From assembly GCA_035544015.1 (NCBI GenBank), contig DATKIP010000064.1, forward strand, positions 2,131-66,130: a DNA stretch of 64,000 bases, in the 5' to 3' direction. Made by a program: the position numbers and the translations under genes. Under the pieces are notes generated by a model. The model did not search any database and was not told where the DNA came from. It was given only the letters and a program-made list of their open reading frames with translations. The DNA is from Candidatus Saccharimonadia bacterium. GTDB taxonomy: Bacteria > Patescibacteriota > Saccharimonadia > UBA4664. Of this stretch, positions 1-64,000 are shown piece after piece (positions within the stretch are counted from its first letter, which is position 1; each line of letters opens with the position of its first letter).

Positions 1-402
1 GTGAGACATGCCCGACGAACTCATGAGCCGGCTACCAATGAGAAGGTCAGCCTCACCGTCGCGGATCTTTTCCAGGCCTTTCGCCAGGTCTATCGCTTCA
101 TGCTGGCCATCGGCATCAATGGTGGCCGCTACCCCGAAGCCGGATTGCTGGGCGTAGCTCAAGCCGGTAGCCGTGGCGCCACCGCTACCCGTATTGAGGA
201 TGTGCCGGATCACCCTCGCGCCAGCCTGCAGCGCCAGCGTGGCCGTATCATCTTTGGAGCCGTCATCCACCACTACTACCTCGTATCTATATTTCGTTTT
301 ACTCAGCTCTTTGTGCATTTCGGCCACCACACCACCAATACTCCGCCCCTCGTTGTAGGCGGGAATCACTATAGCGACCCTCAACTGTTCGTATTCACTC
401 AT
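1..402 (-). CDS. Family 2 glycosyltransferase (DPM1/GtrB-like), partial; C-terminal part lies beyond the window start
   Basis: Reverse translation from 402 downward reads MSEYEQLRVAIVIPAYNEGRSIGGVVAEMHKELSKTKYRYEVVVVDDGSKDDTA..., the GT2 N-terminal signature with the DDGS(x)D motif. The + strand ORF 1..453 in the track is its antisense artefact. Confidence 0.6.
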   Translation of the reverse strand, partial: MSEYEQLRVAIVIPAYNEGRSIGGVVAEMHKELSKTKYRYEVVVVDDGSKDDTATLALQAGARVIRHILNTGSGGATATGLSYAQQSGFGVAATIDADGQHEAIDLAKGLEKIRDGEADLLIGSRLMSSSGMSH

Positions 403-575
403 TTTGCTACGAATATCTTACCAGATGCCGGGGCCCCGCAGCCGAAATGTTGACCTAGCCAAACAAATACCGTACACTGCTCTCGACGCCCCAATCCGAA
501 TTTGGGTTTTTGCCTTCCAAAAGGCCAGATTCGGGTATGGGAAGTGTAGTACCATATCCGAGAAGGGAATCGTCG

Positions 576-2050
576 TGCATTCGACGGTCTCACTCAGGGG
601 CGGGCAAACTCGCCCGCTCTCGCCGCTTCAGGTGCCAAATCGCCGAACGGCGGCCATCGGCGCTCTGCTCACGGTACTCGCCGCACTCCTGCTCGTCGGC
701 GCGCCCATCATCCCGGGCGCTACGACCGCCGGCCTCGCCAGCGTAGCTCATGCCGACGCCAGCCTCGCCATCTCTGCGCCCTGGGACTCCGGCAAGACGT
801 TCGCGGTCGGCAATCCCGGCGGCGAAGGCGGCGGCTATTACGGCCACTGCTGCTGGGACAGCAATGGCAACTACAACGCCACCGACTACTATGCCGTCGA
901 CATCAACGGCCCTGGCGGCGGCAATGCCGACTGCGGCGAGAACGTCCGAGCCACCAACACCGGCATTGTTAGTGCCGTGGGTACTTACTCGCCTGGTGGC
1001 ATCAGCTACATCCGCATCGACCACGGTTCCATTGCGGCGGGCTACATCAGCGAGTATCAGCACGTCACCGATCGAGTGGCGGTCGGTACTGTAGTGTCGC
1101 GCGGCGACATCATCGCCAAGTTCGGCAACGTCGGTACCACTTTCTGTCACCTGCACTTCGTGGTGAGGCATAGCGGTACGTCCGTGGCGCCCAGCCCAAT
1201 GTCTGGCACCGGCCTGCCGGCTTCGGGTGGCGCCTACGTCACCAGTGACAACTCTTCGACGCCAAACGCCACCCCGCGTATCGCCACCCTGGATGCCGGC
1301 GGCAACCTCAGCGTCAAAGAAGGCTCCCTCGGCGCGACGTGGACGCCGGTGGCTAGCGGGGTGAGTCAATTTCAACTCTCCCCCAATCGCATCGCAATCC
1401 TCGATGGCGGTGGCAACCTCAGCGTCAAGGAGGGGCCACTGAACGCCCCGTGGACCACCATCGGCACGGGCGTTACGGGCTTTCACGTCACCGACAACCG
1501 GATCGGTGCCCTCTTCGGGAACACTCTCGCCATCAAGGAGGGGCCGCTCGGCGCCACCTGGACAACGGTCTCTACCGGTGTCACCGACTTCGACCTCTCC
1601 CCCAACCGCATTGCCGTCCTCGACAGCAGCGGAGGTCTCAGCGTCAAGGAAGGGCCCATCGGCGCTACCTGGACATCCGTCGCGAGCGGTGTCGGTGTCG
1701 GCAAATTCCATGTCACAGACACTCGCGTTGGCGTGCTCTGGGGCACCGACCTCAACATCAAGGATGGGTCCCTGGGCGCCGGCTGGAGCGTGGTTATCAA
1801 TCCCACCGCCGACTTCCGGCTCTCGTCCAACCGCATCATGGCTAGGCAGAGCGACGGTACGCTGTATGTCAAGGAAGGCGCAATCGGCTCAAGCTGGACG
1901 CTCGTATCTGGCGGCGCCGACGGATTCGCCGTCTCTGACACGCGCGTTGAGGTCTGGGGCGGCGGAAACCTGTACGTCAAGGACGGGTCCATCGGCGCCA
2001 CCTGGGCTCTCGTAACCACCGGTTCTGTCGCCGGCGGCCTGTCTCAGTAA
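576..2050 (+). CDS. Secreted M23 (LytM-type) metallopeptidase fused to a 7-repeat tachylectin/PLL-like beta-propeller
   Basis: Signal peptide NRRTAAIGALLTVLAALLLVGA. M23 motifs HxxxD (YYAVDINGPGG..D) and HLHF (CHLHFVV). Seven ~38-aa repeats follow (NRIAILDGGGNLSVKEGPLNAPWTT..). Start is uncertain: GTG 576 with SD GAAGGGA, or GTG 627. Confidence 0.7.
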
Positions 2051-2067
2051 CGACACGAGCGGTGTCG
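2051..2067 (+). terminator. Perfect 6-bp stem hairpin (CGACACgagcgGTGTCG) immediately after the stop of the M23 gene; no T-tract
   Basis: Inverted repeat seen in sequence; position fits a 3' end structure. Confidence 0.3.
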
Positions 2068-2252
2068 CTCACTAGCCCCTAGCGGGAAGGCCCCTGGCCT
2101 CGCGCCGGGGGTTCTTCTCGTTTATCCCGGAGGCGAACGTCCCGGCCGCTGCTCACGCTGGCTGCCTCAGCCCAATCTCAGTCCCCGCGCGCTAGAGTAG
2201 GCGTGTATAGTAGAATAGATCCATTCCCATCCGTGAGTGCTAAGGAGTCCCC

Positions 2253-2408
2253 ATGAAACATCTGCTCGCTTATCTCGATCCCGGCGCCGGGAGCATGCTC
2301 ATCCAGTCGATTATCGGCGGCGTGCTCGGCCTAGCCTACGCCGGCCGCAAAACCCTCCACCGGGTCATCGGCGCGTTACGCAAAAAAGACAGCACCGAGA
2401 AATCGTGA
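2253..2408 (+). CDS. Small hydrophobic protein (51 aa) upstream of the methyltransferase
   Basis: AGGAG SD 7 nt upstream of ATG. Reads MKHLLAYLDPGAGSMLIQSIIGGVLGLAYAGRKTLHRVIGALRKKDSTEKS, one predicted TM segment. Not in the ORF track because it is short. Confidence 0.45.
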   Translation: MKHLLAYLDPGAGSMLIQSIIGGVLGLAYAGRKTLHRVIGALRKKDSTEKS

Positions 2409-2418
2409 TCGAGCGCAG

Positions 2419-3822
2419 TTGCAGGCGCGGGCTATGAAGCACGCCGCCTCCTTTCGCGATCCCGCCGGCTTTGTGTTTGAGCATCGCGGCCGGCTGCTGC
2501 GGCAGGTCAATGCCGCCGGCGTCGCCGACTACGATTCGCTGATGCAAAGCGGCCTCTACGAGCAGCTCACCGGCCAGCACCTGCTCATCCCGCACCGCGA
2601 AGTCGAGATCGAAGGCCTACCGCCCGACGCCGACCGCCGCCTCGTCATCGAGCCCGACCGCGTCCGCACCATCTCGTACCCGTACGAATGGGGCTTTTCG
2701 CAGCTCCAAGACGCCGCGCTCACCACTCTGGCCGTCCAAGCCGAGGCGCTGCGGCATGGCCTCACGCTCAAAGACGCCAGCGCCTACAACATTCAATTCC
2801 ACGAGGGGCGGCCGCTGCTCATCGACACCCTGTCATTTGAAAAATACACCCCCTCCAGCCCCTGGGCGGCGTATCGGCAATTTTGCCAACATTTCTTGGC
2901 ACCGCTAGCACTCATGTCGCAGGTCGATGTCGATCTGGGCAAACTGCTCCTGGTGCACCTCGACGGCGTGCCGCTGCCGCTGGCCGCCAAGCTGTTGCCC
3001 CGCCGTGCGCGCCTGTCGCCGGGGCTGGCCATGCACCTGTTTTTGCACGCCCGCGCCCAATCTCGCACCCCGCAGGCCGCGTCGGCTGCCGGTCCGGGCA
3101 GCCATCGGCGGCTCAGCCAATCCGGCCTCGAAGGCCTCGTCGACAGCCTCACGCGCACCGTCCGCGGCCTCAGGTGGCGCGGCGGCAAAACCGAATGGGG
3201 CGATTACTACAACGCCACCAATTACAGCGCCACCGCCTTCGAGCACAAGCAGGCAGTGGTAGCCAGCTTCCTCGACGAAGTGCGGCCGCAAACCGTCTGG
3301 GACCTCGGCGCCAACACCGGCCAATTCAGCCGCCTGGCCGGCGACCGCGGCATCCATACCGTCAGCTTCGACATCGATCCCGTCGCCGTCGAGGCCAACT
3401 ACCGCCTGGTGCGCGACCGCCGCGAGCCCAACATCCTGCCGCTGCTGCTCGACCTCACCAATCCCAGCCCCGCCATCGGCTGGGCCAACGCCGAGCGCAG
3501 CTCGCTGGCCCAGCGCGGTCGCGCCGATCTCGTGATGGCCCTCGCGCTCGTGCACCATCTGGCCATCTCCAACAACCTCCCGCTCGCCTCTATCGCCGCC
3601 TACTTCGCCGCCCTGGGCCGGCACCTCGTAGTCGAATTCATCCCCAAATCCGACTCCAAGGTTCAAATTTTGCTCGCCACCCGCCCCGACATTTTCCCGG
3701 ATTACACCATGGCCGGCTTCGAGCGGGCGTTTGCGCAGCATTTCCAGATCGTAAAAAAGCTGCCGGTGAAAAACTCCGAACGCACCCTTTACCTCATGGA
3801 AAATCTCATGGAAAAAGCCTAA
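2419..3822 (+). CDS. Two-domain class I SAM-dependent methyltransferase
   Basis: C-terminal Rossmann-fold methyltransferase motif [12 protein letters not shown]...VSFDIDP (motif I GxGxG-like plus acidic motif II). Alternative start is ATG 2434 (MKHAASF). Its stop converges on and overlaps the rfbA stop. Confidence 0.7.
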
Positions 3823-4685
3823 CGCTCCGCCAGCAGTCCCCGCAGGTACTTGCCATACCCGCTCTTAAGTAGCTTGCCGGCTAGCGCGTCGAGGTGTTCG
3901 TCGGTAATATAGCCCTCTTGCCACGCCACCTCTTCCACGCAGCCCACCTTGAGCGCCTGCCGTTCCTCTACCACTTGCACAAATTGGCTGGCCTGCATCA
4001 TAGACGCAAACGTGCCGGTATCGAGCCAGGCCGTGCCGCGGTCGAGCACGCCCACGCTCAGCTTGCCACGCTTGAGGTACTGATTGTTCACCTCGGTGAT
4101 TTCCAGCTCACCCCGGTCGCTTGGTTTGATGTGCTTGGCGATGTCCACCACCTCGTTATCGTAAAAATACAGCCCCGGCACCGCGTAATTGCTCTTGGGC
4201 TTATCCGGCTTTTCCTCGATGCTCACCGCCTTCATGTGCGCGTCAAACTCCACTACACCGTAGCGCTCTGGGTCGGCTACGTGGTAGGCGAAAATCACCC
4301 CGCCGTCCGGATCAGTATGATCTTTGAGCTTCGAGCCCAAATCCGATCCGTAGAAGATATTGTCACCCAAGATCAACGCCACCTTGTCGTCGCCAATGAA
4401 GTCGTCGCCAATGATAAACGCCTGCGCCAGTCCCTCTGGCCGCGGCTGGATTTTGTACGTAAAGTTGCACCCGATCTGCTCGCCGCTGCCCAGCAACCGC
4501 TCAAATCCAGGCATATCCTGCTCAGTCGAGATGATCAAAATATCCCGGATCCCCGCCATCATCAAAGTCGACAGAGGATAGTAAATCATCGGCTTGTCGT
4601 AGATCGGCATCAATTGCTTCGAAATGCCCTGCGTAATGGGGTAGAGGCGCGTGCCCGAGCCACCCGCTAAAATAATTCCCTTCAT
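3819..4685 (-). CDS. rfbA: Glucose-1-phosphate thymidylyltransferase
   Basis: [18 protein letters not shown]...; full-length RmlA signature; 4-bp overlap with rfbD. Confidence 0.9.
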
Positions 4686-5560
4686 GATGATTTCACTTCC
4701 TTCCCTTGTTCGCGCTTGATGTAATCATGCAGTTCTTCGCGCCAGTCCGGCAATTTCACCCCAGCCGACTTAATCTTAGCCAAGTCGTAGTCGCCCTTGA
4801 GCGGTCGCGGCGCCGAGGTCGGCTTGTCTTTGAAGTATTCCGGCGTTGTGATGTCTGTGACGCTCAAATCGTCGCGTCCGAGCTCGCGAAAGATTGCCCG
4901 CGTCACCTCGGCCCAGGATACCACGTCGCCATCGTCCGACACATGATAGATACCATAATCAGCCCGCTTTTTCAGCAACACTTCGATCGCATCCACCAAG
5001 GTACTCGAAAACGTCAGGCGGCCCACTTGGTCGCCCACTACTCGCGGCGAAATGTTCTTGGCGGCCAGCCCCATCATGGTCTTCACGAAATTCGGCCCAT
5101 CGCCCACCAGCCACATGGTCCGCACGATGTAATGCTTGGGCGCCACCCGGACGGCCATGTCGCCCGCCGCCTTCGTTTGGGCATAGACTCCCAGTGGCGC
5201 CACGCCCTCATCCTCGCGGTGGGCCGACTGCGAGCCGTCGTAAACCGTCTCACTTGATACGTGCACCACAGTCAGATCCCGCTCCACCGCCACCCGCGCC
5301 AGATTGGCCACGGCCGCAGCATTAATCGCCCAGGCCGTGCGCCGCCCCTCGGGCGTCTCGGCGCCGTCCACGTTGGTGTAGGCCGCCGCGTTGAGCAGAT
5401 ACTTGATCCCGCTCCAGTCAAACGCCTCCAGCGCCTGCACGCTCGTAATGTCGAGCCCGTCGCGGTCCACTGCTCGAGCGCCCGGAAACCGCTCCGCCAG
5501 CGCCTTCCCCAGCTGCCCGTACGCGCCCACAATCAAAATCTCAGAATCATTCATGCTCAT
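4682..5560 (-). CDS. rfbD: dTDP-4-dehydrorhamnose reductase
   Basis: [14 protein letters not shown] Rossmann motif, RmlD-like length and a YxxxK region; overlaps rfbA and rfbC by 4 bp. Confidence 0.85.
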
Positions 5561-6105
5561 ACCTCCATCGGCGTCACGGCCGAAAGCAAAGGGTGTGCCT
5601 TGTCTTTATCCGACACAATTGCCTGATCCGCCCCGAGCGGCCAGGCAATGCCCAGCGCCGGATCAAACGCGTTCACCATGGTATATTCGGCCTCCGGCGA
5701 CCAATGCGCGTCCACCAGATATGTGTACGTTACGTTCGGCTCCAGCGTTTGGTAGCCATTCGCCACCCCTTGCGGCACAAATACCGCCTTCGCGGGCGTG
5801 ATCTCCAGGGTGTGCGTCCGGCCAAACCCCGGTCCTTTGCGCAGGTCGACCCACGCGCCAAACACGCGTCCGCCGGCCACCGAAATAAACTTCACCCACG
5901 GTTCCGTATGCAGCCCGCGTGTCACCCCCGCCTCGCCGTTGAATGAAAAGTTGTTCTGCACTACCTCAAAGTGGGGGAGACCGAGTGCCTCCATCTTCTC
6001 GCGCTGATAATTTTCCTTAAACCATCCCCGGTCGTCGCGGTGCACCGCCAAATCAATCTCGAACAGCCCCGGAATCGCCGTCTCGCGCACTGCCAAGTCT
6101 GCCAT
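5557..6105 (-). CDS. rfbC: dTDP-4-dehydrorhamnose 3,5-epimerase
   Basis: IPGLFEIDLAVHRDDRGWFKENYQ... RmlC cupin signature. Confidence 0.9.
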   Translation of the reverse strand: MADLAVRETAIPGLFEIDLAVHRDDRGWFKENYQREKMEALGLPHFEVVQNNFSFNGEAGVTRGLHTEPWVKFISVAGGRVFGAWVDLRKGPGFGRTHTLEITPAKAVFVPQGVANGYQTLEPNVTYTYLVDAHWSPEAEYTMVNAFDPALGIAWPLGADQAIVSDKDKAHPLLSAVTPMEV

Positions 6106-6107
6106 CG

Positions 6108-7703
<1,596 letters not shown>

Positions 7704-7745
7704 CGCTCGGCACCCCCGCACCGCCCGCCCTCTTGAGGAGTCTTC

Positions 7746-8405
7746 ATGGCACTCGACCGCACTCCGTCCGTGAACCTCGACAATATACCTCTCGATCAGC
7801 TGATCGAGGCCGCCAGGCGGCGCATCGCCGACAGCGGCCTGTCCGCCCCCGACTCCGCCGTCCAGTTTGCCCGCACCGTCGTGCCGATGCTGCGGGTCAC
7901 GCTCGTGGTCCTGCGCCCGAGCTCCGACGGTGGGTTCGACATGCTGCTGACACCGCCGTGCGAAGCCGCCGACTACACCGTGACCGGCGGCTTCCTGGCG
8001 GAGGGCGAATCGATCCAGGGAGCACTCAACCGCATTGCCGTGGGCCTGTTGGACCTCAATCTAGGCCACGATCCGCTGCCCGCGGGAATCGTGGTCGACC
8101 GGGGCACCGACCGGTCGCACATCCTGCACGCCGTGTTCTGCTACGTCGTGCGCCGCGGCGAACTGCCCAGCGGCCCACGCGAGTGGCACCACCATATGCG
8201 CCGCCCCGCCAACCTCAGCGAGGCCATGAGGAAAGCCGTCAGCCTGGCGCTGGCCGTGGCCAACGACCCGCTCCGGGCCGCGCCCTGGCTGGAGCCGACC
8301 GAGGGATTCCGCACCCCACGTCCCAATCCCCAGATCGGCCACCGGGGTGGCAATCGCCCGCGCTGGGGCCCTCGCAGCTACGGGCGCCCCGACACCACCC
8401 CCTGA
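7746..8405 (+). CDS. Hypothetical protein with degenerate NUDIX-like box
   Basis: GGFLAEGESIQGALNRIAVGL matches Gx5Ex7R of the Nudix box but lacks the REuxEE glutamates. Confidence 0.4.
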   Translation: MALDRTPSVNLDNIPLDQLIEAARRRIADSGLSAPDSAVQFARTVVPMLRVTLVVLRPSSDGGFDMLLTPPCEAADYTVTGGFLAEGESIQGALNRIAVGLLDLNLGHDPLPAGIVVDRGTDRSHILHAVFCYVVRRGELPSGPREWHHHMRRPANLSEAMRKAVSLALAVANDPLRAAPWLEPTEGFRTPRPNPQIGHRGGNRPRWGPRSYGRPDTTP

Positions 8406-8471
8406 CGCCAACGCCCCCGGGACCGCTGCCCTATCGCGGTCCCGGGGGCAACCCCCAGTTTTTATCCAGGC

Positions 8472-8978
8472 CTATTTTCCGTCGCGCCGGCGGGCGTGCT
8501 CTTCCCACTCCCGCAAGAAATCGCTCGACGACCAGCGCTTATCAAGCCCCACGCCGCTGATCACCTCGATCCCGTACTGCTGGCACGTGCCCCATTCCGG
8601 AATACTAGTCTCATCCACGCGGTCGCCGCCCTTGGTAAACACCGCCGGCCGCAGCGCCTCCAGCGCCTTGATCACCGTCTGGTCGTCCTCAATCTCAAAC
8701 GGCACCACGTAATCCACCTCGCGTAGTGCGCTCACGATCAGCATACGCGTGGCCAGGTCCTGAAACGGCTTGCCTTTTTTGGCGCGCAAAAACGCGTCAC
8801 CATTCACGATCACCACCAATGTGTCGCCGTAGTCTTTGCTATCCATAATGCAGCTAATGTGGCCCGGGTGAATCGGGTCAAACCCGCCGCTCGTCGCCAC
8901 AATTTTGCCAAGGTGGTCCCGCATCCCGTCCAATTCTTCAAATGTCACGATCTTCGCGCCAAAATCCTGTCGTTGCAT
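8472..8978 (-). CDS. Nucleotidyltransferase of the cytidylyltransferase superfamily (RfaE domain II / TagD-like)
   Basis: HIGH-type motif GGFDPIHPGH, ~165 aa. Confidence 0.7.
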   Translation of the reverse strand: MQRQDFGAKIVTFEELDGMRDHLGKIVATSGGFDPIHPGHISCIMDSKDYGDTLVVIVNGDAFLRAKKGKPFQDLATRMLIVSALREVDYVVPFEIEDDQTVIKALEALRPAVFTKGGDRVDETSIPEWGTCQQYGIEVISGVGLDKRWSSSDFLREWEEHARRRDGK

Positions 8979-9042
8979 GCTCTCGCGCCTTTAATGCTGT
9001 TAGTTGTAGCGTACCCTGGGCCAAGATTCAAGAGGAGTAACC

Positions 9043-9495
9043 TCAAACCTTCCAGCCGCGGTCGGGCTGCGCCCGCATCGCCTCTGTCTCGTCTGGCCGC
9101 GCGTAATCATCCTCGAGCCGCCAGGTGGTCCCCAGCTCTGGCGTCGAGGCCTCAAACACCTCGCAGTCGGTGAGCCCCACCAGCCGGTGCCGCTGCCCCA
9201 CTTGGCTCGTGTACCCCATGCCCGGCTCGAGCTCGATTTGCTCTAGCTCGCCGGCCGCATTTTCGAGCAGCACCGCCGCCCTCCCCGCATGCACCACCCA
9301 GCTCTCGCTCTTGGCGTCGTGGGCCTGCAGGCTCACTCGGCAGCCTTTATTGATATGCAAAATCTTCATCATGTACGGCCCGCCGTCGGCCGTTAAGTGC
9401 ACTTCGTAGCCCCACGGCTTGACCACGCGTTTCGCGTACCCAGCCGTCGTGAAACCACCCTTGTCGATCATATCGAGAAAATCTAAATGCTTCAT
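9043..9495 (-). CDS. Cupin-domain protein (phosphomannose-isomerase-type cupin)
   Basis: PWGYE...KGCRVSLQAHDAKSESWVV cupin motifs (G(x)5HxH-like and QxH). Confidence 0.55.
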   Translation of the reverse strand: MKHLDFLDMIDKGGFTTAGYAKRVVKPWGYEVHLTADGGPYMMKILHINKGCRVSLQAHDAKSESWVVHAGRAAVLLENAAGELEQIELEPGMGYTSQVGQRHRLVGLTDCEVFEASTPELGTTWRLEDDYARPDETEAMRAQPDRGWKV

Positions 9496-9533
9496 ATGCT
9501 TCCCATTGTACTCGCGAAGCGTATAATCAGGCC

Positions 9534-11357
9534 ATGTGCGGAATTGTCGGTTACATTGGCAAAGATAAAGCGCTCCCCGTGCTTGTAAACGGTTTGCGGC
9601 GTATGGAATACCGCGGATACGACTCCGCGGGCGTCGCCGTGGTTGATCATGGCCACATGGGCATCGTGAAGCGTCCCGGCAAAATCGCCAATCTGGTGGA
9701 GGCGCTCGAGGAACACCCGCTCGAGGGTCACCTCGGCATCGGCCACACCCGCTGGGCCACCCATGGCATCCCCAACGAGCTCAACGCCCACCCTCACCAA
9801 GCCGGCCATATCGCCATTATTCACAATGGCATCATCGAGAATTTTGCCTCCATCAAGGAGCAATTAGGCTCTGGCATCAAATATCTCAGCGACACCGACA
9901 CCGAGGTGCTGGCGCAGCTCATCGCTGCCGAGCGCGAAACAGCGCCGTCGCTCGAGGCCGCCGTGCTGGCCGCCCTACTCCAGGTCGAGGGCACCTTCGG
10001 CCTCGTCGTCATCGACGACCGCGACCCCGGCAAGCTGGTGGCTGCCCGCCGCGGCAGCCCGTTGCTGCTCGGCATCGCCCCCGACGCCACCTACGTGGCC
10101 TCCGACGCCGCTGCCATCATCGGCTACACCGACCGCGTCGTGTACCTCGAAGACGACGAAATCGCCGTCTGCCAGGCCGGCAAATATGAGGTGATTGATT
10201 TCGAAGCCCAGGCCAAGGACCACGAAGAGGTCCAGATCCAGCTCGAGCTGGCCGCCATCGAAAAGGCCGGCTACGATCACTTTCTGCTCAAAGAAATCAT
10301 GGAGCAGCCCCGTACCATCGCCGACACCCTGCGCGGCCGCCTCGACGCCGAAAACGGCACCAGCCATCTCGGAGGCCTCAATCTGGCCGAGGGCTCCTAC
10401 CAAAACATCAGCCGGTTCCTCACCGTGGCCTGCGGCACCGCCTACTATTCGGGCCTGCTCGGCAAATACTTCCTGGAGCGCATGACCGGCCTGCCCGTCG
10501 ACGTCGAGGTCGCCTCCGAATTCCGCTACCGCGAGCCGGTAGTTTCCGAGCACGCGCTGGGCATGGTGGTTTCGCAATCCGGCGAAACCGCCGACACCTT
10601 GGCCTCCCTACGCGAAATGCAGCGCCGCGGCATCCGCACGCTCGGCCTCGTCAACGTGGTCGGTTCCAGCGTGGCGCGCGAAGTCGACGGCGGCATCTAC
10701 CTCCATGCCGGCCCCGAAATCTCGGTGGCCTCTACCAAGGCCTACACCTCGCAGGTCCTGGCACAATTACTCATCGGCCTCCAGGTCGGCCGCGCCCGCA
10801 GCCTCTCGGTCCGCGACGGCAAGGCCATCGTGGCCGCGCTCGAGGCTCTGCCGGCCCAGGTGCAGCACATCCTGGATCAGCACGACAAAATCCGCGCCCT
10901 GGCCAAAAAACTCAGCCACTTCAACAACGCCATGTACCTCGGCCGCGACACCCTCTATCCCGTGGCCCTCGAGGGTGCCCTCAAGCTCAAAGAGGTTGCC
11001 TACATTCACGCCGAGGCCTACCCCGCCGGCGAGCTCAAGCACGGCCCCATCGCCATGATCGACGAGAATCTGCTCGTGGTCTTCCTGCACCCCAAAAACG
11101 ACCTCTACGACAAATCCCAATCTAGCCTCGAGCAAGTCCGGGCTCGCGGTGGCCAGCTGCTAATCGTGGGCACCGAAGGCGACGACACCCTCAAGCAATT
11201 CTCCGAGCATGTCATTTACATCCCCGAAGCCAATCCCTACACCCAGCCCTTGCTGGCCAACATCCCGCTCCAGCTCTTTGCCTACTACGTCGCCGTCGAA
11301 CGCGGCACCGACGTCGACCAGCCCCGCAACCTCGCCAAATCCGTCACCGTCGAATAG
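9534..11357 (+). CDS. glmS: Glutamine--fructose-6-phosphate aminotransferase
   Basis: MCGIVGY N-terminal Cys amidotransferase domain and two SIS domains; ends with canonical KSVTVE. Confidence 0.95.
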   Translation: MCGIVGYIGKDKALPVLVNGLRRMEYRGYDSAGVAVVDHGHMGIVKRPGKIANLVEALEEHPLEGHLGIGHTRWATHGIPNELNAHPHQAGHIAIIHNGIIENFASIKEQLGSGIKYLSDTDTEVLAQLIAAERETAPSLEAAVLAALLQVEGTFGLVVIDDRDPGKLVAARRGSPLLLGIAPDATYVASDAAAIIGYTDRVVYLEDDEIAVCQAGKYEVIDFEAQAKDHEEVQIQLELAAIEKAGYDHFLLKEIMEQPRTIADTLRGRLDAENGTSHLGGLNLAEGSYQNISRFLTVACGTAYYSGLLGKYFLERMTGLPVDVEVASEFRYREPVVSEHALGMVVSQSGETADTLASLREMQRRGIRTLGLVNVVGSSVAREVDGGIYLHAGPEISVASTKAYTSQVLAQLLIGLQVGRARSLSVRDGKAIVAALEALPAQVQHILDQHDKIRALAKKLSHFNNAMYLGRDTLYPVALEGALKLKEVAYIHAEAYPAGELKHGPIAMIDENLLVVFLHPKNDLYDKSQSSLEQVRARGGQLLIVGTEGDDTLKQFSEHVIYIPEANPYTQPLLANIPLQLFAYYVAVERGTDVDQPRNLAKSVTVE

Positions 11358-11362
11358 CCGTC

Positions 11363-11779
11363 CTAAAACAGCTTGTCGACCGCCACTTTCACTTCGTAAT
11401 ACGTCGCCAGTTTTTCCGTACTCGTGAGCACAAACGGCTTGGTTTGCGCCGGATCAATGTCGCTCACCGTGCCAGTGGCCGTGCCCAGCGCCTTGCCGGC
11501 CTTGTCGAGAAACGTCGCGGTAATCGTGGCGCTCCGAGCCGCGTCTTCGTTGTTCGTGATGCTGCCACTCACCACCAGGTACCCCGCCGCATTCGTGGTC
11601 ACCTTTGAATTCGCCAGCGTCGTGCGCTCCTTGGTGGCCGGGCTGGCGGTGGCCGCTGGTGTCTCGCCCGCCGGCCGCTCGTTCACAAATTTATTGCCGC
11701 TTTCGGCCCATAGCAATGCCGCCCCAACCGCCACTACGACCACGCCAACAATCGTAAACAATCTGCGAGATGTACTCAT
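11363..11779 (-). CDS. Membrane-anchored hypothetical protein
   Basis: N-terminal TM LFTIVGVVVVAVGAALLWA; the rest is Thr/Ala-rich. Confidence 0.45.
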   Translation of the reverse strand: MSTSRRLFTIVGVVVVAVGAALLWAESGNKFVNERPAGETPAATASPATKERTTLANSKVTTNAAGYLVVSGSITNNEDAARSATITATFLDKAGKALGTATGTVSDIDPAQTKPFVLTSTEKLATYYEVKVAVDKLF

Positions 11780-11800
11780 ATCGCGCCTCCTGATATGAAG

Positions 11801-13636
11801 CTATAGTACACCAGAGTCATCAGATTCGGCGTCGTAGGAGACCGGGCGCACATGCGTCACATGTCCTGGACCCAGCCGGAAGATGCCCTCGTCGAGCCGC
11901 ACCTGGTCGAAATAGTGCGCCATAAAGCCAACCGATCGTGACAGTACAAACAGCGAGTTAAAGAATTCTGTTGCTACGAGCGTTTGCAGCTCGTCGATCG
12001 CGTAGCCTTCTTTTTCGGCCAACAGATCAAGCAATACCGCCGCCATCGCGCCGTCCACATTCAAGATCAAATTACCCTTCTTGCGCGTCGTTTCCGCCTC
12101 GACCCCGCGGGCAAAGGTGGTAAATCGCGCCTCCTCCAGACTGGCCGCAAACTCCAGCAACCGGCTCACGCGCGGGTCGGGGAAGTCACTGCGGTACTTG
12201 CGGTGGCCAATGCCTGAAATGTAGCTGCGCCGGGCCGCATACGTCTCCACGAGCGCAGCGGGGGACACCTCGCTGCTCACGCCCTCCAGCCACGTCGCCG
12301 CCGCCTGGTTCACGGCCCCGCCAAATCGCGGCCCAATCGTGAGCAGCCCCGCCGCCAGCGAGCTCACCAGATCGCGCCCGGCTCGCGCCGTCACGATGGT
12401 GTTCACCGCCCCCGACACGTACGGTCCGTGGTCGACGAGCAGCTTCAGCACATAATCCACGAACGCCACCAGCTCCGCCGATTGCGCTTCCCGACCCAAA
12501 AACATCGAGATCACAATCTTGGCGAATGAATTATTGTTGGCCAGCTCCAGCAGGCCCTGGTCCATCACCCGCACCTCGCCGTCGCCGTCGTCGTGCGACA
12601 CCGAGCTGGCGATCAAGCCCGGCCGCCGCCCCGTCAGTCGCGCCATGGCGTCGCCCAGATCGGCCGCGTCGGTGGCGCCGGGCAGCTCGGCCACCAGCTG
12701 CGCAAACTCGGCAAACGTGGCGGCACTACGCGCCCCGGCCGCCTCCAGCGCCGCCGCCTTGGCCCGCGCCGATTCGTCGCTCGAAGCCGCCATTGCTTTG
12801 GCGTGGCCAAATTGCGGCGGCGTCTCAAACAGCTCGGCCACGCTGCCCGCAATGTACGCCACCACCGGCTTCGTCACCTCGCCCCGCGCGATCATCTCGG
12901 CCAGTTCGTACTCGTCCAGCCCGCCGAGCTCACCAAAGTACACGATGGCCTCAGTGGCCGGGTCCGCCTCGGCCGCCGCAAACACCTCCTGCGGGCCAGT
13001 CATCGGGAACCGCTCGCCGCCCAGCGCCAGCGAAAAACTCAGCGAATGCCCGCTGGTAGCCACCATGCGGATGATTTCACTCACCATCCCCCCGCTCGAG
13101 CTCACCACCGCCACATTGCCGGGCGTAAATAATTTCGACTTCACGAGCTGCGGCGCCTGCACGCCCCCGATCGCACCCAGTTTCACCACCCCCGGCACCA
13201 CCACGCCCACGCTCGCGCCGCCCGCCAGCCACACGCCGGCAGCCTCGGCCTCCTCGGCCAGCGCCAGCGCATGCCGCTCGGGCAGTCCCTCCGCGAACAC
13301 CACGCCGCCCACCAGGCCGGGCAATGCCCCCAGCGCCTGCCGCGACGACGCCAATACCCGCCGCCCCGACGACAAGTTCACAAACAAATTAATCCGCGTC
13401 TTCAGCCGCTCCGGCAGTTTTTCCACCGAATTATATACCGGCACCGCCACCTCCTCGTTGCCGAAGAAGTACCGTTCCGTTTTGCGTCCCGCCGCCACTA
13501 TCGCCACCACCGACGGCCGCTGTCGGCCCGCCAGATAGTCAAAATCCAGCATGGATTGAATAATCCCCTTGGAGCTTCCCAGAGCCACAATCGCCGGATT
13601 GAGTTCTCGCAGCGCTACGATATCCAGGGTGCTCAT
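11801..13636 (-). CDS. aclA: ATP-citrate lyase alpha subunit-like (SucD-like CoA-ligase domain fused to citrate-synthase-like domain)
   Basis: Phosphohistidine loop QFGHAKAM (GHAGA-like) and C-terminal citrate synthase fold (ISGIGHRKYRSDFPDPR). 611 aa, the bacterial AclA size; overlaps aclB by 4 bp. Confidence 0.7.
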   Translation of the reverse strand: MSTLDIVALRELNPAIVALGSSKGIIQSMLDFDYLAGRQRPSVVAIVAAGRKTERYFFGNEEVAVPVYNSVEKLPERLKTRINLFVNLSSGRRVLASSRQALGALPGLVGGVVFAEGLPERHALALAEEAEAAGVWLAGGASVGVVVPGVVKLGAIGGVQAPQLVKSKLFTPGNVAVVSSSGGMVSEIIRMVATSGHSLSFSLALGGERFPMTGPQEVFAAAEADPATEAIVYFGELGGLDEYELAEMIARGEVTKPVVAYIAGSVAELFETPPQFGHAKAMAASSDESARAKAAALEAAGARSAATFAEFAQLVAELPGATDAADLGDAMARLTGRRPGLIASSVSHDDGDGEVRVMDQGLLELANNNSFAKIVISMFLGREAQSAELVAFVDYVLKLLVDHGPYVSGAVNTIVTARAGRDLVSSLAAGLLTIGPRFGGAVNQAAATWLEGVSSEVSPAALVETYAARRSYISGIGHRKYRSDFPDPRVSRLLEFAASLEEARFTTFARGVEAETTRKKGNLILNVDGAMAAVLLDLLAEKEGYAIDELQTLVATEFFNSLFVLSRSVGFMAHYFDQVRLDEGIFRLGPGHVTHVRPVSYDAESDDSGVL

Positions 13637-14823
13637 CGCGCCGCCTCCAATCCGCTGATGGCCCGCGGAATAATTTCCGACATCATCATCTCGGGTCCAC
13701 TCACCTCGCCCAGCAAATCTTCAGCCTCCAAAAACTCTCGCATCATCGCCAGCCCCTCCACCTCGTAAGGCCCGCCGCGCCGCACAAATACCTTAATGCC
13801 TTGCCGGCGCATCGGCTCCGCCACCTCGCGCAGCGCCGCGATCACCCCGCGAAACGTCGCCCGCACATCCGTAAAGTTGGCTACCCCGCCCGCAATCACG
13901 AGCACCTTGTGCTTGGCCTTCGACTCCAGCATGAGCGACAAAATTTGGCGCGTATACACCACCGTCTCCTCGGTGTTGGGGTTGCCGCTGTATTCGCCGT
14001 AATTGCCGAGCTCCCGGCCCAGCCCCTGGTTGAAGACCTCGTCGGCCAGCACCACGCTGGCACCCCCGCCGCTCAGCAGTAGGAAAATGCTGCCGTTGGG
14101 GTTGAGCACCGCCAGCCGAAACGACGCCTGGCTCTGCGCCGCCAACTCCTCCACTGCTACCATCTGCGGCAGCCGGTTAGTGGCATCAAAACTCCGAAAA
14201 TCCTCGGCGGTCCACCGCTCGTCCACAAAAAACGCCGCCTCCGTGTCTACCTCCACCGCTGCATCAAGCAGGCTTGCCGATCCAGCCTTCACCACCAGGG
14301 GATTAATCTCCAGAAACGAAAAATAATTCTCATCAAACGCGCGCGCCAGCCGCTCCAGCGTTTGCACCGGCAATTTCAACAACTCGGCCGCCCGCGCCGC
14401 CGCTTCCGGGCCAAACACCGCCCGGCGAATTTCCCCGGCCGCCGATTCCACATCCACGCCGCCCCGCGCCGAAAAGCTGATCACCACCCCCGCCCGGAGC
14501 CGCTCGAAAGCCAAATACCGCTCATCGGCGGCGTCATGGGATAATTGCTCCTCGATGAGCAGATACCGAAACCCCTTGCCGGCCAAGGCTTCCACGTCCT
14601 TCGGCAGTTCATGTTTGCCCCGGCCCAATTTCACCAGACCCTTTTTGAAGCGGCCCTTTACGCCCTGATCAACCTTGATTACGTATGACGCGCCGTCATT
14701 GAGCGCCGCCACGGCCGGCTTCCAGGTACCCTGAGTGTCGATCATTACTCCGGTATAAACCTGATCTAGCTCTCGCGCCAGGATTGTTTTGGCTCGGTAT
14801 TCAGATATTTTTCGACGCGGCAT
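13633..14823 (-). CDS. aclB: ATP-citrate lyase beta subunit-like (SucC-like ATP-grasp)
   Basis: ISEYRAKTILAREL N-terminus of the SucC/AclB ATP-grasp family; 396 aa, the AclB size. Confidence 0.7.
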   Translation of the reverse strand: MPRRKISEYRAKTILARELDQVYTGVMIDTQGTWKPAVAALNDGASYVIKVDQGVKGRFKKGLVKLGRGKHELPKDVEALAGKGFRYLLIEEQLSHDAADERYLAFERLRAGVVISFSARGGVDVESAAGEIRRAVFGPEAAARAAELLKLPVQTLERLARAFDENYFSFLEINPLVVKAGSASLLDAAVEVDTEAAFFVDERWTAEDFRSFDATNRLPQMVAVEELAAQSQASFRLAVLNPNGSIFLLLSGGGASVVLADEVFNQGLGRELGNYGEYSGNPNTEETVVYTRQILSLMLESKAKHKVLVIAGGVANFTDVRATFRGVIAALREVAEPMRRQGIKVFVRRGGPYEVEGLAMMREFLEAEDLLGEVSGPEMMMSEIIPRAISGLEAAR

Positions 14824-14892
14824 AGTAAACTCTTTTCACTTAACCACCTCATTATACGTGTGAGGGGCCTAAATGTGCCATAATACCACCAT

Positions 14893-16707
14893 ATGGCCAA
14901 GCGCAAACCCGACCCCGAACCAGAAGTCGACCCGCCGCTCCCCGTCGAGTCGTGGGACGCCACCTCGAGCGCCAGCACCTGGCGGCGCTCGCCGTTGTGG
15001 CTGCGCGCGGTGGGTTCGGCTGCCGTGCTCGCCGTGCTCCTGGTGGGCAGCTTCGAGCTCGTGTACGCCGGCAAGGTCTACCCCGGCGTCACGGCCGACG
15101 GCGCCGCTCTGGCCGGGCTGGGCCGCGCCACGGCCGCGCGACACATCACCGACCGCACCACCGAATTTGCCGGCCACGTGGTCACCATCGCCGACGGTGA
15201 CACCAATCTGCGCATCCCGGTGGCGGGCCTCGGCGTCACCTACAACACGCAGCAAGCCGCCGACCTGGCCTACAATTACGGCCGGCAGGGCAACTGGACC
15301 CGCCGTCTCCACGAACAACTCCGCGCTCTGCTCGGCCGCACCACGAATTTTTCGTCGTACCGCTTCGACGACAGCCGCCTCGTGCCCTACGTGGTTGATC
15401 TCGGCGACGACGTGCTGACGCCGGCCGCCGACGCCAGCCTCAGCTTCGATGCCTCCCGGCCCCAGGTCACCCCGGCTCAATCTGGCACCCGCCTCGATTA
15501 CGGCCGCCTGGCCCAGCTGGTGGCCGACCGCCTCTCGCAGGCCTCATCCGACACCATCGCCGCGCCGGTTTACCAACTCGCCCCCCAATTGTCCACCTCG
15601 GCGCTTCAGGCCGTCACCGATCAGCTCGGCAGCTACCTCTCGGGGCCCATCACGCTCAATTATTCCGGCACCACTGTCACCATCAATCAAAAAACCATCA
15701 TTTCATGGGTTGAAGTGGGCTCCAAGACGCCCAAATCCTTCTTCAATACCTACAACCTAGCCGATATCTATCCCGCGCCGGCCACCGCCAGCCTCGGTCT
15801 CAGCCGCGCCACGGTCGAAAAATACGTGGCCACGTTGGCCGCCGACATCGACCAAACCCCGCAAAACGCCGGCCTGGCGATGCAAAACGGCCAGCTCGCC
15901 GTCGTGCAACCGAGCCGCACCGGCATCAAGCTCAATCAGGCCGACGCCACCACCGCCATCGTCGGTGCGCTCAAAAAATCCGCCGACGACCGCCAAATCA
16001 GCCTCAAGCTCGAAACCACCCAGGCCGATGTCAACGAGTCCAATCTCGACACGCTCGGCATCAAGGAGCAAATCTCCGAGGGCGAAACCTACTTCCCCGG
16101 CTCACCTAGCACCCGCCTCACCAACGTCCGCGCCGGCGCCAAGCGCTTCAACGGCGTGCTCCTCAAGCCCGGCGAGACGTTTAGCTTCGGCAAACTCCTC
16201 GGCAACGTCGGCCCCGAAACCGGCTACGTGCCCGAGCTCGTCATTCTGGGCGACCACGAAGAGAAGCAATACGGCGGGGGACTGTGCCAGGTGAGCTCCA
16301 CCGCCTTCCGCGCCGCCCTGGCCGCCGGCCTGCCCATCACCGAGCGCGTCAACCACGCCTTCGCCATTAGCTACTACACCTGGCCCTACTCCGCGCCCGG
16401 CGTCGACGCCACCATTTACTACCCCGACGTCGACTTCAAATTCGTCAACGACACCGGCCACTACATCCTCATGCAGACCATCATGAACGGCACCGACCTC
16501 AAATTCGACTTCTTCGGCACCAAAACCAAGAGCGGCGTCATCCGCGGTCCCAACTTCGTCACCGGCAGCCCAGACGCCACCCAGCCCTCGCGCACCGTCT
16601 TCTACCGCGATGTACTCGACCTCGCCGGCAACGTCACCAAAACCGACGCGTTCTACACCAACTACAAATCCAGCAAAGATTTCCCCATCACCAAGCAATT
16701 TAACTAG
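14893..16707 (+). CDS. VanW-family protein with N-terminal membrane anchor
   Basis: VanW core YGGGLCQVSSTAFRAALAAGLPITERVNH; N-terminal TM; no vanHAX genes nearby. Confidence 0.8.
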   Translation: MAKRKPDPEPEVDPPLPVESWDATSSASTWRRSPLWLRAVGSAAVLAVLLVGSFELVYAGKVYPGVTADGAALAGLGRATAARHITDRTTEFAGHVVTIADGDTNLRIPVAGLGVTYNTQQAADLAYNYGRQGNWTRRLHEQLRALLGRTTNFSSYRFDDSRLVPYVVDLGDDVLTPAADASLSFDASRPQVTPAQSGTRLDYGRLAQLVADRLSQASSDTIAAPVYQLAPQLSTSALQAVTDQLGSYLSGPITLNYSGTTVTINQKTIISWVEVGSKTPKSFFNTYNLADIYPAPATASLGLSRATVEKYVATLAADIDQTPQNAGLAMQNGQLAVVQPSRTGIKLNQADATTAIVGALKKSADDRQISLKLETTQADVNESNLDTLGIKEQISEGETYFPGSPSTRLTNVRAGAKRFNGVLLKPGETFSFGKLLGNVGPETGYVPELVILGDHEEKQYGGGLCQVSSTAFRAALAAGLPITERVNHAFAISYYTWPYSAPGVDATIYYPDVDFKFVNDTGHYILMQTIMNGTDLKFDFFGTKTKSGVIRGPNFVTGSPDATQPSRTVFYRDVLDLAGNVTKTDAFYTNYKSSKDFPITKQFN

Positions 16708-16724
16708 GTCCGCCCGGTTATTAG

Positions 16725-16761
16725 TTGACACTACGGCTTTTGTTCGGTACACTCTAAACAA
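16725..16761 (+). promoter_or_regulatory. Putative lexA promoter (-35 TTGACA, 17 bp, -10 TACACT) overlapped by an imperfect palindrome TTGTT-N12-AACAA
   Basis: Seen directly upstream of lexA. Does not match the canonical GAAC-N4-GTTC or CTGT-N8-ACAG LexA boxes. Confidence 0.35.
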
Positions 16762-16782
16762 GTAACGCCTGGGAGGGTACCA

Positions 16783-17403
16783 ATGGCCGAACCATTAACC
16801 AAACGCCAAAAAGAGGTCCTCGACTTCGTGACGCAGTTCATCGAGCTGCATGGGTACGCTCCTAGCTACCGCGAAATCGCCGCCTACTTCAAGTACGCGT
16901 CCGTTGCCACGGTCGCCGAGCATGTCGAATCGCTTGTGGGCAAAGGTATGCTCCAAAAAAGCGACAACGAAGCCCGCTCCATCCAGCTCGTTCGGGCCGA
17001 CAACATCGACGCCACGCCTCAATTCGGCCTGCCCATCCTTGGTCTCGTAGCTGCTGGCCAGCCCATCGAGACCCTCGGCACCCATTCCGAAACCCTCGAG
17101 GTCCCCGCCTTCATGATCGGCCGCAAAAACTCCTACGTGCTGCAGGTCAAAGGCGACTCCATGATCGACGAAGGCATCCACACCGGTGATTATGTTGTGG
17201 TCACCGAAAAACCCACCCCTTCGAACGGCGAAATGGTTATCGCCCTCATCAACGGCGGCGAAGCCACGCTCAAGCGGTACTACAAAGAGAAAAACCATAT
17301 CCGCCTTCAGCCTTCCAATGCCGCCATGGAGCCGATCATTATCGAGCCGGGCACCCCCATCGAAATCCAGGGTGTCGTCATCGGCCTCATTCGGAAATAC
17401 TAG
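16783..17403 (+). CDS. lexA: LexA repressor
   Basis: N-terminal wHTH, Ala-Gly cleavage region and S24 peptidase motifs (VKGDSM, GEATLKRY); GGGAGGG SD. Confidence 0.9.
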   Translation: MAEPLTKRQKEVLDFVTQFIELHGYAPSYREIAAYFKYASVATVAEHVESLVGKGMLQKSDNEARSIQLVRADNIDATPQFGLPILGLVAAGQPIETLGTHSETLEVPAFMIGRKNSYVLQVKGDSMIDEGIHTGDYVVVTEKPTPSNGEMVIALINGGEATLKRYYKEKNHIRLQPSNAAMEPIIIEPGTPIEIQGVVIGLIRKY

Positions 17404-17684
17404 AGTAGCATGAACACCGCATCGTTCAACGGCTTCGAGTGCCACATGTACATCTCTGCCCGCGGCGCCATCAAGTCCAAGCTTCCCGCCGAATCCGGCC
17501 CCAGGCGTGTCGCCCGCCTCGAACCCGCCGGCCACGAAGCGCTCATCGACCCCGCCTTCCGCCGGCTCCTGGCCGCCTTCGAATCTGTCCCGCAGCCGCT
17601 CCAAATTGTGCAGGTCTAAGCGGCGCATAGGGAAGAATAAAGTGCCCTCTTGCCTCCTCCAGGACGAGACCGGGGTCGGCGAGA

Positions 17685-17911
17685 GGCAAAGGCACGAATC
17701 GCCGCGAGCGCCCGACCACCAGCGCATCGGATAGATAGTAGGGTTGAGTTCGTTCGCAAGATTCGTGCCTTTGCCGAGAGCATATGCGTCCTTCCCGTGA
17801 CTAAGACCCGGGTAGGCGAAGGTAGGCCTGTGAAATATCGTCAGCGTCAGACAACCACTGCTCTGAAGGAAAATCAGGGTTGAGTTCGCTGACGGTATTT
17901 CGCAGGCCTAC
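17685..17911. repeat. Two tandem hairpin modules, each with conserved loop motif GGGTTGAGTTCG; candidate structured ncRNA or MITE-like element
   Basis: 16-bp perfect IR GGCAAAGGCACGAATC / GATTCGTGCCTTTGCC (17685-17700 and 17760-17775) and 10-bp IR GGTAGGCCTG / CAGGCCTACC (17820-17829 and 17902-17911). Confidence 0.4.
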
Positions 17912-17926
17912 CGCAGCAAGCAAACT

Positions 17927-19000
17927 CTAGGCCAAAAAGAACGCCTCGTTCAACCCCCGTAAAAAGGCCTGAAACGGCCCCCGCTCCGGCCGCTGCGGGT
18001 AGGTTCGGTTCGACAAAAGCACGAGCGCCGACGAGGCGCCCGGGTCTATCGCGATCCAGCAGCCCGTAAAGCCCGACTTCATCAGCCTGCCCGGCCGCTG
18101 CGCCCCGCCCATCACATCCGGCCGATCAATCTCCCAGCCCAATCCCGCCGCCTGGCCAATATCCGTCAGCTGGTTTGTAGCCATCAGCTCGATCGTCTGA
18201 GGGTTAAAGTACCTATGGCCAGCCAAAGCCCCGCCGGCCAGCATCATCTCGGCAAGGCGCAGCAAATCTCCCGCCGTACTAAAAAGCCCCGCGCAGCCGG
18301 CTATCATATCCTGCGTTAGCAGCACCGCCGCCGTCTCGTCGTGCGGCACGCCCCGCACCTCGCCGTACTCGCTAAGCTCCGTTGGCGCAGTGCGGCCCAG
18401 TGCCGCCGGCTTCGGCCGAAATGTTGTACTCGTCATACCCAGCGGCTCAAAAAACCAGCTACGCGCTAGCTCATCAAGCGGCCCGCCGGCCACCCGCTCC
18501 ACCACCAGCCCCAGCAATACGGCGGGGGAGTTGGTGTAGCGGTAGAGCTCACCCGGGGGCGCCTTCAAGGGAGCGTTGAGTATCACATCAAGCAGCCGCT
18601 CTGGATCGCGCTTGGCCACCGCCGACAGCCCCTCCGCCAGATCGAGCACCACGGTATAGGTCAACAAATGCCGCACCAGCACTCCACGGCGATCCGGGTG
18701 CGCCATTTGGGGCAGATACTGTCCCACCCGGTCGTCCAGCGACAGCCGCCCCTCTTCCACGAGCTTCAACGCTGCCATCGCCGTCGGAATCGATTTTGTC
18801 ACCGATGCCACATCATACACGGTGTCGGCCGTCACGAGCGGAGCCGCGTTATGGTACGTCTGCCGGCCGAACCCCATCACCTTCGTCGTCCCACCCCGCA
18901 CATATCCCACGGCACAGCCCGGAAACACCTCTGCCCCAATCGCCTCCCGGCACAGCCGCGTCAAACGCTCGTCGAGATCAGGCGTGCCCCCACCCGCCAT
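17927..19000 (-). CDS. Serine hydrolase of the beta-lactamase/PBP (class C-like) family
   Basis: SVTKS (SxxK) motif near the N-terminus; ~357 aa. Confidence 0.8.
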   Translation of the reverse strand: MAGGGTPDLDERLTRLCREAIGAEVFPGCAVGYVRGGTTKVMGFGRQTYHNAAPLVTADTVYDVASVTKSIPTAMAALKLVEEGRLSLDDRVGQYLPQMAHPDRRGVLVRHLLTYTVVLDLAEGLSAVAKRDPERLLDVILNAPLKAPPGELYRYTNSPAVLLGLVVERVAGGPLDELARSWFFEPLGMTSTTFRPKPAALGRTAPTELSEYGEVRGVPHDETAAVLLTQDMIAGCAGLFSTAGDLLRLAEMMLAGGALAGHRYFNPQTIELMATNQLTDIGQAAGLGWEIDRPDVMGGAQRPGRLMKSGFTGCWIAIDPGASSALVLLSNRTYPQRPERGPFQAFLRGLNEAFFLA

Positions 19001-19001
19001 A

Positions 19002-20726
19002 TTATTGATACGGATTTCCGCCGCCGCCGTAAGTGCGCTGGTTGCCGCGGTAAAAGTCTGAGATCTTCACCGGCGTTCCCCCGCCCGTGCCAATCACATA
19101 CAGCGCGTTTTCATCAGTCTTGGTCGAGCTAAACACGATGTAGTCATTGCCGTACCATTGCACAAACTGATTCACAGAGCCCATACCGGTGAGTTTCTTC
19201 TCGTTGCCGCCGTTGCCATCGGTGAGGTACAGCTCGCTCTTGCCGTCACGTTCTTCGATAAAGCTTGAGTTCGAACGGTCGGGAGAATCATTGTAGTACC
19301 GGCTCGTCTCAATGCTCGGACCATTGGGCAGGCGAGTCACCGCGAAGCTCCCGAGGTCGATGCTATCCCACAGCGACCCAGCCGTACCCGCGTAATACTC
19401 CGACAGCAGGGTTTGCTTGGCTCGCCGCACCGTCGTGTCTGAGGTGATGGCGCTAATGCGCTTGGGGCTGCCCGTAAGCTTGGCCGCAAAAATTCCGTTG
19501 CGGTTGGCGTCGTCGGCTCCCCGCACCGAGTACAAAAACCCGTCGCTGAGCGCCTGGCGAATGGTGGGGCATCCCACGCTCCCGGGTACGCCGGCTAGCA
19601 CCGTCGTCGTCTTGCCGCTACTAATGTCATAGGTCTTGATCGAATCGCAATACCCGTAGGCCGCGGTATAACTCTGCTTCTCGTATACCAAGGTGCTGCC
19701 CAGCCAGGCTCGGAAATTATTAAACTCCACATCCGGCTCGATTTTGGTCAACTTGCGGCTCTCCGTATTGAAGATGAACAAATCGTGGTGCAACCCATCA
19801 GGGCGCCGTCCATCGCGGCTCGAGACCAAAGCTAGGGTATGCGGGTCGGAAATATTGGGTAAAATGCCCGTGATCTCGTCCTCGCTGCCCGTTCCCGCCA
19901 GCACCACCTCGGCGCCCGTGCCGTCGAGATTTGAGCCGTAAATATCAATACGGCCGGTACGGTTCGACTGGAAGTACACCTTGCCCGTGGGGGTCAGCTT
20001 GGCCGGCACCGGTGCGCCTCCAGGCTTCACCGTCACCGCCACCTCCGCGTCGTTGTAGCCGTCGCGAGTTAGTTTGAGCGTCTGCTTGGTGTTGTTGGTG
20101 GCCGGCAGTAGGCTCAGCTCGGCCCGGCCGGTCGCGTCGCTCACCGCTGAAGCCTCGCCGTTTTTGACTTCCACGCCCTCCACGCTACCGCCGGTGATCA
20201 AGTTGGTCACCTGCGCCACCACCTTGATACCGTTGGGCTTGAGCGTCACGCTCGCCGCTCCCTTGCCTAGGGGCGCCAGCGCCGCGACCGAGGCGTCGCT
20301 ATAGCCGGTTTTGCGCACTGTAATGTGGCCGTGACCCAGCTTCACTTTTGCGAGCGTCACGTGGCCCGATTTGTCGGTCAGATCCGCCGCGCCGCCAAAT
20401 TCCACCAACGCCTTCGGTACCGGCTGCTTGGTGGTAGCGTCGGTCACCGTTACTGTCTCCGCAGTCGTCAGAAACATCCCGAGTACCGGATATTTCAGAT
20501 CGGTAGCCCCCACCGCCACGCCGGCCACCACGAGCACTGTCGCCACGCCGGCCGCCCACAGCCGTACCGGCTTGGCCCGCAGCCAAGCCCAGGCGGCCTT
20601 GAGGCTGCGCCGTCGGTGCGGAGTACCGCCATCGGTGGCCGGTGCCGTCTCGGCCGGCTCGTCTGGTGGCGGCGCTGCCTCGGCCGCCAATTCCTCTACC
20701 TCGTCCTCGCGTGCTGGCTCTGCCAT
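19002..20726 (-). CDS. Membrane-anchored TolB-like protein (carboxypeptidase-regulatory-like domains plus PD40 beta-propeller)
   Basis: Acidic/Pro-rich N-terminus, TM LWAAGVATVLVVAGVAV, PD40-type repeats (YFQSNRTGRIDIY; ERDGKSELYLTDGNG). Confidence 0.55.
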   Translation of the reverse strand: MAEPAREDEVEELAAEAAPPPDEPAETAPATDGGTPHRRRSLKAAWAWLRAKPVRLWAAGVATVLVVAGVAVGATDLKYPVLGMFLTTAETVTVTDATTKQPVPKALVEFGGAADLTDKSGHVTLAKVKLGHGHITVRKTGYSDASVAALAPLGKGAASVTLKPNGIKVVAQVTNLITGGSVEGVEVKNGEASAVSDATGRAELSLLPATNNTKQTLKLTRDGYNDAEVAVTVKPGGAPVPAKLTPTGKVYFQSNRTGRIDIYGSNLDGTGAEVVLAGTGSEDEITGILPNISDPHTLALVSSRDGRRPDGLHHDLFIFNTESRKLTKIEPDVEFNNFRAWLGSTLVYEKQSYTAAYGYCDSIKTYDISSGKTTTVLAGVPGSVGCPTIRQALSDGFLYSVRGADDANRNGIFAAKLTGSPKRISAITSDTTVRRAKQTLLSEYYAGTAGSLWDSIDLGSFAVTRLPNGPSIETSRYYNDSPDRSNSSFIEERDGKSELYLTDGNGGNEKKLTGMGSVNQFVQWYGNDYIVFSSTKTDENALYVIGTGGGTPVKISDFYRGNQRTYGGGGNPYQ

Positions 20727-20774
20727 AGCTGCTCCTTATCTTCCCTCAAGCATAATTGTTTTCACGGCCAAGAG

Positions 20775-21779
20775 CTACAGGGCGTTGCGACGCGTGGCGG
20801 CCGGATTGGTTTTTTCGGCTACGGCTCGCACATTAGCGTACTTGTCGAATTCATCGACGATTTCGACGCCCAAAATCTCTTCAATAACATCTTCGATCGA
20901 GATCACACCCACAAATTCCGAAAATTGATTCACCACCATAAACAAGTGGTTTTTAGTCTTAATGAAGGCATTCAAAGCATGGTCGAGCCGCGCATCCTCA
21001 TTCACAAAAAACACCGAATTACTCTTCACCCGCTCCACCGCCTTGCCCTTGATGGCCGGATCGATGAGCTGTTGCGCATACAAAATACCAGTCACCTGGT
21101 CGAGCGACTCGTCGTACACCGGAAAACGCGAGTAGCCCGATAGCCGCAGCTCCTCCACCGTCTTCGCATCAAGCACCCGGTCCTGTTCAATGCCCGTCAC
21201 CATCGAGCGCGGCGTCATGATCTCTCGGATCGCTTTGTCGCTAAACGTCAGCGCTCCCCGCGCGATGCGCTCTTCGTCGCGCTTGAGCGTGCTGCCGCCG
21301 TGCTCTTCCAAAATCCCCATGATTTCTTTGCGCGAGTACATCGTAGGCAGCTCTTCGCCAAGCGCTTTATCGAGCAGCCAGGCCAGCGGCGCCGCCACCG
21401 GATAGAAAATAAACAAAATGATGTGCACCAGCCACGCCGTGCGCGAACCGAGCATCATCGCGTATCGCGAAAAAACCGCTTGCGGAATAATCTCACCGAA
21501 GACGGTAATCAAAAAGGTGGTCATGATGCCGGCCACCACCCCACCCGAGACCGATTCCAGCACCAGCGACAGCGTCGAAATTGCCGCCACGTTGCCCACC
21601 AGCAGCGTTACGAGCAGTAAATTGCCGCGCTTACGCACCGCGTATATGCGCTTCGCCCGGCTATCGCCCGTGGCTATTTTGCGCTTGAGTTCGTGAGGAC
21701 CTAGGCTCATGAGGCCGAGCGTCAGCCCCGAAAAGAGTGCGGAGACTGCCAATAAGGCCAGGACAATGATATAAATCAT
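20775..21779 (-). CDS. CNNM-family (DUF21 + CBS pair) putative Mg2+/Co2+ transporter
   Basis: Four N-terminal TM helices then paired CBS domains; no C-terminal CorC_HlyC domain at this length. Confidence 0.8.
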   Translation of the reverse strand: MIYIIVLALLAVSALFSGLTLGLMSLGPHELKRKIATGDSRAKRIYAVRKRGNLLLVTLLVGNVAAISTLSLVLESVSGGVVAGIMTTFLITVFGEIIPQAVFSRYAMMLGSRTAWLVHIILFIFYPVAAPLAWLLDKALGEELPTMYSRKEIMGILEEHGGSTLKRDEERIARGALTFSDKAIREIMTPRSMVTGIEQDRVLDAKTVEELRLSGYSRFPVYDESLDQVTGILYAQQLIDPAIKGKAVERVKSNSVFFVNEDARLDHALNAFIKTKNHLFMVVNQFSEFVGVISIEDVIEEILGVEIVDEFDKYANVRAVAEKTNPAATRRNAL

Positions 21780-21822
21780 TACGATATTATAAACTATTTC
21801 GCAAAAAATGCATTAATTATTG

Positions 21823-22329
21823 CTATTTACCCAACTGGTGCTCTTGGTCGTGGTGGGCACCGGCCACCCGCCAAGGCCTTTCAATGCCGTCAAAAGCCTT
21901 GATCGCCTCCTCGCGCAGCACACCGCCAACCACTTCCGGACGGTAGTCCCAGTCTTCCGCCAGCTGGGCGATCCGAATCTTGCGCCGGCGAAACAGGTGC
22001 GGCAGGTCGTCGCGGTAGAGGCCAAACGCCACCCGTGCGATGTTCGACTGAAAAATCGCCGCCGAACACATGGGGCACGGCTCGGCCGAGGCGTAAATGA
22101 CACAATCGCTCAGATCGCGCCGACCCAGCTTCCAGCAAGCCTCGCTGATGGCCAGCATTTCGGCGTGCGCCGTCACGTCGGCCTTGCGATGCTCGCCGTT
22201 CTCGGCCGACACCAGCACCTTGCCGCCCTGCACCAGTACCGCCCCAAACGGAAACTCGCCGCGCTCCTTCGACACTTCTGCCTCCCGGAGCGCTAGCTTC
22301 ATAAACTCTTCATTGACCCAATCTGCCAT
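21823..22329 (-). CDS. CMP/dCMP-type zinc deaminase (TadA-like nucleoside/tRNA adenosine deaminase)
   Basis: HAEMLAI ... PCPMCSAAI zinc-binding motifs. Confidence 0.75.
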   Translation of the reverse strand: MADWVNEEFMKLALREAEVSKERGEFPFGAVLVQGGKVLVSAENGEHRKADVTAHAEMLAISEACWKLGRRDLSDCVIYASAEPCPMCSAAIFQSNIARVAFGLYRDDLPHLFRRRKIRIAQLAEDWDYRPEVVGGVLREEAIKAFDGIERPWRVAGAHHDQEHQLGK

Positions 22330-22377
22330 TACCCGAAACTCTACAGCCTCTGCCGGTCCGGTGCAACCACAAAAACC

Positions 22378-23319
22378 CTACGGCTCCCGAATCACCGGCG
22401 TCTCCAGCTCCACCTGGATGTGGCTTACGATCGGCGCCCGCCTCCGCACCCGCGCCTTGATCTCGTCGATGATCCCCTCAATTTGCCGCGTCTCCAGCCC
22501 GCCCGCCATGTGCACCTCCACGTTCACGAGCAACCGCTCCGACCCCAAGTACATCGTGCGCAAATCGAGCACCCGCTGCACCTCATCCACCTCCATCACG
22601 GCATCGCGGATGCGGTCTTCAATGTCGCTCGTGGCGCTGCGGCCCACGAGCAAATCCTTCACACTGCTGATGAGAATAATCGCCAGCACCGCGGTGGCCA
22701 GACCAATCGTCACCGAACCGATTCCGTCAAACCGCGCGTTGCCGGTGATCTGGTAGAGCCCAATGGCCGCTAGCCCAAACACCGCCGACGCCGAACCCAA
22801 GAAATCCAGCACCAATGTAGCTTTGGTCTCAATGAGGCTCGAATGCCGAAACCGCTGCCAAGCACTCGGTCCCACGTGCGCCCCCCGCAGACGCCGAATG
22901 CTCAAGCTCAGCGCGTAGCCGTTGGAGGCCAGCCCAATGCCGAGCGCCAAGTACGTTAGCCATACCTCCTGGATCTCCTGAGGATGAATCAACCGCTGCA
23001 CGCCAAAGATCACCGACAGCGTCGCTGTGAGAATAAACATCGTCACCCCGGCCATGAGCACCCAAAAAAACAGCTCGCGGCCGTGCCCAAACCGGTACTG
23101 GCGATTGGCTCGCCGCCCGGCCCGGCGAATGCCTACCAGAAGCAGCGTCGACGTCAGCAAGTCGGCGCCACCCTGCAGCGCCTCGGCCAGCATCACCACG
23201 CTGCCGGTGAGCATCGCCACCCCAAGGTTAAACACCACATCGCTAAAATCAACGGCAAACGACGTTATGATCACCCGGCGCGCCGAAATTGGAACCTTTG
23301 CTATGCCGCGACCCTTCAT
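22378..23319 (-). CDS. Cation diffusion facilitator (CzcD/FieF-like) transporter
   Basis: Six TM helices and a CDF C-terminal domain. Confidence 0.85.
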   Translation of the reverse strand: MKGRGIAKVPISARRVIITSFAVDFSDVVFNLGVAMLTGSVVMLAEALQGGADLLTSTLLLVGIRRAGRRANRQYRFGHGRELFFWVLMAGVTMFILTATLSVIFGVQRLIHPQEIQEVWLTYLALGIGLASNGYALSLSIRRLRGAHVGPSAWQRFRHSSLIETKATLVLDFLGSASAVFGLAAIGLYQITGNARFDGIGSVTIGLATAVLAIILISSVKDLLVGRSATSDIEDRIRDAVMEVDEVQRVLDLRTMYLGSERLLVNVEVHMAGGLETRQIEGIIDEIKARVRRRAPIVSHIQVELETPVIREP

Positions 23320-23387
23320 TACCTCACTAGTATAACCGCTTTAGCCGCCGCCCGCCTTTGCGCCACCCGCGACTCATCGCCACCCCA

Positions 23388-23432
23388 AAAATACCTGACA
23401 TTTTACATGCCTGCTAAATGTCAGGTATTTTC
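23388..23432. terminator. Bidirectional intrinsic terminator: 16-bp perfect stem AAAATACCTGACATTT / AAATGTCAGGTATTTT with A/T-rich flanks
   Basis: Seen in sequence, downstream of the minus-strand GNAT gene. Confidence 0.6.
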
Positions 23433-23471
23433 TCGCATATAGCCAACCACCTCCCGCTCGAAAGGGCGGCC

Positions 23472-23981
23472 TTAGCTATCGCTCAGCGACTTCGCCCAGG
23501 CAATCTTCTCCTGCCCCGGACCGTAGAAATCCCTGTCCAAGAAGATCGGCTCGCCAAACCGCTCGTTCCAAAAGCCGTAACCCGATTCCCGGTTGCGCGA
23601 TCCGCTCACCACAATGAGCTTCGTAAAGCCCAAATCCTTCGCCCGCTGCTCCAGCCGCTCCGCCAGCGCGCGGCCCACGCCCCGCCCGCGCCAGGTGCCA
23701 GCTACGTAGGCATTCACGAGCTCCGCCGGCCGCTCACTAGGCCAATGTAGTGCCGCATCGATACCCACGCCGGTGAGTCCCATCAAGCCGACCACCGCCC
23801 CATCACCCGACTCTGCTACCAGGTACTGCCGCTCGGAGTCGCCCGCCGCACTCCGGCGTACCGCCTCCAAGATGGCGCTGATATCGTCCGCCAGCACCCA
23901 CTCGTCCAGAATCGGCCGAATCGCCGCCGCATCCCCGTTCCGCACCGCACGAATTACCCCGTCGAAATCGCGATTCATCAC
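23472..23981 (-). CDS. GNAT family N-acetyltransferase
   Basis: Acetyl-CoA binding motif RGRGVGRAL. Confidence 0.7.
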   Translation of the reverse strand: MMNRDFDGVIRAVRNGDAAAIRPILDEWVLADDISAILEAVRRSAAGDSERQYLVAESGDGAVVGLMGLTGVGIDAALHWPSERPAELVNAYVAGTWRGRGVGRALAERLEQRAKDLGFTKLIVVSGSRNRESGYGFWNERFGEPIFLDRDFYGPGQEKIAWAKSLSDS

Positions 23982-25318
23982 AGCATCGATCGCGCATCAT
24001 CGCTAGGCGACGGAAACGCGTAAATCGGCGCCTGGAATTGCTCCACCGTCAGCCCCGCCTCGATTGCCAGCGCAAACAGGTTAATGATGTCCTCGGCGTG
24101 ATTGCCGACCAGGTGCGCCCCCACGATTTTGCCTGTCTTGGCCTCCACCAGCGTCTTCGACATCGTATGCTTCAAGTTGGTGCGCTTGGCGTCGAACCAC
24201 CCCGACATATCCTCGGTGTGCACCCGCACGTCCAGGCCCTGTTCGGCCGCCGCGTGCTCCGTGAGGCCCACCATTGCCAATGGCGGCTCCGTAAACACCA
24301 CACTCGGCGTCGAGCGGTAATCCGGCTGCTTCGTGGGCGTGCCGAGCAGGTTGTCCGCCACGATCGTCCCATGCAGCCGGGCAATGGGGGACAGCGGCGG
24401 CCCCGCGGCGGCCGCATCACCGCCCGCGTACACCCGCGGGTTCGTGGTGCTTTGCAGGTGCTCGTTCACGCTCACCCCGCGCCGCTCGTAGGCCACGCCC
24501 GCAGCCTCCAGATCCAGGCCCGCAATCGCCGGCACCCGCCCCGCGCCGTGCACCGCCACATCCGCCTCGTGCCGCCCGCCGCCATCCGTGTGCACCACCA
24601 CGCCGCTGGCCGTCTGCTCGATCCGCTCAGCCGCCGCTCCCAGCACCACCTCAATGCCGGCCTCCCGCGACGCCGCCACCAGCGTCTTCACTGCGTCTAG
24701 GTCAAATACCCCGAGCGGCCGCTCGTCGCGATGCAAAATCGTCACCTTCACGCCAAACCGCGCCGCCACGTGCGCCAGCTCAAACGACACATACCCGCCG
24801 CCCACAAACACCATCCGTTGCGGCAACTCGGGCAGACTCAAAAAATCATCGCTCGTCACCAAATGCTCCGCCCCGGCCAGGTCCAGCTCCATCGGCGCCG
24901 CCCCCACGGCGATATGAACATGCTTGGCCTCCAGCCGCTCGCCGTTGACCTCCACGGTCGTCTCATTCACAAATTTCGGCGCGCCCTCGTACAGCTCCAC
25001 CCCCGCCTTCTCCAGCGCCTCTTTCGTTTCGCCCGACACCGGCCCGGTAAACGTATCCTTAAACTTGATCAACTGCCCCCAATCCAGCTGCGCCGGCTTC
25101 GTCACAATCCCCAGCTCCCCAAACCGCCGGCCCGCATCCGCCATCTCGGCCACGCCCACCAACACCTTCTTTGGGATGCACCCGCGGTTGTCGCACGTCC
25201 CGCCCCACACCTGGTTGGCCTCGATCACCGCTACCCGCCACCCCGCCGCCCGGCACCGCATCGCCACGCGATACCCCGCGCCGCCGCTGCCCAAAACCAC
25301 CAAATCATACTGCTTCAT
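23978..25318 (-). CDS. FAD-dependent pyridine nucleotide-disulfide oxidoreductase (dihydrolipoamide dehydrogenase / glutathione reductase family)
   Basis: LVVLGSGGAG FAD motif and redox-active GGTCDNRGCIPKK. Start placed at MKQYD with a GGGAGGGG SD. Confidence 0.85.
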   Translation of the reverse strand: MKQYDLVVLGSGGAGYRVAMRCRAAGWRVAVIEANQVWGGTCDNRGCIPKKVLVGVAEMADAGRRFGELGIVTKPAQLDWGQLIKFKDTFTGPVSGETKEALEKAGVELYEGAPKFVNETTVEVNGERLEAKHVHIAVGAAPMELDLAGAEHLVTSDDFLSLPELPQRMVFVGGGYVSFELAHVAARFGVKVTILHRDERPLGVFDLDAVKTLVAASREAGIEVVLGAAAERIEQTASGVVVHTDGGGRHEADVAVHGAGRVPAIAGLDLEAAGVAYERRGVSVNEHLQSTTNPRVYAGGDAAAAGPPLSPIARLHGTIVADNLLGTPTKQPDYRSTPSVVFTEPPLAMVGLTEHAAAEQGLDVRVHTEDMSGWFDAKRTNLKHTMSKTLVEAKTGKIVGAHLVGNHAEDIINLFALAIEAGLTVEQFQAPIYAFPSPSDDARSML

Positions 25319-25335
25319 ATACCCCTCCCAAATCC

Positions 25336-25803
25336 TCAATCATTAACATTTTCCTGATCCATCGCCGGCCGCGCCCGATAGAGCCGCAAGTCAACCTGAG
25401 TAATAATCGATAGGGGAGTCGGCAACGCATCCAGTGCAAACCACCCGATCTCGTCGCATTTTTCCGGCTCCATGATGCGGGGCTCCCGGTCCGGCTTCAG
25501 GGTCGCCAAAAACGTCACCGCCACCCAGTGCTGGCCTTCCGCCGGAATCAAGTGATCGACCGCCGGAAAGGTATCCACGATTTCAATCTCCACCCCGTAT
25601 TCTTCCAAAATCTCGCGTCGCGCCGCCTCCTCCAGCGTCTCGCCAAACTCTACACCGCCACCCGGCGTCTCCCAGCATCCGCGCTCATTCTTCACATTTT
25701 GGCTCCGCTTAGCCAAAAAAAGCTCACCATTATGATTGAAAATCATCGCTCCAGCCGCCACGCCGATATAATCAATGCCTGGCTTCGGAGTCATCCTGCT
25801 CAC
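25336..25803 (-). CDS. NUDIX hydrolase
   Basis: Canonical Nudix box GGGVEFGETLEEAARREILEEYGV. Confidence 0.8.
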   Translation of the reverse strand: MSRMTPKPGIDYIGVAAGAMIFNHNGELFLAKRSQNVKNERGCWETPGGGVEFGETLEEAARREILEEYGVEIEIVDTFPAVDHLIPAEGQHWVAVTFLATLKPDREPRIMEPEKCDEIGWFALDALPTPLSIITQVDLRLYRARPAMDQENVND

Positions 25804-26189
25804 GTAATCTCCGGGTAGCGGTCGGCGTTGTTTCGATAGTATTCAACCCAGGTATCATTTTCGCCAACTTCAACGCACTCAACATACAAGCCGAGCCGAA
25901 ACGGTCCATACTTTTCGTTTTTGCTAGCCTGAGCCTTCGATACCTCTTCCGCACCCACGCCCAGCAGTTCGCGCAAGTCATCGAGCGCCTGCTGCACATC
26001 GGCGATCTCCGATGCCACCTCTTCTGGGCGAGCAGTTAATATTTCTTGCGCTTCTTCCGCAATCTTTTCCACCAACCGCTCTTTATGTTCGTCCTTCTCA
26101 AGCTTACGAAAAGACGGCCGGCCACCGTCAGCAATTCGCTCCACAATTTTATCGCGAACGAGCTTCTCGAAAGAAAACTTCAACATCAT
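25800..26189 (-). CDS. All-alpha NTP pyrophosphohydrolase (MazG/HisE-like), tentative
   Basis: Small helical protein with EExxE-type acidic motifs (EEVASEIADVQQALDDL). Confidence 0.4.
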   Translation of the reverse strand: MMLKFSFEKLVRDKIVERIADGGRPSFRKLEKDEHKERLVEKIAEEAQEILTARPEEVASEIADVQQALDDLRELLGVGAEEVSKAQASKNEKYGPFRLGLYVECVEVGENDTWVEYYRNNADRYPEIT

Positions 26190-27097
26190 TCCAGGTCCTG
26201 CTTAATAATTTCCTTGCGCAGCCACATGCGGTCGGCCCTGGCTACATCGCCCTCAAACTTCACGCCCAGCAAGTCCGATACCCAGGCCTGCACGGCTGGG
26301 TCTTGGCAGACGAAGTAGCTGCTGCCCTCATTGACACTCACCACATTCACGAACCATTCGGGCTTCATCGCCGCCAGCTCCTGCTCGATGGTGGCCTGGT
26401 GCCGGCTCACCACTTCAGCCGCATCCCACACCACCAGCTGGCCAACGCCAAGCGGGCGCGGAAACGTCTTGAAGGTCAGAATTTTGGAGTCATTACGAAT
26501 AGACGTCGTGGCATCGGCCAAGATCGCTTCCTGGCACTCGGTGAAGTATTGAGCGGTCCAGCCGTCGGGAATGTCGGCGTGGGCGACTAGCGCTCTATAG
26601 GCGGTCCGATCACGCTCGGTCGTAACGTGCGCCTTAAAGTTCAAGGTGTTGTCCAAAATGCCCGATACCAGCAGCTTCGCGCTCGTTTCGCTCATGGTAT
26701 CGGCCAACCCTGCCGCCACCCACCGCTCGTAAACTAGCGTGCAAGCCGCACCGATAAACTCAATATGGGCCTTATCGCCAATTCGCTCCTGCCAATATTG
26801 CTCGAAACCTGGGTGATGGTCGATCACCTCGTCCACTCTGGCCAGATCCACAAACCGGTCGAAATGCTCCGGGTCGGAGATGTCGATGAGCGTAAACATG
26901 TCTGTGTCGTTGGGCGTGTAGGTGGTATTGAGCGGCGCCCGCCACGACCGCACCGTCTGACTGATGCTTTCGTTCCAGACCGCCGTGCTAACGGCCTGCG
27001 CCTGCTCGCCCCGAGCTTGCAGGAGTTCAGCATAAGCAATCGCCCCCGCATAGGCGTCTATATCCATATACCGCGACCCGGCAGTAACAATCCTCAT
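26186..27097 (-). CDS. DHH-family phosphoesterase (NrnA/pAp-phosphatase-like)
   Basis: DHH motif (IDHHPG) and DHHA1-like C-terminus; start placed at MRIVTAG. Confidence 0.7.
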   Translation of the reverse strand: MRIVTAGSRYMDIDAYAGAIAYAELLQARGEQAQAVSTAVWNESISQTVRSWRAPLNTTYTPNDTDMFTLIDISDPEHFDRFVDLARVDEVIDHHPGFEQYWQERIGDKAHIEFIGAACTLVYERWVAAGLADTMSETSAKLLVSGILDNTLNFKAHVTTERDRTAYRALVAHADIPDGWTAQYFTECQEAILADATTSIRNDSKILTFKTFPRPLGVGQLVVWDAAEVVSRHQATIEQELAAMKPEWFVNVVSVNEGSSYFVCQDPAVQAWVSDLLGVKFEGDVARADRMWLRKEIIKQDLE

Positions 27098-27211
27098 GCG
27101 TAGAACAATATCATAATCGTATAATGCGTAAAATATATACAAAAACAGAGAAACCGACCAAAAATGTATAGATATTTGACATTTTGTATAGTTTTAGTGC
27201 AAAATCTAAGC

Positions 27212-27943
27212 ATGCCTAAAAACAACAATTTAGTTCCGATAAGTGAGGCCGCAAAGTATTTGGGTGTTACGGTTATGACCTTACGGCGCTGGGATGAGTC
27301 AGGGAAGCTGCCGGCTCTTAAGAGTCCCGGCGGTCACCGATACTATCACCGAGACGCGCTTGAACGTTATAACGCCGAGCTTTTTAGATTGGCCCAAATA
27401 TGGGCAGCAAGTGACGTGGCGCCAAATCTCCCGCCGGCAGACTACTCCGATACGCAGGATAGATTTAGGGCCAGGTTAGACCGAATGGCCAATCTTATAA
27501 ACCAAAACCCCGAAACATCCGTAGCGGCATCTCTAGTTACTGCGATGGCAGGAGAAATAGGTAATAATTCATTCGACCATAACTTAGGAAATTGGCCCGA
27601 TATCCCAGGCCTATTTTTCAGTTACGATCTAAATAGGCGCATCGTTGTACTAGCCGACCGAGGGGTGGGAATTAAAGCGACATTATTGAGGGTGCGTCCA
27701 GAAATGAAAGATGATATTGAAGCACTAACGGTTGCTATGACAGAGTTTGTATCTGGCAGAACCCCCGAACAAAGAGGAAATGGCCTGAAGTTTGTGCGGA
27801 CAGTAGCGACACAGAATCCAATAGGAATTGCTTTGCAGTCGGGTGTAGCAATCGCCACAATTGAGAAGGAAGGTCCTAAAGAACTAAGAGTAAGGCTTGC
27901 AGATCACTTCATTCGCGGCACATTAGCTAGAATTGAGTATTAA
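27212..27943 (+). CDS. MerR-type HTH fused to a GHKL (RsbW/SpoIIAB-like) ATPase/kinase domain
   Basis: MerR/excisionase-like HTH ISEAAKYLGVTVMTLRRWDESG. N-box EIGNNSFDH, G1 DRGVGI, G2 GNGLKF. Low-GC, AT-rich upstream region. Confidence 0.6.
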   Translation: MPKNNNLVPISEAAKYLGVTVMTLRRWDESGKLPALKSPGGHRYYHRDALERYNAELFRLAQIWAASDVAPNLPPADYSDTQDRFRARLDRMANLINQNPETSVAASLVTAMAGEIGNNSFDHNLGNWPDIPGLFFSYDLNRRIVVLADRGVGIKATLLRVRPEMKDDIEALTVAMTEFVSGRTPEQRGNGLKFVRTVATQNPIGIALQSGVAIATIEKEGPKELRVRLADHFIRGTLARIEY

Positions 27944-27945
27944 TT

Positions 27946-28212
27946 ATGAGAATCGAACTAAAAAAATTCGGAGATGTTCTTACTTCCCGCCCAGCGGGCA
28001 AAGAGGCCTTTGCGGCAATACTCCCAACATTAAACCCCAACGAAAGCAATGTAGAGATCGACTTTAGTAGCGTTATTTCTCTTGCACCCTCTTGGGCTGA
28101 CGAATTCTTCAGAGCATTAGAGGAACTCTATGGGGATCGAGTTATCTATATGCCAAGTGATAATCCGTCTGTAAAAGCTACGCTGGCTATTATTCGTGAT
28201 CAAGCAAAATAG
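27946..28212 (+). CDS. STAS-like domain protein (DUF4325 family), partner of the upstream GHKL gene
   Basis: 88 aa with an EIDFSSV motif (conserved DF of DUF4325); 2-bp spacing from the upstream gene. Confidence 0.55.
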   Translation: MRIELKKFGDVLTSRPAGKEAFAAILPTLNPNESNVEIDFSSVISLAPSWADEFFRALEELYGDRVIYMPSDNPSVKATLAIIRDQAK

Positions 28213-28292
28213 GGTCCTACAAAACCGTACTTCGGGCTCTCCGAATCGACTTATGCCAATGTAAATAGTCCGACTCCAAGGCGTGGAGGACG

Positions 28293-28766
28293 TCAAAGCA
28301 GCACTGGCCTCCTGACGGTGATTGCTTGGCCGCTTGAGGTATCGACGCCGTCAGCGCGCAAACTAATTTCTTTAGGGGCAGCCCTATAAATGCGCCATGA
28401 CGCCTCGCCCGTCACCTCGGCCGGGCTGCCAATAGTAAATTTATCCGGTTGTGGCCGGGTATGCAGCGCCGCAATAGCAATATCAATGTCGGCCGGGCTC
28501 TCCAGCTCGACTGCCTCGGCATCAAAGTAAACACCCCCAGAATTTGTCGGCGGCTCTTGGCCAAAAATAACTATCCCCACTTGTGACCTGGCGCGCACGT
28601 TGCTGGAGTGGCGGGCAGCTTTGGCCGAAACCCAGTACAAGTTGAAGTCCTTATCGGGGGCAAAGAATAATGTCGAAGCCCATGGCTTACCGTCGGCATC
28701 CGCCGTCGCTAGCGTCATGTGCACGTTTGTCTCGATCAAGCGCTTGGCTTTTTCGGCATCATTCAT
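28293..28766 (-). CDS. Pyridoxamine 5'-phosphate oxidase-like FMN-binding split-barrel protein
   Basis: PNPOx-like N-terminal motif TNVHMTLATADADGKPW. Confidence 0.65.
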   Translation of the reverse strand: MNDAEKAKRLIETNVHMTLATADADGKPWASTLFFAPDKDFNLYWVSAKAARHSSNVRARSQVGIVIFGQEPPTNSGGVYFDAEAVELESPADIDIAIAALHTRPQPDKFTIGSPAEVTGEASWRIYRAAPKEISLRADGVDTSSGQAITVRRPVLL

Positions 28767-28772
28767 AGTGGG

Positions 28773-29675
28773 CTAGAAATCCGCAATCACGAGCTTTTTC
28801 ATTTCCATCATATGAGCAAAGGCTTTCGGTCGCCGCATGAGCTCGTCCACATTCGCCGGCGCTACCTGCCAGCTCACCCCAAACTGGTCTTTGCACCAGC
28901 CACATTGCTCCGCCTCCGGCACGGTCGAGAGTTTGCCCCAAAAGTAATCAATTTCAGCTTGGTCCTCGCAGGCCACCGATAGCGATACCGCCTCGTTAAA
29001 AGTAAAATCCTGCCCCACGCCCGAGTCCATGGCAGCAAACCATTGGTCTCCCAGCCTGAAATCAGCGAACATGAGCGACCCGGCTTTAGCCGGCCCCGTG
29101 TCTTTGTCGTAGCGCGCCATCGTACCGGTCTGCGAGTCCTTAAAGACCGACGTATACAACTTGATAGCCTCCTCGGCCTGGTTGACGTGGCCCGCGCCAA
29201 ACATCAAAGCGGGGACAATAAACGGACGTGGCTCGCCCTCCGGCTTCGCCAGGCTCAGCTGCCAGGTGAGTCCGTAGCGATCCCTCACCCAGCCGTAACG
29301 CTTGCTGTACGGGTATTCGTCGAGCGCCATGAGGGCTTCGCCGCCCTCGATCAGCTTGCCCCATAGCTCGTCGAGATGCTCAGCCGCCGCATCGTCGCGC
29401 GACGGGTCAAAGTTCACCATAAACGAAATCGACGGGTTGAATTTAAACTCAGACCCGGCATTAATGGCCACAAACTCCTGGCCACTCAGCTCAAATGCTA
29501 TCGTGAGCACCTGTCCGGCTAAGTCTTTCTGAAAGTCGGCCAGCCCGTCTTCCGCGCTCTCGGGGTAGTGGGTGGTGTCGGTGATGCGGCTATCCGGAAC
29601 CGCCGATACATAAAAATCCACTGCCTGCTTGGCATTCCCGCCAAACCATAAATTGGGGGTAATTTTTTGTGCCAT
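28773..29675 (-). CDS. Tandem VOC/glyoxalase-fold protein (PhnB / 3-demethylubiquinone-9 methyltransferase-domain family)
   Basis: Two repeats of the ITPNLWF...FYV and W...DQFGVSWQ pattern; start at MAQKITPNLWF. Confidence 0.65.
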   Translation of the reverse strand: MAQKITPNLWFGGNAKQAVDFYVSAVPDSRITDTTHYPESAEDGLADFQKDLAGQVLTIAFELSGQEFVAINAGSEFKFNPSISFMVNFDPSRDDAAAEHLDELWGKLIEGGEALMALDEYPYSKRYGWVRDRYGLTWQLSLAKPEGEPRPFIVPALMFGAGHVNQAEEAIKLYTSVFKDSQTGTMARYDKDTGPAKAGSLMFADFRLGDQWFAAMDSGVGQDFTFNEAVSLSVACEDQAEIDYFWGKLSTVPEAEQCGWCKDQFGVSWQVAPANVDELMRRPKAFAHMMEMKKLVIADF

Positions 29676-29820
29676 GGCGCGCCCTCTATTAATGCTGTCA
29701 CTACCGTTATACCAGCAATGCCGGGCGCGCGCATGTACGAGCAAGACAAAAACAGGCGCTCATGCCCGAACTGGTGGACTAGCCGCTCTGGGGTCCCCAC
29801 GGCAGTTGTATAATTACGCC

Positions 29821-30183
29821 ATGGAAGACGCCCAGGCCCATAAGCTAACTACAAAAATTAAAGCCAACATGATTGCCGCCACGAAGGCTCGAAAGAGCGT
29901 TGAAGTGAGTGCGCTTCGGTCTCTACTGGCTAGGATATCTAATGCAGAGGCAGTGCCGGCGGATCAAAGCCATATAGCATCCAGCAGCATCGCGGGGGCC
30001 AGCGTCGGTGTAGGATCGACCGAAGCGCCGAGAAAGCAACTTTCCTACATGGATGTGCAAGAGATAATCCAGGCTGAAATTCAAGAAATTCAGGCGGCCA
30101 AACAGCGGCTAGATGGGTCAAGCGACTATGTAGCCGAGCTTGACCAGAAAATCGTCATAGTGAGTGCCTATCTGGAAAAATAA
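29821..30183 (+). CDS. GatB/YqeY domain protein
   Basis: MEDAQAHKLTTKIKANMIAATKARKSVEVSALRSLLARISNAE matches the YqeY family. TATAAT lies 8 bp upstream of the ATG, so it may be leaderless. Confidence 0.7.
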   Translation: MEDAQAHKLTTKIKANMIAATKARKSVEVSALRSLLARISNAEAVPADQSHIASSSIAGASVGVGSTEAPRKQLSYMDVQEIIQAEIQEIQAAKQRLDGSSDYVAELDQKIVIVSAYLEK

Positions 30184-30206
30184 CCCGCTCGGCATAGCAA
30201 GCGGCG

Positions 30207-30998
30207 TTAGAAGTGAGCCAGTACGTCCTCAACGCATTCTGCTAATCTGGTTAGAGTTGGGATTAGCGGCTCGGAGTGAACGATGCCATCAACATTAAAA
30301 GCGAGCTGAATATCAAACTGTGTATCATCGTGCGACGTGTCGCCTGAAGGAGTCGAGAAAAGTACGACTCCTTCGGATATCACCACTTTATCGTCTGGGA
30401 CTAACCCAATCTGCACGGATGGGGTATCCTGCGTCCACTCCATGCCTGGCTCATCAGCAAATGCTTTGCGGAAGTGAGCGCCAAGGTCTACCACCACAGC
30501 CTGATGATTGGCCGAGATAGATAGCATGAAATGGTGTTTATCGGTGATATCCAGCTTGTGAATCAACCAAAGCGAGTTATTCCCGCCCTCGTATGGGGCA
30601 AGGCCAGTAATCGTAGCGATATGCTCGGAAGACATTCCTCGGGTTTTTTGTAAGACGCCGTTAGCGTATGATTCGGCATCCTTAAATATCGGAAACTCGG
30701 TGGCTCGCCCAGGATCGACACCATTGGACAAGATAAGGGCGTAGTTTAAATGATCGAGCGCAGTACGCAAATTATGTATCACATCACCGGCTTGCGTTTG
30801 CAGTTCTGCCGGGATTTCCCGAACCGAAACCACCTGCCATTCTCGTAACCCTGTTTTTTTGTTATCAACAATGGCTACGTCATAGGGTCTGCTACCGTAA
30901 AATAACTGAGTCGTATTAGTCATCTCGCCCAATAGAATTTTTGCCCGCTCAAGCTTATGTCGGGCACTATTCAGGTTTGGCTGTGCGCTTGCTTCCAT
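30207..30998 (-). CDS. Hypothetical protein with HEPN-like Rx4H motif, in a low-GC patch
   Basis: NLRTALDHLNYAL contains R-x4-H in a helical context; no other recognisable domain. Confidence 0.4.
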   Translation of the reverse strand: MEASAQPNLNSARHKLERAKILLGEMTNTTQLFYGSRPYDVAIVDNKKTGLREWQVVSVREIPAELQTQAGDVIHNLRTALDHLNYALILSNGVDPGRATEFPIFKDAESYANGVLQKTRGMSSEHIATITGLAPYEGGNNSLWLIHKLDITDKHHFMLSISANHQAVVVDLGAHFRKAFADEPGMEWTQDTPSVQIGLVPDDKVVISEGVVLFSTPSGDTSHDDTQFDIQLAFNVDGIVHSEPLIPTLTRLAECVEDVLAHF

Positions 30999-31062
30999 GA
31001 GGGTCCTTATCTGTCTCTACGGTGTATCAGATATTACCACTACGAGAGATTAATTGAAGTCC

Positions 31063-31092
31063 ATCAAAAAGAGGCCCACAAAGGCCTCTTTT
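31063..31092. terminator. Bidirectional intrinsic terminator AAAAAGAGGCC-cacaa-aGGCCTCTTTTG
   Basis: GC stem with A and T tracts on both sides; seen in sequence. Confidence 0.55.
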
Positions 31093-31095
31093 GTC

Positions 31096-31114
31096 ATATA
31101 ATTCCTGGCTCCGA
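31096..31114. repeat. Direct repeat (attR-like): CA[T]ATAATTCCTGGCTCCG, duplicating the 3' end of tRNA-Asn
   Basis: A 16-bp perfect match (19 bp with 1 mismatch) to 32343-32361, which spans the 3' acceptor/CCA end of tRNA-Asn. Confidence 0.6.
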
Positions 31115-31149
31115 GTCGTATCGGAAGTCAGAACTGCTTTGAGAAGCGA

Positions 31150-31295
31150 AACCTAACAAAGAACCCAACATAGGGCACTAGGATGCTGACATAGAGAAAT
31201 AGCTTATGCCTAACAAAGAACCTAACATACAACTAACATAGAGTTGACATAGAACCTAACATAGAGTAAAATAGAACCTAACATAGAATTAGAGG
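31150..31295. repeat. Iteron-like array of direct repeats (core AACATAGA / GAACCTAACATAGA, at least 7 copies)
   Basis: Examples: CCTAACAAAGAACC[C/T]AACATA x2; GAACCTAACATAGA x2; ...gacatagag...; ...taacatagag.... Seen directly upstream of the wHTH gene. Confidence 0.55.
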
Positions 31296-31300
31296 AAGAT

Positions 31301-32335
31301 ATGGGCTTAAAAGAACAAATCTTAGAAGTAGCCGAGGCTAAAAAGCACTTTAAGACGGCCGACGTAATGGCCGCCATTAACGATGGCGCCGCTCGTTCGT
31401 ATGTCAGTACAGTAATTAACTCAATGGTATCCGATGGCGCCCTAGTTAGGGAAGGCTCGGGCAGATGGTCTATTTATGCCTTGCCAAAATACGCAGACAC
31501 ACTAGGCAAGAGAATAAAAAAGCGCTTGGCTAACGTCAGCCTTGAAGAATATGAAGTCTTTGACGCTATTAAGAAAGAAAAGCCTTTCTTAAATACCCTC
31601 AGAGAGAATATTCAAAGCGTTCTTGCATATGCTTTCTCAGAAATGCTTAACAATGCCATTGAGCATTCGGGAAGTAAAAACATTGAAGTTGAAATCCAGC
31701 AGCAAAAAGATAACCTCACCTTTGTCGTGAGAGATTTCGGCGTAGGAGTGTTTAGAAATGTTATGGCTAAGCGAGGGCTTGCTTCGGAACTCGAAGCCAT
31801 ACAAGACCTTCTAAAAGGAAAAACTACCACCGCACCTCAAGCCCATTCGGGTGAGGGCATTTTCTTTACTTCGAAAGCCGGCGACCTCTTTGTGCTTGAA
31901 AGCTATGGGCTGAGACTGCGCATTGATAATGTTATTAATGACGTATTTGTAGAGGAAGTTAAGGCTGACGTTCGAGGGACACAAGTTACATTTCAAATCA
32001 GCACAAAATCCAAGCGCCATCTGAGCGAAGTCTTTGCAGGATATCAGGTTGACCCGGAAGAACCTGCCTTCGACCAGACAGAAGTAAAGATTAGACTTTA
32101 CACAATGGGGACAATATATGTCTCAAGGTCTCAGGCTCGAAGAGTCTTAGTAGGACTCGATAAATTCAGAAGAATTATTTTGGACTTTGATAAGGTGCCA
32201 ACGGTCGGACAGGCCTTCTCTGATGAGATATTTCGCGTATTCCAATCCAGACATCCAGAAATCGAAATCGCCCCGGTCAATATGAATGACGCCGTCAAAT
32301 TTATGGTCGGTCGTGTAGATAAACCAACAAAATAA
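31301..32335 (+). CDS. Winged-HTH + GHKL ATPase/kinase + STAS-like (DUF4325) fusion protein
   Basis: N-terminal wHTH (VMAAINDGAARSYVSTVINSMVSDGALVRE). N-box EMLNNAIEHS, G1 DFGVGV, G2 GEGIFF. C-terminal DUF4325-like ILDFDKV. Low GC (~42%). Confidence 0.6.
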   Translation: MGLKEQILEVAEAKKHFKTADVMAAINDGAARSYVSTVINSMVSDGALVREGSGRWSIYALPKYADTLGKRIKKRLANVSLEEYEVFDAIKKEKPFLNTLRENIQSVLAYAFSEMLNNAIEHSGSKNIEVEIQQQKDNLTFVVRDFGVGVFRNVMAKRGLASELEAIQDLLKGKTTTAPQAHSGEGIFFTSKAGDLFVLESYGLRLRIDNVINDVFVEEVKADVRGTQVTFQISTKSKRHLSEVFAGYQVDPEEPAFDQTEVKIRLYTMGTIYVSRSQARRVLVGLDKFRRIILDFDKVPTVGQAFSDEIFRVFQSRHPEIEIAPVNMNDAVKFMVGRVDKPTK

Positions 32336-32351
32336 CGGCTTTGTAAAGCCG
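32328..32351. terminator. Bidirectional terminator hairpin AACGGCTTT-gtaa-AGCCGTT with flanking A/T
   Basis: Lies between the convergent CDS and tRNA-Asn. Confidence 0.5.
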
Positions 32352-32426
32352 TTATTCATCAAATAATTCCTGGCTCCGGAGGTCGGGCTCGAACCGACGA
32401 CCAATTCGTTAACAGCGAACTGCTCT
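32352..32426 (-). tRNA. tRNA-Asn (anticodon GTT) with encoded CCA
   Basis: Manual fold of TCCGGAGTAGCTCAGTGGTAGAGCAGTTCGCTGTTAACGAATTGGTCGTCGGTTCGAGCCCGACCTCCGGAGCCA: 7-bp acceptor stem, D-arm GCTC/GAGC, anticodon loop CTGTTAA, T-arm GTCGG/CCGAC with TTCGAGC loop. Confidence 0.85.
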
Positions 32427-32606
32427 ACCACTGAGCTACTCCGGATCACAATGTGGGCTGGCCCCATCGGGTGATACTACGAGATTATAGCGATGCGACT
32501 CGGCCTGGTCAATCACTGCGCAAAAAAGCGGCCAGAGATTACCTCTAGCCGCCGGGGGTGTGGAGACCGTTCGCTCCCATGCCCCCATCTCGTCTTGAAC
32601 GCGCGG

Positions 32607-33014
32607 CTACTTGCCGCCAAGCAACTTCCCGATCACGCCTGCGATACCGCCGACGACGCGCTGGCCTGGCGCCGCCGAAGCGGGCCTGGTCACCACGATG
32701 GTGGGCTCGACGAACTGTCCCTGCCCGTCGATCTGAGCTGTCCAGCGCGGGCGCTGCTGGGTGAGCTCGCGCTCGAACAGATCAAACCCCACCCGGCTGA
32801 AGCTGTCGCTCCACTGGAGTGTCAGTTTGTTGCCGTTCCAGCCGCCGCGCTCGGCCCGCTCCAGAGCGGCCCAGATGGCGTCGGCGGCCTTGCGTGGCGC
32901 CCCTGCCACCAGGCGCTCCGCTTGCGCCGCGTCGTGGCGCTCCCAGTAGTCCTTCTCGTGTTGGGCAAGACGCTCAGCGGCTTGCTTCGGGGTCTCGGGC
33001 GTGTAGTCGGACAT
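32607..33014 (-). CDS. Hypothetical protein
   Basis: Start MSDYTPETPKQ with a GAGGGTGAG SD; no recognisable domain. Confidence 0.45.
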   Translation of the reverse strand: MSDYTPETPKQAAERLAQHEKDYWERHDAAQAERLVAGAPRKAADAIWAALERAERGGWNGNKLTLQWSDSFSRVGFDLFERELTQQRPRWTAQIDGQGQFVEPTIVVTRPASAAPGQRVVGGIAGVIGKLLGGK

Positions 33015-33157
33015 ATTGCTCACCCTCTCGGTCAAGGTTCAGGACAAACCGCATTATAACATAAAACAAAGATAAATACTAGGATTCGACCCCACCAGAG
33101 TCCTGTATTATTTGGGATTTTCCCTATATAATGGGCAAACTTACTGAGGAGGTCGAA

Positions 33158-36100
33158 GTGAACCGCTTGAAACGTGCCGCTGCAATTGCCCTGATCGCCC
33201 TACTAACCCTATCCGGTCTCACGCTGCCCGTGCCCGGCGCACACGCCTCCACCCCCACCGGCTCCTCGATCAACACCCACACCGTCATGGTCGACGATCA
33301 AAGCAAAATCGTGTCGTGGGTGCCCAACCAAGACCAGGCCTATGCCACCGTGGCCGCCAGCGCCTGGAATTTCCTCCTTAATAACGTCCCCACCGACGAG
33401 CACGGCCTGCCTGGCTTCTACACCCACTCCTACTTCAACCCCGACACGCGTGAGCTGTCGTTCAACCCCCACAACCCGGCCGGCACCAATGCCATGCTCA
33501 CCGAATCCGCGCTCCAATACTACCAATATTCCGGTGACGCCCGCGTGCTCACGCTGGTCGAAAATTCCGTCACATACCACCTGGATCACGGCATGACTGC
33601 TGCCGGCGACAATTGGTCAAACGTACCCTACGCCAGCAGCGATTACGGCAACACCACCTACGCCGGCGCTAGCCGCGGCAATTCCGACGGCGTCGGTGAC
33701 GGCGTGGGCGTGATCGAGCCCGACAAAGTCGGCGAGCTCGGCGTCGCCTTCGTGCAGCTGTACAAGATCACCGGCGAGCAGAAGTACCTCACCGCCGCCA
33801 TCAATGCTGCCAATGCCCTCGCCAGCCACGTGCGCGCCGGCAACGCCACCCAGTCGCCGTGGCCCTTCCGCGTGAAGGCCTCCGACAACACCATCAAAGA
33901 GCAATACACCGCCCACACCATCAGCCCCATCGAGCTGCTCGACAATCTCATTGCGCTCGGTCAGGGCAACACCGCCTCGTATCAGTCCGCCCGCACCACC
34001 GCCTGGAACTGGCTCATGCAGTACCCTATGCAAAGCAACAACTGGAGCACCTACTTCGAGGACGTCGATTTCCATCCCGGCGCCAATAACAACACCCAAA
34101 TGAACTCCATAATGACCGCCCGCTACCTCTTGCAGCACCCCGAGTACGACGCCAACTGGGAGACGCACGTGCGCGGGCTGATCGCCTGGACCGAGCAAAA
34201 CTTTGCCGTACCCGCTTTCGGCGCCAACACCATCCAGGAACAGGCCGATTTTGCCCACCCCATGGGTAGCCACACCAGCCGCTACTGCGATGTGAACGCC
34301 TTGCTCTACCAGCGCACCGGCGACCTCGCTGCCAAAGAAAAAGCCTACCGCGCCTGCAACTGGGCCACCTACATGGCCCGCGACAACGGCGTGGTCATTG
34401 ACGGCCCCGAGATCAACAACGCCTGGTTCACCGACGGCTACGGCGACTTCATCCGCGGCATGATGGTAGCCATGGGCGGTTCGCCCGACTTCGCCCCCGC
34501 CGGCCAAAACCACCTGCTCCAAACCAGCTCCGTGGTCACGAACGTCACGTACGGCCCGTCGCAGCTCAGCTACTCCGCCTTTGAGGCCGCCGGCACCGAG
34601 GTCATCAAAGTCGCCAGCGCCCCCACCGGCGTCGCGATCAATGGCGTTAGCCTCGCTCAGCGCAGCGACCTGGCCGCCGAGGGCTGGACCTACGACGCCG
34701 CTCAAAGCGTGGTACGCGTGCGCCGCGATACGGGCAAAAACGTCACCATCGCACTCAACGGTACCCCCACCAACCTGCTTCCCAACGTGAGCCTCAGCAC
34801 CGGCGCCACCACCTACACCGCACCGGCCAGCTTCAACGTCACGGCCGCCGCCAGCGACCCCGACGGCACCATCACCAAGGTCGAATTCTACCAAAACGGC
34901 GCCCTCGTGAGCACTGTCACCACCACGCCTTATACCTTTGCCGCCGCCGCTCTACCCGCCGGCAGCTACGCCTTCAGCGCTCGCGCCTACGACAACCAAA
35001 ACGCCAGTAGCAACTCCAATACCGTTAGCGTCACCGTCAACGGTGCCTCCCAGGGTGGTACCTGGACCGGCGCCGACATTGGCACCACCGGCGTAGCCGG
35101 CTCCACTGCTGCCGCGGGCAGCGCCATTACCGTGAAGGGTGGCGGCACCGATATCTGGGGCACTGCCGACTCGTTCCAATTCGGCTACCAGCAAATGACC
35201 GGCGACGGCGAGATCAAAGCCCGCGTCGTCACGCAGCAAAACACCGACCCCTGGGCGCTAGCCGGCGTCATGATCCGCGACACCCTCGCCCCCGGCGCCA
35301 AAGAGACGCTAGCCGCCATGACCCCCGGCCACGGTGCAGCCTTTGACTACCGCACCGCCACCGGTGGCAGCACCACTTACGTCAACGGCGCCGCGGCCAC
35401 CGTGCCATATTGGATGCGCCTCGTGCGCGCCGGCACCACCATTACCGCCTCCAAATCCACCAACGGCACCGCCTGGACCAGCATGGGCAGTGCTACCGTT
35501 AGCCTCGGCACCACCGCCTACGTTGGCCTGGCCGTCACCTCGCACAACCCGTCCGCGCTCGGCACCGCCACCTTCGACAACGTCAGCTTCACCGGCCAGT
35601 CCACTGCCGACACCACCCCGCCCGTCATCTCGGGCATAAGCGTCTCCGGCGTGAACCCCAACGGCGCCACGGTCAGTTGGACCACGAGCGAGCCCGCCAC
35701 CTCGCAGATCGAATTCGGTCCCACCACCGCGTATGGCAGCTCCACCACGCTCAACAGCAGCCTGGCCACTGCTCACACCCAGGTAGTTCCCGACCTGGCC
35801 TCCGCCACCACTTACCACTACCGCGTCAAATCCGCCGACGCCGCGGCCAACCTGGCCACCTCGGCCGACAACACCTTTACCACCCCTACTCCGGCCGACA
35901 CCCAGGCCCCGTCGGCCCCCACCGGCCTCACCGCTACGGCCATTAGCTTTACCCAGGCCAATCTAAACTGGACCGCCGCTACCGACAACGTCGCCGTCAC
36001 CGGCTACCAGGTCTTCCGCGACGGCGTCCAAATCGGCACCGCCACGGGCACCACCTTTAGCGACGCCGCCCTCACCTTCAACACGAATTACACCTACACC

Positions 36101-37909
36101 GTGCGCGCCGTCGACGCGGCCGGCAACGTTTCGCTCGATTCTAATGCGGCCGCTATCACCACCCCCACGCCCGACACCCAGGCTCCCAGCGTACCCACCG
36201 GCCTCACCGCCAGCGTCACCCTGCCCAACCAAGTTGACCTCAGCTGGACCGCCGCCGCCGACGACACCGCTGTCACAAAATACCTCGTGAAGCGAAACGG
36301 CGCCGTCATAGCTCAACCCACCGGCACCACGTTCTCCGACACCACCGCCACCGGCGGTAGCACCTACAGCTACGTCGTGGCCGCCGCCGACGCCGCCGGC
36401 AACACATCGGCCAGCTCCGACCCAGCCACCGCCACTGTTCCCGACACCACCGCCCCCACCGCGCCCGTGAGCCTCACCGCCACGGCCGTTGCCGGGCCGC
36501 AAGTCAACCTATCCTGGGGCGCCTCCAGCGATGCCGTCGGTGTCACCAGCTACCTCATCTTCCGCGACGGCCAACCCCTCGACACCGCCACCGGCACGAG
36601 CTACTCGGACGCTAATGTAGTAACCGGCACCACCTACAATTACACGGTCGAAGCCACCGATGCCGCCGGTAACCTCTCCGCTGCCTCCAACACCGCCACC
36701 ATTACACCTCCCGTGCCCGACACCCAAGCGCCCACCGCGCCCACCGGTCTCACCGCCACGGCTGTCAGCTTCACCCAGGTGAACCTCGCCTGGACCGCCG
36801 CTACCGACAACATCGCCGTCACCGGCTACCAAATCTTCCGCGACGGCGCCCAGGTCGGCACCACCACTGGCACCACCTATGCCGACACCGCCCTGCTAGC
36901 CGGCAACAGCTACGCTTACACCGTGCGTGCCACCGATGCCGCCGGCAACCTTTCGCCCGCGTCCAACACCGCCACGGCCACCACGCCCACGCCCGACACC
37001 ACGCCGCCGTCGGCCCCCAGCGCCCTCACCGCCACCGCGCCCACCGGCACGCAGGTCAACCTCAGCTGGACCGCCAGCACCGACAACGTCGGCGTCACTC
37101 GCTACAATGTCCTGCGCGGCGGAACCCAAATCGGCACCACTACGAGCACGAGCTATGCCGACACCACGGTCGCCGCCGGCACCAGCTACTCCTACACTGT
37201 GACTGCCCAAGACGCCGCCGGCAACGTGAGCGCCGCGTCCAACACCGCCACCGTCACCACGCCGGCCCCGGTCGTCACGCTCGCCGTCGACACCCAAGTG
37301 GCCGTCCACACCACCACGGCCGCTACCACCATCACCTCGCCGGCCTTCACCACCGCCGGCCCAGGCGAGCTCCTCGTAGCCTTCGTCTCCTCCGACGGCC
37401 CCAGCGGCGCCTCCACCTTTAGCTCCGTCACCACCACCGGCCTCACCTGGACCCTGCGCAAGCGCCAAAACACCCAGGCCGGCACCTCCGAGATCTGGAC
37501 CGCCCCGGCCGCCGCCAAGCTCACGAATGCCACGGCCAAAGCCACCCGCACCGGTTCCTACCGCAGCTCCCTCGTCGTCACCGCCTTCAAGGGCGCCGAC
37601 CTCACGACCATCGGCGCCACCGCCGGAGCCAGTGCCGCCACCGGCGCCGCCACTGCCAGCCTCACCACCACCCGCGCGGGTTCCTGGGTCTGGGCCGTTG
37701 GCAACGACTGGGACAACGCCGTCGCCCGCACGGTCGGTACCGCCCAAACCAAAGTCGATGAGTTCCTCACGAGCACCGGCGACACCCTCTGGGTCCAGCG
37801 CCGCACCGCCGTCACCCCGGCCGCCGGCACCGTTGTTACCATCAACGACACCGCCCCCACCGCCGACCGCTACAACCTGGCGCTCATCGAGATTCTGCCC
37901 GCTCCATAG
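33158..37909 (+). CDS. Giant secreted multidomain protein: (alpha/alpha)-toroid-like N-terminal domain, Ig-like domain, concanavalin-like lectin domain, 6 FN3 repeats, and C-terminal beta-rich domain
   Basis: Signal peptide after the GTG start (GAGGAGG SD); the ORF track starts at ATG 33131, right after TATATAAT. FN3 repeats ...TGLTAT..L.WTAATDNVAVTGYQ.FRDG.... The lectin-like domain is GGTWTGADIG...GTATFDNVSFTG. Confidence 0.75.
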   Translation: MNRLKRAAAIALIALLTLSGLTLPVPGAHASTPTGSSINTHTVMVDDQSKIVSWVPNQDQAYATVAASAWNFLLNNVPTDEHGLPGFYTHSYFNPDTRELSFNPHNPAGTNAMLTESALQYYQYSGDARVLTLVENSVTYHLDHGMTAAGDNWSNVPYASSDYGNTTYAGASRGNSDGVGDGVGVIEPDKVGELGVAFVQLYKITGEQKYLTAAINAANALASHVRAGNATQSPWPFRVKASDNTIKEQYTAHTISPIELLDNLIALGQGNTASYQSARTTAWNWLMQYPMQSNNWSTYFEDVDFHPGANNNTQMNSIMTARYLLQHPEYDANWETHVRGLIAWTEQNFAVPAFGANTIQEQADFAHPMGSHTSRYCDVNALLYQRTGDLAAKEKAYRACNWATYMARDNGVVIDGPEINNAWFTDGYGDFIRGMMVAMGGSPDFAPAGQNHLLQTSSVVTNVTYGPSQLSYSAFEAAGTEVIKVASAPTGVAINGVSLAQRSDLAAEGWTYDAAQSVVRVRRDTGKNVTIALNGTPTNLLPNVSLSTGATTYTAPASFNVTAAASDPDGTITKVEFYQNGALVSTVTTTPYTFAAAALPAGSYAFSARAYDNQNASSNSNTVSVTVNGASQGGTWTGADIGTTGVAGSTAAAGSAITVKGGGTDIWGTADSFQFGYQQMTGDGEIKARVVTQQNTDPWALAGVMIRDTLAPGAKETLAAMTPGHGAAFDYRTATGGSTTYVNGAAATVPYWMRLVRAGTTITASKSTNGTAWTSMGSATVSLGTTAYVGLAVTSHNPSALGTATFDNVSFTGQSTADTTPPVISGISVSGVNPNGATVSWTTSEPATSQIEFGPTTAYGSSTTLNSSLATAHTQVVPDLASATTYHYRVKSADAAANLATSADNTFTTPTPADTQAPSAPTGLTATAISFTQANLNWTAATDNVAVTGYQVFRDGVQIGTATGTTFSDAALTFNTNYTYTVRAVDAAGNVSLDSNAAAITTPTPDTQAPSVPTGLTASVTLPNQVDLSWTAAADDTAVTKYLVKRNGAVIAQPTGTTFSDTTATGGSTYSYVVAAADAAGNTSASSDPATATVPDTTAPTAPVSLTATAVAGPQVNLSWGASSDAVGVTSYLIFRDGQPLDTATGTSYSDANVVTGTTYNYTVEATDAAGNLSAASNTATITPPVPDTQAPTAPTGLTATAVSFTQVNLAWTAATDNIAVTGYQIFRDGAQVGTTTGTTYADTALLAGNSYAYTVRATDAAGNLSPASNTATATTPTPDTTPPSAPSALTATAPTGTQVNLSWTASTDNVGVTRYNVLRGGTQIGTTTSTSYADTTVAAGTSYSYTVTAQDAAGNVSAASNTATVTTPAPVVTLAVDTQVAVHTTTAATTITSPAFTTAGPGELLVAFVSSDGPSGASTFSSVTTTGLTWTLRKRQNTQAGTSEIWTAPAAAKLTNATAKATRTGSYRSSLVVTAFKGADLTTIGATAGASAATGAATASLTTTRAGSWVWAVGNDWDNAVARTVGTAQTKVDEFLTSTGDTLWVQRRTAVTPAAGTVVTINDTAPTADRYNLALIEILPAP
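35900..37270 (+). repeat. Tandem array of five near-identical FN3-encoding repeats (~270 bp each), plus one diverged copy upstream
   Basis: Recurrent DNA blocks CCGACACCCA(G/A)GC.CC...ACCGGCCTCACCGC and protein blocks DTQAPSAPTGLTATA...; it is intragenic. Confidence 0.7.
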
Positions 37910-37944
37910 TCGTATCCAGGGCCAAATCTGCCTATACTACGAGT

Positions 37945-38478
37945 ATGTTCATCAAAGAACTCTCCACCACCGACCCGACCATTCAGCTAGTGGCGCCCGA
38001 CGTCATCCGCGACGCTCCTCTAGGCGTCACCTGGCTGGCTGGTCCGCGTGGCCGGCATACCCTCAAAATGATGGGCGTGATGGATTCAATCAATCAGCCC
38101 TCAGACCTAGACCAGGAAACCAAACGCATCCAGGTCTTCCTCGAAAACCCCAACCAGTACAACTGGATGATTCGAGTCAAAAACCAGATAGTCGGTTCAG
38201 TTTGGGTTGACCGGCACGGCTGGGGCAATCTCAAAGGGCCCGTCGTCTCGATCATGATTGGCGACCCCTCGGCCCGCGGACAAGGGGTTGGACATGCCGC
38301 GCTTCAGGCAGCCATTGAATTCCTCGAATCCCAAGGGCATAAGCGCATATACGCTCGTCATATCATCGATAACCAAGTTAGCCCTCTGCTCCTAAGTAAA
38401 TTAGGTTTCAAAAAAACCGGCGATCCCTATATTGACGATGAAGATGGCTTGAGCTGGCAGACGCTGGTTCGCTCCTAG
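37945..38478 (+). CDS. GNAT family N-acetyltransferase
   Basis: ARGQGVGHAAL acetyl-CoA motif. Confidence 0.75.
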   Translation: MFIKELSTTDPTIQLVAPDVIRDAPLGVTWLAGPRGRHTLKMMGVMDSINQPSDLDQETKRIQVFLENPNQYNWMIRVKNQIVGSVWVDRHGWGNLKGPVVSIMIGDPSARGQGVGHAALQAAIEFLESQGHKRIYARHIIDNQVSPLLLSKLGFKKTGDPYIDDEDGLSWQTLVRS

Positions 38479-38623
38479 CAACGGTAAAGCGGAGGTTGGC
38501 TAGCTCGACGCAATCTGACGCCTGACAACCATCGGCCCAGGATGCTAACGACTAGGTAGAGTTCGTCAGTCAGGAGAGCTAGCCAACCGCAGCAAATATC
38601 ATGCGCCGGTGTATAGTAGGGGC

Positions 38624-39802
38624 ATGTTCGAGAGAACTCTCTTCGATAAACTCCTCCGCCGCCTCAAATCTGGCGGTGTCACGGTCCATTATTGGGATGG
38701 TACCACGACCCATTATGGCCCTGCCAAGCCCTACTTTGAGCTTATCCTCCATCACCCCCGAGCGGTGCGGGCAATCATGCGGCAGTTCACGCTCGGCTTT
38801 GGGGAAGCCTATATGGACGGCGCGATCGACATCGCCGGGGATATCACCCAAATCGGCCGGCTGATCGCCGAAAACCGGTCCGCCTTCGCCGCGCTCACCA
38901 AATTGAGCAATCTGCGCCGCCGCCAGCCCAACCGGCCCGGGCGCCAGCGCCACCTCATCCAGCACCACTACGATCTCGGAAACGATTTTTACCGTCTCTG
39001 GCTCGACAAATCCATGACCTACTCCTGCGCCTATTTCAGGCACGCTGATGATACACTTGAGGCTGCCCAAAGCCAAAAAGTCGAACACATTTTGCGTAAA
39101 CTGCAGCTCAGCCCAGGCCAAACCTTGCTCGACATTGGCTGCGGCTGGGGCCAATTGCTCATCGCCGCGGCCCAGAAGACCCCTGGCCTCCGCGGCCGCG
39201 GCATTACGCTGAGCGCCGAGCAATTCAAGCTTGCCACTGAGCGCGTCGCTGCCGCCGGGCTCAAAGATCGCATCACGATCGAGCTCATTAGCTACCACGA
39301 CCTAGCGGCCCGCGACCTCAAGTTCGACCGCATCGTATCGGTCGGAATGTACGAGCACGTGGGCTACCGCAACCATGCCGGCTACTTCCGCGCTGTCAAA
39401 CAGATGCTCGCGCCAAACGGCCTGAGCGTGCTGCACACCATCTCCACCGAGCATCTCCAGCCCAACGACGCCTGGATCGACAAATACATCTTCCCCGGCG
39501 GCTTCCTGCCCACGGTGGCCGAAACCACCAAGCTCATGGAAGCTCACGGCTTCGAGCTCCAAGATTACGAAAACCTGCGCTACCACTACGCCCTCACCCT
39601 CGACGAGTGGCTTCGGCGTTTCGAATCCCACCGCGACGAGGTCAAAGCCATGTACGACGAACGCTTTTACCGCATGTGGCGCCTCTACCTCGGAGGCTCC
39701 ATCGCCGGCTTCCGCTACTCCGACCTCACGCTGTCGCAATTCGTCATGACGCCCGGCCCCAACCCCCACCTCCCCCTCACCCGCGAGTTCCTCTACCAGT
39801 AG
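38624..39802 (+). CDS. Cyclopropane-fatty-acyl-phospholipid synthase family SAM-methyltransferase
   Basis: LLDIGCGWGQL motif I and CFA-synthase-like flanks; alternative GTG start at 38609. Confidence 0.8.
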   Translation: MFERTLFDKLLRRLKSGGVTVHYWDGTTTHYGPAKPYFELILHHPRAVRAIMRQFTLGFGEAYMDGAIDIAGDITQIGRLIAENRSAFAALTKLSNLRRRQPNRPGRQRHLIQHHYDLGNDFYRLWLDKSMTYSCAYFRHADDTLEAAQSQKVEHILRKLQLSPGQTLLDIGCGWGQLLIAAAQKTPGLRGRGITLSAEQFKLATERVAAAGLKDRITIELISYHDLAARDLKFDRIVSVGMYEHVGYRNHAGYFRAVKQMLAPNGLSVLHTISTEHLQPNDAWIDKYIFPGGFLPTVAETTKLMEAHGFELQDYENLRYHYALTLDEWLRRFESHRDEVKAMYDERFYRMWRLYLGGSIAGFRYSDLTLSQFVMTPGPNPHLPLTREFLYQ

Positions 39803-39993
39803 CAACATAGGGGTGCAGTGGGGTGGCGCGGAGGCAAACTGGCGCGACGCCGAAGACGCCAGACAACCACCGCTCCCACAATGCCAAACTCAGGTCGAGT
39901 TCGTCGCCCAGGAGCGCCAGTTTGCCGCAGCCCACCGCCTGCGGCCGTCCTCAATTCAGCGCAATCTCAGCCAAACCAGCGTACAATGCCCCC

Positions 39994-40677
39994 ATGAGAA
40001 TCCTAGTCGTAGAAGACGAGCACAAAATCGCCGGCGCCATCAAGCGGGGCCTCGAGCAGGAGTCGTACGCCGTCGACGCCGTGTACGACGGCGATGAGGG
40101 CCTCTCGAGCGCTCTCACCGACGAGTACGACGTTATCATCCTCGACCGCATGCTCCCCGGCCTGCTCGACGGCGTCGAGATATGCAAAGAGGTCCGCGCC
40201 GCCGGTATCCGCACGCCCATCCTCATGCTCACCGCCAAGGACAAAATCTCCGACCGCGTCGAGGGCCTTGGTTCCGGCGCCGATGATTACCTCGTAAAGC
40301 CCTTTGCCTTCGAGGAGCTCCTAGCCCGCATTCGTGCCCTGCTGCGCCGGCCCCAAGATCACGTCGGCAACGTGCTCGAGCTCGCCGATCTCAGTCTCGA
40401 TACCCAAACCTACGAGGTCAAACGCGACGGCCGTCGCATTCAGCTGTCGCAGCGCGAATACGCTCTGCTCGAATACCTCTTGCGCAACCAAAACCGCATT
40501 CTCTCCAAAACCAACATCATCAGCCACGTTTGGGATTACGATGCCGATATCCTCCCCAACACCCTAGAGGTGTATATTGGATATCTGCGGGGCAAAATTG
40601 AGCGCCCGTTCAAAGGTCCAGAACTAATCCACACCGTTCGAGGCTTCGGCTACAAGCTCTCCACTTCAAGCGAATGA
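39994..40677 (+). CDS. OmpR-family response regulator
   Basis: MRILVVEDE receiver and C-terminal winged-helix (TVRGFGYKL); start at the ATG with a conserved N-terminus, not the ORF-track start. Confidence 0.9.
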   Translation: MRILVVEDEHKIAGAIKRGLEQESYAVDAVYDGDEGLSSALTDEYDVIILDRMLPGLLDGVEICKEVRAAGIRTPILMLTAKDKISDRVEGLGSGADDYLVKPFAFEELLARIRALLRRPQDHVGNVLELADLSLDTQTYEVKRDGRRIQLSQREYALLEYLLRNQNRILSKTNIISHVWDYDADILPNTLEVYIGYLRGKIERPFKGPELIHTVRGFGYKLSTSSE

Positions 40678-41714
40678 TTCCTTCCGCCATTTTTAAACTT
40701 ACCCTCTGGTACCTGGGTATCATCCTCGTACTCTCGAGTCTTTTTAGTTTGGCATTGTATCGCGAATCGGTGTCCCAAATCACCGAAAACGCCGACCATC
40801 AACGCACCGCCGTGATGCGGCTGCCGCTTCCGGGAGCCTTTGAGCCCCGTCGGACCGAATTCCTCCAAGCGCTCGATCGCCAGCTCGACCTCGACCAGCG
40901 CCGCATCATTTTGCGGCTCCTCGCGCTCAACCTGTCCACCCTGCTGCTCGGCGGCGCGGCTTCGTACTTCCTGGCCCGCCGTACCTTGCGCCCCATCCAT
41001 CACGCCATGGAAGCCCAGGGCCGGTTCACCGCCGACGCCTCCCACGAGCTGCGCACCCCTCTCACCGCCATGCGCTCCGAGATCGAGGTAGCGCTGCGCC
41101 AAAAGCAGCTCACCGCCGCCGAGGCCCGCGAGCTGCTCACCAGTAACCTCGAAGAGATCGCCAAGCTCGAGGCGCTCTCATCCGGTCTGCTGCGCCTCGC
41201 CCGCTTCGAGGGCGGGCTCGATCCCGCGGCCGTCAGCCAGGTGCCGGTGGCCGACCTCTTCAGTGAGGCCATCCACCGCTTCCAGGCCCTCATCACCGAG
41301 CGCAAGCTCAACATCGCCACGGTTACGGGTGAATTAACCGTCGCCGGCGACCGCGACAGCCTCATTGAACTCGTCGCCATTCTGCTCGACAATGCCATTA
41401 AATACAGCCCACCCGAATCCACCATCAGTCTGGGAGCTCAACCGTCGAACCACTTCGTAAGAATGAGCGTGGCCGACGAAGGCGTCGGCATCAAGCCCGC
41501 CGACATTCCCCACATCTTCGACCGCTTCTACCGCGCCGATCGTTCCCGCTCCAAGCACAAAATTAACGGCTACGGCCTCGGCCTCTCCATTGCCAAACGC
41601 ATCGTCGACCTCCATCACGGCACCATCGTCGTCGAGAGCACTCCGGGCAAGGGGACCATGTTCAAAATCAAGCTCCCCGCCGAGTACACAGCCAAGCAAT
41701 CGCTGCTGAGCTAA
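40674..41714 (+). CDS. Sensor histidine kinase (HisKA + HATPase_c), two TM segments
   Basis: H-box ADASHELRTPLT; N/G boxes LLDNAIKYS, DEGVGI, GYGLGLSI; 4-bp overlap with the response regulator. Confidence 0.85.
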   Translation: MIPSAIFKLTLWYLGIILVLSSLFSLALYRESVSQITENADHQRTAVMRLPLPGAFEPRRTEFLQALDRQLDLDQRRIILRLLALNLSTLLLGGAASYFLARRTLRPIHHAMEAQGRFTADASHELRTPLTAMRSEIEVALRQKQLTAAEARELLTSNLEEIAKLEALSSGLLRLARFEGGLDPAAVSQVPVADLFSEAIHRFQALITERKLNIATVTGELTVAGDRDSLIELVAILLDNAIKYSPPESTISLGAQPSNHFVRMSVADEGVGIKPADIPHIFDRFYRADRSRSKHKINGYGLGLSIAKRIVDLHHGTIVVESTPGKGTMFKIKLPAEYTAKQSLLS

Positions 41715-41752
41715 AATCTAACCCATCTATCACGAGTCCCCCAAATGGAAAG

Positions 41753-41817
41753 CCCGTCCGGGCGAGGCCTCCATGCCATGCCGAAGCATGGTGGATTGCC
41801 TCGCCCAAACGGGCGGG
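41753..41817. terminator. Long imperfect GC-rich hairpin between convergent genes (CCCGTCCGGGCGAGGC ... GCCTCGCCCAAACGGGCGGG)
   Basis: Inverted repeat seen in sequence; no clean T-tract. Confidence 0.3.
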
Positions 41818-41823
41818 TGACGC

Positions 41824-42306
41824 CTAGGTTCCGGCGTCGGCGGTGGAGGGGTCACCGACTGTGATGGTATCGGCGCTGGCGATGTATTTGCCGCCAGTCA
41901 GCCGAACCGACCCTTCCACGGTCACCTTCCGGCCCAACAGATCAGCCAGCCGGACGGGCTTCCCCGCGGAGTCGACGATCTTCGTGGAGTCCGCGAGCGA
42001 GATGGCAGAGCGCCGGTAGGCGTCGGTGAAGTGATAGTGCGCCGCCAGAGCGTCGGCGCGGATGACCGTGACGTCGTTCTGCAGGACCAGGGTCTTGTCG
42101 GATACCGACAGCGTAGTGGCGGTGACCGCGTAGCCGTTGCCGGCCGCAGTGCGATCGTCCGCGCTCCGGTGGGAGGCGGCCGCAGCAAGCCCCCAGGCCA
42201 TCCCCGCTGCGAGGGCCAAGGCGCCCAAACCGCCGAGCACCCCCATCACGATCGTGACCGCGATCGACCCCCGGTCGCCCTTTACTCGTTTCAGTAACCC
42301 GAACAT
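41824..42306 (-). CDS. Membrane-anchored hypothetical protein
   Basis: Start MFGLLKRVKGDRG with a GAGGGGTG SD; one TM; no recognisable domain. Confidence 0.45.
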   Translation of the reverse strand: MFGLLKRVKGDRGSIAVTIVMGVLGGLGALALAAGMAWGLAAAASHRSADDRTAAGNGYAVTATTLSVSDKTLVLQNDVTVIRADALAAHYHFTDAYRRSAISLADSTKIVDSAGKPVRLADLLGRKVTVEGSVRLTGGKYIASADTITVGDPSTADAGT

Positions 42307-42552
42307 GGCCACACCCCTCACTTGAACAAGCACAATGGTGTGCTATCCCAGGACAATTGGTTGACTGCCCCATTCGGATGCAAGAAGCATCAGTATCGAG
42401 TAGCCAGCCAGAATCAGAATTGCAAATTATACAACAGAAATCCTTATTAAGCAATAGAGAGAGAAATCTCATAGCGCAAACTCGCCTTGCTATAAGCATT
42501 TCCTCAGAATTCCCAGCGTAGACTTACCATCAAGCAATCAAGGAGCCTGTTC

Positions 42553-43920
42553 ATGAGTACCGTAACCCGCGGGGTGCGCAACGCCTTCCGCAACGCCGTC
42601 CGGACTTCATCGGTCGTGTTGCTGCTCGGTGTGGCTAGCGCCTTGGCGCTCGCCCTGCTGTTGGCCAATCAGGCCGTTAGGACCAAAATCACCGACCTCA
42701 AACGCAGCGCTGCCACCACGCTCACCGTGCGGCCGGCCGGCTCATTCGACGGCGAGGGCGGGGGAGAGCCGCTCACCACCGCCGACACCGCCAAGCTCAA
42801 GGCCCTGGCACATGTACAGGCTGTTAACCAAACCCTGGGCCTCGGCGGCGGCCGTGCGACATTTAGCGCCGGCGGCCAGGTGGAAGTCCCCACTTCAAAT
42901 GTTAGCCTGGATTCATCCATTGACCCCGGCACCCTGGGCCGCCGCCGGTTTGGCGGCACAGACAGTAGCAATGCGCCCGCGCCCACCTTCAAGCTGCCCG
43001 TGAGTCTCACCGGCATCGACGGCAACCTCGACCGCCAGGGCCAGCCGCTCAAAATTACCTCCGGTACCACCACTTTTAGCGCGCCGGACGCTACCGAAGC
43101 CATCGTGGGGCAGGGGATAGCCACCAAAAACAATCTCAAGGTAGGCTCCACGTTCACGGCCTACAGCACCACGGTAAAAGTCGTTGGTATCACTGACGCC
43201 GGCAACCAGTTTAGCAACGACGCCGTCATGGTGCCGCTCGCCACCGCCCAAAAACTCAGTGGCCAAACCGGCGAGATCAGCGAGCTCTACATTCAGGCCG
43301 ACTCCGTTGAGAACATCGACGCGGTCAAAACCGCCGCCGGCAATGCCCTCGGCTCTGGTCGGGTCGACATCACCTCGGCAGCCCAAAACACCAATGACGC
43401 CGTCGCCGCCCTCGCCGGCATCGAGCGCATCTCCCTGGTGGGCAGCATCGGCGCCATGGCCGCCGCCGCCGTCATCCTCTTCCTCGTCATGGTCATGATC
43501 GTACGGGAGCGCCGCCGCGAGATCGGCGTGCTCAAGGCCATCGGCGCCTCCAATGTGAGCGTGGTGAGCTTGTTTGTGACCGAAGCCCTGGTGCTTACGC
43601 TGTGTGGCTCGCTGCTCGGCCTGACCCTGGCCGCCGGCACCTCAAACCAGATCACCGGCGCACTCATCAGCGCCAACCAGCCGGCCGCCACCGACACCAA
43701 TACGCCGGGTGGCCCGAGGGGCCGCGGCGGGTTCGTCACGCGTATCGGCACCACCGCCCAATCCGCCGAGCAGCTGCTCACCGGCGTTAAAACCACCCTC
43801 GGCGGCACGTTCTTGCTCGAGGGCCTAGCCGTCACCATCGGTATCGCCATCCTCGGCAGCGCCGTTCCCGCCTGGCTCATTGCCAAAGTTCGGCCAGCCG
43901 AAGTAATGCGAGGGGAATAA
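42553..43920 (+). CDS. ABC transporter permease, MacB/FtsX-like (N-terminal TM, large periplasmic domain, C-terminal FtsX 3-TM bundle)
   Basis: Topology and the FtsX-domain C-terminus (RRREIGVLKAIGAS...). Confidence 0.8.
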   Translation: MSTVTRGVRNAFRNAVRTSSVVLLLGVASALALALLLANQAVRTKITDLKRSAATTLTVRPAGSFDGEGGGEPLTTADTAKLKALAHVQAVNQTLGLGGGRATFSAGGQVEVPTSNVSLDSSIDPGTLGRRRFGGTDSSNAPAPTFKLPVSLTGIDGNLDRQGQPLKITSGTTTFSAPDATEAIVGQGIATKNNLKVGSTFTAYSTTVKVVGITDAGNQFSNDAVMVPLATAQKLSGQTGEISELYIQADSVENIDAVKTAAGNALGSGRVDITSAAQNTNDAVAALAGIERISLVGSIGAMAAAAVILFLVMVMIVRERRREIGVLKAIGASNVSVVSLFVTEALVLTLCGSLLGLTLAAGTSNQITGALISANQPAATDTNTPGGPRGRGGFVTRIGTTAQSAEQLLTGVKTTLGGTFLLEGLAVTIGIAILGSAVPAWLIAKVRPAEVMRGE

Positions 43921-43930
43921 GGAAACCACC

Positions 43931-44644
43931 ATGCTCAAAGTCACCCATCTCACCAAAACCTTTGCCTCTGCCGGTCAGTCGGTGCACGCCGTCCATGACG
44001 TCAGCTTCACCGTCGATGAAGGCGTATTCGCCGCCATCGTGGGCAAAAGTGGCTCGGGCAAAAGCACGCTGCTGGCCTTGCTAGGCGCGCTCGATGCCCC
44101 CACCTCCGGCACGATCGAAGTCGGTGGCCAGGACATCACCAAACTATCGGACCGCCAGCTCATCAAATACCGCCTCACCCGTATCGGTTTCGTATTTCAG
44201 GGCTATAACCTCATTCCCAACCTCACCGCGCTCGAAAACGTGATGCTGCCCATGGAGTTCGCCGGCGTCGCGGTGGGCGAGCGCCACACCCGGGCCGGCC
44301 AGTTGCTGGAGCAAGTCGGGCTCACCGAAGCCGAGTACGACCGCAAACCCGCGCGCCTCTCGGGCGGCCAGCAGCAGCGCGTCGCGATCGCCCGAGCGCT
44401 CGCCAATCGGCCCCGATTAATCCTCGCCGACGAACCCACCGGCAATCTCGACTCGGCTACCGGCAAGCTCATCGTGAATTTGCTCCATAGCCTCGCTCGT
44501 GAGCACAAAACCACCATTATCGCTGTCACTCACGATCTCGAAATCGCCCGCCAGACCGACGTCACCCTCACCATTTCCGACGGGCAGCTCATTAAAAGCC
44601 ATCCCCGCCCTCGCACTGCCGCCGGACACCCCAAAACTACATAG
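43931..44644 (+). CDS. ABC transporter ATP-binding protein (MacB/LolD-type)
   Basis: Walker A GKSGSGKST, signature LSGGQQQRV, Walker B LILADEPTGNLD. Confidence 0.9.
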   Translation: MLKVTHLTKTFASAGQSVHAVHDVSFTVDEGVFAAIVGKSGSGKSTLLALLGALDAPTSGTIEVGGQDITKLSDRQLIKYRLTRIGFVFQGYNLIPNLTALENVMLPMEFAGVAVGERHTRAGQLLEQVGLTEAEYDRKPARLSGGQQQRVAIARALANRPRLILADEPTGNLDSATGKLIVNLLHSLAREHKTTIIAVTHDLEIARQTDVTLTISDGQLIKSHPRPRTAAGHPKTT

Positions 44645-44691
44645 GCGATTTTATATCACATATGGGTTCAGATTAATATCTTATATGTCAG

Positions 44692-44901
44692 CTAGGGCTC
44701 CCGCCCGTCGCCCCGCCGCTTGGCAATCTCACCGCGCACTCGTTCCAGCAGCCGCTTGGCCCAATCATATTCGCGTGCCCACAGCGCCACCCCCGCCGCA
44801 ATCGCCAGCAAACCAGGGCCGGGCGTCACGAGCATCACGAGCCCGGCCAGCACCAACACGCCGCCACTCACACTCCAGACCGATTTGCTCAATACTGACA
44901 T
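44692..44901 (-). CDS. PGPGW-motif small transmembrane protein
   Basis: VTPGPGLLAIAAG motif in a 69-aa two-TM protein. Confidence 0.55.
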   Translation of the reverse strand: MSVLSKSVWSVSGGVLVLAGLVMLVTPGPGLLAIAAGVALWAREYDWAKRLLERVRGEIAKRRGDGREP

Positions 44902-44932
44902 ATCCCCATTGTACTCTGTGCTAGGTTATACT

Positions 44933-45481
44933 ATGACCATGTCAAAACGCGTACTCTTTGGCTTGGCCGCGCTGGCCCTCGCCGCCGCGAGCATTTACTT
45001 CCGTGCCGGCAACACTCGCACGGCCCGCCTTCACGCCGATCAAATCGTCGCCGCCGACACTGTCGCGGCCGATACCACCACGCAACTCGCTGCGCTCAAG
45101 ACCTTTGTGGCCGACCACATGGGCGCCTCGGTCACCTTCACGCTCCAGGGCTCCTACGACCGCGCCGTCGCGGCCGCCACAGCCGCCGCCGCTGTCCCCG
45201 ATCCCAATGCCCAGGTGTACGCCGCCGCCCAGAAGGCCTGCAGCGGCAAGAGCGACTCACTCACCCTGGCCCGCTGCAATCAGGCGTATCTGGCTCAGCA
45301 CCTCTCGACCGCGCCTACGCCTGCCCCCGTGCCGGCGCCGCGCGCGGCCGATTACCGCCGCACCTTCACCGCCCCGCTCTGGACCCCCGATCTGGCCGGC
45401 GCGTTGCTTGCTGGTGCGGTCGCCGCCCTCATCCTCGGCAACAAAAGGAGAAAACGCTCATGGCTTCCGAAATCTCACTAA
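44933..45481 (+). CDS. Secreted/membrane-anchored hypothetical protein
   Basis: Signal peptide MSKRVLFGLAALALAAASIYF.., a C-terminal TM and a basic tail. Confidence 0.5.
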   Translation: MTMSKRVLFGLAALALAAASIYFRAGNTRTARLHADQIVAADTVAADTTTQLAALKTFVADHMGASVTFTLQGSYDRAVAAATAAAAVPDPNAQVYAAAQKACSGKSDSLTLARCNQAYLAQHLSTAPTPAPVPAPRAADYRRTFTAPLWTPDLAGALLAGAVAALILGNKRRKRSWLPKSH

Positions 45482-46068
45482 CCAAACGGCTGCTGGCCGT
45501 ACTGCTCCCCACGCCGATCCAAGCAATCCTAGCGATTGGCGGCGCCCTCGCCTTTCTGGTCTTCGAGCAAATCGATCAGGTGCTATCGCTCCTGGGTATC
45601 GGTGATGTCGCCCTCAATGCCGCCGGCAGCGAGCTCCATAGCCGGTTCCAGAGCATCCTGACCTCGCAGGTGGCCTCATCGGCGGCGCTCGTGACCTTCT
45701 GGGCCACCATTGGCCTCATCGCCTACCTCGTGTGCTGGAGCCTGTACAACGTGCTCATCGAAGCCCGCAACGAAGTCACCCTCGAAACCCAATACACCAA
45801 CCGCGGCCGCCGCTACACCCACCTCCAAACCCTCGGCCTCAAGGTCCTCGGCGCCGGCCTTCTGCTCGGTCTCGTCGCCCTGCTCAAGCCGGGGCTCGCC
45901 CTCTGGCTGGCCTTGTGGGTGCCCCTTTTGGGGGGCTTCACCGCCATGAGCGTGCTCAATGCCTTCGGCGCTGTCTTGGGCCTAGCCCTACACCTTTATC
46001 TCATTCTGGCGGTCGGTTTATTGACCTTTACCCCGTGGTATCACTCCGAACCCTTTACAGACCGCTAG
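45460..46068 (+). CDS. Polytopic membrane hypothetical protein
   Basis: Four or five hydrophobic helices; overlaps the upstream gene by 22 bp. Confidence 0.45.
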   Translation: MASEISLTKRLLAVLLPTPIQAILAIGGALAFLVFEQIDQVLSLLGIGDVALNAAGSELHSRFQSILTSQVASSAALVTFWATIGLIAYLVCWSLYNVLIEARNEVTLETQYTNRGRRYTHLQTLGLKVLGAGLLLGLVALLKPGLALWLALWVPLLGGFTAMSVLNAFGAVLGLALHLYLILAVGLLTFTPWYHSEPFTDR

Positions 46069-46166
46069 TTTTGGGCTATAATGCCTGCGTTAATGTTAAT
46101 CCGCCCCGAAGGCGGAATTGTCGTCCCGGCCCCAAAGCTTGGCGATGTAAGTGGAGCCAAGTATAA

Positions 46167-46430
46167 GTGGCCAAGAAACTGTTTGTCGGCAACCTGCCGT
46201 ATACAACTACCAATGAAGAGCTCGGTGAGTTCTTCGCCCAGTACGGAGAAGTTCTCTCCGCCGCGGTAATCATGGATCGCGCCACCGGCCGTTCGAAGGG
46301 CTTCGGCTTTGTCGAGATGACCAACGATCCCGAAGCCGACGCCGCTATCGCCCAGGGCGACGGTGCCGAGTTCGAGGGCCGCAAGCTGACCGTCAGCGAA
46401 GCCCGTCCCAAGACCGAAACTCCTCGCTAA
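46167..46430 (+). CDS. RRM-type RNA-binding protein
   Basis: RNP-2 LFVGNL and RNP-1 KGFGFVEM motifs. Confidence 0.8.
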   Translation: MAKKLFVGNLPYTTTNEELGEFFAQYGEVLSAAVIMDRATGRSKGFGFVEMTNDPEADAAIAQGDGAEFEGRKLTVSEARPKTETPR

Positions 46431-46443
46431 CCAGCGAATCGTC

Positions 46444-46482
46444 CGGTCAAAAAAAGAGCCCCTCGGGGCTCTTTTTTAGTGG
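46444..46482. terminator. Intrinsic bidirectional terminator (A7-GAGCCC-ctcg-GGGCTC-T6), copy 1 of a 39-bp exact direct repeat
   Basis: CGGTCAAAAAAAGAGCCCCTCGGGGCTCTTTTTTAGTGG is identical to 47587-47625. Confidence 0.7.
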
Positions 46483-46540
46483 ATTCAATCAGATGCATGA
46501 CATTGTGGTAATATCATACCCCTGAAGGTAAACTAGAATT

Positions 46541-47560
46541 ATGAAGTTTGTGCGACCCAAGAAGGTTGTATTTTGCAACAACAAAGGCGGAGTGGGCAAA
46601 ACCACTCTAGCATTTCATATTGCCGTTGAATTTTCCAAGAAAGGCTACAAGACTGCACTCATCGACCTCGACCCCCAATGTAACCTGACACTTCAGGCGC
46701 TGAGCCACACATTTTACGAAGATAATCTGTTTACCGAGAATCAGAGAACGGTTTATGACGTGCTCAAGCCAAAAATAGACGGTAGCGGCGATATAGACGC
46801 CTCTATTAATCTCACCCATGTGCGGGAGAATCTCTACATTTTACCCGGCGATATCCAACTTTCGCTTTTCGAGAATATACTGATTGCCAGCTATAATGAA
46901 GCCGCCGCAGGCAACCCGCGAGGGTACTCGGACACGAGCGCCATTGATCGCTACCTAAACGAAGTCGGCGCACGCGAAAAAGTCGATATCTTCATTATCG
47001 ATACCTCCCCGAGCTTAGGGGTTCTAAACCGAGTAATTTTCCTGGGGGCGGAATACTTCGTGGTTCCCGTGACTCCTGATAGCTACAGCGTCCAAGGTAT
47101 AAAAAACCTCGGCAGTGTTTTTGAGATATGGAAAAAGCAATGGAACAATACCGCCAAAGCAGCGGTAGTCGCAGGAAGTACGCCCAGCAATCAGGTCCTC
47201 AAGGGTGACGCCCTCTTTATCGGCTATATCTTGAACTCCTTCAATACATACGACAAGAAGATTGTTAAACGACAGCGGGATTGGACAGAAAACATCCCCG
47301 TAGAGGTCAAACAATATCTATCCGAAAAGCACGGCAGAAATGGGCTTGTAGAAAGGAGCTGGAGTACGCCACTTGGCTCGCTGCAAGATTATGGGCAGTT
47401 GCCTGCAATCTCTATGGAAAACCATTTGGCGATTCAGGAATTTGACCGTGCTAAGGTCCCCGAGCTCAATCTTAAGGGCACCAAGGAGCTACAAGAAAAA
47501 GCCGTCATCGAGATCGACGCCGTGAGTGATAGAATAATCAAGGTACTCGAAAGCTACTAG
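46541..47560 (+). CDS. ParA/MinD-family P-loop ATPase (orphan), low GC
   Basis: Deviant Walker A NNKGGVGKTT; IDLDPQ; ~47% GC against a ~65% genome background. Confidence 0.8.
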   Translation: MKFVRPKKVVFCNNKGGVGKTTLAFHIAVEFSKKGYKTALIDLDPQCNLTLQALSHTFYEDNLFTENQRTVYDVLKPKIDGSGDIDASINLTHVRENLYILPGDIQLSLFENILIASYNEAAAGNPRGYSDTSAIDRYLNEVGAREKVDIFIIDTSPSLGVLNRVIFLGAEYFVVPVTPDSYSVQGIKNLGSVFEIWKKQWNNTAKAAVVAGSTPSNQVLKGDALFIGYILNSFNTYDKKIVKRQRDWTENIPVEVKQYLSEKHGRNGLVERSWSTPLGSLQDYGQLPAISMENHLAIQEFDRAKVPELNLKGTKELQEKAVIEIDAVSDRIIKVLESY

Positions 47561-47586
47561 AATCCTACTCCGCTGCGAACACACTT

Positions 47587-47625
47587 CGGTCAAAAAAAGA
47601 GCCCCTCGGGGCTCTTTTTTAGTGG
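47587..47625. terminator. Intrinsic bidirectional terminator, copy 2 of the 39-bp exact direct repeat
   Basis: Identical to 46444-46482. Confidence 0.7.
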
Positions 47626-47638
47626 GCGTGCGGCTGAA

Positions 47639-48151
47639 TTACTTCTGGCCGCTGGCCTTGTAGTCCGCGATGGCCTTGGCCACTTTGCCGTCATTCTTCA
47701 GGTTTTCCCAGAACAACACTTGCTGACGGCTCACGTACATTACATCCTCAGGTCCGTGGAGCTCGCCACCCAGCTTTGCCAGCGAGACCTGCTGGTTGTT
47801 GGCGGCCGCCGCGGCCGAGGTATCTTTGGGCTGCACCGTTTGCTGCACTTGGAGGTAGTAGATGTCGGTACACTTTACGTAGCTGTTATCGACTTTGGTG
47901 AGTTTACAGAAATACACCTGGCCGTTCGTCAAAAACACTGCCTGGTACTGCTTGCCTTTAACGCCGCTGTCGGCCGTCGCTGCGGCGTAGGCTTTGCTGG
48001 CAAACCATCCCAGCACCGTTAGGCCCACTAACACGAGCACTATGGCTACTACTTTGCTCAACATCCCCCCGCCACCACCGCTCTTGCGGGAGACCGCCGG
48101 CACATCGGCCAATCCGTTATCGGCTACCTGTCCTTGTCGTCGTACGTCCAT
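47639..48151 (-). CDS. Membrane-anchored hypothetical protein
   Basis: Start MDVRRQG; Gly-rich segment then TM VVAIVLVLVGLTVLGWFA; no recognisable domain. Confidence 0.45.
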   Translation of the reverse strand: MDVRRQGQVADNGLADVPAVSRKSGGGGGMLSKVVAIVLVLVGLTVLGWFASKAYAAATADSGVKGKQYQAVFLTNGQVYFCKLTKVDNSYVKCTDIYYLQVQQTVQPKDTSAAAAANNQQVSLAKLGGELHGPEDVMYVSRQQVLFWENLKNDGKVAKAIADYKASGQK

Positions 48152-48332
48152 ACGAAATCTATCTCCACCTAAACTTAGCGTTAGGATTATGTTACATGAG
48201 CACCAATAGAGTGTCCAGGCCGCGGCGTTCTCAGAATTGGCCCAAATTTTGCTTGGCGCGCGCCTCAACACCGGCTATAATCATAAGGACTATAGAGGTG
48301 ACCGTGAACAGCGTGAAAAGGGCGATCCGCTC

Positions 48333-49148
48333 ATGAAACTGCGCAGATTAACCGGCTTGGCGGTCGCCGCTCTCGCGCTGCTCGCCGCCGCACCGGCGCT
48401 GGCCAGCTTGTCGCAGGGCTATGCCACCACCACGGCGATTGCCGCCGGCAGCCTGGTGTCGCTCGATCCCAAGTCGAGCGGCAGCGTGGTGGTGGCCGAC
48501 CTCAACAACGTCGCCCGCCTCTTTGGCGTGGTGGTGCCGCCGTCGTCGGCCTCCATCTCGCTCAGCGGCACCGGATCCGGTCAGGTGCAAGTCACCACCA
48601 CCGGCAGCGCGCTCGTGCTCGTGAGCACGGCCGGCGGCGACATCCACGTGGGCGATTACATTACCATCTCGCAAATCGCCGGCGTCGGCCAGAAAGTCGG
48701 CACCTCGAGCGCGCGAGTCATTGGCACGGCCCAGGCCGACTTCAACGGCAGCGGTGACGGTGTCACCAAGCGCACCGTCGACGACGGCAGCGGCAAAAAA
48801 GAGGTTGCCATCGGCCAAATCCCCATCGTCATCGCCGTCTCCAGTTACACCTCCACCGACGGCAAGCAATCGTATGTGATCCCCAACTGGCTCCAAAACC
48901 TTTCCAACACCCTCGCCGGCAAGGCCGTTTCGCCCATTCGCATCATTATCGCCGGGCTTATTCTCATCGTCGCCATCATCAGCATTAGCGTGTTGCTCTA
49001 TTCGGCCGTGCGCAACAGCATTATCTCGATCGGGCGCAACCCACTATCCAAGGGCGGCGTCTTGCAGGGCATGTTGGCGGTCGGCGGGTTCGCCTTGTTG
49101 ATTCTGGCCGTCACGGCGGTAGCAATGTATCTGGTGATATCGAGGTGA
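48333..49148 (+). CDS. Secreted protein with a C-terminal two-helix hairpin resembling an ATP synthase c-subunit (loop GRNP) but lacking the conserved carboxylate; first gene of the atp cluster
   Basis: Signal peptide MKLRRLTGLAVAALALLAAAPALA. C-terminus IIIAGLILIVAIISISVLLYSAVRNSIISIGRNPLSKGGVLQGMLAVGGFALLILAVTAVAMYLVI. Its stop overlaps the atpF start (GTGA). Confidence 0.45.
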   Translation: MKLRRLTGLAVAALALLAAAPALASLSQGYATTTAIAAGSLVSLDPKSSGSVVVADLNNVARLFGVVVPPSSASISLSGTGSGQVQVTTTGSALVLVSTAGGDIHVGDYITISQIAGVGQKVGTSSARVIGTAQADFNGSGDGVTKRTVDDGSGKKEVAIGQIPIVIAVSSYTSTDGKQSYVIPNWLQNLSNTLAGKAVSPIRIIIAGLILIVAIISISVLLYSAVRNSIISIGRNPLSKGGVLQGMLAVGGFALLILAVTAVAMYLVISR

Positions 49149-49741
49149 ATATGGAAGTTCTCATTTTAGCAGTCGTAATCGTGATTATGCTCATCGTCGT
49201 AGTGGTGCAAAACGTTCAGCTGCGCGGGGCCACCAAAATTCGGGCCGCAGCCGCCGGTCAGCCCAAGCCCATCAAGATCTCCGAGCCCACCGCCGTCGAG
49301 CTCGAAGCCAAACTAAAAGCCGCCTACGAAGCCAAAATCGCCGAAGCGTCGCAGGGCTTTGGCGTCGACCTCAAGGCCACCTCCACGCGCCTCGGCGAAC
49401 AGGTCTCGCGCCTCACCACCACCGTGATCGAGGAGGAGCTCGAGGCCTACCAGAAGACGCTCGAGGAAGTCCGCCACGCCGCCACCGAGGCCATGGAGCA
49501 AATCCACCAAGCCGTCGAGCACCAGCGCGTGGAGCTCCACGCCGGCATGGAGGCCGAGCTGGCCGAAGAAAAAAAGCACCTGGCCGACAAATTCGACGCC
49601 AAAATCGGCGACGTCGTATCGAGCTATGTTTCCGAAGCCCTGGGCAGCGGCGTTGACCTCGGCGCGCAGATGCAGTTCATTCTCACGAGCCTCGAGGCGC
49701 ACAAAGAAGAAATCCGAAAGGACCTCCTCAATGGCATCTGA
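49145..49741 (+). CDS. atpF: F-type ATP synthase subunit b
   Basis: One N-terminal TM then a long charged coiled-coil (EAKLKAAYEAKIAEA...); its position in the operon fits. Confidence 0.7.
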   Translation: MNMEVLILAVVIVIMLIVVVVQNVQLRGATKIRAAAAGQPKPIKISEPTAVELEAKLKAAYEAKIAEASQGFGVDLKATSTRLGEQVSRLTTTVIEEELEAYQKTLEEVRHAATEAMEQIHQAVEHQRVELHAGMEAELAEEKKHLADKFDAKIGDVVSSYVSEALGSGVDLGAQMQFILTSLEAHKEEIRKDLLNGI

Positions 49742-50315
49742 ACCAATCCCCTCAACCACCTCCGCTGCACCCGCCATGCCGCCCGTAGCAACCGCGCCGG
49801 TTCCAGCGGCCACCCCCGTAGCGCCCGCCTCTGCGCCACCAGTATTCGAATTACCCCCCGCCATTTACAGTCCGGCGCTGCTCGAATCCGTCATCTACGA
49901 CCTCCAATATTACCTCGACTGGACCCGCCAAAACCAAATCCGCAAAACTGTGGGCGCCAAAGCCAAAGAAGAGCCCAGCCACTCGGCCGAAACCGTACTC
50001 GTCATTAAAGCCTGGCAGGGGAATGCGCCCGCCACCCTCGACAGCCTCGAACAGCTCCTCGCCTACCTGCGCGGGCTCAAATTGCCCGAAATTCACATCA
50101 TGCTAGCCGCCCTACCCAACCACGCACAGCGCGAGACCATCGTGAGTTGGTTCCACGCCAACGTGTCGCCGCGCCTCCTGCTCTCGTTCGTCGCCGACCG
50201 CAACTTGGGCGGTGGGCTGGTGGTGCGCACTCCCAACCGAGTGTTTGATTACACCTGGAAGCAGCAGCTGGTGGCCGGTCGCAGCAAAATGGCGGAGATA
50301 TTAAAACGTGTTTGA
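49731..50315 (+). CDS. atpH: F-type ATP synthase subunit delta (OSCP), divergent with Pro/Ala-rich N-terminus
   Basis: C-terminal OSCP motif RNLGGGLVVRTPNRVFDYTWKQQL. Overlaps atpF by 11 bp. The ORF-track start 49626 is rejected. Confidence 0.6.
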   Translation: MASEPIPSTTSAAPAMPPVATAPVPAATPVAPASAPPVFELPPAIYSPALLESVIYDLQYYLDWTRQNQIRKTVGAKAKEEPSHSAETVLVIKAWQGNAPATLDSLEQLLAYLRGLKLPEIHIMLAALPNHAQRETIVSWFHANVSPRLLLSFVADRNLGGGLVVRTPNRVFDYTWKQQLVAGRSKMAEILKRV

Positions 50316-51810
50316 TAATCCCAAATTTGCCAAACTAGTAGCCGACGGCCGTCCCACCGGCGAGGTCGTCGGCGTCGACCGTTTCCTCGTGACCATCCAG
50401 GGTATGGGCGGCGTGGCTATCAATGCGCTCATTTACTTCGACAACGGCTACCAAGGCCTCGTGCGCGAAGTCCGGGCCGAAACCGTCATGGTGCTCAACC
50501 TCAGCGCCGAATCCATCCCCATCGGCACCCTGGCCGTCATCGAGGCCGACGAAATCGTGACCGGGGTAGGGGACGCGCTGCTGGGCCGCGTGGTGAGCGT
50601 CACAGGGCAGCCGCTCGACGGCAAAGGTCCCATCACCTTCAGCCACTTCGACTCTGTCTTCAAGGTGGCGCCCGGCATCATCGAGCGCCAGCAGCTCACC
50701 GAACCCCTTACCACCGGTGTCGCCATCTCCGACCAACTCTTCCCGCTCGTCAAAGGCCAACGCATCGCGGTGCTCGGCGACAACAAAACCGGCAAATCAG
50801 CCTTCACCATGCAGCTCACGCTGGCCCAAAAAGACACCGGCCGCTTCGTGGTGCACGTGCTCATCGCCAAGCGCAAATCCGATGTCGACCGCCTCATCTC
50901 GAAACTCAACGAAACCGGTGCCATCTCGTACTGCACCATCATCGTAGCCTCGGTTTTTGACTCCCTCACCCAGTCGTACCTCGCGCCCTACATCGGCGCC
51001 ACCATCGCCGAGCACTTTTGGCACGGTGGCAAGGACGGCGTCATTGTGTACGACGACCTCTCCAACCACGCCAAAGTCTACCGCGAACTCTCCCTCTTGC
51101 TCAAAGTCGCCCCCGGCCGCGCCAGCTACCCCGGCGACATGTTCTATGCTCACTCCAGCCTGCTCGAGCGCGCCGGCCGCCTCGTCAAAAACGGCGCCAC
51201 GCTCGCCTCCATCCCCGTGGTACTCACGCCCAACAACGATATCACCGCGCCGCTGCCCACCTCCATCATGTCCATCACCGACGGCCAGCTCATCTTCGAT
51301 ACCGAGGCCTTCCGCGCGGGCATCCGTCCCGCCATCTCGGTGGGCCTGTCCGTCTCCCGCGTCGGCGGCGTCGGCCAAACCAAGCGCCAAAAGAAGCTCA
51401 CCGCCAGCCTCTTCAAAAAACTCGCCGCCTACCGCCAAGCCGCCGAATTTTCACACTTCGGCTCCGAGCTAGCCATCGAATCACGCGCCGATCTCGAGCT
51501 CGGCAAAAAAATCTACGAAGCCCTCAAACAACCCCCCGACATGATTTACTCCAGCAACGAGCAAGATCTCATCCTAGGTACCGTCATGAAAACCGAGGGT
51601 AAAATCACCATCAATATCGACAGTCTCAAGCGCAAAGCCAAAGAGCTGGCGCCCACCATGACCGCCGAATCCGACTGGGACGGCGCCATCGCCAGGCTGC
51701 TGGCTGAGGTTACCGTGCAAGCGGCTGCACCCCCAGCCGCCCCCACCTCCCCAGCCGCCCCCGGCCAGCCCCCAGCGCCGCCCGCCCCTGCCCCCGAGGC
51801 CAAAAAATGA
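50308..51810 (+). CDS. atpA: F-type ATP synthase subunit alpha, with a Pro/Ala-rich C-terminal extension
   Basis: P-loop GDNKTGKSAF (alpha-type GDRQTGKT) and alpha-subunit N-terminal beta-barrel. Confidence 0.85.
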   Translation: MFDNPKFAKLVADGRPTGEVVGVDRFLVTIQGMGGVAINALIYFDNGYQGLVREVRAETVMVLNLSAESIPIGTLAVIEADEIVTGVGDALLGRVVSVTGQPLDGKGPITFSHFDSVFKVAPGIIERQQLTEPLTTGVAISDQLFPLVKGQRIAVLGDNKTGKSAFTMQLTLAQKDTGRFVVHVLIAKRKSDVDRLISKLNETGAISYCTIIVASVFDSLTQSYLAPYIGATIAEHFWHGGKDGVIVYDDLSNHAKVYRELSLLLKVAPGRASYPGDMFYAHSSLLERAGRLVKNGATLASIPVVLTPNNDITAPLPTSIMSITDGQLIFDTEAFRAGIRPAISVGLSVSRVGGVGQTKRQKKLTASLFKKLAAYRQAAEFSHFGSELAIESRADLELGKKIYEALKQPPDMIYSSNEQDLILGTVMKTEGKITINIDSLKRKAKELAPTMTAESDWDGAIARLLAEVTVQAAAPPAAPTSPAAPGQPPAPPAPAPEAKK

Positions 51811-52667
51811 GTTCACGTTCACTGGGCATCGAGCATGAAGCCGGCCAGGTCGGCACCGTCTCCGAGCTCACGGGTATCTTCGAGTCCATCGCCTCCATGC
51901 GTATCGGCAAAATCAAAGACCGCGTCGCGCGCAGCCAGCAGTTTTTTTCCGAATTGTGGCAAATCTACACCCAGCTGCGGGTCGACCCCCAAGACCGTCT
52001 CACCGGCAAAAACAGCCCGACTCGCGACAAACCCAACGTCTTCCTAGCCCTCACGTCCGAAGGCGGTCTATCGGGCGACATTGACGGCCGCATCGTCAAA
52101 ACCGTGCTCGAAAACATCGATCCCACCACCACCGACCTCATTGTGATCGGTGCGCACGGCGCCACGCAATTCGTGCAAAACCACGCCAAGATCAAGCGTT
52201 ACTTCCGCCTGCCCGACATCGACCAAGCCATCGATGTCTCGCCGATCGTCGACGAACTCTTGGGCTACAAGCAACCCACCGTCTGGTTCCAGCGCTACGT
52301 GTCGCTGTCGGTGCAGGAAGTCGGCCGCATCGACCTCCTCGGCCGCGTGCGCACCCTGGCCACCGGCGCCGAAGCCGCCAAAACCACCGACATCATCAGC
52401 CCTCGCGACTACCTGTTCGAGCCCAGCGTCGATGACGTCGTACGCTATCTCGAATCGGTCATGATGGAAATCGCCCTCTCGCAGGTCATCCTCGAATCCC
52501 GCCTCGCCCAATACGCCTCGCGATTCACCGCCATGTCGGCGGCCAAAAAGCGCGCCAAAGAGCTCCAAACCCTCCTCGTCATGAACTACAACCGCGCGCG
52601 CCGCGGCGAGGCCGACGACCGCATCAAAGAAATCGTCAACGCTATGAACGCGCTGCACGCGAATTAA
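51807..52667 (+). CDS. atpG: F-type ATP synthase subunit gamma
   Basis: Gamma-like N-terminal helix (ASMRIGKIKDRVARSQQF) and C-terminal helix (NRARRGEADDRIKEIV). Confidence 0.8.
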   Translation: MSSRSLGIEHEAGQVGTVSELTGIFESIASMRIGKIKDRVARSQQFFSELWQIYTQLRVDPQDRLTGKNSPTRDKPNVFLALTSEGGLSGDIDGRIVKTVLENIDPTTTDLIVIGAHGATQFVQNHAKIKRYFRLPDIDQAIDVSPIVDELLGYKQPTVWFQRYVSLSVQEVGRIDLLGRVRTLATGAEAAKTTDIISPRDYLFEPSVDDVVRYLESVMMEIALSQVILESRLAQYASRFTAMSAAKKRAKELQTLLVMNYNRARRGEADDRIKEIVNAMNALHAN

Positions 52668-52753
52668 ATCGCTGCCCCCAATCCCGTATAATAATCGAAG
52701 GTGTCGCAACCCCGCACCAAGTCCCCGCACCCACGGCACAAGGAGAAAGCTCC

Positions 52754-53245
52754 ATGTCAACCGGCACGCAGCAAAAATCCAGGGGTCGAAGCGCGTCGAT
52801 CGCAAGAATCCTCGCAGTAGCAGTACTAGCAATCCTCGGCCTGATCAAAGGCAGAGCCATGCCGGATACGTCCTCAGATTCAGACGTTGTGTACCGCATC
52901 CAGGGCGCATGGATCCATGCAGGGACCGAGGAGCCCAACGAGATCAAGGTTCTCATCAACGGCGAACCGCCACCTCCAAGCCTCGGCGTTCCACCCGGAT
53001 ACACGAGCAAGGATGATCACGCCCTCCTGAGTGCTCTTATCTCTGTTCCTCCCGGAACCGTCCTCGAGGTGATCGTGACTGCCCGGAGCAATCCCCGATC
53101 CAATGAACCCCTCGAGCAGCTATGCTCTATTACGCGGCCCGGCGAAGTACAGCGACCCTCTTCGGGCCATGCCAACATTGGGGACTATGTGAAGCACATC
53201 GTGAGGGACGACCAGGGCCCACTCATGTGCACGAGGGTCGTGTAG
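52754..53245 (+). CDS. Small secreted two-cysteine protein, paralog 1 of 4 (unknown family) inserted within the atp operon
   Basis: Basic N-terminus plus hydrophobic anchor. Shared motifs with the three downstream ORFs: IxxLING, PxGTVLEVxVTA, first Cys (EQLCSI), C-terminal GPLMCTR. Confidence 0.55.
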   Translation: MSTGTQQKSRGRSASIARILAVAVLAILGLIKGRAMPDTSSDSDVVYRIQGAWIHAGTEEPNEIKVLINGEPPPPSLGVPPGYTSKDDHALLSALISVPPGTVLEVIVTARSNPRSNEPLEQLCSITRPGEVQRPSSGHANIGDYVKHIVRDDQGPLMCTRVV

Positions 53246-53288
53246 AGGCCCCGCAGTTTACAGGCGCTCCTTCGCCTGCTAACCAACA

Positions 53289-53324
53289 GCCCCGGGATGG
53301 CCCAACGTCGTACCATCCCGGGGC
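53289..53324 (+). promoter_or_regulatory. 12-bp perfect GC stem hairpin (GCCCCGGGATGG-N12-CCATCCCGGGGC) followed by an unusually AT-rich stretch
   Basis: Seen in the spacer between paralogs 1 and 2; no T-tract. Confidence 0.35.
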
Positions 53325-53438
53325 CAGCTCTCGTGCGCTACAATAATAATTTGCCTCAGCTTAAACACATTGATATCGTACTTTCTTGGGCACCCAAATA
53401 CCTCAGGTGCCGGCACCTACGCCTCCCAGAGAGGGGAC

Positions 53439-53912
53439 ATGCCGACTAGCGTTGGTCAAAGATCCGGAAACAAGGTCATACGAAGCCTCGGTATGGCTGC
53501 TGTCGTGGTAGCGCTTACCCTCGTGGCTGCGCATTTAGCTGGCAACAACGGCAGCGTTCAATCGCCTGAGATGCGCAAATACACCATGAAGGGCTCGTGG
53601 TTCAACGCCGACTTCAAGAACCAGAATCGCATCGATCTTCGCATCAATGGCAGGCGAGCCGGTGGCTCCGTCGGCTACTCACCGAGCGGTGGCACCGAAC
53701 ACACATACTCCGTCCCTGCCGGATCGGAGCTCACCGTGACGGTCACCGCCTCAGCCCTCGCTGTAGCCCCGACCGGAATCGAGGACCTGATCCAAAGCTG
53801 CTTCATCCTCCTGCCCAACGAATCCGAGACAACACCCACCCTGCCGCCCAACGCCGCGCGTCGCGTCGTGGACAACGACCAAGGGCCGCTCACCTGTAGT
53901 CGCACCGCGTAG
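53439..53912 (+). CDS. Small secreted two-cysteine protein, paralog 2 of 4
   Basis: Start MPTSVG after GAGAGGGGA; motifs RIDLRINGR, AGSELTVTVTA, QSCFIL, ESETTPTLPP, GPLTCSR. Confidence 0.55.
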   Translation: MPTSVGQRSGNKVIRSLGMAAVVVALTLVAAHLAGNNGSVQSPEMRKYTMKGSWFNADFKNQNRIDLRINGRRAGGSVGYSPSGGTEHTYSVPAGSELTVTVTASALAVAPTGIEDLIQSCFILLPNESETTPTLPPNAARRVVDNDQGPLTCSRTA

Positions 53913-53956
53913 GCCCACGCCAAGACAACCTCGCCGTACCTACCCACAGGAGCGCC

Positions 53957-54481
53957 ATGTCCAGGCAAGCTACCAGATCAAGGCCGATTCGAAGCGTCAT
54001 CGCGGCTGCCGGAGCGATCGCGCTAACCCTCGCACTGGCACATGTCATCGCCAACCCCCATCCGCTGGCAGGCCCCGGCATCGCAGTCAACCAGTTGCCG
54101 GACGGAGTGGCCATGGAGGACGGCACCGACGAGCGTGTCAAATACATCCTGCATGGTGTGTGGGGGTCCGCCTCGCGCACGGATACCAGCCGCATCCAGA
54201 TACTCGTCAATGGTGTCGTAGTAGCCGACCATCCCGCCGCGACGCCAGCCGGTGAACTCACACGGGCTTACCTCCTTTCCGCGGGCAATGAGCTTGAAGT
54301 AACGGTTCACGCCGTCGGTCGGTCGATTGAGGGCGTACCCGGGAAGAGGTTCAAGCTGCTGCAGCAGTGTTCGATCCTACGGGAAGGAGAAAACGAAACA
54401 ACCCCCCATCTGCCCCCGCGCGCTTTCCTGCGTGTCACCATCGACCCCCAGCCCCCTCTCACCTGCCACCGCACGACGTAA
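53957..54481 (+). CDS. Small secreted two-cysteine protein, paralog 3 of 4
   Basis: Signal peptide; motifs RIQILVNGV, AGNELEVTVHA, QQCSIL, ENETTPHLPP, PPLTCHR. Confidence 0.55.
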   Translation: MSRQATRSRPIRSVIAAAGAIALTLALAHVIANPHPLAGPGIAVNQLPDGVAMEDGTDERVKYILHGVWGSASRTDTSRIQILVNGVVVADHPAATPAGELTRAYLLSAGNELEVTVHAVGRSIEGVPGKRFKLLQQCSILREGENETTPHLPPRAFLRVTIDPQPPLTCHRTT

Positions 54482-54508
54482 CGTCGTCGCGACCCAGCCG
54501 GAGGCGCC

Positions 54509-55027
54509 ATGTCCAACAGTACACGGCAAAGCTCCAACCGTACGCGGCTGTTGGCGCTACTCGCCATTCCTCTGGCGCTACTCATTGCCCCATCTCTCGT
54601 CAAGCTCGCTACCGGCCCTACCAATACCCCAGATGGTTACCACGAGGTCTACCTACCCGACTCCGACCTACATGTTCTTGCCTTTCCGGGCATAGAGCAT
54701 CACCGAGAAGATGGCCGTATTTACGAGATGGGAGGGAGCTGGGCGGGGAGCTGGACGGGAAACGGTATCCAGTACAAGATCAACGGCGCTGTGATCAAGA
54801 CCCATACCGTTGGCAGAGCAAAAAGCCGCGACCATCAATTCGTCCTCGTCCCCGCAGGCACGGTGCTGGAGGTGTTGACCACCGCTGGCAGCCTCACCCA
54901 GCTCACGTCAAGATTCTGCGTCATCGCTGCGTTCCACGAAGATCCTCACAATGTACCGCCGCCTGCTGGCCGGTCGGTTGAAGGGCCAAGTCCGAGAAAC
55001 CCCCTCACCTGCATTCGGATAGCGTAG
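54509..55027 (+). CDS. Small secreted two-cysteine protein, paralog 4 of 4
   Basis: Signal peptide; motifs QYKINGAV, AGTVLEVLTTA, SRFCVI, NPLTCIR. Confidence 0.55.
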   Translation: MSNSTRQSSNRTRLLALLAIPLALLIAPSLVKLATGPTNTPDGYHEVYLPDSDLHVLAFPGIEHHREDGRIYEMGGSWAGSWTGNGIQYKINGAVIKTHTVGRAKSRDHQFVLVPAGTVLEVLTTAGSLTQLTSRFCVIAAFHEDPHNVPPPAGRSVEGPSPRNPLTCIRIA

Positions 55028-55108
55028 GCGCACCGCCACGCCCTGGGCGAACATCCACCCAGGGCGTGGCTCCCATGCCTCAAATCATGTAAAATAACAA
55101 TAAGCGTT

Positions 55109-56431
55109 ATGGCAACCACTACCGCAGCCCACACTGGTCGCATCGTCAGCATCCGCGGACTCATCGTGGAGGTCGCCTTCCAAGGGGAGGGCCGCCCGAA
55201 CTTGCGCGAAATCCTCACCATCGAGGGCCACCCCGAAATTCTGCTCGAAATCCAATCGTTCAACGAGCACCGCGACGCCATTTGCATCACCTACATGACC
55301 AGCTCGCTCGTCGCTCGCGGCGCCGCGGTAGTCTCCACCGGCACCACCATCTCGGTGCCCACCGGCGCCAAAGCCCTCGGCCGCCTGTTTAATTCCGTGG
55401 GCCAGCCTGCCGACAACCTCGAGCCCCTCGGCCCCGACGTACCGCGCCGTAGCGTATATATGAGCGCCGCCAGCTCACAGCTGTTCACCAACAAAGACGA
55501 GCTGCTCGAAACCGGCATCAAAGTGCTCGACTTCTTCACGCCCTTCGTGAAAGGCCGCAAAATCGGCATCATCGGCGGCGCCGGTGTCGGCAAGACCGTC
55601 CTCATCATGGAAATCATCAACAACATTGGCAAAGACCCATCCAAACTCGCCTTCTTCGCCGGCATTGGCGAGCGCATCCGCGAGGGCCACGAGCTCTACG
55701 AAACGCTCAAAGAGCGCGACATGCTCTCCGGCACCGCCATGTTTTACGGCCAAATGAACGAAAACCCCGCCATGCGCGCCATGGTCGGCATCACCGCCAC
55801 CACCCTCGCCGAATACTTCCGCGACGAAGAAAAACGCGACATCCTGTTCTTCGTCGACAACGTCTACCGCCACATCCAGGCCGGCAACGAGCTGAGCACC
55901 ATGATGGGCCAAATCCCGTCCGAGGGCGGCTACCAAGCCACCATTTTCTCCGACCTCAAGCGCTTCCAGGACCGCCTCTACTCCAACGCCAACGGCTCCA
56001 TCACCGCCGTGCAGACCATCTACGTGCCGGCCGACGACCTCACCGACCCGGCCGTGCAAGAAATTAGCTCCCAAATCGATTCCGTCATCGTGCTCTCCCG
56101 CGCCGTCGCCGAGGCCGGCATCCGGCCCGCCGTCGACCTCATCCGCACTAGCTCCAGCCTCGTCACCCCCGAAATAGTGGGGGATAGGCACTATCTGCTT
56201 GTCACCCAGGTGCAGGCCATCATGCAAAAATACGACTCGCTCAAGAACATCATCGCCATCATCGGCGAAAACGAGCTCTCTCCCCAAGACCGCGCCGACT
56301 ACCAAAAGGCCAAAAAGCTTATCGAATTCTTTGCCCAAAGCATGTTCGTCACCGAGAAGCTCAACGGCATCCCCGGCACCTATTTCTCCCGCGAACAAAC
56401 CCTCAGCGGCGTCGAAGAGATTTTGATTTAA
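55109..56431 (+). CDS. atpD: F-type ATP synthase subunit beta
   Basis: P-loop GGAGVGKTVLIMEIINNI; DELSEED-like region; full length. Confidence 0.95.
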   Translation: MATTTAAHTGRIVSIRGLIVEVAFQGEGRPNLREILTIEGHPEILLEIQSFNEHRDAICITYMTSSLVARGAAVVSTGTTISVPTGAKALGRLFNSVGQPADNLEPLGPDVPRRSVYMSAASSQLFTNKDELLETGIKVLDFFTPFVKGRKIGIIGGAGVGKTVLIMEIINNIGKDPSKLAFFAGIGERIREGHELYETLKERDMLSGTAMFYGQMNENPAMRAMVGITATTLAEYFRDEEKRDILFFVDNVYRHIQAGNELSTMMGQIPSEGGYQATIFSDLKRFQDRLYSNANGSITAVQTIYVPADDLTDPAVQEISSQIDSVIVLSRAVAEAGIRPAVDLIRTSSSLVTPEIVGDRHYLLVTQVQAIMQKYDSLKNIIAIIGENELSPQDRADYQKAKKLIEFFAQSMFVTEKLNGIPGTYFSREQTLSGVEEILI

Positions 56432-56454
56432 TGTCAAGAAAGGGGTAGAGCGAA

Positions 56455-56546
56455 GGAAAACATTAGTATCGCCGCGCGCGCCAGACAAAACAACGCCCCC
56501 ACGCAGCAAAGAGGTCGAGTTCGCAAGCAAGATACTAATGTTTTCC
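56455..56546. repeat. 16-bp perfect inverted repeat (GGAAAACATTAGTATC ... GATACTAATGTTTTCC) enclosing a 60-bp GC-rich loop, in the atpD-atpC spacer
   Basis: Seen in sequence. Confidence 0.6.
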
Positions 56547-56562
56547 GCAGCCACCACACCAG

Positions 56563-56820
56563 ATGGACAAAAAAACCAAGCGCTTCAAGCTCAAAATCCT
56601 CAGCCCCTACCAGACCTACTACCAAGGCGACGCCGTCTCGCTCAGCGCCGCCAACCGCACCGGCCCGTTTGATATTTTGCCCGGCCACATCAACTTTTTC
56701 TCATTGCTCACCAGCGGCGCCGTGGTGGTAAACACCGGCTTCCAGCGCCTCGAATTCCAGATCGGCCGCGGCGTGCTGCGCGTCAGCCAAGACAACGTCA
56801 CCCTGTTTGCGGACGTTTAG
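56563..56820 (+). CDS. atpC: F-type ATP synthase subunit epsilon, N-terminal beta-sandwich only (no C-terminal helical hairpin)
   Basis: Epsilon-like LKILSPYQTYYQGDAVSLSAANRTGPFDILPGHINF...; only 85 aa. Confidence 0.65.
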   Translation: MDKKTKRFKLKILSPYQTYYQGDAVSLSAANRTGPFDILPGHINFFSLLTSGAVVVNTGFQRLEFQIGRGVLRVSQDNVTLFADV

Positions 56821-56823
56821 GCC

Positions 56824-57711
56824 CTACCAAGGTGCCACATCACCGGGATGATCCAGCGGCACCGCCCCGTTGGCTCCTTTCTGATCCGGAAACTCGCTTC
56901 GCACCCATTCCACGTCGTCGGGTTCCATCGCGAAATCAAGCGCACCCAAATTTTCCTCCAGATGGTCCACCCGACTTGTCTTGGCAATCGTCACCACATG
57001 ATCTTGGCTCACCAGCCAGTTAATAGCGATCTGCGTCGGGGTCTTGTTGTACTTGCGCGCCAATGCCTCTAGCGCCGGCGCGCCGGCCAGCGCTCCCTTT
57101 TCCATCGGCCGGTACGCCACCAACATCACATCCTCACTCTGACACTGTGCTAGCACTCCACGCCGCTCCGCCTCTCGAATCTGCACATTATAATGTACCT
57201 GATTGCACGCGAGTTTATGCGCGCTCGCCGCCTGCGCCGCCGCCAAGCGGGCCGGTGAAAAATTACTCACTCCAATATGGCGCACCAATCCTTCATCCAC
57301 CAACGCATCCATAGCTCGCATCGTGTCTGTAATCCGTAGCCCCGGCGCCGGAAATTCGTGCAACAAGTACAAATCCACATAATCCATCCTCAGCCGCTCC
57401 AAGCTGGCCGCCAGAGCTCGCTTCACCCCGTCGTACGACTGGTGAACGCCGCTCACCTTCGTAGCCACCGTGAGCTTGCTCCGGTCAAATCCCTCCACCG
57501 CCCGCGCCAAGAGCTCCTCCGCATGCCCATCGCCGTAAACCTCAGCCGTATCAAGGTGTGTCACGCCCCGCTCCAGCGCCGCTCGGATCGCCGTCACCTC
57601 GCGTTCGTCGTGGCTGCGGTCAGCCTCCCAGCGCCCGCCCATTTGCCACAGTCCCAAGCCGTACACAGGCAATTCAAACCCGTTTGCTAGTCGTTTTGTC
57701 GGAATTTTCAT
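56824..57711 (-). CDS. Aldo/keto reductase
   Basis: AKR catalytic tetrad context (DTAEVYG, ...K..SNF...). Confidence 0.85.
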   Translation of the reverse strand: MKIPTKRLANGFELPVYGLGLWQMGGRWEADRSHDEREVTAIRAALERGVTHLDTAEVYGDGHAEELLARAVEGFDRSKLTVATKVSGVHQSYDGVKRALAASLERLRMDYVDLYLLHEFPAPGLRITDTMRAMDALVDEGLVRHIGVSNFSPARLAAAQAASAHKLACNQVHYNVQIREAERRGVLAQCQSEDVMLVAYRPMEKGALAGAPALEALARKYNKTPTQIAINWLVSQDHVVTIAKTSRVDHLEENLGALDFAMEPDDVEWVRSEFPDQKGANGAVPLDHPGDVAPW

Positions 57712-57857
57712 GGCTCAATCATAGCATCGCGCCGCTACATCGAGTCCACCTACCAGCTCGAAATCACGGGCCTCTGCTCCCTATGCACTGAAAAATCCCG
57801 TTGACAACAGATATAGCATAAGCATAATACAGATAAGAGTATTAATCAGGAATACCC

Positions 57858-58076
57858 ATGGCCTATTCCAAAATCAATTCCAAGGGACAGCAATATTATC
57901 TCCACATGAAGGACGTCACTCTCAAGGGTGGCCGTTTGCAGCGGATTTATTTCTTTGCACGCGAAGTTCGTGAAGGCGCCGTTGACGCGATGCCCGAGGG
58001 CTACACCGATGTCGAGAATCCTCGCACCGGCCTGCTCGTTCTCAAGAAGATCAACAAGGTCGCCAAGGCAGCCTGA
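57858..58076 (+). CDS. Small hypothetical protein (72 aa)
   Basis: AGGAAT SD-like; preferred over the overlapping antisense ORF on composition. Confidence 0.35.
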   Translation: MAYSKINSKGQQYYLHMKDVTLKGGRLQRIYFFAREVREGAVDAMPEGYTDVENPRTGLLVLKKINKVAKAA

Positions 58077-58085
58077 TGGTGATAC

Positions 58086-58857
58086 GCTAAGGCGTATGGC
58101 TGACGCTCTGCTCGAAGTCAAAGATCTCCGCAAAACTTACGCCGACGGCTTTCAGGCCGTCAAGGGCGTAAGTTTTGCCGTCAAAAAAGGCGAAGTCTTT
58201 GGCATTCTCGGGCCCAACGGCGCCGGCAAAACCACGACCCTGGAAATGATCGAGGGCCTCCGGTCTATTACCTCCGGCAGTGTTACGCTCGATGGTCTCG
58301 ACGTGCAGCGCCACCCCTATGAGGTCAAAGAGCGCATCGGCATTCAGCTCCAATCTTCGGCTTTCTTCCCCAATCTCAAGCTCGTCGAGCTGCTGGCCCT
58401 CTTCAATGACCTGTACGCGCAGTCCACCGACCCCCTTGAGCTGCTGCGCGAGGTCGGCCTCGAGGAAAAAGCCGATGCCAAAGCCAAAGAGCTATCCGGC
58501 GGCCAAGCCCAGCGCTTTAGCATCGCCACCACGCTCGTCAACAAGCCGCTGGCCGTGTTCCTCGACGAGCCCACCACCGGCCTCGACCCGCAGGCCCGCC
58601 GCAACCTTTGGGACCTGGTGGCCCAAATCAAGAAAAAAGGCACCACCGTCATCCTCACCACGCACTACATGGAAGAAGCGCAAATTCTCTGCGACCGCGT
58701 GGCGATCATGGATGAAGGCAAGATTATCGCTATGGACAGCCCCGAGCACCTTATCCGCCAACTCCTAGGTCGTGGCTTTAAGCCTCACACCAAGGTGCAG
58801 GCGGCTACGCTCGAAGATGTGTTTATCGATCTGACCGGAAAGGAGCTCAGGGACTAA
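58086..58857 (+). CDS. ABC transporter ATP-binding protein (ABC-2/DrrA-type)
   Basis: Walker A GPNGAGKTT, signature LSGGQAQR, Walker B VFLDEPTTGLD. Confidence 0.85.
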
Positions 58858-58859
58858 TT

Positions 58860-59969
58860 ATGGCTATCAGTCGACGCTCATTTGTGGCCTTGCGCGGGCT
58901 CACCGTTGCTTCGCTCAAAATGTATTTCCGCAACCGCACCGCACTCTTTTTCTCGTTGTTTTTCCCCGTCGTGTTTATCGTGGTCTTCGGTTCGATTTTC
59001 AAAAATACGTCGGCCTCGTTTAAAATCGACTTCACCAATCAATCATCTGCTCCGCTAGCGACCGAGTTCAAGTCGGCTCTGGAGAAAATTCCAGCGTTCA
59101 AGATCAAAGAGGTCAGCCCCGCCGACGCCCAAACCGACCTCGACAAAGGCGACGCCGACCTGTCGGTCATGGTGCCGCCAGACTTTGGCACCGACCAAAA
59201 CGGCCGGCCGGCTACGTCCAAAATCGTTGCCCATTACAACGAGGCCAAGCCGGGCAACGGCCAGGCGGCCGCCCAAATCGTGCAGCAGCTAGCCGGCAAC
59301 CTCAACAACGCCATCACCAAGGCGCCCCAGATCATCTCGGTCGAAGCCAGCGGCGTCAAAACCAAAAACCTCAGCTACATCGATTTCCTCTTGCCCGGCA
59401 TGATCGGCCTCTCCGTGATGCAGCTTGGCATCTTTAGTGTCGCGTTCGGGTTCGTGTCGTACAAGACCACCGGTATGTTGCGCCGGCTCCAGGCTACGCC
59501 CATCCACCCCGGCAGCTTCCTGGCGGCCCAGGGCTTCACGCGGCTCATCATGGCCGTGCTCCAAACGGCCTTGCTGGCCGGTATCGGCCTGGCGTTCTTT
59601 GGCTTCCACCTCGATCCAGCCAATTACCCCGCGTTTCTGGTGCTGGCCCTGCTCGGCAGCGCCGTCTTCATGGCCGTCGGCTTCGCCATCGCGGGCTGGG
59701 CCAAAAACGAAGATCAAGCCCAGCCAGTAGCTCAGCTCATCCAGTTCCCCATGATGTTCCTCTCGGGCACCTTCTTCCCCCGCGACACCTTCCCGCACGT
59801 GCTGCAGGTGGTCACCGGCTACTTGCCGCTCACCTACCTCGCCGACGCTCTGCGCCACGTCGCCAACGACAACGCATCGCTATGGGCCGTCCGCGGCGAC
59901 CTCCTCGGCCTCATTATCTGGGGTGTCATAGCGAGCTTTATCGCCACACGCCTCTTCAGCTGGGAATAA
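58860..59969 (+). CDS. ABC-2 family transporter permease
   Basis: Six TM helices with a large first extracytoplasmic loop; 3-bp spacing after the ATPase. Confidence 0.8.
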   Translation: MAISRRSFVALRGLTVASLKMYFRNRTALFFSLFFPVVFIVVFGSIFKNTSASFKIDFTNQSSAPLATEFKSALEKIPAFKIKEVSPADAQTDLDKGDADLSVMVPPDFGTDQNGRPATSKIVAHYNEAKPGNGQAAAQIVQQLAGNLNNAITKAPQIISVEASGVKTKNLSYIDFLLPGMIGLSVMQLGIFSVAFGFVSYKTTGMLRRLQATPIHPGSFLAAQGFTRLIMAVLQTALLAGIGLAFFGFHLDPANYPAFLVLALLGSAVFMAVGFAIAGWAKNEDQAQPVAQLIQFPMMFLSGTFFPRDTFPHVLQVVTGYLPLTYLADALRHVANDNASLWAVRGDLLGLIIWGVIASFIATRLFSWE

Positions 59970-60020
59970 ATCGCTACCCGCAGGTTTGAACTAGCGAGGG
60001 AAAGTCCTTATGATTAGCTC

Positions 60021-63000
60021 ATGAAACCCCACCATAAGCTATCGTTGGCCTGTGGGGCAATAGTGCTTGTGCTGGGATTAATTAGCGCGCTGTTGCCGTC
60101 CAGCACGCGTAGTGCCGGGCCGTGCCCCTGCACTATCTGGTCCACGAACCCGTCGGTGTCGGTCATCAGCAATGGCCAGCCTTTGGAGCCGGGCGTAAAG
60201 TTCTCCGCCGACGCCGATGGCTACATCCTGGGCGTGCGATTTTACAAAGATACTGGTATGGGTGGAGCTCACGTCGGCCACCTCTGGGACAGCCTCGGCC
60301 ACAAGCTGGCCGAAGCCACCTTCGGCACCGAAACCAGCACCGGCTGGCAAACCGTCACCTTCGACAATCCGGTCAAAGTCACCGCCAGCACCCTCTACGT
60401 CGCCTCGTATTACGCCGCCGACGGCAATTTTGCGCGCACCTCCGGGGGGCTCAGCTCGGCCGTCGACGCCGGTACGCTCCACGTGCCTGCCAACGTCACT
60501 GCCGCCGCCCTCGACGGGTTCGGCGACAACCACAACGGTGTGTTTGCCGACGGCGTCAGCGCGTACCCCTACCAGAGCTTCGGTGGCAGCAATTATTGGG
60601 TGGATGTTGTCTACGACACCGTCGTGCCCGATACCGCCCCGCCGCTCGTAACCGTCACTCAGCCCAAGTCCTCGTCCTACGGCGTGCTCGCCGCCGGCCC
60701 CTACACGGCGCAGTTCAACGAACAACTCGATCCCGCCACCATCACCACGAGCACCTTCACCGTCACCGGCTCCACCGGCCCGCCGGTCGCCGCCTCAGTA
60801 TCGTACGACGCTGCCAGTTTCACAGCTTCCATCAAGCCGTCGTCGCCGCTGGCCCCCGGCGAGTACACCGCCAAACTGGCCGGCGGGGGAGGATCAGCCA
60901 TCACCGACCTGGCCGGCAACCATCTCGCCAGCGACTTCACCTGGACCTTCAGCGTGGGCGCCACCCCCGGCGGCTCACCCACCGCCGGCCCCGGTGGACC
61001 CATCCTCGTTATCACGTCGAGCACCAATCATTTTAGCGATTACTTCGCCGAAATCTTGCGCGCCGAGGGCTACAACAGCTTCGCCACCGTCGACCTTGCC
61101 ACCGTCGACGCCACCATGCTCGGCAATTACCAGCTCGTCGTGCTCGGCGATGTCGCACTGTCGGCTCCCCAAGCCTCCATGCTCTCTACCTGGGTGAACG
61201 CCGGCGGTAAACTCATCGCCAGCCACCCCGACAAAAAACTCGCCGGCCTGCTCGGCCTCACCGACGACGCCGCCACCCTCACCAACGCCTACCTCAAGGT
61301 CAACACCGGCAGCGCCCCCGGCTCCGGCATCGAGAGCGCCTCCATGCAATACAAAGGCCCGGCCGACCGCTACACCCTCAGTGGCGCCAGCTCCGTGGCC
61401 GACCTCTACACCGACGCCGCCACCGCCACCACCAAGCCGGCCGTCTCGCTCGCCACTGCCGGCAGCGGCCAGGCCGCCGCCTTCACCTACGACCTGGCCA
61501 AATCCATCGTGTATCTGCGCCAGGGCAACCCGGCCTGGGCCGGCCAAGACCGCGACGGCGACTCCCTGGATCGCTCCGACGACCAATACTTCGGCGCCAA
61601 AATCGGCGACGTCCAGCCCAACTGGAACGACCCCACCAAGCTCGCCATCCCCCAAGCCGACGAACAGCAACGCCTGCTCGGCAACCTCATCACCCAAATG
61701 ATGTCCACCGCCCTGCCCCTGCCGCACTTCTGGTATTTCCCCAAGGTGGGCATTAATACCCTGCCCAAGGCGGTATTAATGATGGCCGGCGACGACCACG
61801 CCACCGCCGGAGGCACTTACACCTCCATGGTGCGTCTGAGCGGCCTCAGTCCAGGCAATTGCTCACTCTTGGACTGGGAGTGCGACCGCATGACCTCCTG
61901 GTATTACACCAACACGCCCCTCTCCAATGCCGCCGCTGCCAGCCTGGCCGCTCAAGGCCACGAATTGGCCGACCACCTGTCCTTCAGCAGCGGCTGTGGC
62001 AGCAGCTACACCGAAGCCAGCTACCTCAGCTTTTTTGCCAGTGATCTGGGCGCCTTCCGGTCCAAATACACCAGCCTGCCCAGCCAGCGCACCAACCGCT
62101 GGCACTGTGTGCCGTGGGGCGATTGGGCCAGCCTGCCCAAAGCCGAAGTCCAAAACGGCGTTCGCCTCGACGCCGGCTATTACTACTACCCCACAGCCTA
62201 CACCACCGCCGGCGACGGCCTGTTTAACGGCTCCGGCCTGCCCATGCGCTACGCCGACACCGACGGCTCCCTCATTGACGTCTACCAGCAAGTCAGCCAC
62301 CTCGTAAATGAATCCGGCCGCCCCCACCCGGCCGACATCACTACCATGCTCGACAATGCCCTGGGCGCCAGCGGCTACTACGGCGTGTTCGGCACCCACT
62401 TCGACTGGACCGATAGCTACGACCGACAGCTCATGACCGCCGCCACGGCCCGCAACGTCCCCATGATCTCCGCCGACCAGCTCCTCACCTGGCAAGACGG
62501 CCGCGGCGCCTCCAGCCTCACCGGCTTTGGCTTTAGCGGCAACGAATTAACCTTCAACCTGGCCGCCGCCGGCGGCGCCACCGGCATGCAGACACTCATC
62601 CCCGCGACCGGCCCCACCGGATCAGTCACAGCCGTGTCGCGCGATGCTGTCACGGTCTCATACGGCACCGTGAATATTAAAGGGGTATCGTACGCCGTAG
62701 TCCCAGCCGCCCCCGGCGCCTACACCGTCTGCTATAACACCTGCAACCCGGCTCCCACTCCCACTCCCACGCCCACCCCTACTCCCACGCCAACGCCCAC
62801 TCCAACGCCGACTCCCACACCCACCCCAACCCCAACTCCAACGCCCACCCCGACTCCGACACCGACCCCCACGCCGACTCCAACACCCACACCTTCTGCC
62901 GCGCCCACAGCTACTGCCACCCCCACGCCCAAGCCTTCTTCCAAGCCCCAGAGCAGTGCCACGCCCGCGGCATCGCCGGCTGCGGCCGGGCCCACCGCGT

Positions 63001-63236
63001 CTCCCAGCCCGGAGGCCTCGGCCAGCCCGGCGCCCACATCTAGTGCCAGCCCCCAAGCCTCGCCCAGCCCCACCGCGTCCGCCACGCCCGCACCCGCCGC
63101 CGGGTCCGGCAACAACACCGTGCTCATACTAGGCATGGCCGCCGGCGGATTAGGCTTCCTCGGGCTCCTCATTTTCCTCGCGCTCTGGCTCCGCCGTCGG
63201 TCCAAAGGTCCCGACGACCCCGGCCCCCTGAGCTAG
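60021..63236 (+). CDS. Large cell-surface protein: signal peptide, DUF4082-like N-terminal domain, Ig-like domain, large central domain, (PT)n linker, S/A/P-rich stalk, C-terminal TM anchor
   Basis: Signal peptide; (PT)~35 repeat; C-terminal [29 protein letters not shown]. Confidence 0.7.
62750..62893 (+). repeat. (CCN ACN)n microsatellite-like repeat encoding a (Pro-Thr)n linker
   Basis: Seen in sequence; intragenic. Confidence 0.8.
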
Positions 63237-64000
63237 CGATGCGTCCGCGGCCACCATTCCGGCATCAACGCCCGCCGCGGTAGCCGGGGAAGGATATAGG
63301 CCGCCAGCACCGTAGCGAGCGGCACCGCTGCCACCAGCGCAGCTCCCCCTACCAGCGTGCGAATGACCTCCTCACCAATCAATTCGTTATTGAGCGTCAT
63401 AAAAAGTGGCATAGCCGGATGCACTGCCAAAAACACCAACAAGGAAAATGACGCCCCCGCATACGCCAGCACTAGCGTATTAATCAGCGACGCGATGTGC
63501 TCCTGCCCCACCCGCAACCCCCGCCGGTACAATTCCGCCGCCGATAGGGCCGCATTCGCCTCATGCAGCTGTGCCACCACGGCCACTTGAGCCGTAGTAA
63601 TATCATCAAGAATTCCCAATACCCCAATCATCATTCCGCCGAGCAACAATCCCTGCAGATCCAGCCCCGGCGCCGCCTGGAAAGCCAGTGCAGCGGCGCC
63701 CTCGCCGGCCAGACCCGTCAGGTTTGCCGCCCCCACCGCTATGAGCGAAAGTGCCGTTCCCGCCAGCAACGTCGCTACCGTGGCAACCAGCGCTAGGCTG
63801 GTGCGGCGATTAAAACCGTGCGCCAGGTACAATGACGCCCCGGCTATCATAAAGGTGCCCGTGAGGCAGGTAGTAAAGGGATTATTCCCGCGAATAATCC
63901 CCGGGATAATCCACAGCGCGATGATCCCGAAGCTCACGGCCAGCCCAACCAAGGCCGTAAAGCCTCGCCACCGCCCAATCCCTATCGCCAAGGCCACAAA
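63233..64000 (-). CDS. YibE/F-family membrane protein, partial (N-terminus lies beyond the window end)
   Basis: Polytopic membrane protein with YibE/F-like helices; the ORF runs to the window edge. Confidence 0.55.

What the first reader, a model, noticed from the sequence alone, without database searches (positions are those of the whole stretch)
27212..28212. Split HTH + GHKL ATPase gene paired with a stand-alone STAS-like (DUF4325) gene: a partner-switching-like module built on a DNA-binding protein
An RsbW/SpoIIAB-type GHKL kinase/ATPase domain (N, G1 and G2 boxes intact) is fused to a MerR-type HTH. It is followed 2 bp later by an 88-aa STAS-like protein with the DUF4325 DF motif. This mirrors the anti-sigma / anti-anti-sigma partner switch, but with the ATPase tethered to DNA rather than to a sigma factor. 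The pair sits in a low-GC, AT-rich patch and has a fused paralog 3 kb away, a Rosetta-stone arrangement that supports a functional interaction. It may be a regulatory or conflict system, e.g. a phage-sensing switch.
Basis: partly seen in the sequence, partly recalled or inferred. Interest (0 to 1): 0.75.

Follow-up and report, generated by a model that had tools for sequence, protein, structure and literature searches.

The report
DNA-binding kinase-like switch with STAS partner
Two adjacent genes, conserved together across the ultra-small Patescibacteria (CPR), encode a DNA-binding protein fused to an anti-sigma-type ATPase/kinase domain and a small STAS-fold partner; the DNA-binding protein almost certainly binds repeats in its own promoter, so this looks like an undescribed partner-switch wired directly to DNA rather than to a sigma factor.

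Summary

A and B are adjacent in 82 of 82 loci. They occur in at least 469 species genomes, almost all Patescibacteria, with no other conserved neighbour. They are essentially absent from phage and plasmid collections.

New here: direct repeats TG[T/C]ATAG[A/T]T, phased at 10 or 20-21 bp, bracket the -35 box upstream of A in 68 of 78 loci. The variable base covaries perfectly with A residue 22, which aligns with base-contacting Lys26 of BldC, across about 11 independent switches. A therefore very probably binds its own promoter.

Phosphorylation or binding of B, and how that controls A, is inferred only. The "fused paralog" at 31301-32335 shares the domain plan but is not a close paralog or a conserved neighbour. 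Defence is not supported. Verdict: a new variant of a partner-switching module.

The parts
27133..27141 (-). Inverted operator-like copy (TGTATATAT, 1 mismatch), about 79 bp upstream of the ATG. Also present in the closest relatives L001 and L006.
27165..27173 (+). Operator repeat 1, TGTATAGAT, ending 2 bp upstream of the -35 hexamer.
   Evidence: Exact match. Phased repeats are conserved in 68 of 78 loci against 0.85 in shuffles. This is the only phased pair in the 64-kb window.
27176..27181 (+). -35 hexamer TTGACA of the A-B promoter.
   Evidence: TTGACA is conserved between the repeats in homologous loci.
27185..27193 (+). Operator repeat 2, TGTATAGTT, inside the promoter spacer and 20 bp from repeat 1.
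27200..27205 (+). -10 hexamer CAAAAT. It ends 6 nt before the ATG, so the mRNA is probably leaderless or nearly so.
27204..27212 (+). Degenerate inverted operator copy ATCTAAGCA. Relatives have ATCTATACA just before the ATG.
   Evidence: Read from the sequence; weak in this window.
27212..27943 (+). Gene A, 243 aa: HTH-GHKL protein.
27230..27370 (+). MerR/excisionase/BldC-like winged HTH (residues 7-53). The recognition helix is residues 21-30. The Met22 codon (27275-27277) is the specificity-determining position.
27518..27940 (+). SpoIIAB/RsbW-like GHKL (Bergerat-fold) domain, residues about 103-243. N box E115-H123 (27554-27580), G1 D149-G153 (27656-27670), G2 G189-K193 (27776-27790).
27946..28212 (+). 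Gene B, 88 aa: stand-alone DUF4325, STAS fold. Invariant residues are L12, S14, R15, G18, F40, P48, S49, E53, F54, N73, S75.
31301..32335 (+). Gene C, 344 aa: wHTH + HATPase_c_2 + DUF4325 in one chain. It is a separate CPR-wide family with the same domain logic, not part of the A-B operon.
31160..31295 (+). Array of about 6-8 direct repeats ([TC][AG]ACATAGA) upstream of gene C. Homologues carry GTT[GT]ACAAT arrays.

Best explanation
A and B form a self-contained, autoregulated two-gene switch specific to Patescibacteria.

A binds head-to-tail, BldC-style, through its MerR/excisionase-type winged HTH to direct repeats TG[T/C]ATAG[A/T]T. These repeats bracket the -35 box and fill the spacer of its own promoter, so A most likely represses the A-B operon. 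Whether it controls a wider regulon is unknown.

A's C-terminal domain is a catalytically intact-looking SpoIIAB/RsbW-type GHKL module. B is its STAS-fold partner. By analogy with SpoIIAB-SpoIIAA and RsbW-RsbV, B docks on the GHKL domain and is bound (ADP state) or phosphorylated on a conserved Ser (ATP state). This changes the oligomeric or cooperative state of A on sites two helical turns apart, and so changes promoter occupancy. The partner switch is thus read out directly on DNA, without a sigma factor.

Shown here (comparatively or in silico): the domain folds, the catalytic-motif conservation, the obligate A-B linkage, the operator, and the operator/residue-22 recognition code.

Inferred only: the A-B physical interaction, kinase activity, the phospho-acceptor, the sign of regulation, and the physiological signal (possibly the ATP/ADP ratio).
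For: - Catalytic motifs. E115, N119, H123, D149, G151, G153, G189 and N190 are invariant, and G191 is nearly invariant.
- Linkage. B lies directly downstream on the same strand in 82 of 82 loci, with no other conserved neighbour.
- Operator. 68 of 78 loci have at least 2 phased repeat copies, against 0.85 in dinucleotide shuffles. Spacings peak at 20-21 bp (79 cases), 10-11 bp (20) and 40-42 bp (8). Sites sit at -10 and +10 relative to the start of the -35 hexamer.
- Recognition code. Operator base 3 against A residue 22 gives T with M/A/Q/T (28), C with D (31 of 31) and GGTAG-type with N/S (6). Mutual information is 1.35 bits, equal to the full class entropy. The next informative column scores 0.66; one at 0.81 is almost all gaps. 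About 11 concordant independent switches occur on an NJ tree.
- Structural logic. Residue 22 aligns with BldC Lys26, and R26 with BldC Arg30. These are the two major-groove base-contacting residues in BldC. H42 aligns with the wing residue His46 (alignment; PMC5859096).
- The same GHKL + DUF4325 combination occurs in cis in family C.
Against: - No experiment supports any step, and no multimer model could be run.
- Pfam HATPase models do not reach threshold on A.
- No PP2C phosphatase or sigma factor is a conserved neighbour, so a full phosphorylation cycle is not evident.
- The Ser at the SpoIIAA-Ser58-like position (S49) aligns with an Ala in the fused family C. It could simply be a helix N-cap.
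- Sequence-level comparison of B with SpoIIAA and RsbV gives no signal.
- Only its own promoter carries a phased operator pair in this 64-kb window, so a transcriptional output beyond autoregulation is undemonstrated.
- The module appears absent from the cultured Saccharibacterium S. epibionticum ML1 (the table may be truncated), so it is not universal.
Confidence: 0.5

Rival explanations
1. Kinase-output model. A is mainly a Ser kinase whose real target is B or other proteins. Unphosphorylated B then acts on an unknown third partner, as SiaC does on SiaD. The HTH serves only to autoregulate operon dosage.
Against: No conserved third gene is present. The HTH, the operator and their co-evolution are maintained over the whole phylum, and operator arrays of 3-5 copies suggest more than simple dosage control. 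This model overlaps with the main one and cannot be separated from it in silico.
Confidence: 0.2
2. Toxin-antitoxin, defence or conflict module. The GHKL kinase acts as an effector held in check by B, with HTH-mediated autorepression as in HipBA-like systems. It is mobile and activated on phage attack.
For: It is a self-contained, autoregulated two-gene cassette in variable genomic contexts. Its GC is atypical in high-GC hosts. The HTH resembles PADLOC mad1 (E 3.7e-14).
Against: The PADLOC hit is confined to the generic HTH. NCBIfam MAD1 scores 16 bits against a cut-off of 80. B has no PADLOC hit. There is 1 hit in 2.9 million viral contigs and none covering at least 80% of A in plasmids or phages. 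No locus held more than one A copy, and A is 45-90% identical across CPR classes, unlike fast-evolving patchy TA or defence genes. Neighbours are housekeeping or unrelated.
Confidence: 0.1
3. The GHKL domain is a non-kinase ATP-driven dimerisation clamp or ATP sensor (MutL/GyrB/MORC-like logic). B is a structural cofactor that is never phosphorylated.
Against: The best structural matches by a clear margin are the small anti-sigma Ser kinases, and the best match of B is SpoIIAA. There is no transducer domain. Three invariant Ser residues in B (S14, S49, S75) are compatible with phosphorylation.
Confidence: 0.15
4. A is an excisionase or recombination directionality factor of an integrated element, as some databases name it ('excisionase family DNA binding protein').
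Against: No integrase or recombinase is a conserved neighbour. The protein carries a 140-aa GHKL domain. The repeats are positioned on its own sigma-70-type promoter. The match is only to the shared HTH_17 fold.
Confidence: 0.03

Closest known systems
SpoIIAB-SpoIIAA and RsbW-RsbV partner-switching pairs (anti-sigma Ser kinase + STAS antagonist)
   Same: The GHKL fold of the small anti-sigma type is the best structural match for A, and the STAS fold of the antagonist is the best match for B. The genes are adjacent and co-oriented. N, G1 and G2 ATP-binding residues are conserved, and a conserved Ser sits at the N-terminus of helix alpha2 of the STAS protein.
   Different: The kinase is fused to a DNA-binding HTH. 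No sigma factor or PP2C phosphatase is linked. B belongs to DUF4325, not Pfam STAS/STAS_2, and is shorter (88 aa, lacking the last beta-alpha unit). A is below threshold for Pfam HATPase_c_2. The output is predicted to be direct promoter binding.
BldC of Streptomyces (MerR-like wHTH binding direct repeats head-to-tail; PMC5859096)
   Different: BldC is a 68-aa stand-alone HTH that contacts its neighbour on abutting repeats. A carries a 190-aa C-terminal extension with a GHKL domain, and its repeats are mostly 20-21 bp apart. NCBIfam HTH_BldC scores 29.9 bits against a cut-off of 77.
SiaB-SiaC (and similar partner switches with non-sigma outputs)
   Different: SiaABCD includes a PP2C phosphatase and a diguanylate cyclase target. 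Here there is no third conserved gene, and the kinase itself binds DNA.
wHTH-HATPase_c_2-DUF4325 single-chain proteins (gene C of this window; annotated 'DUF4325 domain-containing protein' or 'anti-sigma regulatory factor')
   Same: The order is the same: DNA-binding domain, then GHKL, then STAS-like. The family is also CPR-wide and also preceded by arrays of phased direct repeats.
   Different: The HTH is of a different class (winged helix, weakly Penicillinase_R/AbiEi-like). Its GHKL is recognisable by Pfam. The DUF4325 is fused rather than separate. It matches A only at the motif level (hhalign E 0.016), and the operator word differs.

Membership tests
GHKL / Bergerat-fold ATPases, anti-sigma Ser-kinase branch (Pfam HATPase_c_2) | Bergerat alpha/beta sandwich fold | tested here: met
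GHKL / Bergerat-fold ATPases, anti-sigma Ser-kinase branch (Pfam HATPase_c_2) | N box (E-x3-N-x3-H), G1 (DxGxG) and G2 (GxG) nucleotide-binding motifs | tested here: met
   E115, N119, H123, D149, G151, G153, G189 and N190 are invariant in 44 homologues, and G191 is nearly invariant. The motifs are colinear with those of family C.
GHKL / Bergerat-fold ATPases, anti-sigma Ser-kinase branch (Pfam HATPase_c_2) | Score above the Pfam gathering threshold for HATPase_c or HATPase_c_2 | tested here: not met
   No hit for A at E up to 1. Distant family members reach only about 16 bits against cut-offs of 26-27. The PDB sequence profile finds only HTH proteins.
GHKL / Bergerat-fold ATPases, anti-sigma Ser-kinase branch (Pfam HATPase_c_2) | ATP binding and Ser phosphotransfer to the STAS partner | not testable with these tools
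   Needs biochemistry.
STAS-fold anti-sigma antagonists / DUF4325 | Pfam DUF4325 (PF14213) above the gathering score | tested here: met
   28.6 bits against 23, residues 20-64. NCBI names the identical protein 'DUF4325 domain-containing protein'.
STAS-fold anti-sigma antagonists / DUF4325 | STAS (SpoIIAA-like) fold | tested here: met
STAS-fold anti-sigma antagonists / DUF4325 | Conserved phosphorylatable Ser/Thr at the N-terminus of helix alpha2 (SpoIIAA Ser58, RsbV Ser56) | tested here: inconclusive
   S49 (PSW[GA]DEF) is invariant in 79 sequences and lies in the first turn of helix 48-65. The aligned residue in family C is Ala305.
Partner-switching system (kinase + STAS + PP2C phosphatase + sigma or other target) | Adjacent kinase and STAS genes | tested here: met
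   82 of 82 loci.
Partner-switching system (kinase + STAS + PP2C phosphatase + sigma or other target) | Linked PP2C (RsbU/SpoIIE-type) phosphatase and a sigma-factor or other protein target | tested here: not met
   Clustering all ORFs within 5 kb either side in 80 loci finds no family shared by more than 6 loci other than A and B. Phosphatases elsewhere in the genomes could not be checked.
BldC-like / MerR-N-terminal (HTH_17, excisionase-type) DNA-binding domains | Pfam MerR/HTH_17 and NCBIfam excisionase-domain model above cut-off | tested here: met
   MerR 43.9 (28.2), HTH_17 44.2 (27), TIGR01764 40.1 (28.8).
BldC-like / MerR-N-terminal (HTH_17, excisionase-type) DNA-binding domains | Binding to direct repeats as head-to-tail multimers | tested here: met
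   Comparative only. Same-strand repeats are phased at 10 or 20-21 bp in 68 of 78 loci and covary with the residue equivalent to BldC Lys26. No binding assay was done.
BldC-like / MerR-N-terminal (HTH_17, excisionase-type) DNA-binding domains | NCBIfam HTH_BldC subfamily score | tested here: not met
   29.9 bits against a cut-off of 77.
Known anti-phage defence systems (PADLOC-DB 2.0) | Match of the system's signature proteins | tested here: not met
   A matches only mad1 and MTase_II models over its HTH (residues 6-58). B has no hit. C has only weak hits (E above 1e-3).

The most novel reading that the evidence does not exclude
A-B is a Patescibacteria-specific, sigma-independent partner switch. 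An RsbW-type kinase is hard-wired to DNA, and its occupancy of phased direct repeats is set by a STAS partner and the cell's ATP/ADP state. It would then be one of the very few lineage-wide transcriptional regulators of these reduced, host-dependent bacteria, perhaps gating growth against dormancy or host attachment. It has a readable one-residue/one-base recognition code, which allows its regulon to be predicted in any CPR genome. Together with the fused family C, it would define a new class of HTH-GHKL-STAS transcription factors.
Probability: 0.3. Interest if true: 0.8.

Novelty: new variant of a known kind. Interest (0 to 1): 0.66.

Why it matters
Patescibacteria (CPR) make up a large share of bacterial diversity, have tiny genomes and few recognisable regulators, and are almost unstudied genetically. 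This pair is conserved at housekeeping-like levels in at least 469 species genomes, yet it is annotated only as 'excisionase family/HTH protein' plus 'DUF4325'.

Three results make it directly testable: A contains a hidden anti-sigma-type kinase domain, B is its STAS-type partner, and A reads a defined operator through a single specificity residue. Possible tests include EMSA with swap mutants, phosphotransfer assays and regulon prediction.

It also extends partner switching from 'kinase sequesters a sigma factor' to 'kinase is itself the DNA-binding regulator'. In addition, it gives the first functional handle on DUF4325.

Tried and rejected
- Sequence-only detection of the GHKL domain failed. 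Pfam, NCBIfam and PADLOC scans of A and phmmer and profile searches of the PDB found only the HTH. The claim rests on structure prediction plus motifs.
- A PDB profile search with the B family found nothing.
- A as a close paralog of C was rejected.
- The low-GC patch as evidence of recent transfer was rejected as specific evidence. The module is 5-12 GC points below its flanks in every high-GC host, and its GC tracks host GC. Its GC3 of about 0.4 remains unexplained.
- A phage or plasmid origin was rejected.
- A search for further operator pairs (a regulon) in the window found none.
- Literature searches for DUF4325, CPR partner switches and HTH-fused RsbW found nothing relevant.
- The S. epibionticum ML1 annotation table has no PF14213 or PF12728 entry. 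No Tn-seq information could therefore be obtained for this module.
- P0451, a possible N-terminal STAS-like fusion to an A-type GHKL, has only weak support (hhalign E 0.034, no Pfam STAS hit), so I did not use it as evidence.
- The taxonomy of the HTH-less short forms could not be obtained.
- The afdb50 fold library was unavailable.

Full report
**1. What is in the sequence**

Two co-oriented ORFs fill the flagged interval. A runs 27212-27943 (243 aa) and B runs 27946-28212 (88 aa). They are separated by TAA-TT-ATG.

A longer reading of A from ATG 27164 (259 aa, used by some gene callers) is unlikely. A sigma-70-like promoter (TTGACA 27176-81, 18-nt spacer, CAAAAT 27200-05) and conserved operator repeats lie inside that extension. 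Homologues are also 240-245 aa.

The region is AT-rich. A has GC 0.47 and B 0.43, against 0.605 for the window.

B and the nearby gene C are 100% identical to proteins of a 'Candidatus Saccharimonadia bacterium' MAG on a 72.8-kb contig. The window therefore comes from a Patescibacteria (CPR) genome.

**2. Domains**

*HTH of A.* Pfam finds a MerR/HTH_17/MerR_1 helix-turn-helix at residues 9-53, above all three cut-offs. NCBIfam finds the excisionase-type domain model.

*C-terminal domain of A.* No sequence library recognises the remaining 190 residues. Three lines of evidence still identify them as a GHKL domain:
- An alignment of 44 homologues shows invariant E115, N119 and H123 (spaced E-x3-N-x3-H), D149-x-G151-x-G153, and G189-N190-G191-L192-K193 (G191 nearly invariant).

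The GHKL assignment, and specifically the anti-sigma Ser-kinase flavour, is therefore supported by predicted structure plus motifs. It is not supported by profile score.

**3. Conservation and distribution**

- A has thousands of database relatives. The full-length family is 58-92% identical among the top 120, and named members are almost all Patescibacteria MAGs.
These are labelled Saccharimonadales, Parcu-, Uhr-, Yanofsky-, Wolfe-, Nealson-, Roizman-, Howlettbacteria and others. A few carry doubtful bin labels.
- In the 85 loci fetched, every locus with a complete A (82) has a B homologue immediately downstream on the same strand. The start is usually within 30 bp of A's stop and sometimes overlaps it. 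The one apparent exception, L047, has B about 190 bp downstream, running off the contig end.
- Clustering all other ORFs within 5 kb either side found no further conserved neighbour.
- The GHKL part alone finds only 290 clusters (50% identity) among 1.84 billion representatives. It is a small, isolated family. Variants include about 195-aa HTH-less forms, one with an ArsR-like wHTH, and a few odd fusions.
- The pair is essentially absent from mobile-element collections. There is 1 hit in 2.9 million IMG/VR contigs. No match covers more than the HTH in 72,556 plasmids or 50,697 phages.

**4. New evidence: an operator and a recognition code**

Aligning the 110 nt upstream of A in 78 non-identical loci shows a conserved architecture. 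Same-strand repeats T-G-[T/C]-A-T-A-G-[A/T]-T flank and interleave a TTGACA/TATAAT-type promoter.

- *Frequency.* 68 of 78 loci have at least two similar, helically phased copies. Dinucleotide shuffles give a mean of 0.85 and a maximum of 3.
- *Spacing.* Spacings cluster at 20-21 bp (79 cases), 10-11 bp (20) and 40-42 bp (8).
- *Position.* Relative to the start of the -35 hexamer, site starts peak at -31/-30, -10/-9, +10 and +30. One copy abuts the -35 box and the next fills the spacer.
- *In the window.* The two exact copies are 27165-27173 and 27185-27193. They form the only phased pair in 64 kb, against a random expectation of 0.07.

The variable third base of the repeat covaries perfectly with residue 22 of A, the first residue of the recognition helix:
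- GTATAG goes with Met/Ala/Gln/Thr (28 loci).
- GCATAG goes with Asp (31 of 31).
- GGTAG or AGTAG goes with Asn/Ser (6).

Mutual information is 1.35 bits, equal to the entropy of the operator classes. The next informative column scores 0.66; one column at 0.81 is almost all gaps. On an NJ tree built without that column, both characters change about 11 times, always together.

In the HMMER alignment to BldC, residue 22 is the counterpart of BldC Lys26 and R26 of Arg30. These are the two residues that contact major-groove bases in the BldC-DNA crystal structure. H42 matches the minor-groove wing residue His46. BldC binds 9-bp direct repeats head-to-tail (PMC5859096).

Asp pairing with C, and apolar residues with T, is chemically sensible (my own knowledge). 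I take this as strong comparative evidence that A binds these repeats and so regulates its own operon. Because the sites overlap the -35 box and the spacer, repression is the more likely sign. That last step is inference.

**5. How it most likely works**

*Shown in silico:*
- A is a BldC-like DNA reader fused to a SpoIIAB-like nucleotide-binding domain.
- An obligate STAS-fold partner is encoded in the same, probably leaderless, transcript. In most loci with a recognisable promoter the -10 box ends 6-12 nt before the ATG.
- The system is autoregulatory.

*Inferred by analogy with SpoIIAB-SpoIIAA and RsbW-RsbV (established knowledge):*
- B docks on the ATP-lid face of the GHKL domain.
- With ATP, B is phosphorylated and released. 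With ADP, it stays bound.
- Because most operator copies are two helical turns apart, too far for the direct HTH-HTH contacts BldC makes, the C-terminal domains probably mediate cooperativity. B and the nucleotide state would tune this.

Candidate phospho-acceptors in B are the invariant S14, S49 and S75. S49 lies in the first turn of helix alpha2, as does Ser58 of SpoIIAA. However, the aligned residue in the fused family C is Ala, so this remains open. No phosphatase or sigma factor is linked.

**6. The 'fused paralog'**

Gene C (31301-32335) has a weak winged-helix N-terminus, HATPase_c_2 (E 3.6e-7) and DUF4325 (E 2.3e-12). It belongs to its own CPR-wide family at about 60% identity.

Its GHKL aligns with A's only through the motif region (hhalign E 0.016, probability 3%). 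Its DUF4325 aligns with B at E 2.7e-4. A-B and C are never neighbours in 160 other loci.

C supports the functional coupling of GHKL and DUF4325 at the domain level, but it is not a Rosetta-stone fusion of A and B themselves. C-family genes are also preceded by arrays of phased direct repeats. At least 4 copies occur in 50 of 70 loci against 5 of 70 shuffled, with spacings of 11-12 and 21-22 bp. This suggests a common design.

**7. Rivals**

- *Defence or TA cassette.* This fits the self-contained, autoregulated, context-free layout. It is contradicted by the absence of defence-model hits beyond the generic HTH, the absence from phages and plasmids, the single copy per locus and the housekeeping-level conservation.
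- *Kinase-output model.* Here B or another protein is the real output and the HTH only autoregulates. A non-kinase ATP-clamp model is a further option. Neither can be excluded computationally.
- *Excisionase.* This annotation reflects only the shared HTH fold.

**8. Novelty**

Full-text searches found no description of DUF4325-GHKL modules, of HTH-fused RsbW-like kinases, or of partner switching in CPR. The library is incomplete, so this is absence of evidence only.

I classify the pair as a new variant of a known kind: partner-switching components combined with a BldC-type direct-repeat reader. Its distribution is unusually broad and lineage-specific.

The module is not universal. The annotation table of the cultured Saccharibacterium S. 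epibionticum ML1 lists no PF14213 or PF12728 protein (the table may be truncated).

Noticed in passing
window 31160-31295 (upstream of gene C, 31301-32335); loci L087-L166: Gene C (wHTH-HATPase_c_2-DUF4325) has its own array of about 6-8 direct repeats ([TC][AG]ACATAGA) in the window. Its homologues carry 3-10 copies of GTT[GT]ACAAT spaced 11-12 or 21-22 bp apart (at least 4 copies in 50 of 70 loci against 5 of 70 shuffled). The repeat word contains a -35-like TTGACA. Whether C binds these repeats was not tested.
   Followed up: partly
window 27200-27214; loci L006-L085: In most loci with a recognisable promoter, the -10 hexamer ends only 6-12 nt before the A start codon (6 nt in the window). 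The A-B mRNA is therefore probably leaderless or nearly so. B starts 2 bp after A's stop with no clear Shine-Dalgarno sequence, which suggests translational coupling.
   Followed up: partly
window 27164-27211: Some database entries (for example P0001 and P0004, 259 aa) start A at the upstream ATG that overlaps operator repeat 1. The conserved promoter lies inside that extension, so these are probably mis-called starts.
   Followed up: yes
window 32371-32445 (-): The only tRNA in the window is a tRNA-Asn (GTT), 36 bp downstream of gene C. No integrase or repeat was looked for.
   Followed up: no
window 30207-30998 (-): A 263-aa ORF in a low-GC stretch (GC 0.49) between the A-B and C modules has no hit in Pfam, NCBIfam or PADLOC.
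   Followed up: partly
window 46541-47560 (+): A second low-GC patch (GC about 0.51) holds a 339-aa ORF with a ParA/Soj-type deviant Walker A motif (KGGVGKTT), read by eye. It was not run against profile libraries.
   Followed up: no
window 33131-37909 (+): A 1592-aa ORF has an N-terminal signal-like segment and many about 90-aa tandem modules ('APSAPTGLTATA...W...D(N/A)VGVTGY...'), resembling Fn3-type repeats of a surface protein. This was read from the translation only.
   Followed up: no
proteins P0362, P0373, P0374 etc.; P0378; P0451: The A-type GHKL family includes about 195-aa forms without any HTH, and a form with an ArsR-like wHTH instead of the MerR-type one (Pfam HTH_5, E 0.016). P0451 is a 273-aa form whose N-terminus reads like a STAS motif ('IDLSKVTFIDPWGIALL'), but support is weak (hhalign E 0.034). 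Their genomic contexts and taxonomy could not be retrieved.
   Followed up: partly
window 27212-28212 and 31301-32335; loci with flank GC above 0.53 (L006, L029, L063, L047, L034, L055, L041, L026): In every high-GC host the A-B module is 5-12 GC points below its flanks. In the window GC3 is only 0.43 for A and 0.37 for B, which protein-level constraint cannot explain. It could reflect repeated transfer from low-GC CPR or selection for AT-rich DNA or mRNA.
   Followed up: partly
L047 5720-5910: In one Uhrbacteria locus, A and B are separated by about 190 bp containing a short internal repeat (it translates as 'LPAGRQ' twice) instead of the usual 1-30 bp.
   Followed up: no

Follow-up and report, generated by a model that had tools for sequence, protein, structure and literature searches.

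CIMEs are elements that retain attL and attR and have no integration or transfer genes, and their definition, together with that of site-specific accretion at tRNA or att sites, is given in ICEberg 2.0 (PMC6323972). Tycheposons are islands of Prochlorococcus (bioRxiv 10.1101/2020.12.28.424599), and integron gene cassettes consist of a promoterless ORF with an attC site (imperfect inverted repeats R''-L''...L'-R') behind it and are captured by IntI at attI. On the side of gene regulation, Chambers et al. (EMBO J 2026, PMC13373217) describe CapK/CapS and VapKSC, whose parts are an HTH, a GHKL kinase of the anti-sigma type and a STAS domain. CapK/CapS is defined by a pair of genes, for HTH-STAS-GHKL followed by STAS-wHTH, that precede an immune operon. 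In CapK/CapS the STAS repressor sits on its own promoter region until phosphorylation releases it, and such parts can sense DNA damage and switch on immune genes (PMC13373217).

Patescibacteria have tiny genomes, and gene gain in them is very little understood. The locus described here lies in a window of 64,000 nucleotides (the whole stretch of DNA that was analysed) of Candidatus Saccharimonadia bacterium, contig DATKIP010000064.1. The source of the window is a metagenome-assembled genome. The locus is a clean, base-resolved case of gene gain at a tRNA gene without a resident recombinase. Its block of 1265 bp (31098-32362, equivalent to 31114-32378) would be a horizontally acquired single-gene cassette with two att-like sites. 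The explanation that we favour, with a probability of somewhat over one half (about 0.55), is an integrase-less att-flanked cassette of CIME type, inserted at the 3' end of tRNA-Asn and moved in trans.

Borders and composition of the block at tRNA-Asn

The integration target, tRNA-Asn with anticodon GTT, lies on the minus strand at 32371-32445 (ARAGORN; Rfam tRNA, 69.9 bits), with a promoter-like TTGACC-17-TATAAT nearby at 32512-32484. The exact 16-mer ATAATTCCTGGCTCCG has only two copies in the window, a distal one at 31098-31113 and a proximal one at 32363-32378. At up to two mismatches, 0.04 matches are expected by chance, and two matches were seen in 0 of 100 shuffles. From the position of the tRNA it follows that the proximal copy spans the last 8 nt of tRNA-Asn (CGGAGCCA, CCA encoded) and 8 nt of trailer. 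Likewise, the distal copy holds 8 nt of tRNA trailer and the last 8 nt of tRNA-Asn sequence. With one mismatch allowed the repeat grows to 20 nt, TCA[T/A]ATAATTCCTGGCTCCG, and a weaker similarity of 34 nt (79%) takes in both terminators. Hence, the direct repeat proposed by the sequence-only reading is real, but its second copy had been placed at 32346-32361, which is 17 nt off, and the block ends at 32378 rather than at 32361. Copies at unrelated loci, which the same reading named as an argument against insertion, do not occur anywhere else in the window.

Direct repeats thus stand at both ends, one of them on the 3' part of a tRNA gene, as in tRNA-integrated elements. Both att-like sites are intact, as in CIMEs, the two cores being identical over 16 nt. 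Terminal inverted repeats are absent from the element, and the borders have no inverted-repeat site besides two terminator hairpins. A third, weaker repeat at 25774 (AATGCCTGGCTTC) was considered as an outer island border and was rejected, since it is at chance level and lies where a coding ORF begins (25336-25803, minus strand).

In the direction of the tRNA, a hairpin with a U-run follows 13 nt after each repeat copy. The GC-rich one at 31066-31093 (minus strand; 10-bp inverted repeat AAAAGAGGCC/GGCCTCTTTT; -21.7 kcal/mol, z -3.0) is probably the native terminator of tRNA-Asn, displaced 1265 bp by the insertion. In a relative with an identical tRNA-Asn (L097; L numbers denote the loci compared), a homologous trailer and terminator follow directly after the tRNA (blastn 83%, window 31063-31113). 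The AT-rich 12-bp hairpin at 32330-32357 (AATAACGGCTTT/AAAGCCGTTATT; called as a terminator on the minus strand; -20.2 kcal/mol, z -4.5) lies between the convergent cargo gene and tRNA-Asn and is kept in L001. It is an element-borne terminator that now serves tRNA-Asn, and it probably serves the cargo gene too.

The block is also foreign in composition. Its GC content is 44% in a genome of 61%, and the gene itself stands at 0.44 against 0.61 in its flanks, that is, 17 points lower. In nearly all of 86 loci the gene is poorer in GC than its own flanks. Low GC runs on leftward across a neighbouring 263-aa gene, and GC is low once more in an islet at 27.1-28.2 kb. The neighbour had been labelled HEPN-like, a label that found no backing: Pfam, NCBIfam, PHROGs and PADLOC gave no family match for its product, of which only 20 homologs were found. 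The Pfam scan covered 20 window ORFs, and the remaining ORFs, judged from their translations, resemble housekeeping or membrane/surface genes. The contig, 72.8 kb long, carries host sequence to the left and to the right of the insertion.

The cargo gene and its control region

The only long ORF inside the element is the cargo gene at 31301-32335 (plus strand, 344 aa), and the earlier view that the element carries, besides iterons, only a wHTH-GHKL-STAS gene stands. The domain order is an N-terminal winged helix, a GHKL ATPase/kinase like SpoIIAB/RsbW (HATPase_c_2, Pfam E-value 3.6e-7) and a C-terminal STAS-like DUF4325 (2.3e-12). For the AF2 model (pLDDT 78.7), the best PDB matches by Foldseek are SpoIIAB structures (1til, 1tid, 1l0o) with an E-value of 2.6e-5 and a TM-score of 0.71 on the target, and a sequence search of the PDB gave marginal histidine-kinase matches only. 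The ATP-binding residues E114, N117/N118, D145, G147, G149, G184 and G186 are invariant among 32 homologs. Hence, in its GHKL fold the protein is of the SpoIIAB/RsbW type, and its ATP-binding boxes are intact. In the SpoIIAB-SpoIIAA and RsbW-RsbV modules, the STAS partner has a phosphorylatable Ser/Thr where helix 2 begins, and the target is a sigma factor. The cargo residue T301 is conserved in at least 90%, aligns with a Ser of a free-standing DUF4325 protein at 27946-28212 and is a candidate for phosphorylation. Nuclease, recombinase, transposase and Rep domains were not detected in the cargo by Pfam, NCBIfam, PHROGs, PADLOC or the fold search.

The gene family has at least 5,760 members and is very common in Patescibacteria, to which many of its named members belong, and distant copies are found in prophages. 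The literature on DUF4325 is essentially empty, and no experimental characterisation of the family was found. No sigma factor is linked to the cargo gene, and no conserved neighbour gene stands next to its homologs at more than 80 loci. PADLOC assigned the cargo to no defence system and GenBank phages hold no close homolog of it. Any role in phage defence would be hypothetical. Between the window and L001 the gene differs by 72 synonymous and 14 nonsynonymous codons.

Upstream of the gene, a sigma-70-type promoter (TTGACA-17-TAAAAT, 31244-31272, plus strand) matches the consensus at 11 of 12 positions, and the promoter block is nearly invariant over six loci. Six direct iterons AACCTAACATAG (up to two mismatches) lie at 31150-31286 on the plus strand with spacings of 12, 57, 11, 23 and 22 nt; this interval holds six of the seven matches in the window against 1.4 expected. 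They are kept upstream of all close homologs. The noncoding iteron region is 90% identical to that of L001 without any indel, whereas 71 of the 345 third codon positions differ. One iteron lies inside the promoter spacer and another just downstream. The iterons noted by the sequence-only reading are therefore present, but since they cover the promoter of the cargo gene itself, they are best taken for operators, presumably of the winged helix. An iteron plasmid replicon is not indicated, since the iterons overlap the promoter and no Rep family was matched. The cargo may thus be a self-contained autoregulated module, in which the winged helix would bind the six iterons and repress its own promoter. 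The kinase and the STAS-like domain could act as a partner switch, within one chain or between subunits, by which a signal alters DNA binding.

The left end of the element carries an arm (TGGCTCCGAGTCGT...CAGAACTGCTTTGAGAAGCGAAACC, 31105-31152, minus strand) that is kept in L001, L005 and L002 in unrelated contexts. Its first 22 nt are identical in L001. The arm travels with the cassette and is probably a decayed tRNA-Asn fragment or an attP arm. The likeness of arm and tRNA was scored by pairwise local alignment with shuffles, MAFFT being uninformative. For the equivalent 89-nt repeat of L012, the alignment covers tRNA-Asn over its full length (z 4.5-4.7, 0 of 300 shuffles), and in the window there is no significant similarity past the first 15 nt (z 0.5).

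Shared units, relatives without the cassette, and arrays

The unit has been transferred between genomes. By blastn, window positions 31100-32377 correspond to L001 1397-2675 at 91% nucleotide identity, and in L001, a metagenome contig of 3.6 kb, the unit lies between unrelated genes. The homology has the distal repeat copy as its left border and the proximal one as its right border (window 32377), and over 60 nt beyond each border the identity drops to 0.35 and 0.30. This bears out the reading of the repeats as attL and attR. The core with 6 further nt is identical in L001. The left flank of L001 ends with a terminator and AAAATTCCTGGCTCCG, and its right flank is not a tRNA. Similarly, L005 (82% nucleotide identity) has ATAATTCATGGCTCCG at the corresponding place with a similar terminator tail before it.

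A comparison with empty tRNA-Asn sites, as had been suggested, found no cargo homolog beside the tRNA in any of seven metagenome contigs with an identical 75-nt tRNA-Asn. These relatives are of other species, and what they give is hence the architecture of the empty site rather than an empty allele proper. Searches for proteins identical to the cargo, a 142-aa ORF and the 263-aa neighbour found none on record, so that no same-species empty site was retrieved. The trailer ATAATTCC follows the tRNA in four of eight sequences. In L097 and L096, the tRNA, this trailer and a terminator resembling that beside the distal copy come in succession, and in L096 a homolog of window gene 28773-29744 lies about 500 nt from the tRNA at about 73% nucleotide identity.

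The same tRNA-Asn is a hot spot in which the neighbouring DNA changes. For example, L092, L094 and L098 have in common the tRNA and the start of the 5' flank (at least 80 nt), but from the CCA end onward they diverge, each with a different 3' flank. In L019, at least five small cassettes follow tRNA-Asn, with tRNA-3'-like repeats ending in TGGCRAGCC at four cassette boundaries. Other examples include L008, where a repeat of 13 nt lies at the CCA end and more tRNA fragments occur; L012, in which the 89-nt flanking repeats are a pseudo-tRNA-Asn; and L001 and L005, in which the left-end arm is repeated in the right flanks. Small cassettes and decayed tRNA-Asn 3' fragments thus form arrays at tRNA-Asn in other Saccharibacteria. 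Ungapped scans for more tRNA-3' copies missed such gapped fragments.

Flanking repeats also recur across the gene family. Of 69 family loci, 13 are flanked by exact repeats of 14 nt or more, as against 3 of 273 in cross-locus controls and 0 of 105 for other genes of similar size at the same loci. The repeat-bounded units are mostly of 1.1-1.3 kb (about 1.7 kb in L088 and L065), and the repeats vary between family members in sequence and in length, from 14 to about 105 nt. The sequence-only reading had left the choice between a decayed island, a satellite mobilised in trans and the last module of a tandem array. The arrays in L019, L008, L012, L005 and L001 lend support to the last two. A plain decayed island fits less well, since the 1.28-kb unit recurs with the same ends in another genome.

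Proposed mode of insertion and relation to known systems

The proposed cassette, in its attP or circular form and in the orientation of the tRNA, would consist of the decayed tRNA-Asn-like arm, the core CGGAGCCA-GGAATTAT, the trailer and its own terminator. A crossover inside the 16-bp core would leave the host tRNA intact; the tRNA would now read into the AT-rich terminator of the element, and the host copy of the core would have moved 1265 bp off together with the GC-rich terminator. The reconstructed empty-site junction would be ...GGCCTCTTTTGTCATATAATTCCTGGCTCCGGAGGTCGGGCTCG... and the circle junction ...AAAGCCGTTATTCATCAAATAATTCCTGGCTCCGAGTCGTATCGGAAG..., and the attP-like site expected on a helper element would be ATAATTCCTGGCTCCGAGTCGT. 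As the cassette has no recombinase, its insertion and any later excision would depend on an enzyme supplied in trans, a step argued here by analogy. The simplest helper would be the site-specific integrase of some phage or island for which this tRNA-Asn site is likewise the target. Repeated insertions would give tandem cassettes parted by tRNA-3' fragments, comparable to CIMEs and to accretion at tRNA hot spots; the tandem arrays of L019, L008 and L012 fit accretion.

The lack of an integrase, claimed from the outset, is borne out by the wider search. No recombinase lies inside the element, no recombinase family was matched among the 20 window ORFs scanned or recognised in the translations read, and among the 150 ORFs that lie closest to the homologs none recurs. 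There is accordingly no integrase of its own beside the att site, which tRNA-integrated elements have, and the element resembles CIMEs in being without integration or transfer genes. Neither the window nor, as a recurrent neighbour, the surroundings of more than 80 homologs yielded a cognate integrase, excisionase or attP-bearing parent element, whereas a CIME would have a related integrase-bearing element that uses its att site and can mobilise it after accretion. Insertion sequences and transposons are not matched either, there being no transposase domain, terminal inverted repeats or fixed repeat length. An excisionase-type HTH ORF abuts the identical tRNA-Asn in L098. The tRNA-abutting ORF of L094 and L098 was suspected to be the C-terminus of a large serine recombinase, an idea that was dropped: Pfam, tblastn against phages and plasmids and a complete search for homologs matched it only to short hypothetical proteins, and one of its homologs has only an IS3-type transposase nearby. 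Distant cargo homologs occur on 48 viral contigs, and within 1.9 kb of distant homologs Phage_integrase was found in 6 of 150 ORFs and Resolvase in 3 of 150. Phages are hence a plausible vehicle and source of integrase.

Several points weigh against the trans-mobilised cassette. No helper integrase or parent element was found, the right flank of L001 is not a tRNA, the relatives without the cassette are of other species, and the window stems from a metagenome-assembled genome. The tRNA-like arm stands 5' of the core, a position at which a classical attP can do without homology to the tRNA. Besides, the differences in flanking repeats among family members imply many lineage-specific enzymes or another mechanism, and not one integrase. 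A rival explanation, which we consider unlikely, is integrase-free Campbell-type recombination by the host through a donor tRNA-Asn region. Circular or concatemeric donor DNA with the cassette and with tRNA-Asn, trailer and terminator would have duplicated that region, and the redundant donor copy of the tRNA would then have decayed. In keeping with this, the cassette ends together rebuild a degenerate tRNA-Asn, trailer and terminator locus, and long imperfect repeats flank some family members (89 nt at 81% in L012, 40 nt at 80% in L019, about 105 nt in L035), as would be the case if donor and recipient had contributed one copy each. The variation of the repeats among loci, the absence of a recombinase nearby and the conservation of tRNA genes and trailers across species point the same way. 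Against it, just 16 nt are identical in the window, and tRNA similarity beyond them is at the level of chance (z 0.5). An identity of 16 nt is short for RecA-dependent recombination. Moreover, the decayed arm is common to L001 and L005, so that the decay preceded the transfers, and the sharp core of 22 nt, perfectly conserved between the window and L001, resembles a constrained site.

It is doubtful that the gene is a remnant formed in situ from a larger, integrase-bearing prophage or island at tRNA-Asn that was deleted down to one immobile gene. The low GC over the 263-aa orphan gene and the second islet at 27.1-28.2 kb would suit such a history, as would the distant homologs that prophages carry as cargo close to an integrase or terminase gene. 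Islands at tRNA genes commonly hold remnants with partial tRNAs (bioRxiv 10.1101/2020.12.28.424599). Independent deletions would, however, not produce the identical borders of the window and L001, where the 1.28-kb unit lies with the same two ends between unrelated genes, and repeat-bounded units of 1.1-1.3 kb recur family-wide.

Very improbable is a self-sufficient minimal element, in which the wHTH-GHKL-STAS protein with the iterons would be its own replication initiator or recombination factor. The flanking repeats do track the cargo gene family (13/69 against 0/105), there is no conserved partner gene, and direct iterons with 11/22/23-nt phasing and an AT-rich leader precede the gene of a DNA-binding protein. 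Yet nuclease, recombinase, transposase and Rep domains were not detected in that protein, the element has no terminal inverted repeats, repeat lengths vary, the iterons coincide with the promoter as operators would, and unrelated small cassettes in L019 have the same boundaries. Finally, the absence of any insertion (the gene being native and the repeat regulatory or due to chance, or the assembly being chimeric) might be suspected of a contig from a metagenome-assembled genome and of so common a gene family, but is largely refuted by a repeat far beyond chance and below the usual assembly k-mers, by the GC deviation, by the unit in another genomic context at 91% identity, by the relatives without it and by host sequence on both sides in one contig.

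The relatives compared suggest that arrays of mini-cassettes at tRNA-Asn are a recurrent route of gene gain. More tentatively, and with a low probability, Saccharimonadia and other Patescibacteria may possess a tRNA-anchored capture platform with arrays of tiny, promoter-bearing, recombinase-less single-gene cassettes. These would be delimited by copies of the tRNA 3' end or trailer, and may be shuffled in trans or via short-homology recombination. Such a platform would be an analogue of integrons in function with a distinct mechanism, and the wHTH-GHKL-STAS gene would be among its most successful cassettes. The locus also highlights a family that fuses a DNA-binding domain, an anti-sigma-type kinase and a STAS substrate in one chain. 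Should the cassette prove to be a sensor-regulator or defence gene that works by itself, its compactness and self-regulation would make it easy to test in a heterologous host.

By domain make-up and order, on which the comparison was made, the cargo has the HTH, the anti-sigma-type GHKL kinase and the STAS domain in common with CapK/CapS and VapKSC and with the SpoIIAB-SpoIIAA and RsbW-RsbV partner switches. It is unlike CapK (HTH-STAS-GHKL) and CapS (STAS-wHTH) in being one fused gene of another order, wHTH-GHKL-STAS(DUF4325), in having no adjacent immune operon or conserved neighbour (more than 80 loci) and in operators that are direct repeats, not palindromes. The cassettes of integrons and CALIN arrays are similarly very small and mostly single-gene, with repeated recombination sites and without an internal recombinase. 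Unlike them, the present cassette has its own strong promoter (11/12) and operators, is bounded by direct repeats derived from a tRNA 3' end in place of attC hairpins, lacks IntI and attI and is anchored at a tRNA gene. Tycheposons share the tRNA-anchored hot spot, at which successive integrations push older units outward, the partial tRNA copies between units, the integrase-less degenerate remnants and the cargo of defence or adaptation type. Tycheposons are, however, defined by a tyrosine recombinase and replication modules of their own, none of which is present here; the units here are single promoter-bearing genes, with the crossover at the extreme tRNA 3' end and trailer. From CIMEs the cassette differs in its far smaller size (1.27 kb, one gene), in having no known related ICE/IME or integrase, in its host, a Patescibacteria (Saccharimonadia) metagenome-assembled genome, and in a gene family that is repeat-bounded at many sites. 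Like CIMEs, it keeps two att-like repeats without integration or transfer genes, would need the recombinase of another element and, in its relatives, stands in tandem with other att-bounded units.

A repeat-bounded cassette at the 3' end of tRNA-Asn

The 16-mer ATAATTCCTGGCTCCG occurs exactly twice in the window, at 31098-31113 (distal copy) and 32363-32378 (proximal copy), where 0.04 matches with up to two mismatches are expected by chance and none of 100 shuffles contained two copies. As tRNA-Asn(GTT) is placed at 32371-32445 on the minus strand by ARAGORN and Rfam, 8 nt of the proximal copy are the 3' terminus of the tRNA (CGGAGCCA, with the CCA encoded) and the other 8 nt are trailer. The direct repeat at the tRNA-Asn 3' end reported in the sequence-only reading is thus upheld, but the coordinates given there for its second copy (32346-32361) lie 17 nt left of the true position. 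The repeat reaches 20 nt with one mismatch allowed, and weaker similarity (34 nt at 79%) extends beyond it across both terminators. A hairpin with a U-run lies 13 nt after each copy in the direction of the tRNA. As had been described, the two hairpins differ in composition, being GC-rich after the distal copy (-21.7 kcal/mol) and AT-rich after the proximal copy (-20.2 kcal/mol). The concern that the repeat might also be found at unrelated loci was not realized within the 64-kb window, in which neither the core nor the tRNA 3' end recurs. The match at 25774 is weak, at chance level, and inside a coding region, and was discarded.

The cassette begins with a left-end arm of ~48 nt (31105-31152) that is conserved among related cassettes, followed by six direct iterons AACCTAACATAG (31150-31286), a stretch containing six of the seven matches in the window (1.4 expected). 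The promoter TTGACA-17-TAAAAT (31244-31272; 11/12 consensus) overlaps them, with one iteron within its spacer and one just past the -10 box. The cassette gene (31301-32335, 344 aa) is the sole long ORF between the repeats; a 12-bp hairpin (32331-32356) is common to this gene and the convergent tRNA-Asn. Neither a second long ORF nor terminal inverted repeats were found in the cassette.

The cassette gene has a GC content of 0.44 against 0.61 in the remainder of the window. GC rises sharply on the tRNA side only, while leftward it is ~0.49 over a 263-aa orphan gene (30207-30998, minus strand, GC3 0.50) situated between a native-looking YqeY-like ORF and the apparently displaced tRNA terminator. 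The label 'HEPN-like' once given to this neighbour lacks support, as it matched no family in Pfam, NCBIfam, PHROGs, or PADLOC; only 20 homologs exist in 5.8 billion proteins. Elsewhere, a ParA/AAA_31-type ATPase gene (46541-47560, 339 aa, GC3 0.56) lies in a 51% GC islet at 46-48 kb and may be another foreign insertion.

Transfer between genomes and the tRNA-Asn site

The cassette unit has moved between genomes. Its protein is 100% identical to one encoded on a 72.8-kb contig of a 'Candidatus Saccharimonadia' MAG, and its closest relatives at the protein level (96-75% aa) occupy differing gene neighbourhoods. With blastn, window 31100-32377 was aligned with positions 1397-2675 of the homolog locus L001 at 91% identity, a span that runs exactly from repeat copy to repeat copy, while the 60 nt beyond each border are 0.35 and 0.30 identical. 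The 201-nt leader is 90% identical with zero indels, and the genes differ by 72 synonymous and 14 nonsynonymous codon changes; hence the cassette gene is under purifying selection. The left flank of L001 ends, as in the window, with a terminator hairpin and then AAAATTCCTGGCTCCG, and in the homolog locus L005 (82% nt) ATAATTCATGGCTCCG follows a terminator tail similar to that of the window. Judged by these terminator-plus-core left flanks, all three cassettes look as if they sit behind the displaced end of a tRNA-Asn transcription unit.

At L019, on a Saccharibacteria MAG contig (CAZADQ010000010.1, 400-5000), tRNA-Asn heads a series of at least five small promoter-bearing cassettes that includes the homolog. 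The ORFs of this array encode 70-367 aa, none is recombinase-sized, and four boundaries (about 977, 1451, 2705, and 3365) are marked by tRNA-3'-like repeats ending TGGCRAGCC. In L008, ~1 kb separates the homolog from tRNA-Asn; a 13-nt repeat is present at the CCA end, and more tRNA fragments lie in between. The repeats enclosing the cassette of L012 are 89 nt long, are 81% identical to each other, and can be aligned with tRNA-Asn over its entire length (z 4.5-4.7; 0/300 shuffles as good). The left-end arm of the respective cassette recurs in the right flanks of L001 and L005, and L005 has a 19-nt tRNA-Asn 3' fragment after the stop codon. A three-gene unit of 3.06 kb in L035, in which no recombinase was found, lies between ~105-nt repeats that begin in the last 6 nt of tRNA-Met. 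The left-end arm of the window is too decayed to count as tRNA-like alone (z 0.5 against tRNA-Asn); that it is tRNA-like is suggested by its position and by its relatives.

Metagenome contigs were scanned for the exact 75-nt tRNA-Asn, and none of the seven recovered carries a homolog of the cassette gene beside it. An identical ATAATTCC trailer follows the tRNA in L092, L096, L097, and the window. In L097 and L096 it leads directly into a terminator, which in L097 resembles the distal one of the window (83% over 31063-31113); L096 also has a homolog of the window gene 28773-29744 just ~500 nt from tRNA-Asn. In the comparison with empty tRNA-Asn sites, these related contigs show empty-site architecture but, because the organisms are not conspecific, not a true empty allele. 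L092, L094, and L098 have in common the tRNA and the start of the 5' flank (at least 80 nt) and then diverge, exactly at the CCA end, into three unrelated sequences. To judge from these flanks, this lineage has a recombination hot spot at the 3' end of tRNA-Asn. The diverging flank of L098 contains an HTH_17 excisionase-type ORF. A short conserved ORF family (66-150 aa) in L094 and L098 reads into tRNA-Asn. Left of the tRNA-Asn terminator of L097, and adjoining it, is an AlbA_2 (Schlafen-type) and HATPase_c_4 gene, a further accessory-looking GHKL-family gene at this site.

The gene family and its protein

The longest exact repeat shared by the 600 nt upstream and the 500 nt downstream of the gene was determined at the 69 homolog loci with enough flank. 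Repeats of at least 14 nt were present at 13 of them, compared with 3/273 cross-locus pairs and 0/105 other genes of 250-450 aa at the same loci. The bracketed units are mostly 1.1-1.3 kb (about 1.7 kb in L088 and L065), and the repeats vary by locus in sequence (tRNA ends, terminators, intergenic DNA) and in length (14 to about 105 nt); in two of the 13 (L090 and L080) they are iteron-like, not border-like. At nearly every locus the GC of the gene is below that of its flanks. At least 5,760 proteins belong to the family, and many of those that are named come from Patescibacteria; no experimental work on it was found in the literature. In IMG/VR, 48 viral contigs carry distant homologs (32-43% identity), and the nearest 150 ORFs there include small terminase (12), Phage_integrase (6), and Resolvase (3), the pattern expected for accessory genes near prophage genome ends.

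Pfam assigned to the 344-aa protein DUF4325 (STAS-like, 2.3e-12), HATPase_c_2 (3.6e-7), and a weak winged-helix match. The best solved matches of its AlphaFold model (pLDDT 78.7) are SpoIIAB anti-sigma kinases (E 2.6e-5, TM 0.71 on target), and the ATP-binding residues are invariant across 32 homologs. T301, located where a helix of the STAS-like domain starts, shows at least 90% conservation, and its counterpart in the free-standing DUF4325 protein at 27946-28212 is a serine. That protein is part of a two-gene variant (27164-28212) in which the same logic is split, both genes being of low GC (GC3 0.42 in a 62% GC genome). The 259-aa product of the first gene combines a MerR/excisionase-type HTH with a GHKL-like part matching phrog_3364; the 88-aa product of the second is DUF4325/STAS-like and can be aligned to residues 262-318 of the fused protein (E 5e-4). 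The pair is regarded as a second, separate foreign islet, and no flanking repeat was noticed there. A similar pair exists in the Francisella prophage KIRK, in which a free-standing DUF4325 ORF (112 aa) lies beside a 293-aa hypothetical between repressor and integrase.

Among studied systems the closest is CapK (HTH-STAS-GHKL) together with CapS (STAS-wHTH), in which the ssDNA-activated kinase phosphorylates the STAS repressor, which then leaves its own promoter (PMC13373217). The cassette protein differs in having all parts in one chain, in another order, and no adjacent operon to control, from which we infer an autoregulated single-chain partner switch. Its wHTH would occupy the iterons and repress its own promoter, and kinase-STAS interaction or phosphorylation would alter wHTH binding. 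A role of the module in phage-host conflict is plausible in view of its prophage presence and island-like distribution.

Mode of insertion and related elements

The cassette and its neighbours contain no recombinase detectable with Pfam, NCBIfam, PHROGs, or PADLOC, in agreement with the integrase-less element originally proposed, and none was found among ten further unassigned window ORFs; the other translations, read by eye, have a housekeeping or membrane/surface look. No partner gene is conserved among the 519 neighbour ORFs of 80+ homolog loci, and among the 150 nearest ORFs of these loci no recombinase family was matched by two or more members. We favour, at a probability of roughly 0.55, site-specific insertion right at the 3' terminus of tRNA-Asn. 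The cassette attP would mimic the tRNA-Asn end, trailer, and terminator, the recombinase would be supplied in trans, and successive insertions would build the arrays.

A single trans-acting integrase fails to explain the locus-to-locus differences in repeat sequence and length. Campbell insertion driven by homology, with no integrase, accounts for the long imperfect repeats and their variety, but in the window it would have just 16 identical bases to work with and is unlikely. Deletion from a larger island, with the cassette as its remnant, is a little less probable again and leaves the identical borders in L001 unexplained. It is very doubtful that the cassette is a self-mobilising or self-replicating mini-element: the repeats do track the gene family, but no catalytic domain supports this reading and the unrelated L019 cassettes have the same borders. 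Chance or an assembly artefact is the most improbable origin of all.

What is new compared with known systems is the extreme reduction to one promoter-bearing gene in 1.27 kb, the host group, and the indications that members of one very large gene family typically move as such repeat-bounded units and that arrays of mini-cassettes build up at tRNA-Asn. The cassette does not qualify as a self-encoding integrative element, an integron cassette, an insertion sequence, or an iteron replicon. It resembles cis-mobilisable elements (CIMEs), which by definition keep att sites and lack recombination genes (PMC6323972), and the tycheposon islands of Prochlorococcus, among which cargo-only remnants and tandem integrations also occur (bioRxiv 10.1101/2020.12.28.424599).

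Follow-up and report, generated by a model that had tools for sequence, protein, structure and literature searches.

A putative one-polypeptide GHKL and DUF4325 regulator with a predicted self-operator on a small, putatively trans-mobilised cassette of Candidatus Saccharimonadia

In a 64,000-nt stretch of DNA from a Candidatus Saccharimonadia bacterium (the window), we found a gene whose product joined a DNA-binding winged helix, an anti-sigma-type ATP-binding domain and a STAS-like domain in a single chain. Because it was bracketed by repeats, foreign in composition, present again in unrelated contexts and free of any recombinase, we conclude that the gene and its predicted operator would form a compact cassette of ~1.27 kb mobilised in trans. 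The reading that we favored, with moderate confidence, was an autoregulated partner-switch regulator contained in one polypeptide and carried on this trans-mobilised cassette. What is new is the fusion of the kinase/STAS-like pair to a DNA-binding domain, the predicted family-wide self-operator, and the small recombinase-less cassette of the CPR bacteria.

The open reading frame was real, and its domains followed the order given in the initial annotation, which had described a winged helix, a GHKL domain and DUF4325 in one polypeptide of 344 amino acids (31,301-32,335). The coding sequence was divided as follows.

31,301-31,486, plus strand: winged helix-turn-helix (part 1 of the coding sequence, aa 1-62)
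31,487-31,600, plus strand: linker of one strand and two helices (part 2, aa 63-100)
31,601-32,050, plus strand: GHKL (Bergerat-fold) ATP-binding domain of the anti-sigma serine-kinase type (part 3, aa about 101-250)
32,072-32,320, plus strand: DUF4325 STAS-like domain (part 4, aa about 258-340)

The recognition helix of the winged domain comprised aa 32-44, with R32 invariant, and its wing comprised aa 49-60 with the residues G-S-G-R-W. The GHKL domain possessed all the elements by which a Bergerat fold is recognized, namely the N-box (E114/N118/H122, E-x3-N-x3-H), the G1 motif (D145-x-G147-x-G149) and the lid or G2 motif (H182-S-G-E-G-I-F-F-T-S); each was invariant in the family, and the nucleotide-binding motifs were intact. 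The nearest solved structures were SpoIIAB/RsbW-like anti-sigma kinases, which have a STAS protein as their natural partner. An AlphaFold2 model of the fused protein reached a pTM of 0.59, with uncertain inter-domain geometry. A two-component sensor histidine kinase was considered and ruled out: there was no HisKA-family (HisKA/DHp) domain in the protein or in 58 relatives and no response regulator nearby, and the NCBIfam kinase matches covered the ATP-binding segment only, at 12-24 bits against kinase-model cut-offs of 290-920 bits. NCBIfam also gave a sub-threshold match to Avs2.

The C-terminal domain matched the Pfam DUF4325 family (PF14213) with 46.9 bits over aa 281-333, against a gathering cut-off of 23, and the profile was matched in 58/58 relatives. 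Its invariant residues were S275-R276, D295-F, G303-Q304 and D308-E309, and T301 was conserved in at least 90% of sequences. The predicted beta-alpha fold was compatible with STAS. Canonical STAS families (PF01740/PF13466) had no Pfam match in the fused protein at E <= 0.1, and a comparison of the DUF4325 profile with PDB sequences gave no link to solved STAS proteins. The assignment of this domain as STAS-like rests on the Pfam family together with the predicted fold. T301 aligned with a serine in the split DUF4325 proteins described below, and the PDB profile search gave no register with Ser58 of SpoIIAA.

The exact protein had already been deposited as 'DUF4325 domain-containing protein [Candidatus Saccharimonadia bacterium]'. 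It belonged to a large family, with at least 5,760 matches in a word-indexed protein search and at least 855 clusters at 50% identity in a profile search (E <= 1e-30), nearly all of them 330-360 aa long and aligned over their full length. When one genome per species was scanned, the fused family turned up in at least 579 species, nearly all of them Patescibacteria/CPR (Saccharibacteria, Levy-, Doudna-, Peregrini-, Gracili-, Lloyd- and Nomurabacteria, among others). The mean column identity across the family was 61%, and relatives carried the JGI label 'anti-sigma regulatory factor (Ser/Thr protein kinase)'. At least 80 copies were located, all on chromosomal-looking contigs, and the fused protein had no tblastn match among 50,697 phage and 72,556 plasmid records. 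A literature search returned no functional study of the fused family or of DUF4325, which two papers (PMC5499597 and PMC7924643) mentioned in passing.

Directly upstream of the gene was the following array with an embedded promoter.

31,154-31,286, plus strand: array of 10 direct repeats, unit about CTAACATAGA, the predicted operator for the protein's own winged helix
31,244-31,272, plus strand: sigma-70-like promoter within the array, 11 of 12 consensus matches

The units started at 31,154, 31,166, 31,187, 31,211, 31,223, 31,234, 31,245, 31,257, 31,267 and 31,279. With up to one mismatch, TAACATAG occurred 10 times within 31,154-31,286, and all eight matches to CTAACATAG in the window fell inside the array. 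The promoter consisted of a -35 hexamer TTGACA (31,244-31,249), a 17-nt spacer and a -10 hexamer TAAAAT (31,267-31,272). The -35 hexamer was itself part of one array unit, a second unit lay in the spacer and another over the start region. Since the array overlapped the promoter, binding to it would occlude the promoter, and the array is best read as a putative operator of the protein itself and not as a replication origin. Thus, the earlier description of an iteron-like array was apt for its appearance, with 10 units of a kind that proved to be a family hallmark, but probably not for its function, because the array overlapped the promoter and behaved as a self-operator.

Phased direct repeats (at least 3 copies of an 8-mer in 150 nt) preceded the gene in 77 of 79 family loci, with a mean of 4.06 copies compared with 2.35 in 422 control upstream regions from the same loci. 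The distances between units corresponded to whole helical turns (10-12 nt in 47%, 20-23 nt in 36% and 32-34 nt in 7%). In 65 of 77 loci, a -10-like box lay 16-18 nt beyond a -35-like hexamer that formed part of a unit. Most members had 3-4 units, typically as two pairs, and the window copy was expanded to 10. Each locus's own unit occurred at 24.7 per kb in the 160-nt upstream region and at 0.24 per kb in the other ~10 kb, an enrichment of about 100-fold upstream of its own gene. No regulon beyond the own gene was found; the 79 loci contained one secondary unit cluster (locus L035, 6,012-6,059), in AT-rich DNA ahead of an 89-aa gene that we interpreted as a CsoR/RcnR-like repressor, and this cluster was probably due to chance.

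Protein and operator varied together across the family. The unit was GTT(G/T)ACAAT(T) in most members and approximately that of the window array in the window clade. Among 68 unique proteins, a Gln after the invariant Arg32 was associated with TT(G/T) 5' of the ACA core (p = 3e-6), Trp56 of the wing with TAG 3' of the core (p = 5e-8), and Thr54 with A(T/C) 3' of the core (p = 6e-12), p values that ignore shared ancestry and to which the window clade supplies several of the variant cases. Mixed combinations also occurred (for example, TTG-ACA-TAG in proteins with Q and GRW), which is what independent reading of the two unit halves by helix and wing would produce. We predict that S33 with the wing GRW would go with CTAACATAGA, and Q33 with the wing TRS with GTTGACAATT.

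The edges of the unit were defined by repeats, one of which ran into a tRNA gene.

31,070-31,089, no strand assigned: G+C-rich hairpin AGAGGCC-loop-GGCCTCT with A-run and T-run flanks, read by eye, just outside the left repeat
31,098-31,113, plus strand: left 16-nt exact direct repeat ATAATTCCTGGCTCCG, attL-like core, in an imperfect repeat spanning 31,080-31,113
31,103-31,142, plus strand: degenerate copy of the tRNA-Asn 3' end, motif TGGCTCCG.GTCGT..TCG..GT.AGAACT (nhmmer E 3.1e-8)
32,330-32,357, no strand assigned: hairpin with a 12-bp stem that overlaps the stop codon, terminator-like on the minus strand (for tRNA-Asn)
32,363-32,378, plus strand: right copy of the 16-nt repeat, attR-like core, its last 8 nt being the tRNA-Asn 3' end
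32,371-32,445, minus strand: intact tRNA-Asn (GTT), the putative insertion target (Rfam 69.9 bits), the only tRNA present

The sequence ATAATTCCTGGCTCCG consisted of the last 8 nt of tRNA-Asn and 8 nt of downstream DNA, and it had two exact copies in the 64 kb, 1,265 nt apart. Only one side of the unit therefore bore a tRNA; the other side had only the 16-nt repeat of its 3' end, so that the term 'tRNA-flanked' was half right. The left repeat ran on into the degenerate copy of the tRNA-Asn 3' end. The boundary motif was identical to that 3' end at 18 of 20 aligned bases with one 2-nt gap, and neither ARAGORN nor Rfam called 31,103-31,142 as a tRNA. The hairpin at 31,070-31,089 was not among the calls of a terminator scan; it was probably the original bidirectional terminator downstream of tRNA-Asn before the putative insertion. 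The hairpin at 32,330-32,357 is probably bidirectional as well. The DNA between the repeats had 42.7% GC compared with 60-64% in the host, a deficit of 18-21 points, and the cassette had 41-45% GC and was below its flanks in every host examined. The host DNA of the window had 60% GC overall and 64-70% in places; 60% GC is high for Candidatus Saccharimonadia. No recombinase was found inside the unit or within ~5 kb, and the neighbours between 26.2 and 37.9 kb had no integrase domain.

The gene had been proposed as the sole cargo of a small bounded unit beside a tRNA, and this was borne out, as there was one ORF inside and similarity to another locus ran from repeat to repeat. Namely, a relative at 96% identity (L012) was located between different genes with no tRNA, and its DNA matched the window at 91% over 1,279 nt, from 31,100 to 32,377. 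Relatives at 92% and 90% identity were found in two further contexts, so that the 90-96% relatives occupied three unrelated neighbourhoods. A 75% relative (L006) also abutted a tRNA-Asn 3' end, with a 13-nt repeat. When bracketing repeats were sought between -300..-60 and +1..+150 of each locus, exact repeats of at least 13 nt were present in 9 of 75 unique loci and in 7 of 1,484 mismatched controls (p = 7.5e-9), a ~25-fold excess. The bracketed units were 1.17-1.35 kb long, and the cores differed by locus and were embedded in longer imperfect repeats; one core was the 5' end of tRNA-Ser. Bracketing repeats were not clear in the other 66 of 75 loci. At one locus (L071), the repeat was a terminator hairpin. 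Adjacency to tRNA genes was rejected as a family hallmark, with ~9 of 80 loci against ~5 expected (only about 2-fold). Of the features of a tRNA-targeted integrative element, we thus found repeats that include a tRNA end, foreign composition and other contexts, but not an element-encoded integrase. An excised circle would have the junction ...TCATCAAATAATTCCTGGCTCCGAGTCGTATCGG..., and the empty site would join tRNA-Asn to ...TTGTCAT and the 31,070-31,089 hairpin.

Motifs resembling the tRNA-Asn 3' end also recurred on two short contigs of close relatives. One (L008) had five copies of ~38 nt in one orientation (724, 1,940, 2,489, 3,224 and 4,704), and the other (L010) had four, also in one orientation (2,164, 2,466, 3,660 and about 5,168). 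The genes between the copies were small and unrelated (acetyltransferase, peptidase S51, TspO, NUDIX and short ORFs), and no integrase was visible on either contig. Such recurrence is the pattern that tandem insertions at one site would give. By eye, the boundary motif had no conserved hairpin and was neither dif-like nor attC-like as far as visible. A metagenome scan with a degenerate version of the motif returned a single contig (L097), which was high in GC, had an inverted duplication within it and was not informative.

Two neighbours of the cassette were recorded as well. Directly to its left, a 263-aa ORF on the minus strand (30,207-30,998) had 47.9% GC in the 60% GC host and matched nothing in Pfam, NCBIfam, PHROG or PADLOC. 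It had only 20 relatives among 5.8 billion proteins, hypothetical without exception and from scattered phyla, and may represent another foreign islet at tRNA-Asn. Just to the right of the tRNA, 33,131-37,909 on the plus strand encoded a secreted-looking protein of 1,592 aa, very rich in T/A/S, with many tandem fibronectin-III-like repeats.

The same three-domain logic was encountered upstream in the window as a split pair.

27,212-27,943, plus strand: gene for a MerR-type HTH with a GHKL fold, ~243 aa from M17 (the listed ORF started at 27,164)
27,946-28,212, plus strand: stand-alone DUF4325 gene, 88 aa, 2 nt after the MerR-GHKL gene

The true start of the 259-aa listed ORF was probably M17 at 27,212, relatives being 240-243 aa long. 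Pfam recognized only the MerR-type HTH on this ORF. Its AlphaFold2 model (pLDDT 81) resembled the ATPase domains of Hsp90, GRP94, TRAP1 and topoisomerase II (E 2.6e-4 and weaker), which confirmed the GHKL fold. The pairing was conserved, recurring in two unrelated genomes with the genes 2 nt apart. Like the fused protein, the split module had the order HTH, Bergerat ATPase, DUF4325 and lay in a low-GC insert; unlike it, it consisted of two genes, had an HTH of a different class (MerR and not a winged helix, as the initial annotation had stated) and lacked a multi-unit repeat array. The insert (27,000-28,215) had 45% GC with host genes at 55-60%, and no bracketing direct repeats were reported for it. 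Upstream of the MerR gene (27,150-27,215), a TTGACA at 27,176-27,181 was followed after a spacer of ~18-19 nt by CAAAAT, ~6 nt before the ATG at 27,212; the spacer contained TGTATAG, which was repeated ~20 nt earlier. This arrangement suggests a MerR-style long-spacer promoter and a putatively nearly leaderless mRNA.

The two modules had been called paralogs, and here the initial annotation went too far. BLASTP gave E = 2 between the fused and split GHKL domains and E = 5e-4 with 19% identity between the DUF4325 domains, and hhalign of the two family profiles gave E = 0.041 at a probability of 1.3%, with N-box, G1 and G2 aligned in order. Since direct sequence comparison was weak, the case for a shared GHKL core rests on fold searches together with matches of both GHKL proteins of the window to overlapping positions of phrog_3364 (profile length 304); tblastn of the split-type GHKL domain against phages gave no match. 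The two DUF4325 domains had S-R, D-F and D-E-x-F as common invariant motifs, and each had a hydroxyl residue in the position of T301. The similarity was thus remote, the GHKL subgroups differed (SpoIIAB/RsbW versus Hsp90/topoisomerase II), and the modules belonged to separate large families. As judged from these comparisons, they are distant relatives, acquired independently, with a parallel architecture. The suggestion that GHKL and STAS-like parts work together was supported: the two were fused in 58/58 family members and adjacent in the split form, and the nearest structures have STAS partners. Overall, the architecture, this cooperation, the bounded unit and the array of the earlier interpretation stood, while paralogy, two tRNA flanks and an iteron function did not.

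We propose the following mechanism for the partner-switch regulator, drawn by analogy with SpoIIAB-SpoIIAA and the fused Rv1364c. Oligomers of the protein would line one face of the array through their winged helices and repress the gene's own transcription. RsbW and SpoIIAB are homodimers (PMC7693655), and GHKL dimers would likewise nucleate assembly, each placing its two winged helices on neighbouring units 11 nt apart, after which pairs would stack. The GHKL and STAS-like domains would act as a kinase/antagonist pair, within one molecule or between subunits; Rv1364c autophosphorylates its STAS domain (PMC9138534, PMC7693655). Docking that depends on ATP or ADP, or phosphorylation (possibly of T301), would alter oligomerisation and DNA affinity, and expression would respond to nucleotide state or to a ligand. 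A recombinase supplied in trans would insert the cassette at tRNA 3' (or 5') ends.

Several other explanations were weighed against this one. The strongest rival, which we nevertheless regard as unlikely, is a single-chain addiction device or anti-phage sentinel, in which the winged helix would autoregulate, the GHKL domain would be the effector and DUF4325 its built-in inhibitor, with release triggered by phage or stress. Autoregulation is known from type II and type IV antitoxins, and horizontal mobility and foreign composition would suit such a device. The winged helix gave a weak AbiEi signal (PADLOC E 0.0024; Pfam AbiEi_4 in 7 of 58, best E 0.001), and both GHKL modules matched the phage profile phrog_3364. 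Moreover, DUF4325 genes are transcriptionally coupled to a VapC/PIN group (PMC5499597), and a Francisella prophage accessory region contains a 112-aa DUF4325 ORF beside a 293-aa hypothetical (Fhv_0046/0047), placed between a CI repressor and an integrase (PMC7924643); these two ORFs are likely a phage-borne GHKL and DUF4325 pair, the size of the hypothetical fitting phrog_3364. One homolog, in a CPR2 genome (L003, 3,833-11,163), was located among SocA/Panacea, AAA_15/AAA_21, RhuM and HTH-methyltransferase genes. However, this was the only one of seven homolog contexts that resembled a defence or mobile island, most others being housekeeping or miscellaneous, and the data gave no support for the link to defence islands raised at the outset: the contexts were heterogeneous and PADLOC returned only marginal Avs2 and AbiEi matches, none of them significant. 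The protein had no recognizable toxin or nuclease domain, no homolog was found in the phage and plasmid records, and 61% identity is high for a defence gene. The AbiE toxin-antitoxin class in particular was rejected, as the AbiEi matches were sub-threshold and no AbiEii gene was adjacent. A related and rather improbable reading is that the unit of 1.2-1.35 kb is a minimal CPR mobile element whose protein aids its own excision, integration or maintenance, or is an addiction or defence device; the array-coating protein would then act together with a host recombinase in these steps. If this were true, contigs such as L008 and L010 would represent an integron-like accretion system at tRNA genes.

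A conventional anti-sigma factor, whose GHKL domain would sequester a distantly encoded sigma factor with DUF4325 as the anti-anti-sigma and the winged helix setting the level of the protein, agrees with the best structural matches and with the JGI label. The -35 hexamer TTGACA within the operator unit of most members also hints at sigma-70-type interplay. We consider this reading equally improbable, because neither the window nor any of seven homolog contexts had a linked sigma factor gene, no PP2C phosphatase of the SpoIIE/RsbU/SiaA type was present within ~5 kb in the same set, and a single-gene cassette that hops between lineages would be an odd vehicle for a host-specific sigma regulator. 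An ordinary chromosomal regulator that does not move, with repeats arising from duplicated terminators or chance and the GC anomaly from an old transfer, would account for the 66 loci without exact repeats, the terminator hairpin of L071, the weak tRNA adjacency and the missing recombinase. It is nonetheless very unlikely in view of the excess of repeats over controls, the constant unit length, the similarity to L012 that stops exactly at the repeats, the three unrelated neighbourhoods of the closest relatives and the GC deficit. Finally, iteron plasmids have direct repeats of ~11 and 22 nt beside a winged-helix gene that is autoregulated by them, and the window array, expanded to 10 units, resembles iterons; the 1.27-kb unit might thus be, or have been, an autonomous circle with a Rep-like initiator. 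We give this mini-replicon hardly any credence: array and promoter occupy the same DNA, arrays of just 3-4 units prevail in the family, the AlphaFold2 model contains one winged helix compared with the tandem pair of Rep proteins, no plasmid homolog was found, and all of the copies were chromosomal-looking. GHKL and STAS domains are, to our knowledge, not found in replication initiators. An iteron-type replicon was accordingly rejected.

The favored reading, a partner-switch regulator, differs from known systems in several respects. SpoIIAB-SpoIIAA, RsbW-RsbV and UsfX-RsfB are separate partners, whereas the window protein is one chain with a DNA-binding winged helix; its partner domain is DUF4325 and not the canonical STAS of those pairs, no PP2C or sigma factor is linked, and no linked gene was a candidate for a sequestered output, be it a sigma factor or an enzyme. 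Rv1364c of Mycobacterium tuberculosis combines PAS, PP2C, GHKL kinase and STAS in a 653-aa polypeptide that acts on SigF. It thus has a sensor and a phosphatase but no DNA-binding domain, in contrast to the 344-aa window protein with its winged helix, predicted self-operator and near-complete restriction to CPR. SiaB and SiaC of Pseudomonas aeruginosa are separate proteins of the four-gene siaABCD operon and, unlike the window protein, have no DNA-binding domain. AbiEi antitoxins and other winged-helix repressors that autoregulate (BlaI/MecI, ArsR and MarR) typically bind inverted repeats as symmetric dimers, while the predicted operators of the window family are 3-10 phased direct repeats and no AbiEii partner is present. 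With tRNA-targeted islets, IMEX, pdif modules and integron cassettes, the unit shares its small size, direct repeats that include a tRNA end, foreign composition, several contexts and, in L008 and L010, tandem small cassettes split by one site. Unlike these elements, it had no integrase in or near the unit, and its repeat cores differed between lineages.

Patescibacteria/CPR have tiny genomes with very few recognizable regulators, and their state-sensing and gene exchange are barely understood. A large family annotated solely as 'DUF4325 domain-containing protein' now gains a testable model with a covarying operator, an anti-sigma-type ATP switch fused to its partner, the candidate residues N118, D145 and T301, and a ~1.27-kb unit with exact junctions. 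DUF4325 itself gains a functional context as an obligate partner of GHKL ATPases, either fused or adjacent. If the model is true, the family would provide the first demonstrated case of a partner-switching module with direct action on DNA, and its gene would be a rare example of a single-gene cassette that circulates among CPR genomes and lacks a recombinase.

Follow-up and report, generated by a model that had tools for sequence, protein, structure and literature searches.

How does a bacterium acquire a single gene without an obvious mobile element? The question is pertinent for the CPR, whose genomes are tiny and contain few recognizable mobile elements, so that gene gain in these bacteria is poorly understood. 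We examined a 64,000-nt stretch of contig DATKIP010000064.1 from Candidatus Saccharimonadia bacterium (assembly GCA_035544015.1), which we will call the window. In the window, a low-GC gene that encodes a ParA-like ATPase sits between two copies of one terminator. Where did the gene come from, why are there two terminators, and how was it joined to the chromosome?

Two identical terminators enclose a foreign gene

The sequence CGGTCAAAAAAAGAGCCCCTCGGGGCTCTTTTTTAGTGG (39 nucleotides) occurs on both sides of the ParA-like gene (Table 1). An earlier note on this DNA had described two copies that are equal base for base, lie 1143 bp apart, and enclose a low-GC ParA-like gene, and our analysis confirms this. 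(In our list of repeats, the 39-mer is family D2.) As can be read directly from the sequence, the identity of the two copies breaks off sharply at both ends. The earlier note also raised the prospect that the 39-mer is a widespread terminator motif that occurs many times in the genome. The 64-kb window contains these two copies and no third match, even with up to 3 mismatches (and there were 0 matches in 100 shuffles). The 39-mer is also absent from IMG/VR, and among the 274 loci that we fetched, the core of the terminator is found solely at the orthologous spacer of related genomes.

When folded, the 39-mer forms a 12-bp hairpin that is followed by a run of U, and it does so on both strands (-19.1 and -17.6 kcal/mol, z of about -4.2), so we identify it as a bidirectional intrinsic terminator. 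The palindrome of copy 1 is at 46450-46477. With 6 nt of repeat on the left of the palindrome and 5 nt on the right, the 39-bp repeat is centered on the dyad. Copy 1 is the terminator of the upstream RRM gene, while copy 2 terminates both the ParA-like gene (on the + strand) and the gene for a 170-aa protein (on the - strand). Rfam gave nothing meaningful around the ParA-like locus. We also considered a hairpin at 28000/31076 as a third duplicated terminator and rejected it, because its left arm falls within the coding sequence of an 88-aa protein.

Table 1. Features of the locus, with positions in the window
Feature	Position	Strand	Basis
Upstream host gene, 87-aa RRM RNA-binding protein	46167..46430	+	Pfam RRM_1 1.7e-23; same position in relatives L248-L254
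Direct repeat copy 1, native bidirectional intrinsic terminator	46444..46482	.	Repeat match and folding; single ortholog in relatives
Gained unit of 1143 bp, as compared with the empty site: the 1104-bp insert and one copy of the 39-bp repeat	46483..47625	+	Spacer comparison with relatives
5' part of the insert, 58 bp	46483..46540	+	Direct sequence reading
Orphan ParA/MinD-class ATPase, 339 aa, HVQ43958.1	46541..47560	+	Pfam, motifs, fold
3' tail of the insert, 26 bp, without a terminator of its own	47561..47586	+	Sequence reading and hairpin scan
Direct repeat copy 2, identical to copy 1	47587..47625	.	Repeat match and folding
Downstream convergent host gene, 170-aa conserved Saccharimonadia protein HVQ43959.1	47639..48151	-	P0121, 100% identity; synteny

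The insert between the repeats is foreign by composition. The GC content of the ParA-like gene is 0.48, versus about 62% for its neighbors (0.57-0.65 across nine flanking genes), and its GC3 is 0.56, versus 0.72-0.81 in the same nine genes. Besides one open reading frame, the insert contains a ribosome binding site and, apparently, a promoter of its own. The putative promoter, which was identified by resemblance to consensus, is of the extended -10 type (TGgTAATAT at 46506-46514), and the ribosome binding site is GAAGG at 46524-46528. Our promoter scan did not list the TGgTAATAT site. Several close members of the ATPase family have TGcTAtAAT-like elements 7-33 nt 5' of the ATG. The 1104-bp insert has no second open reading frame, no recombinase, no transposase, and no terminal inverted repeats or otherwise defined ends, and the sole terminator-like hairpin past the stop codon of the ParA-like gene is copy 2 of the repeat. 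Direct reading of the window found no microhomology at the junctions.

Elsewhere in the window, there is a second low-GC single gene (31301-32335). It is flanked by an exact repeat of 16 nt that overlaps the 3' end of a tRNA-Asn.

Related genomes have one terminator and no insert

In three related lineages of Saccharimonadia, the RRM gene and the gene for the 170-aa protein (which is 78-81% identical) are kept in the same convergent order. The spacer between the two genes is just 60-63 bp in these relatives, and it contains a single orthologous bidirectional terminator, which differs from the 39-mer of the window in the loop and the flanks. In the window, the distance from stop codon to stop codon is 1208 bp. 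Removing the 1143-bp unit would leave 65 bp, which is close to the 60-63 bp of the relatives.

The earlier note had suggested either an insertion that duplicated its target, the terminator, or else a cassette that carried a terminator copy of its own. The comparison to three lineages that lack the insert supports the insertion with target duplication: because there is one orthologous terminator at the empty site, the terminator in the window is native and was then duplicated, rather than being brought in by the cassette. We rejected the cassette-borne terminator because none of the ParA-family loci in other genomes has the terminator core, which the empty orthologous site does have. The insertion left a perfect 39-bp duplication that is centered on the hairpin, so the RRM gene, the ParA-like gene, and the gene for the 170-aa protein each end at a complete terminator. 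We did not find an empty site from the same species, so the insertion could be older than it appears.

The gene encodes an orphan ParA-like ATPase

The 339-aa protein matches the Pfam domains AAA_31 (2e-32, 113 bits versus a cutoff of 27) and CbiA (1e-15, 58 bits versus 25). At residues 13-22, it has the deviant Walker A motif NNKGGVGKTT with the signature lysine, and this motif is invariant in 15 family members. It also contains the motifs DLDPQCN and IIDTSPSLG. The AlphaFold2 model (pTM 0.84) is similar to DIP2308, Soj, ParA, McdA, and MinD (Foldseek probability of 1.00 for each); DIP2308 is the best match in the PDB, followed by Soj, ParA, and McdA. With a deviant Walker A motif, a domain score above the threshold, and a ParA-like fold, the protein belongs to the ParA/MinD (SIMIBI-class) superfamily.

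More specific assignments were rejected. The protein does not appear to be a type I partition ParA (NCBIfam's ParA_partition gives 71.3 versus a cutoff of 180, and RepA, SopA, and PrgP are far under their cutoffs) or a MinD (26.9 for minD_bact versus a cutoff of 212.9, and the unit holds no minC or minE). Nor did we assign it to a known anti-phage defense system: PADLOC 2.0 gives only matches of about the length of the P-loop (residues 5-44, to the candidate models PDC-M28B and PDC-S73, E of about 1e-4).

As the earlier note had proposed, the ATPase is an orphan. Apart from its one open reading frame, the insert has just 58 bp of 5' and 26 bp of 3' sequence, so no partner gene adjoins the ATPase. 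Furthermore, the parS-like sequence TGTTTCACGTGAAACA, which is the type of centromere that we searched for, was not found in the 64 kb at up to 3 mismatches. Family-wide neighbors are lacking as well (see below), and the description of an ATPase without parB or parS stands. Most likely, the 339-aa protein forms a ParA-type dimer that depends on ATP and works without a ParB partner. The earlier note had pointed to cargo positioning and defense as frequent functions of orphan ParA proteins. Judging by where distant relatives are located in their genomes, we would guess that the protein has an accessory role. Our literature searches (for orphan ParA in Saccharibacteria, for 3PG5, and for terminator duplication) found nothing relevant.

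The ATPase family is found in many unrelated contexts

Homologs of the ATPase are 50-77% identical to it and are all 336-345 amino acids long. They form a compact, highly conserved family without a partner gene, with more than 100 clusters at 90% identity. Their hosts are mostly CPR (Saccharimonadia, Kaiser-, Nealson-, Peri-, and Pacebacteria), along with Margulisiibacteriota, Udaeobacter, and Alphaproteobacteria. Members of the family are singletons in many unrelated chromosomal contexts, and the context differs in nearly every locus that we fetched; some copies adjoin dnaA-dnaN. Even the closest homologs (at most 77% identity) are in unrelated contexts, in genomes with lower GC content. In IMG/VR, plasmids, and phages, we found no close relatives (none above 36% identity).

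No family of neighboring genes is conserved across these loci. The largest cluster of neighbors comprises 5 loci and reflects synteny among related genomes. We also considered a 76-aa open reading frame downstream of the ATPase as a partner, but it occurs in one sub-lineage only, which is probably synteny as well. The upstream ends of the family's cassettes are not conserved. Targeting of terminators is not a trait of the family either: terminator-like hairpins are present upstream at 4 of 47 loci and downstream at 7 of 47.

Strong flanking duplications of local sequence (which we defined as a score of at least 40) were found at 4 of 46 family loci, versus 9 of 980 control placements. The duplication in the window is 39 bp and 100% identical; the others are 34 bp and 85% identical, with a hairpin (locus L003), 81 bp and 86% identical (L176), and 45 bp and exact (L240). 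The sequences of the repeats share nothing between loci. The variation in length and identity argues against a dedicated transposase. More broadly, we rejected an insertion sequence or transposon: the only open reading frame is the ATPase, there are no terminal inverted repeats, and the family's repeats (34, 39, 45, and 81 bp) are unlike in sequence. The duplication at L176 can be compared to L178, a sister that is 94% identical. The repeat joins two diverged alleles of the 3' end of comM, with mostly synonymous differences, which indicates recombination between diverged chromosomes and not the footprint of a transposase. For this reason, and because an extra segment of 1.8 kb goes along with the L176 repeat, we do not regard this repeat as a target duplication.

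At another locus, L001, a 14-bp flanking repeat has a score of 28; 7% of control placements reach this score, so we did not count it. A 20-nt repeat of a tRNA 3' end also adjoins the ParA-like gene of L001.

How was the gene gained?

In our view, a foreign cassette of 1104 bp was probably joined into the native terminator between the RRM gene and the gene for the 170-aa protein, by imprecise integration that was mediated by the host or in trans. The cassette would not move by itself: it may have been taken up as DNA and then joined imprecisely by host or trans-acting functions. Joining could have involved breaks to either side of the hairpin that were then filled in, or else homology-facilitated or illegitimate recombination. 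Either of these could duplicate local sequence. The same process would account for the family's singletons in unrelated contexts, which only sometimes have duplications, and of variable length and identity. On the other hand, a dedicated enzyme that acts symmetrically could also account for a perfect 39-bp duplication that is centered on the dyad and ends sharply. The low share of family loci with strong flanking repeats (4 of 46), the few members with terminators beside them, and the lack of microhomology at the junctions in the window speak against our reading as well.

Alternatively, the insert might be an att-flanked element without an integrase (a CIME-like satellite). A tyrosine or serine recombinase would be supplied from elsewhere in the genome or by a helper, and the 39-mer would be the core that is shared by attL and attR. 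The direct repeats do match at 39 of 39 positions and bound the unit exactly. The 16-nt repeat beside the low-GC gene at 31301-32335 is at the 3' end of a tRNA, which is the classical location for att sites, and so is the 20-nt repeat of L001; the imperfect repeats of L003 and L176 resemble att arms. Still, we consider this explanation unlikely, because we found no integrase or recombinase in the insert or among the 13 neighboring or low-GC-island open reading frames that we scanned. Also, since the repeats are unlike between loci and the ends of the cassettes are not conserved, a site-specific enzyme would need a new site each time. And the comparison of L176 to L178 is explained by recombination between homologous chromosomes.

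There is a smaller chance that Saccharimonadia, and perhaps CPR generally, have an undescribed trans-acting route of gene gain. Cassettes that comprise a promoter and an open reading frame would enter hairpins and the 3' ends of tRNAs via symmetric staggered cleavage, and the structure that was cut would be duplicated. This would explain both the 39 bp here and the 16 bp at tRNA-Asn. Such a route would be to chromosomes what morons are to phages (see below), with the ParA-like family among its commonest cargoes.

Shuffling via mini-circles, similar to that of the PeSL cassettes of T4-type phages, is slightly less probable still. The two copies of the terminator would recombine to release a circle, with the gene and one terminator, and one crossover at a homologous terminator would then bring the circle back in and restore the flanking repeats. 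The topology is identical to that of ORFan192, which has two PeSLs in RB49 where phi1 has one (PMC2839356). In the Logan de Bruijn graph of SRR8863102, the ParA unitig leaves the repeat and re-enters it (L006 and L007), which is compatible with a circle but is no proof of one. However, a length of 39 bp is short for RecA-dependent exchange. The terminator occurs only twice in 64 kb, and because the terminators of relatives differ in the loop and flanks, a circle from a foreign species would not yield repeats that match at 39 of 39 positions. Mini-circles also leave the origin of the first terminator-gene-terminator arrangement unexplained.

It is quite unlikely that the gene is ancestral, or that the cassette brought a terminator of its own that resembles the host's. 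Instead of a gain in the window, there could have been a loss in the relatives, if the two repeats recombined: direct repeats readily give rise to such deletions, and a single loss would be enough if the three relatives form one clade. But the low GC3 of the gene, the 100% identity of the repeats, and the unrelated, lower-GC settings of the closest homologs all argue against this, as does the terminator itself, which is orthologous to the relatives' single one and is absent beside ParA homologs elsewhere.

Finally, an assembly artifact is very improbable. In this case, the assembler would have worked a separate molecule, with the gene and an identical 39-mer, into the chromosome, and at k=31 the locus does fall into separate unitigs with breakpoints in the repeat. 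But the ParA unitig is connected to one and the same 39-mer at either end, so this molecule would be a 1143-bp circle without replication functions. Ordinary reads also span a repeat of 39 bp with ease, and the deposited 72.8-kb contig resolves it.

Overall, the locus is a clean case of the acquisition of a lone gene and not a new kind of system. It gives a before-and-after view, at base resolution, of the gain of a single gene with the neighboring transcription units intact, and it points to a compact, widely exchanged family of ParA-like ATPases without partners. If a dedicated mechanism is behind the duplications, then genes would have a new way of spreading in a major part of bacterial diversity. 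Otherwise, the locus remains useful as a marker for acquisition of the transformation type.

Comparison with known systems

Among proteins in the PDB, the closest is DIP2308 from Corynebacterium diphtheriae (3pg5), an uncharacterized long ParA-like protein, which is the best match by sequence (E = 6e-35, full length) as well as by fold. Both proteins have a ParA core and a C-terminal helical extension, but they are only 22-25% identical. The ATPase shares the deviant Walker A with the signature lysine, DxDPQ and hhhDTPP-type motifs, and the fold with Soj/ParA, McdA, and MinD. Unlike them, it has no ParB, McdB, MinC, MinE, or parS, and it is about 80 residues longer.

As for the insertion, it is not similar to an integron cassette: on direct reading, the 39-mer lacks the GTTRRRY core of attC, and it is a plain terminator that is orthologous to that of the insert-free relatives. 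Homology-facilitated illegitimate recombination during natural transformation (de Vries and Wackernagel 2002; Prudhomme 2002) reportedly deletes recipient DNA, for the most part, rather than duplicating it. As in those cases, foreign DNA seems to have been joined by host functions, with imprecise joints. L176 and L178 also resemble such recombination: one of their junctions falls in a homologous gene, and at the other, the end of a gene is present twice, in diverged form. The insert in the window differs in that it has no recognizable homologous anchor.

The PeSL cassettes of T4-type phages are a multi-copy family that carries a promoter, and their mini-circles have been shown experimentally (PMC2839356). 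As with PeSLs, the window has an open reading frame between two copies of a stem-loop terminator, where a sister genome has one copy, and the unit lacks a recombinase. Unlike the PeSLs, which are multi-copy, include a promoter, and form demonstrated circles, the window has just two copies of a plain terminator.

The unit also resembles phage morons. Morons are said, by Hendrix and colleagues, to be autonomous units of promoter, gene, and terminator that are inserted between conserved genes. Similarly, the unit in the window appears to be a single accessory gene with atypical GC content and an apparent promoter of its own, bounded by terminators, and it lies between conserved genes whose expression would be left intact. 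Unlike morons, it lies among housekeeping genes in a bacterial chromosome and not in a prophage, and its terminator is a duplicate of the host's rather than its own.

Origin of the duplicated terminator

The 39-mer (CGGTCAAAAAAAGAGCCCCTCGGGGCTCTTTTTTAGTGG) has two exact copies in the window and no other matches there, even with up to 3 mismatches; shuffles gave no matches. Read directly from the sequence, identity is lost sharply at both edges of the copies. On each strand, the 39-mer forms a GC-rich hairpin of 12 bp with a U-run after it (-19.1 and -17.6 kcal/mol, z ~ -4.2), and so it is a bidirectional intrinsic terminator. None of the shuffles folded as well. Its central palindrome is flanked by 6 nt on the left and 5 nt on the right.

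Between the two copies are 58 bp, a single ORF that encodes the ParA-like ATPase, and 26 bp. We looked in the insert for terminal inverted repeats, a second ORF, matches to RNA families, and a terminator belonging to the cassette itself, and found none of these. The ParA-like ORF has a GC content of 0.48 (GC3 of 0.56), as compared to 0.57-0.65 (GC3 of 0.72-0.81) for nine surrounding genes, so the earlier note was correct that a low-GC gene is enclosed by an exactly repeated terminator. The gene appears to travel with its own putative promoter, given the -10-type element in its leader (see table) and the TGcTAtAAT-like elements that lie 7-33 nt 5' of the ATG in several close family members. The site in the leader was not among the hits of a generic promoter scan.

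The ParA-like protein (HVQ43958.1) and the 170-aa protein from the gene downstream (HVQ43959.1) are both encoded on a 72.8-kb contig of a Candidatus Saccharimonadia MAG. The closest homologues of the 170-aa protein (78-81% identity) are from three other lineages, and these share a gene order with the window: FtsX, an ABC ATPase, two small proteins, the RRM protein, the convergent 170-aa gene, a ~270-310-aa protein, and ATP synthase genes. In all three lineages, the spacer between the RRM and 170-aa genes is just 60-63 bp and has a single terminator of the same design as the 39-mer (AAAAAAAGAGCCCCATGGGGCTCTTTTTT, AAAAAAAGAGCCCGTTGGGCTCTTTTTTT, AAAAAAGAGCCCTTCCGGGCTCTTTTTT). If the insert and one copy of the repeat are removed from the window, what remains is a 65-bp spacer with the same layout (13 + 39 + 13 nt).

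The earlier note had proposed either an insertion that duplicated its target or a cassette with its own copy of the terminator, and had suggested looking for the 39-mer elsewhere. Among 274 fetched loci, the terminator core was confined to the orthologous RRM/170-aa spacer and to the Logan unitig of the source organism itself; it was never beside a ParA homologue from another genome. The terminator is thus native to the host locus and was duplicated, and we rejected the second proposal. After the insertion, the RRM gene is still ended by copy 1 and the neighbours are intact. Copy 2 ends the new ParA-like gene and, on the opposite strand, also the 170-aa gene.

Features of the window and of family loci fetched from other genomes or metagenomes (L-numbers)
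Locus	Feature	Position	Strand	Details
Window	39-mer copies	46444-46482; 47587-47625		39 bp, 100% identity; z = 32
Window	Palindrome	46450-46477		28 nt
Window	Putative extended -10 element	46506-46514		TGgTAATAT; 58-bp leader of insert; consensus match
Window	GAAGG	~12 nt 5' of ParA-like ATG		58-bp leader of insert
Window	ParA-like ORF	46541-47560		339 aa
Window	170-aa conserved protein gene	47639-48151	-	Downstream of insert
Window	Low-GC block	27000-32400		GC 0.42-0.53
Window	Stand-alone DUF4325 protein	27946-28212		88 aa
Window	Second low-GC single-gene insert, HATPase_c + STAS-like DUF4325	31301-32335 (region 31080-32378)	+	344 aa; GC 0.44, GC3 0.43
Window	ATAATTCCTGGCTCCG copies	31098-31113; 32363-32378		Exact 16-nt direct repeat, 1265 bp apart
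Window	TAACATAGAACCTAACATAG-like motif	31154-31291		Four copies, ~20-25 nt
Window	tRNA-Asn	32371-32445	-	
Window	1592-aa ORF	33131-37909		
L001	ParA-like gene			GT4 glycosyltransferase before, tRNA after
L001	tRNA and repeat of its 3' end	6110-6357		AATCCAGTTCCCGGAGCCAA, 20 nt
L003	Flanking repeat			34 bp, 85% identity; upstream copy a strong hairpin, z = -5.1
L003	ParA-like gene			PG-binding protein before, SocA/Panacea module after
L005	ParA-like gene	region 1735-6032		Immediately 3' of dnaA-dnaN
L198	ParA-like gene	region 606-4020		Immediately 3' of dnaA-dnaN
L176	Flanking repeat			81 bp, 86% identity; comM 3' end
L176	Extra segment	2598-4399		1802 bp
L176, L178	ParA-like gene			3' of comM
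L240	Flanking repeat	2914-2958; 4012-4056		45 bp, exact
L255	ParA-like gene			Flanked by groEL and prfB
L259	ParA-like gene			Adjoins MNT/HepT and recA
L263	ParA-like gene			Flanked by 6PGD and PGI
L267	ParA-like gene			Convergent with Type ISP restriction enzyme
L265 (Pantoea plasmid, conjugative)	Distant relative	3980-4999		Adjoins Abi, IS110, Tn3 genes
L266 (Salmonella phage ST160)	Distant relative	2998-4071		Between c2 repressor and gene 24, P22-like prophages

Flanking duplications in the family

For each family locus, we aligned the 400 bp upstream of the gene to the 400 bp downstream. Strong flanking direct repeats were found at 4 of 46 loci (the window, L003, L176, and L240). As a control, we slid a virtual 1020-bp gene through the same loci and the window, and 9 of 980 placements reached the score seen at those four loci (at least 40), chiefly within repetitive genes. 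This is a roughly tenfold enrichment (p ~0.001, binomial estimate). All four pairs abut the gene, as they start 0-42 bp past the stop codon and end 34-82 bp ahead of the start codon, and they share neither length nor sequence. A 14-bp repeat at L001 was not above background, and three further close-clade loci and L267 had no flanking repeats. The flanking duplications are real, but they occur at a minority of family loci.

The control scan also gave direct-repeat scores of 57-60 in the 1592-aa ORF of the window and at ~38600-40200, which indicates internal repeats. The L240 repeat is itself similar to the 5' end of a ParA-family gene (KFPRTKK is encoded, with TATAAAT ahead), which suggests that this site had an earlier ParA-like copy or keeps a remnant of one. 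At L001, the 3' end of the tRNA just 3' of the ParA-like gene recurs 175 bp onward, a footprint left by either an att site or a very small insert.

How the gene was acquired

The repeat at L176 comes from the comM gene upstream, of which it is the 3' end, and 9 coding positions distinguish its two copies (7 third, 2 first, and 0 second), including CGA to AGG (both Arg) and TAG to TAA. L178, a sister contig from the same sample (94% identical), has comM and the ParA-like gene in the same place and lacks the downstream fragment. The extra segment of L176 (absent from L178 at 2557/2558) begins 2 nt past the ParA stop and opens with the diverged comM 3' fragment and its terminator, after which come two ORFs (198 aa, and 255 aa with an HTH-like look). 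Because the differences among the three comM 3' alleles (L176 upstream, L176 downstream, and L178) are mostly synonymous, the repeat unites two alleles, each of which evolved as coding sequence in a separate lineage, and is not a transposase footprint. It carries the mark of recombination between homologous chromosomes that had diverged, in which one joint was imprecise. Homology-facilitated illegitimate recombination is known in transformable bacteria, and L176 resembles it.

Overall, repeat length varies, the ends of the cassette are not conserved, there is no recombinase, and most loci are repeat-free, so we favour acquisition through recombination or repair, by host or trans-acting functions, over self-mobilisation. 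The window and L003 stand apart in that the hairpin and the duplicated segment are co-extensive; in the window, the centre of the segment falls within one base of the dyad. This suggests that the hairpin might be extruded or stalled, with breaks at its two flanks followed by fill-in.

An integrase acting in trans might have placed the unit, but we consider this unlikely: it is supported by a second repeat-flanked low-GC gene in the window, at the 3' end of a tRNA-Asn, but the ParA family has no common site or conserved end. The second insert lacks an integrase but does have a terminator of its own. Its repeat can be extended to 34 nt at 79%, and the right copy extends into the tRNA 3' end. The TAACATAGAACCTAACATAG-like copies immediately 5' of its gene may be operator or promoter repeats. 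The low-GC block that adjoins this tRNA (GC is 0.60 for the window) looks like an accessory island; it also encodes a MerR/HTH_17 protein of 259 aa with an N-terminal match to PADLOC mad1, along with PNPOx, a 3-dmu-9_3-mt protein, and a hypothetical protein of 262 aa. The ORFs that we scanned in the block include no integrase.

Less probable still is mini-circle shuffling like that of PeSL cassettes. The topology fits, and there is experimental precedent in T4-type phages (PMC2839356), but this requires a prior repeat pair and further homologous terminators, and we saw neither. We doubt even more strongly that the gene is ancestral and was lost in the relatives, or that the cassette brought the terminator. 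Loss as a deletion between the repeats fits poorly with a gene of foreign composition and with repeats that are perfectly identical. An assembly artefact is the least credible explanation; a Logan assembly at k=31 breaks inside the repeat, as expected, which does not tell the models apart.

The ATPase and its family

The protein's sequence places it in the ParA/MinD class of ATPases (AAA_31, 2e-32; CbiA, 1e-15), with family-invariant motifs NNKGGVGKTT (a deviant Walker A), DLDPQCN, and IIDTSPSLG. It misses all NCBIfam equivalog cutoffs by far (71 vs. 180 for ParA_partition and 27 vs. 213 for MinD), and PADLOC matches are confined to the P-loop. Tests for a partner, a site, or a sufficient score came out negative, so it is outside of ParABS, MinCDE, McdAB, and every PADLOC system.

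The family is compact (336-345 aa, mean column identity 71%). About ten clusters at 50% identity have scores over 300 bits; past these, long ParA-like proteins form a continuum (222 clusters at E <= 1e-30). The hosts are mostly Patescibacteria (Saccharimonadia, Kaiser-, Nealson-, Peri-, and Pacebacteria), with stray members in MAGs labelled as Margulisiibacteriota, Udaeobacter, Alphaproteobacteria, or Fibrimonadaceae. Searches of IMG/VR, PLSDB plasmids, and GenBank phages yielded no relatives above 36% identity. In the closest clade, the GC content of the gene is 5-15 points below its flanks for many members, while for most relatives at 50-58% identity, it equals the flanks.

The gene is a singleton in nearly all fetched contexts, and no neighbouring family is kept across loci except by synteny in a few related genomes, which bears out the description of this ParA as an orphan. 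Distant long relatives (~28% identity) are in a phage and a plasmid, and three close members adjoin toxin-antitoxin or restriction genes; these are typical surroundings for accessory or defence genes. The location beside dnaA-dnaN in two divergent genomes hints at an origin-related role, or it may be a coincidence of insertion. Five related metagenome loci (L190, L191, L193, L195, and L197) share a 76-81-aa ORF ~55 bp 3' of the ParA-like stop, which could be either a lineage-specific partner or plain synteny.

Among solved structures, the nearest relative is DIP2308 (PDB 3pg5), which is the best match to the AlphaFold model (pTM 0.84) and is itself uncharacterised; Soj, ParA, McdA, pSM19035 delta, and MinD follow. 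In its architecture, the insertion is the chromosomal counterpart of a phage moron. Unusually, a bidirectional terminator of the host was duplicated here, and it serves all three genes.
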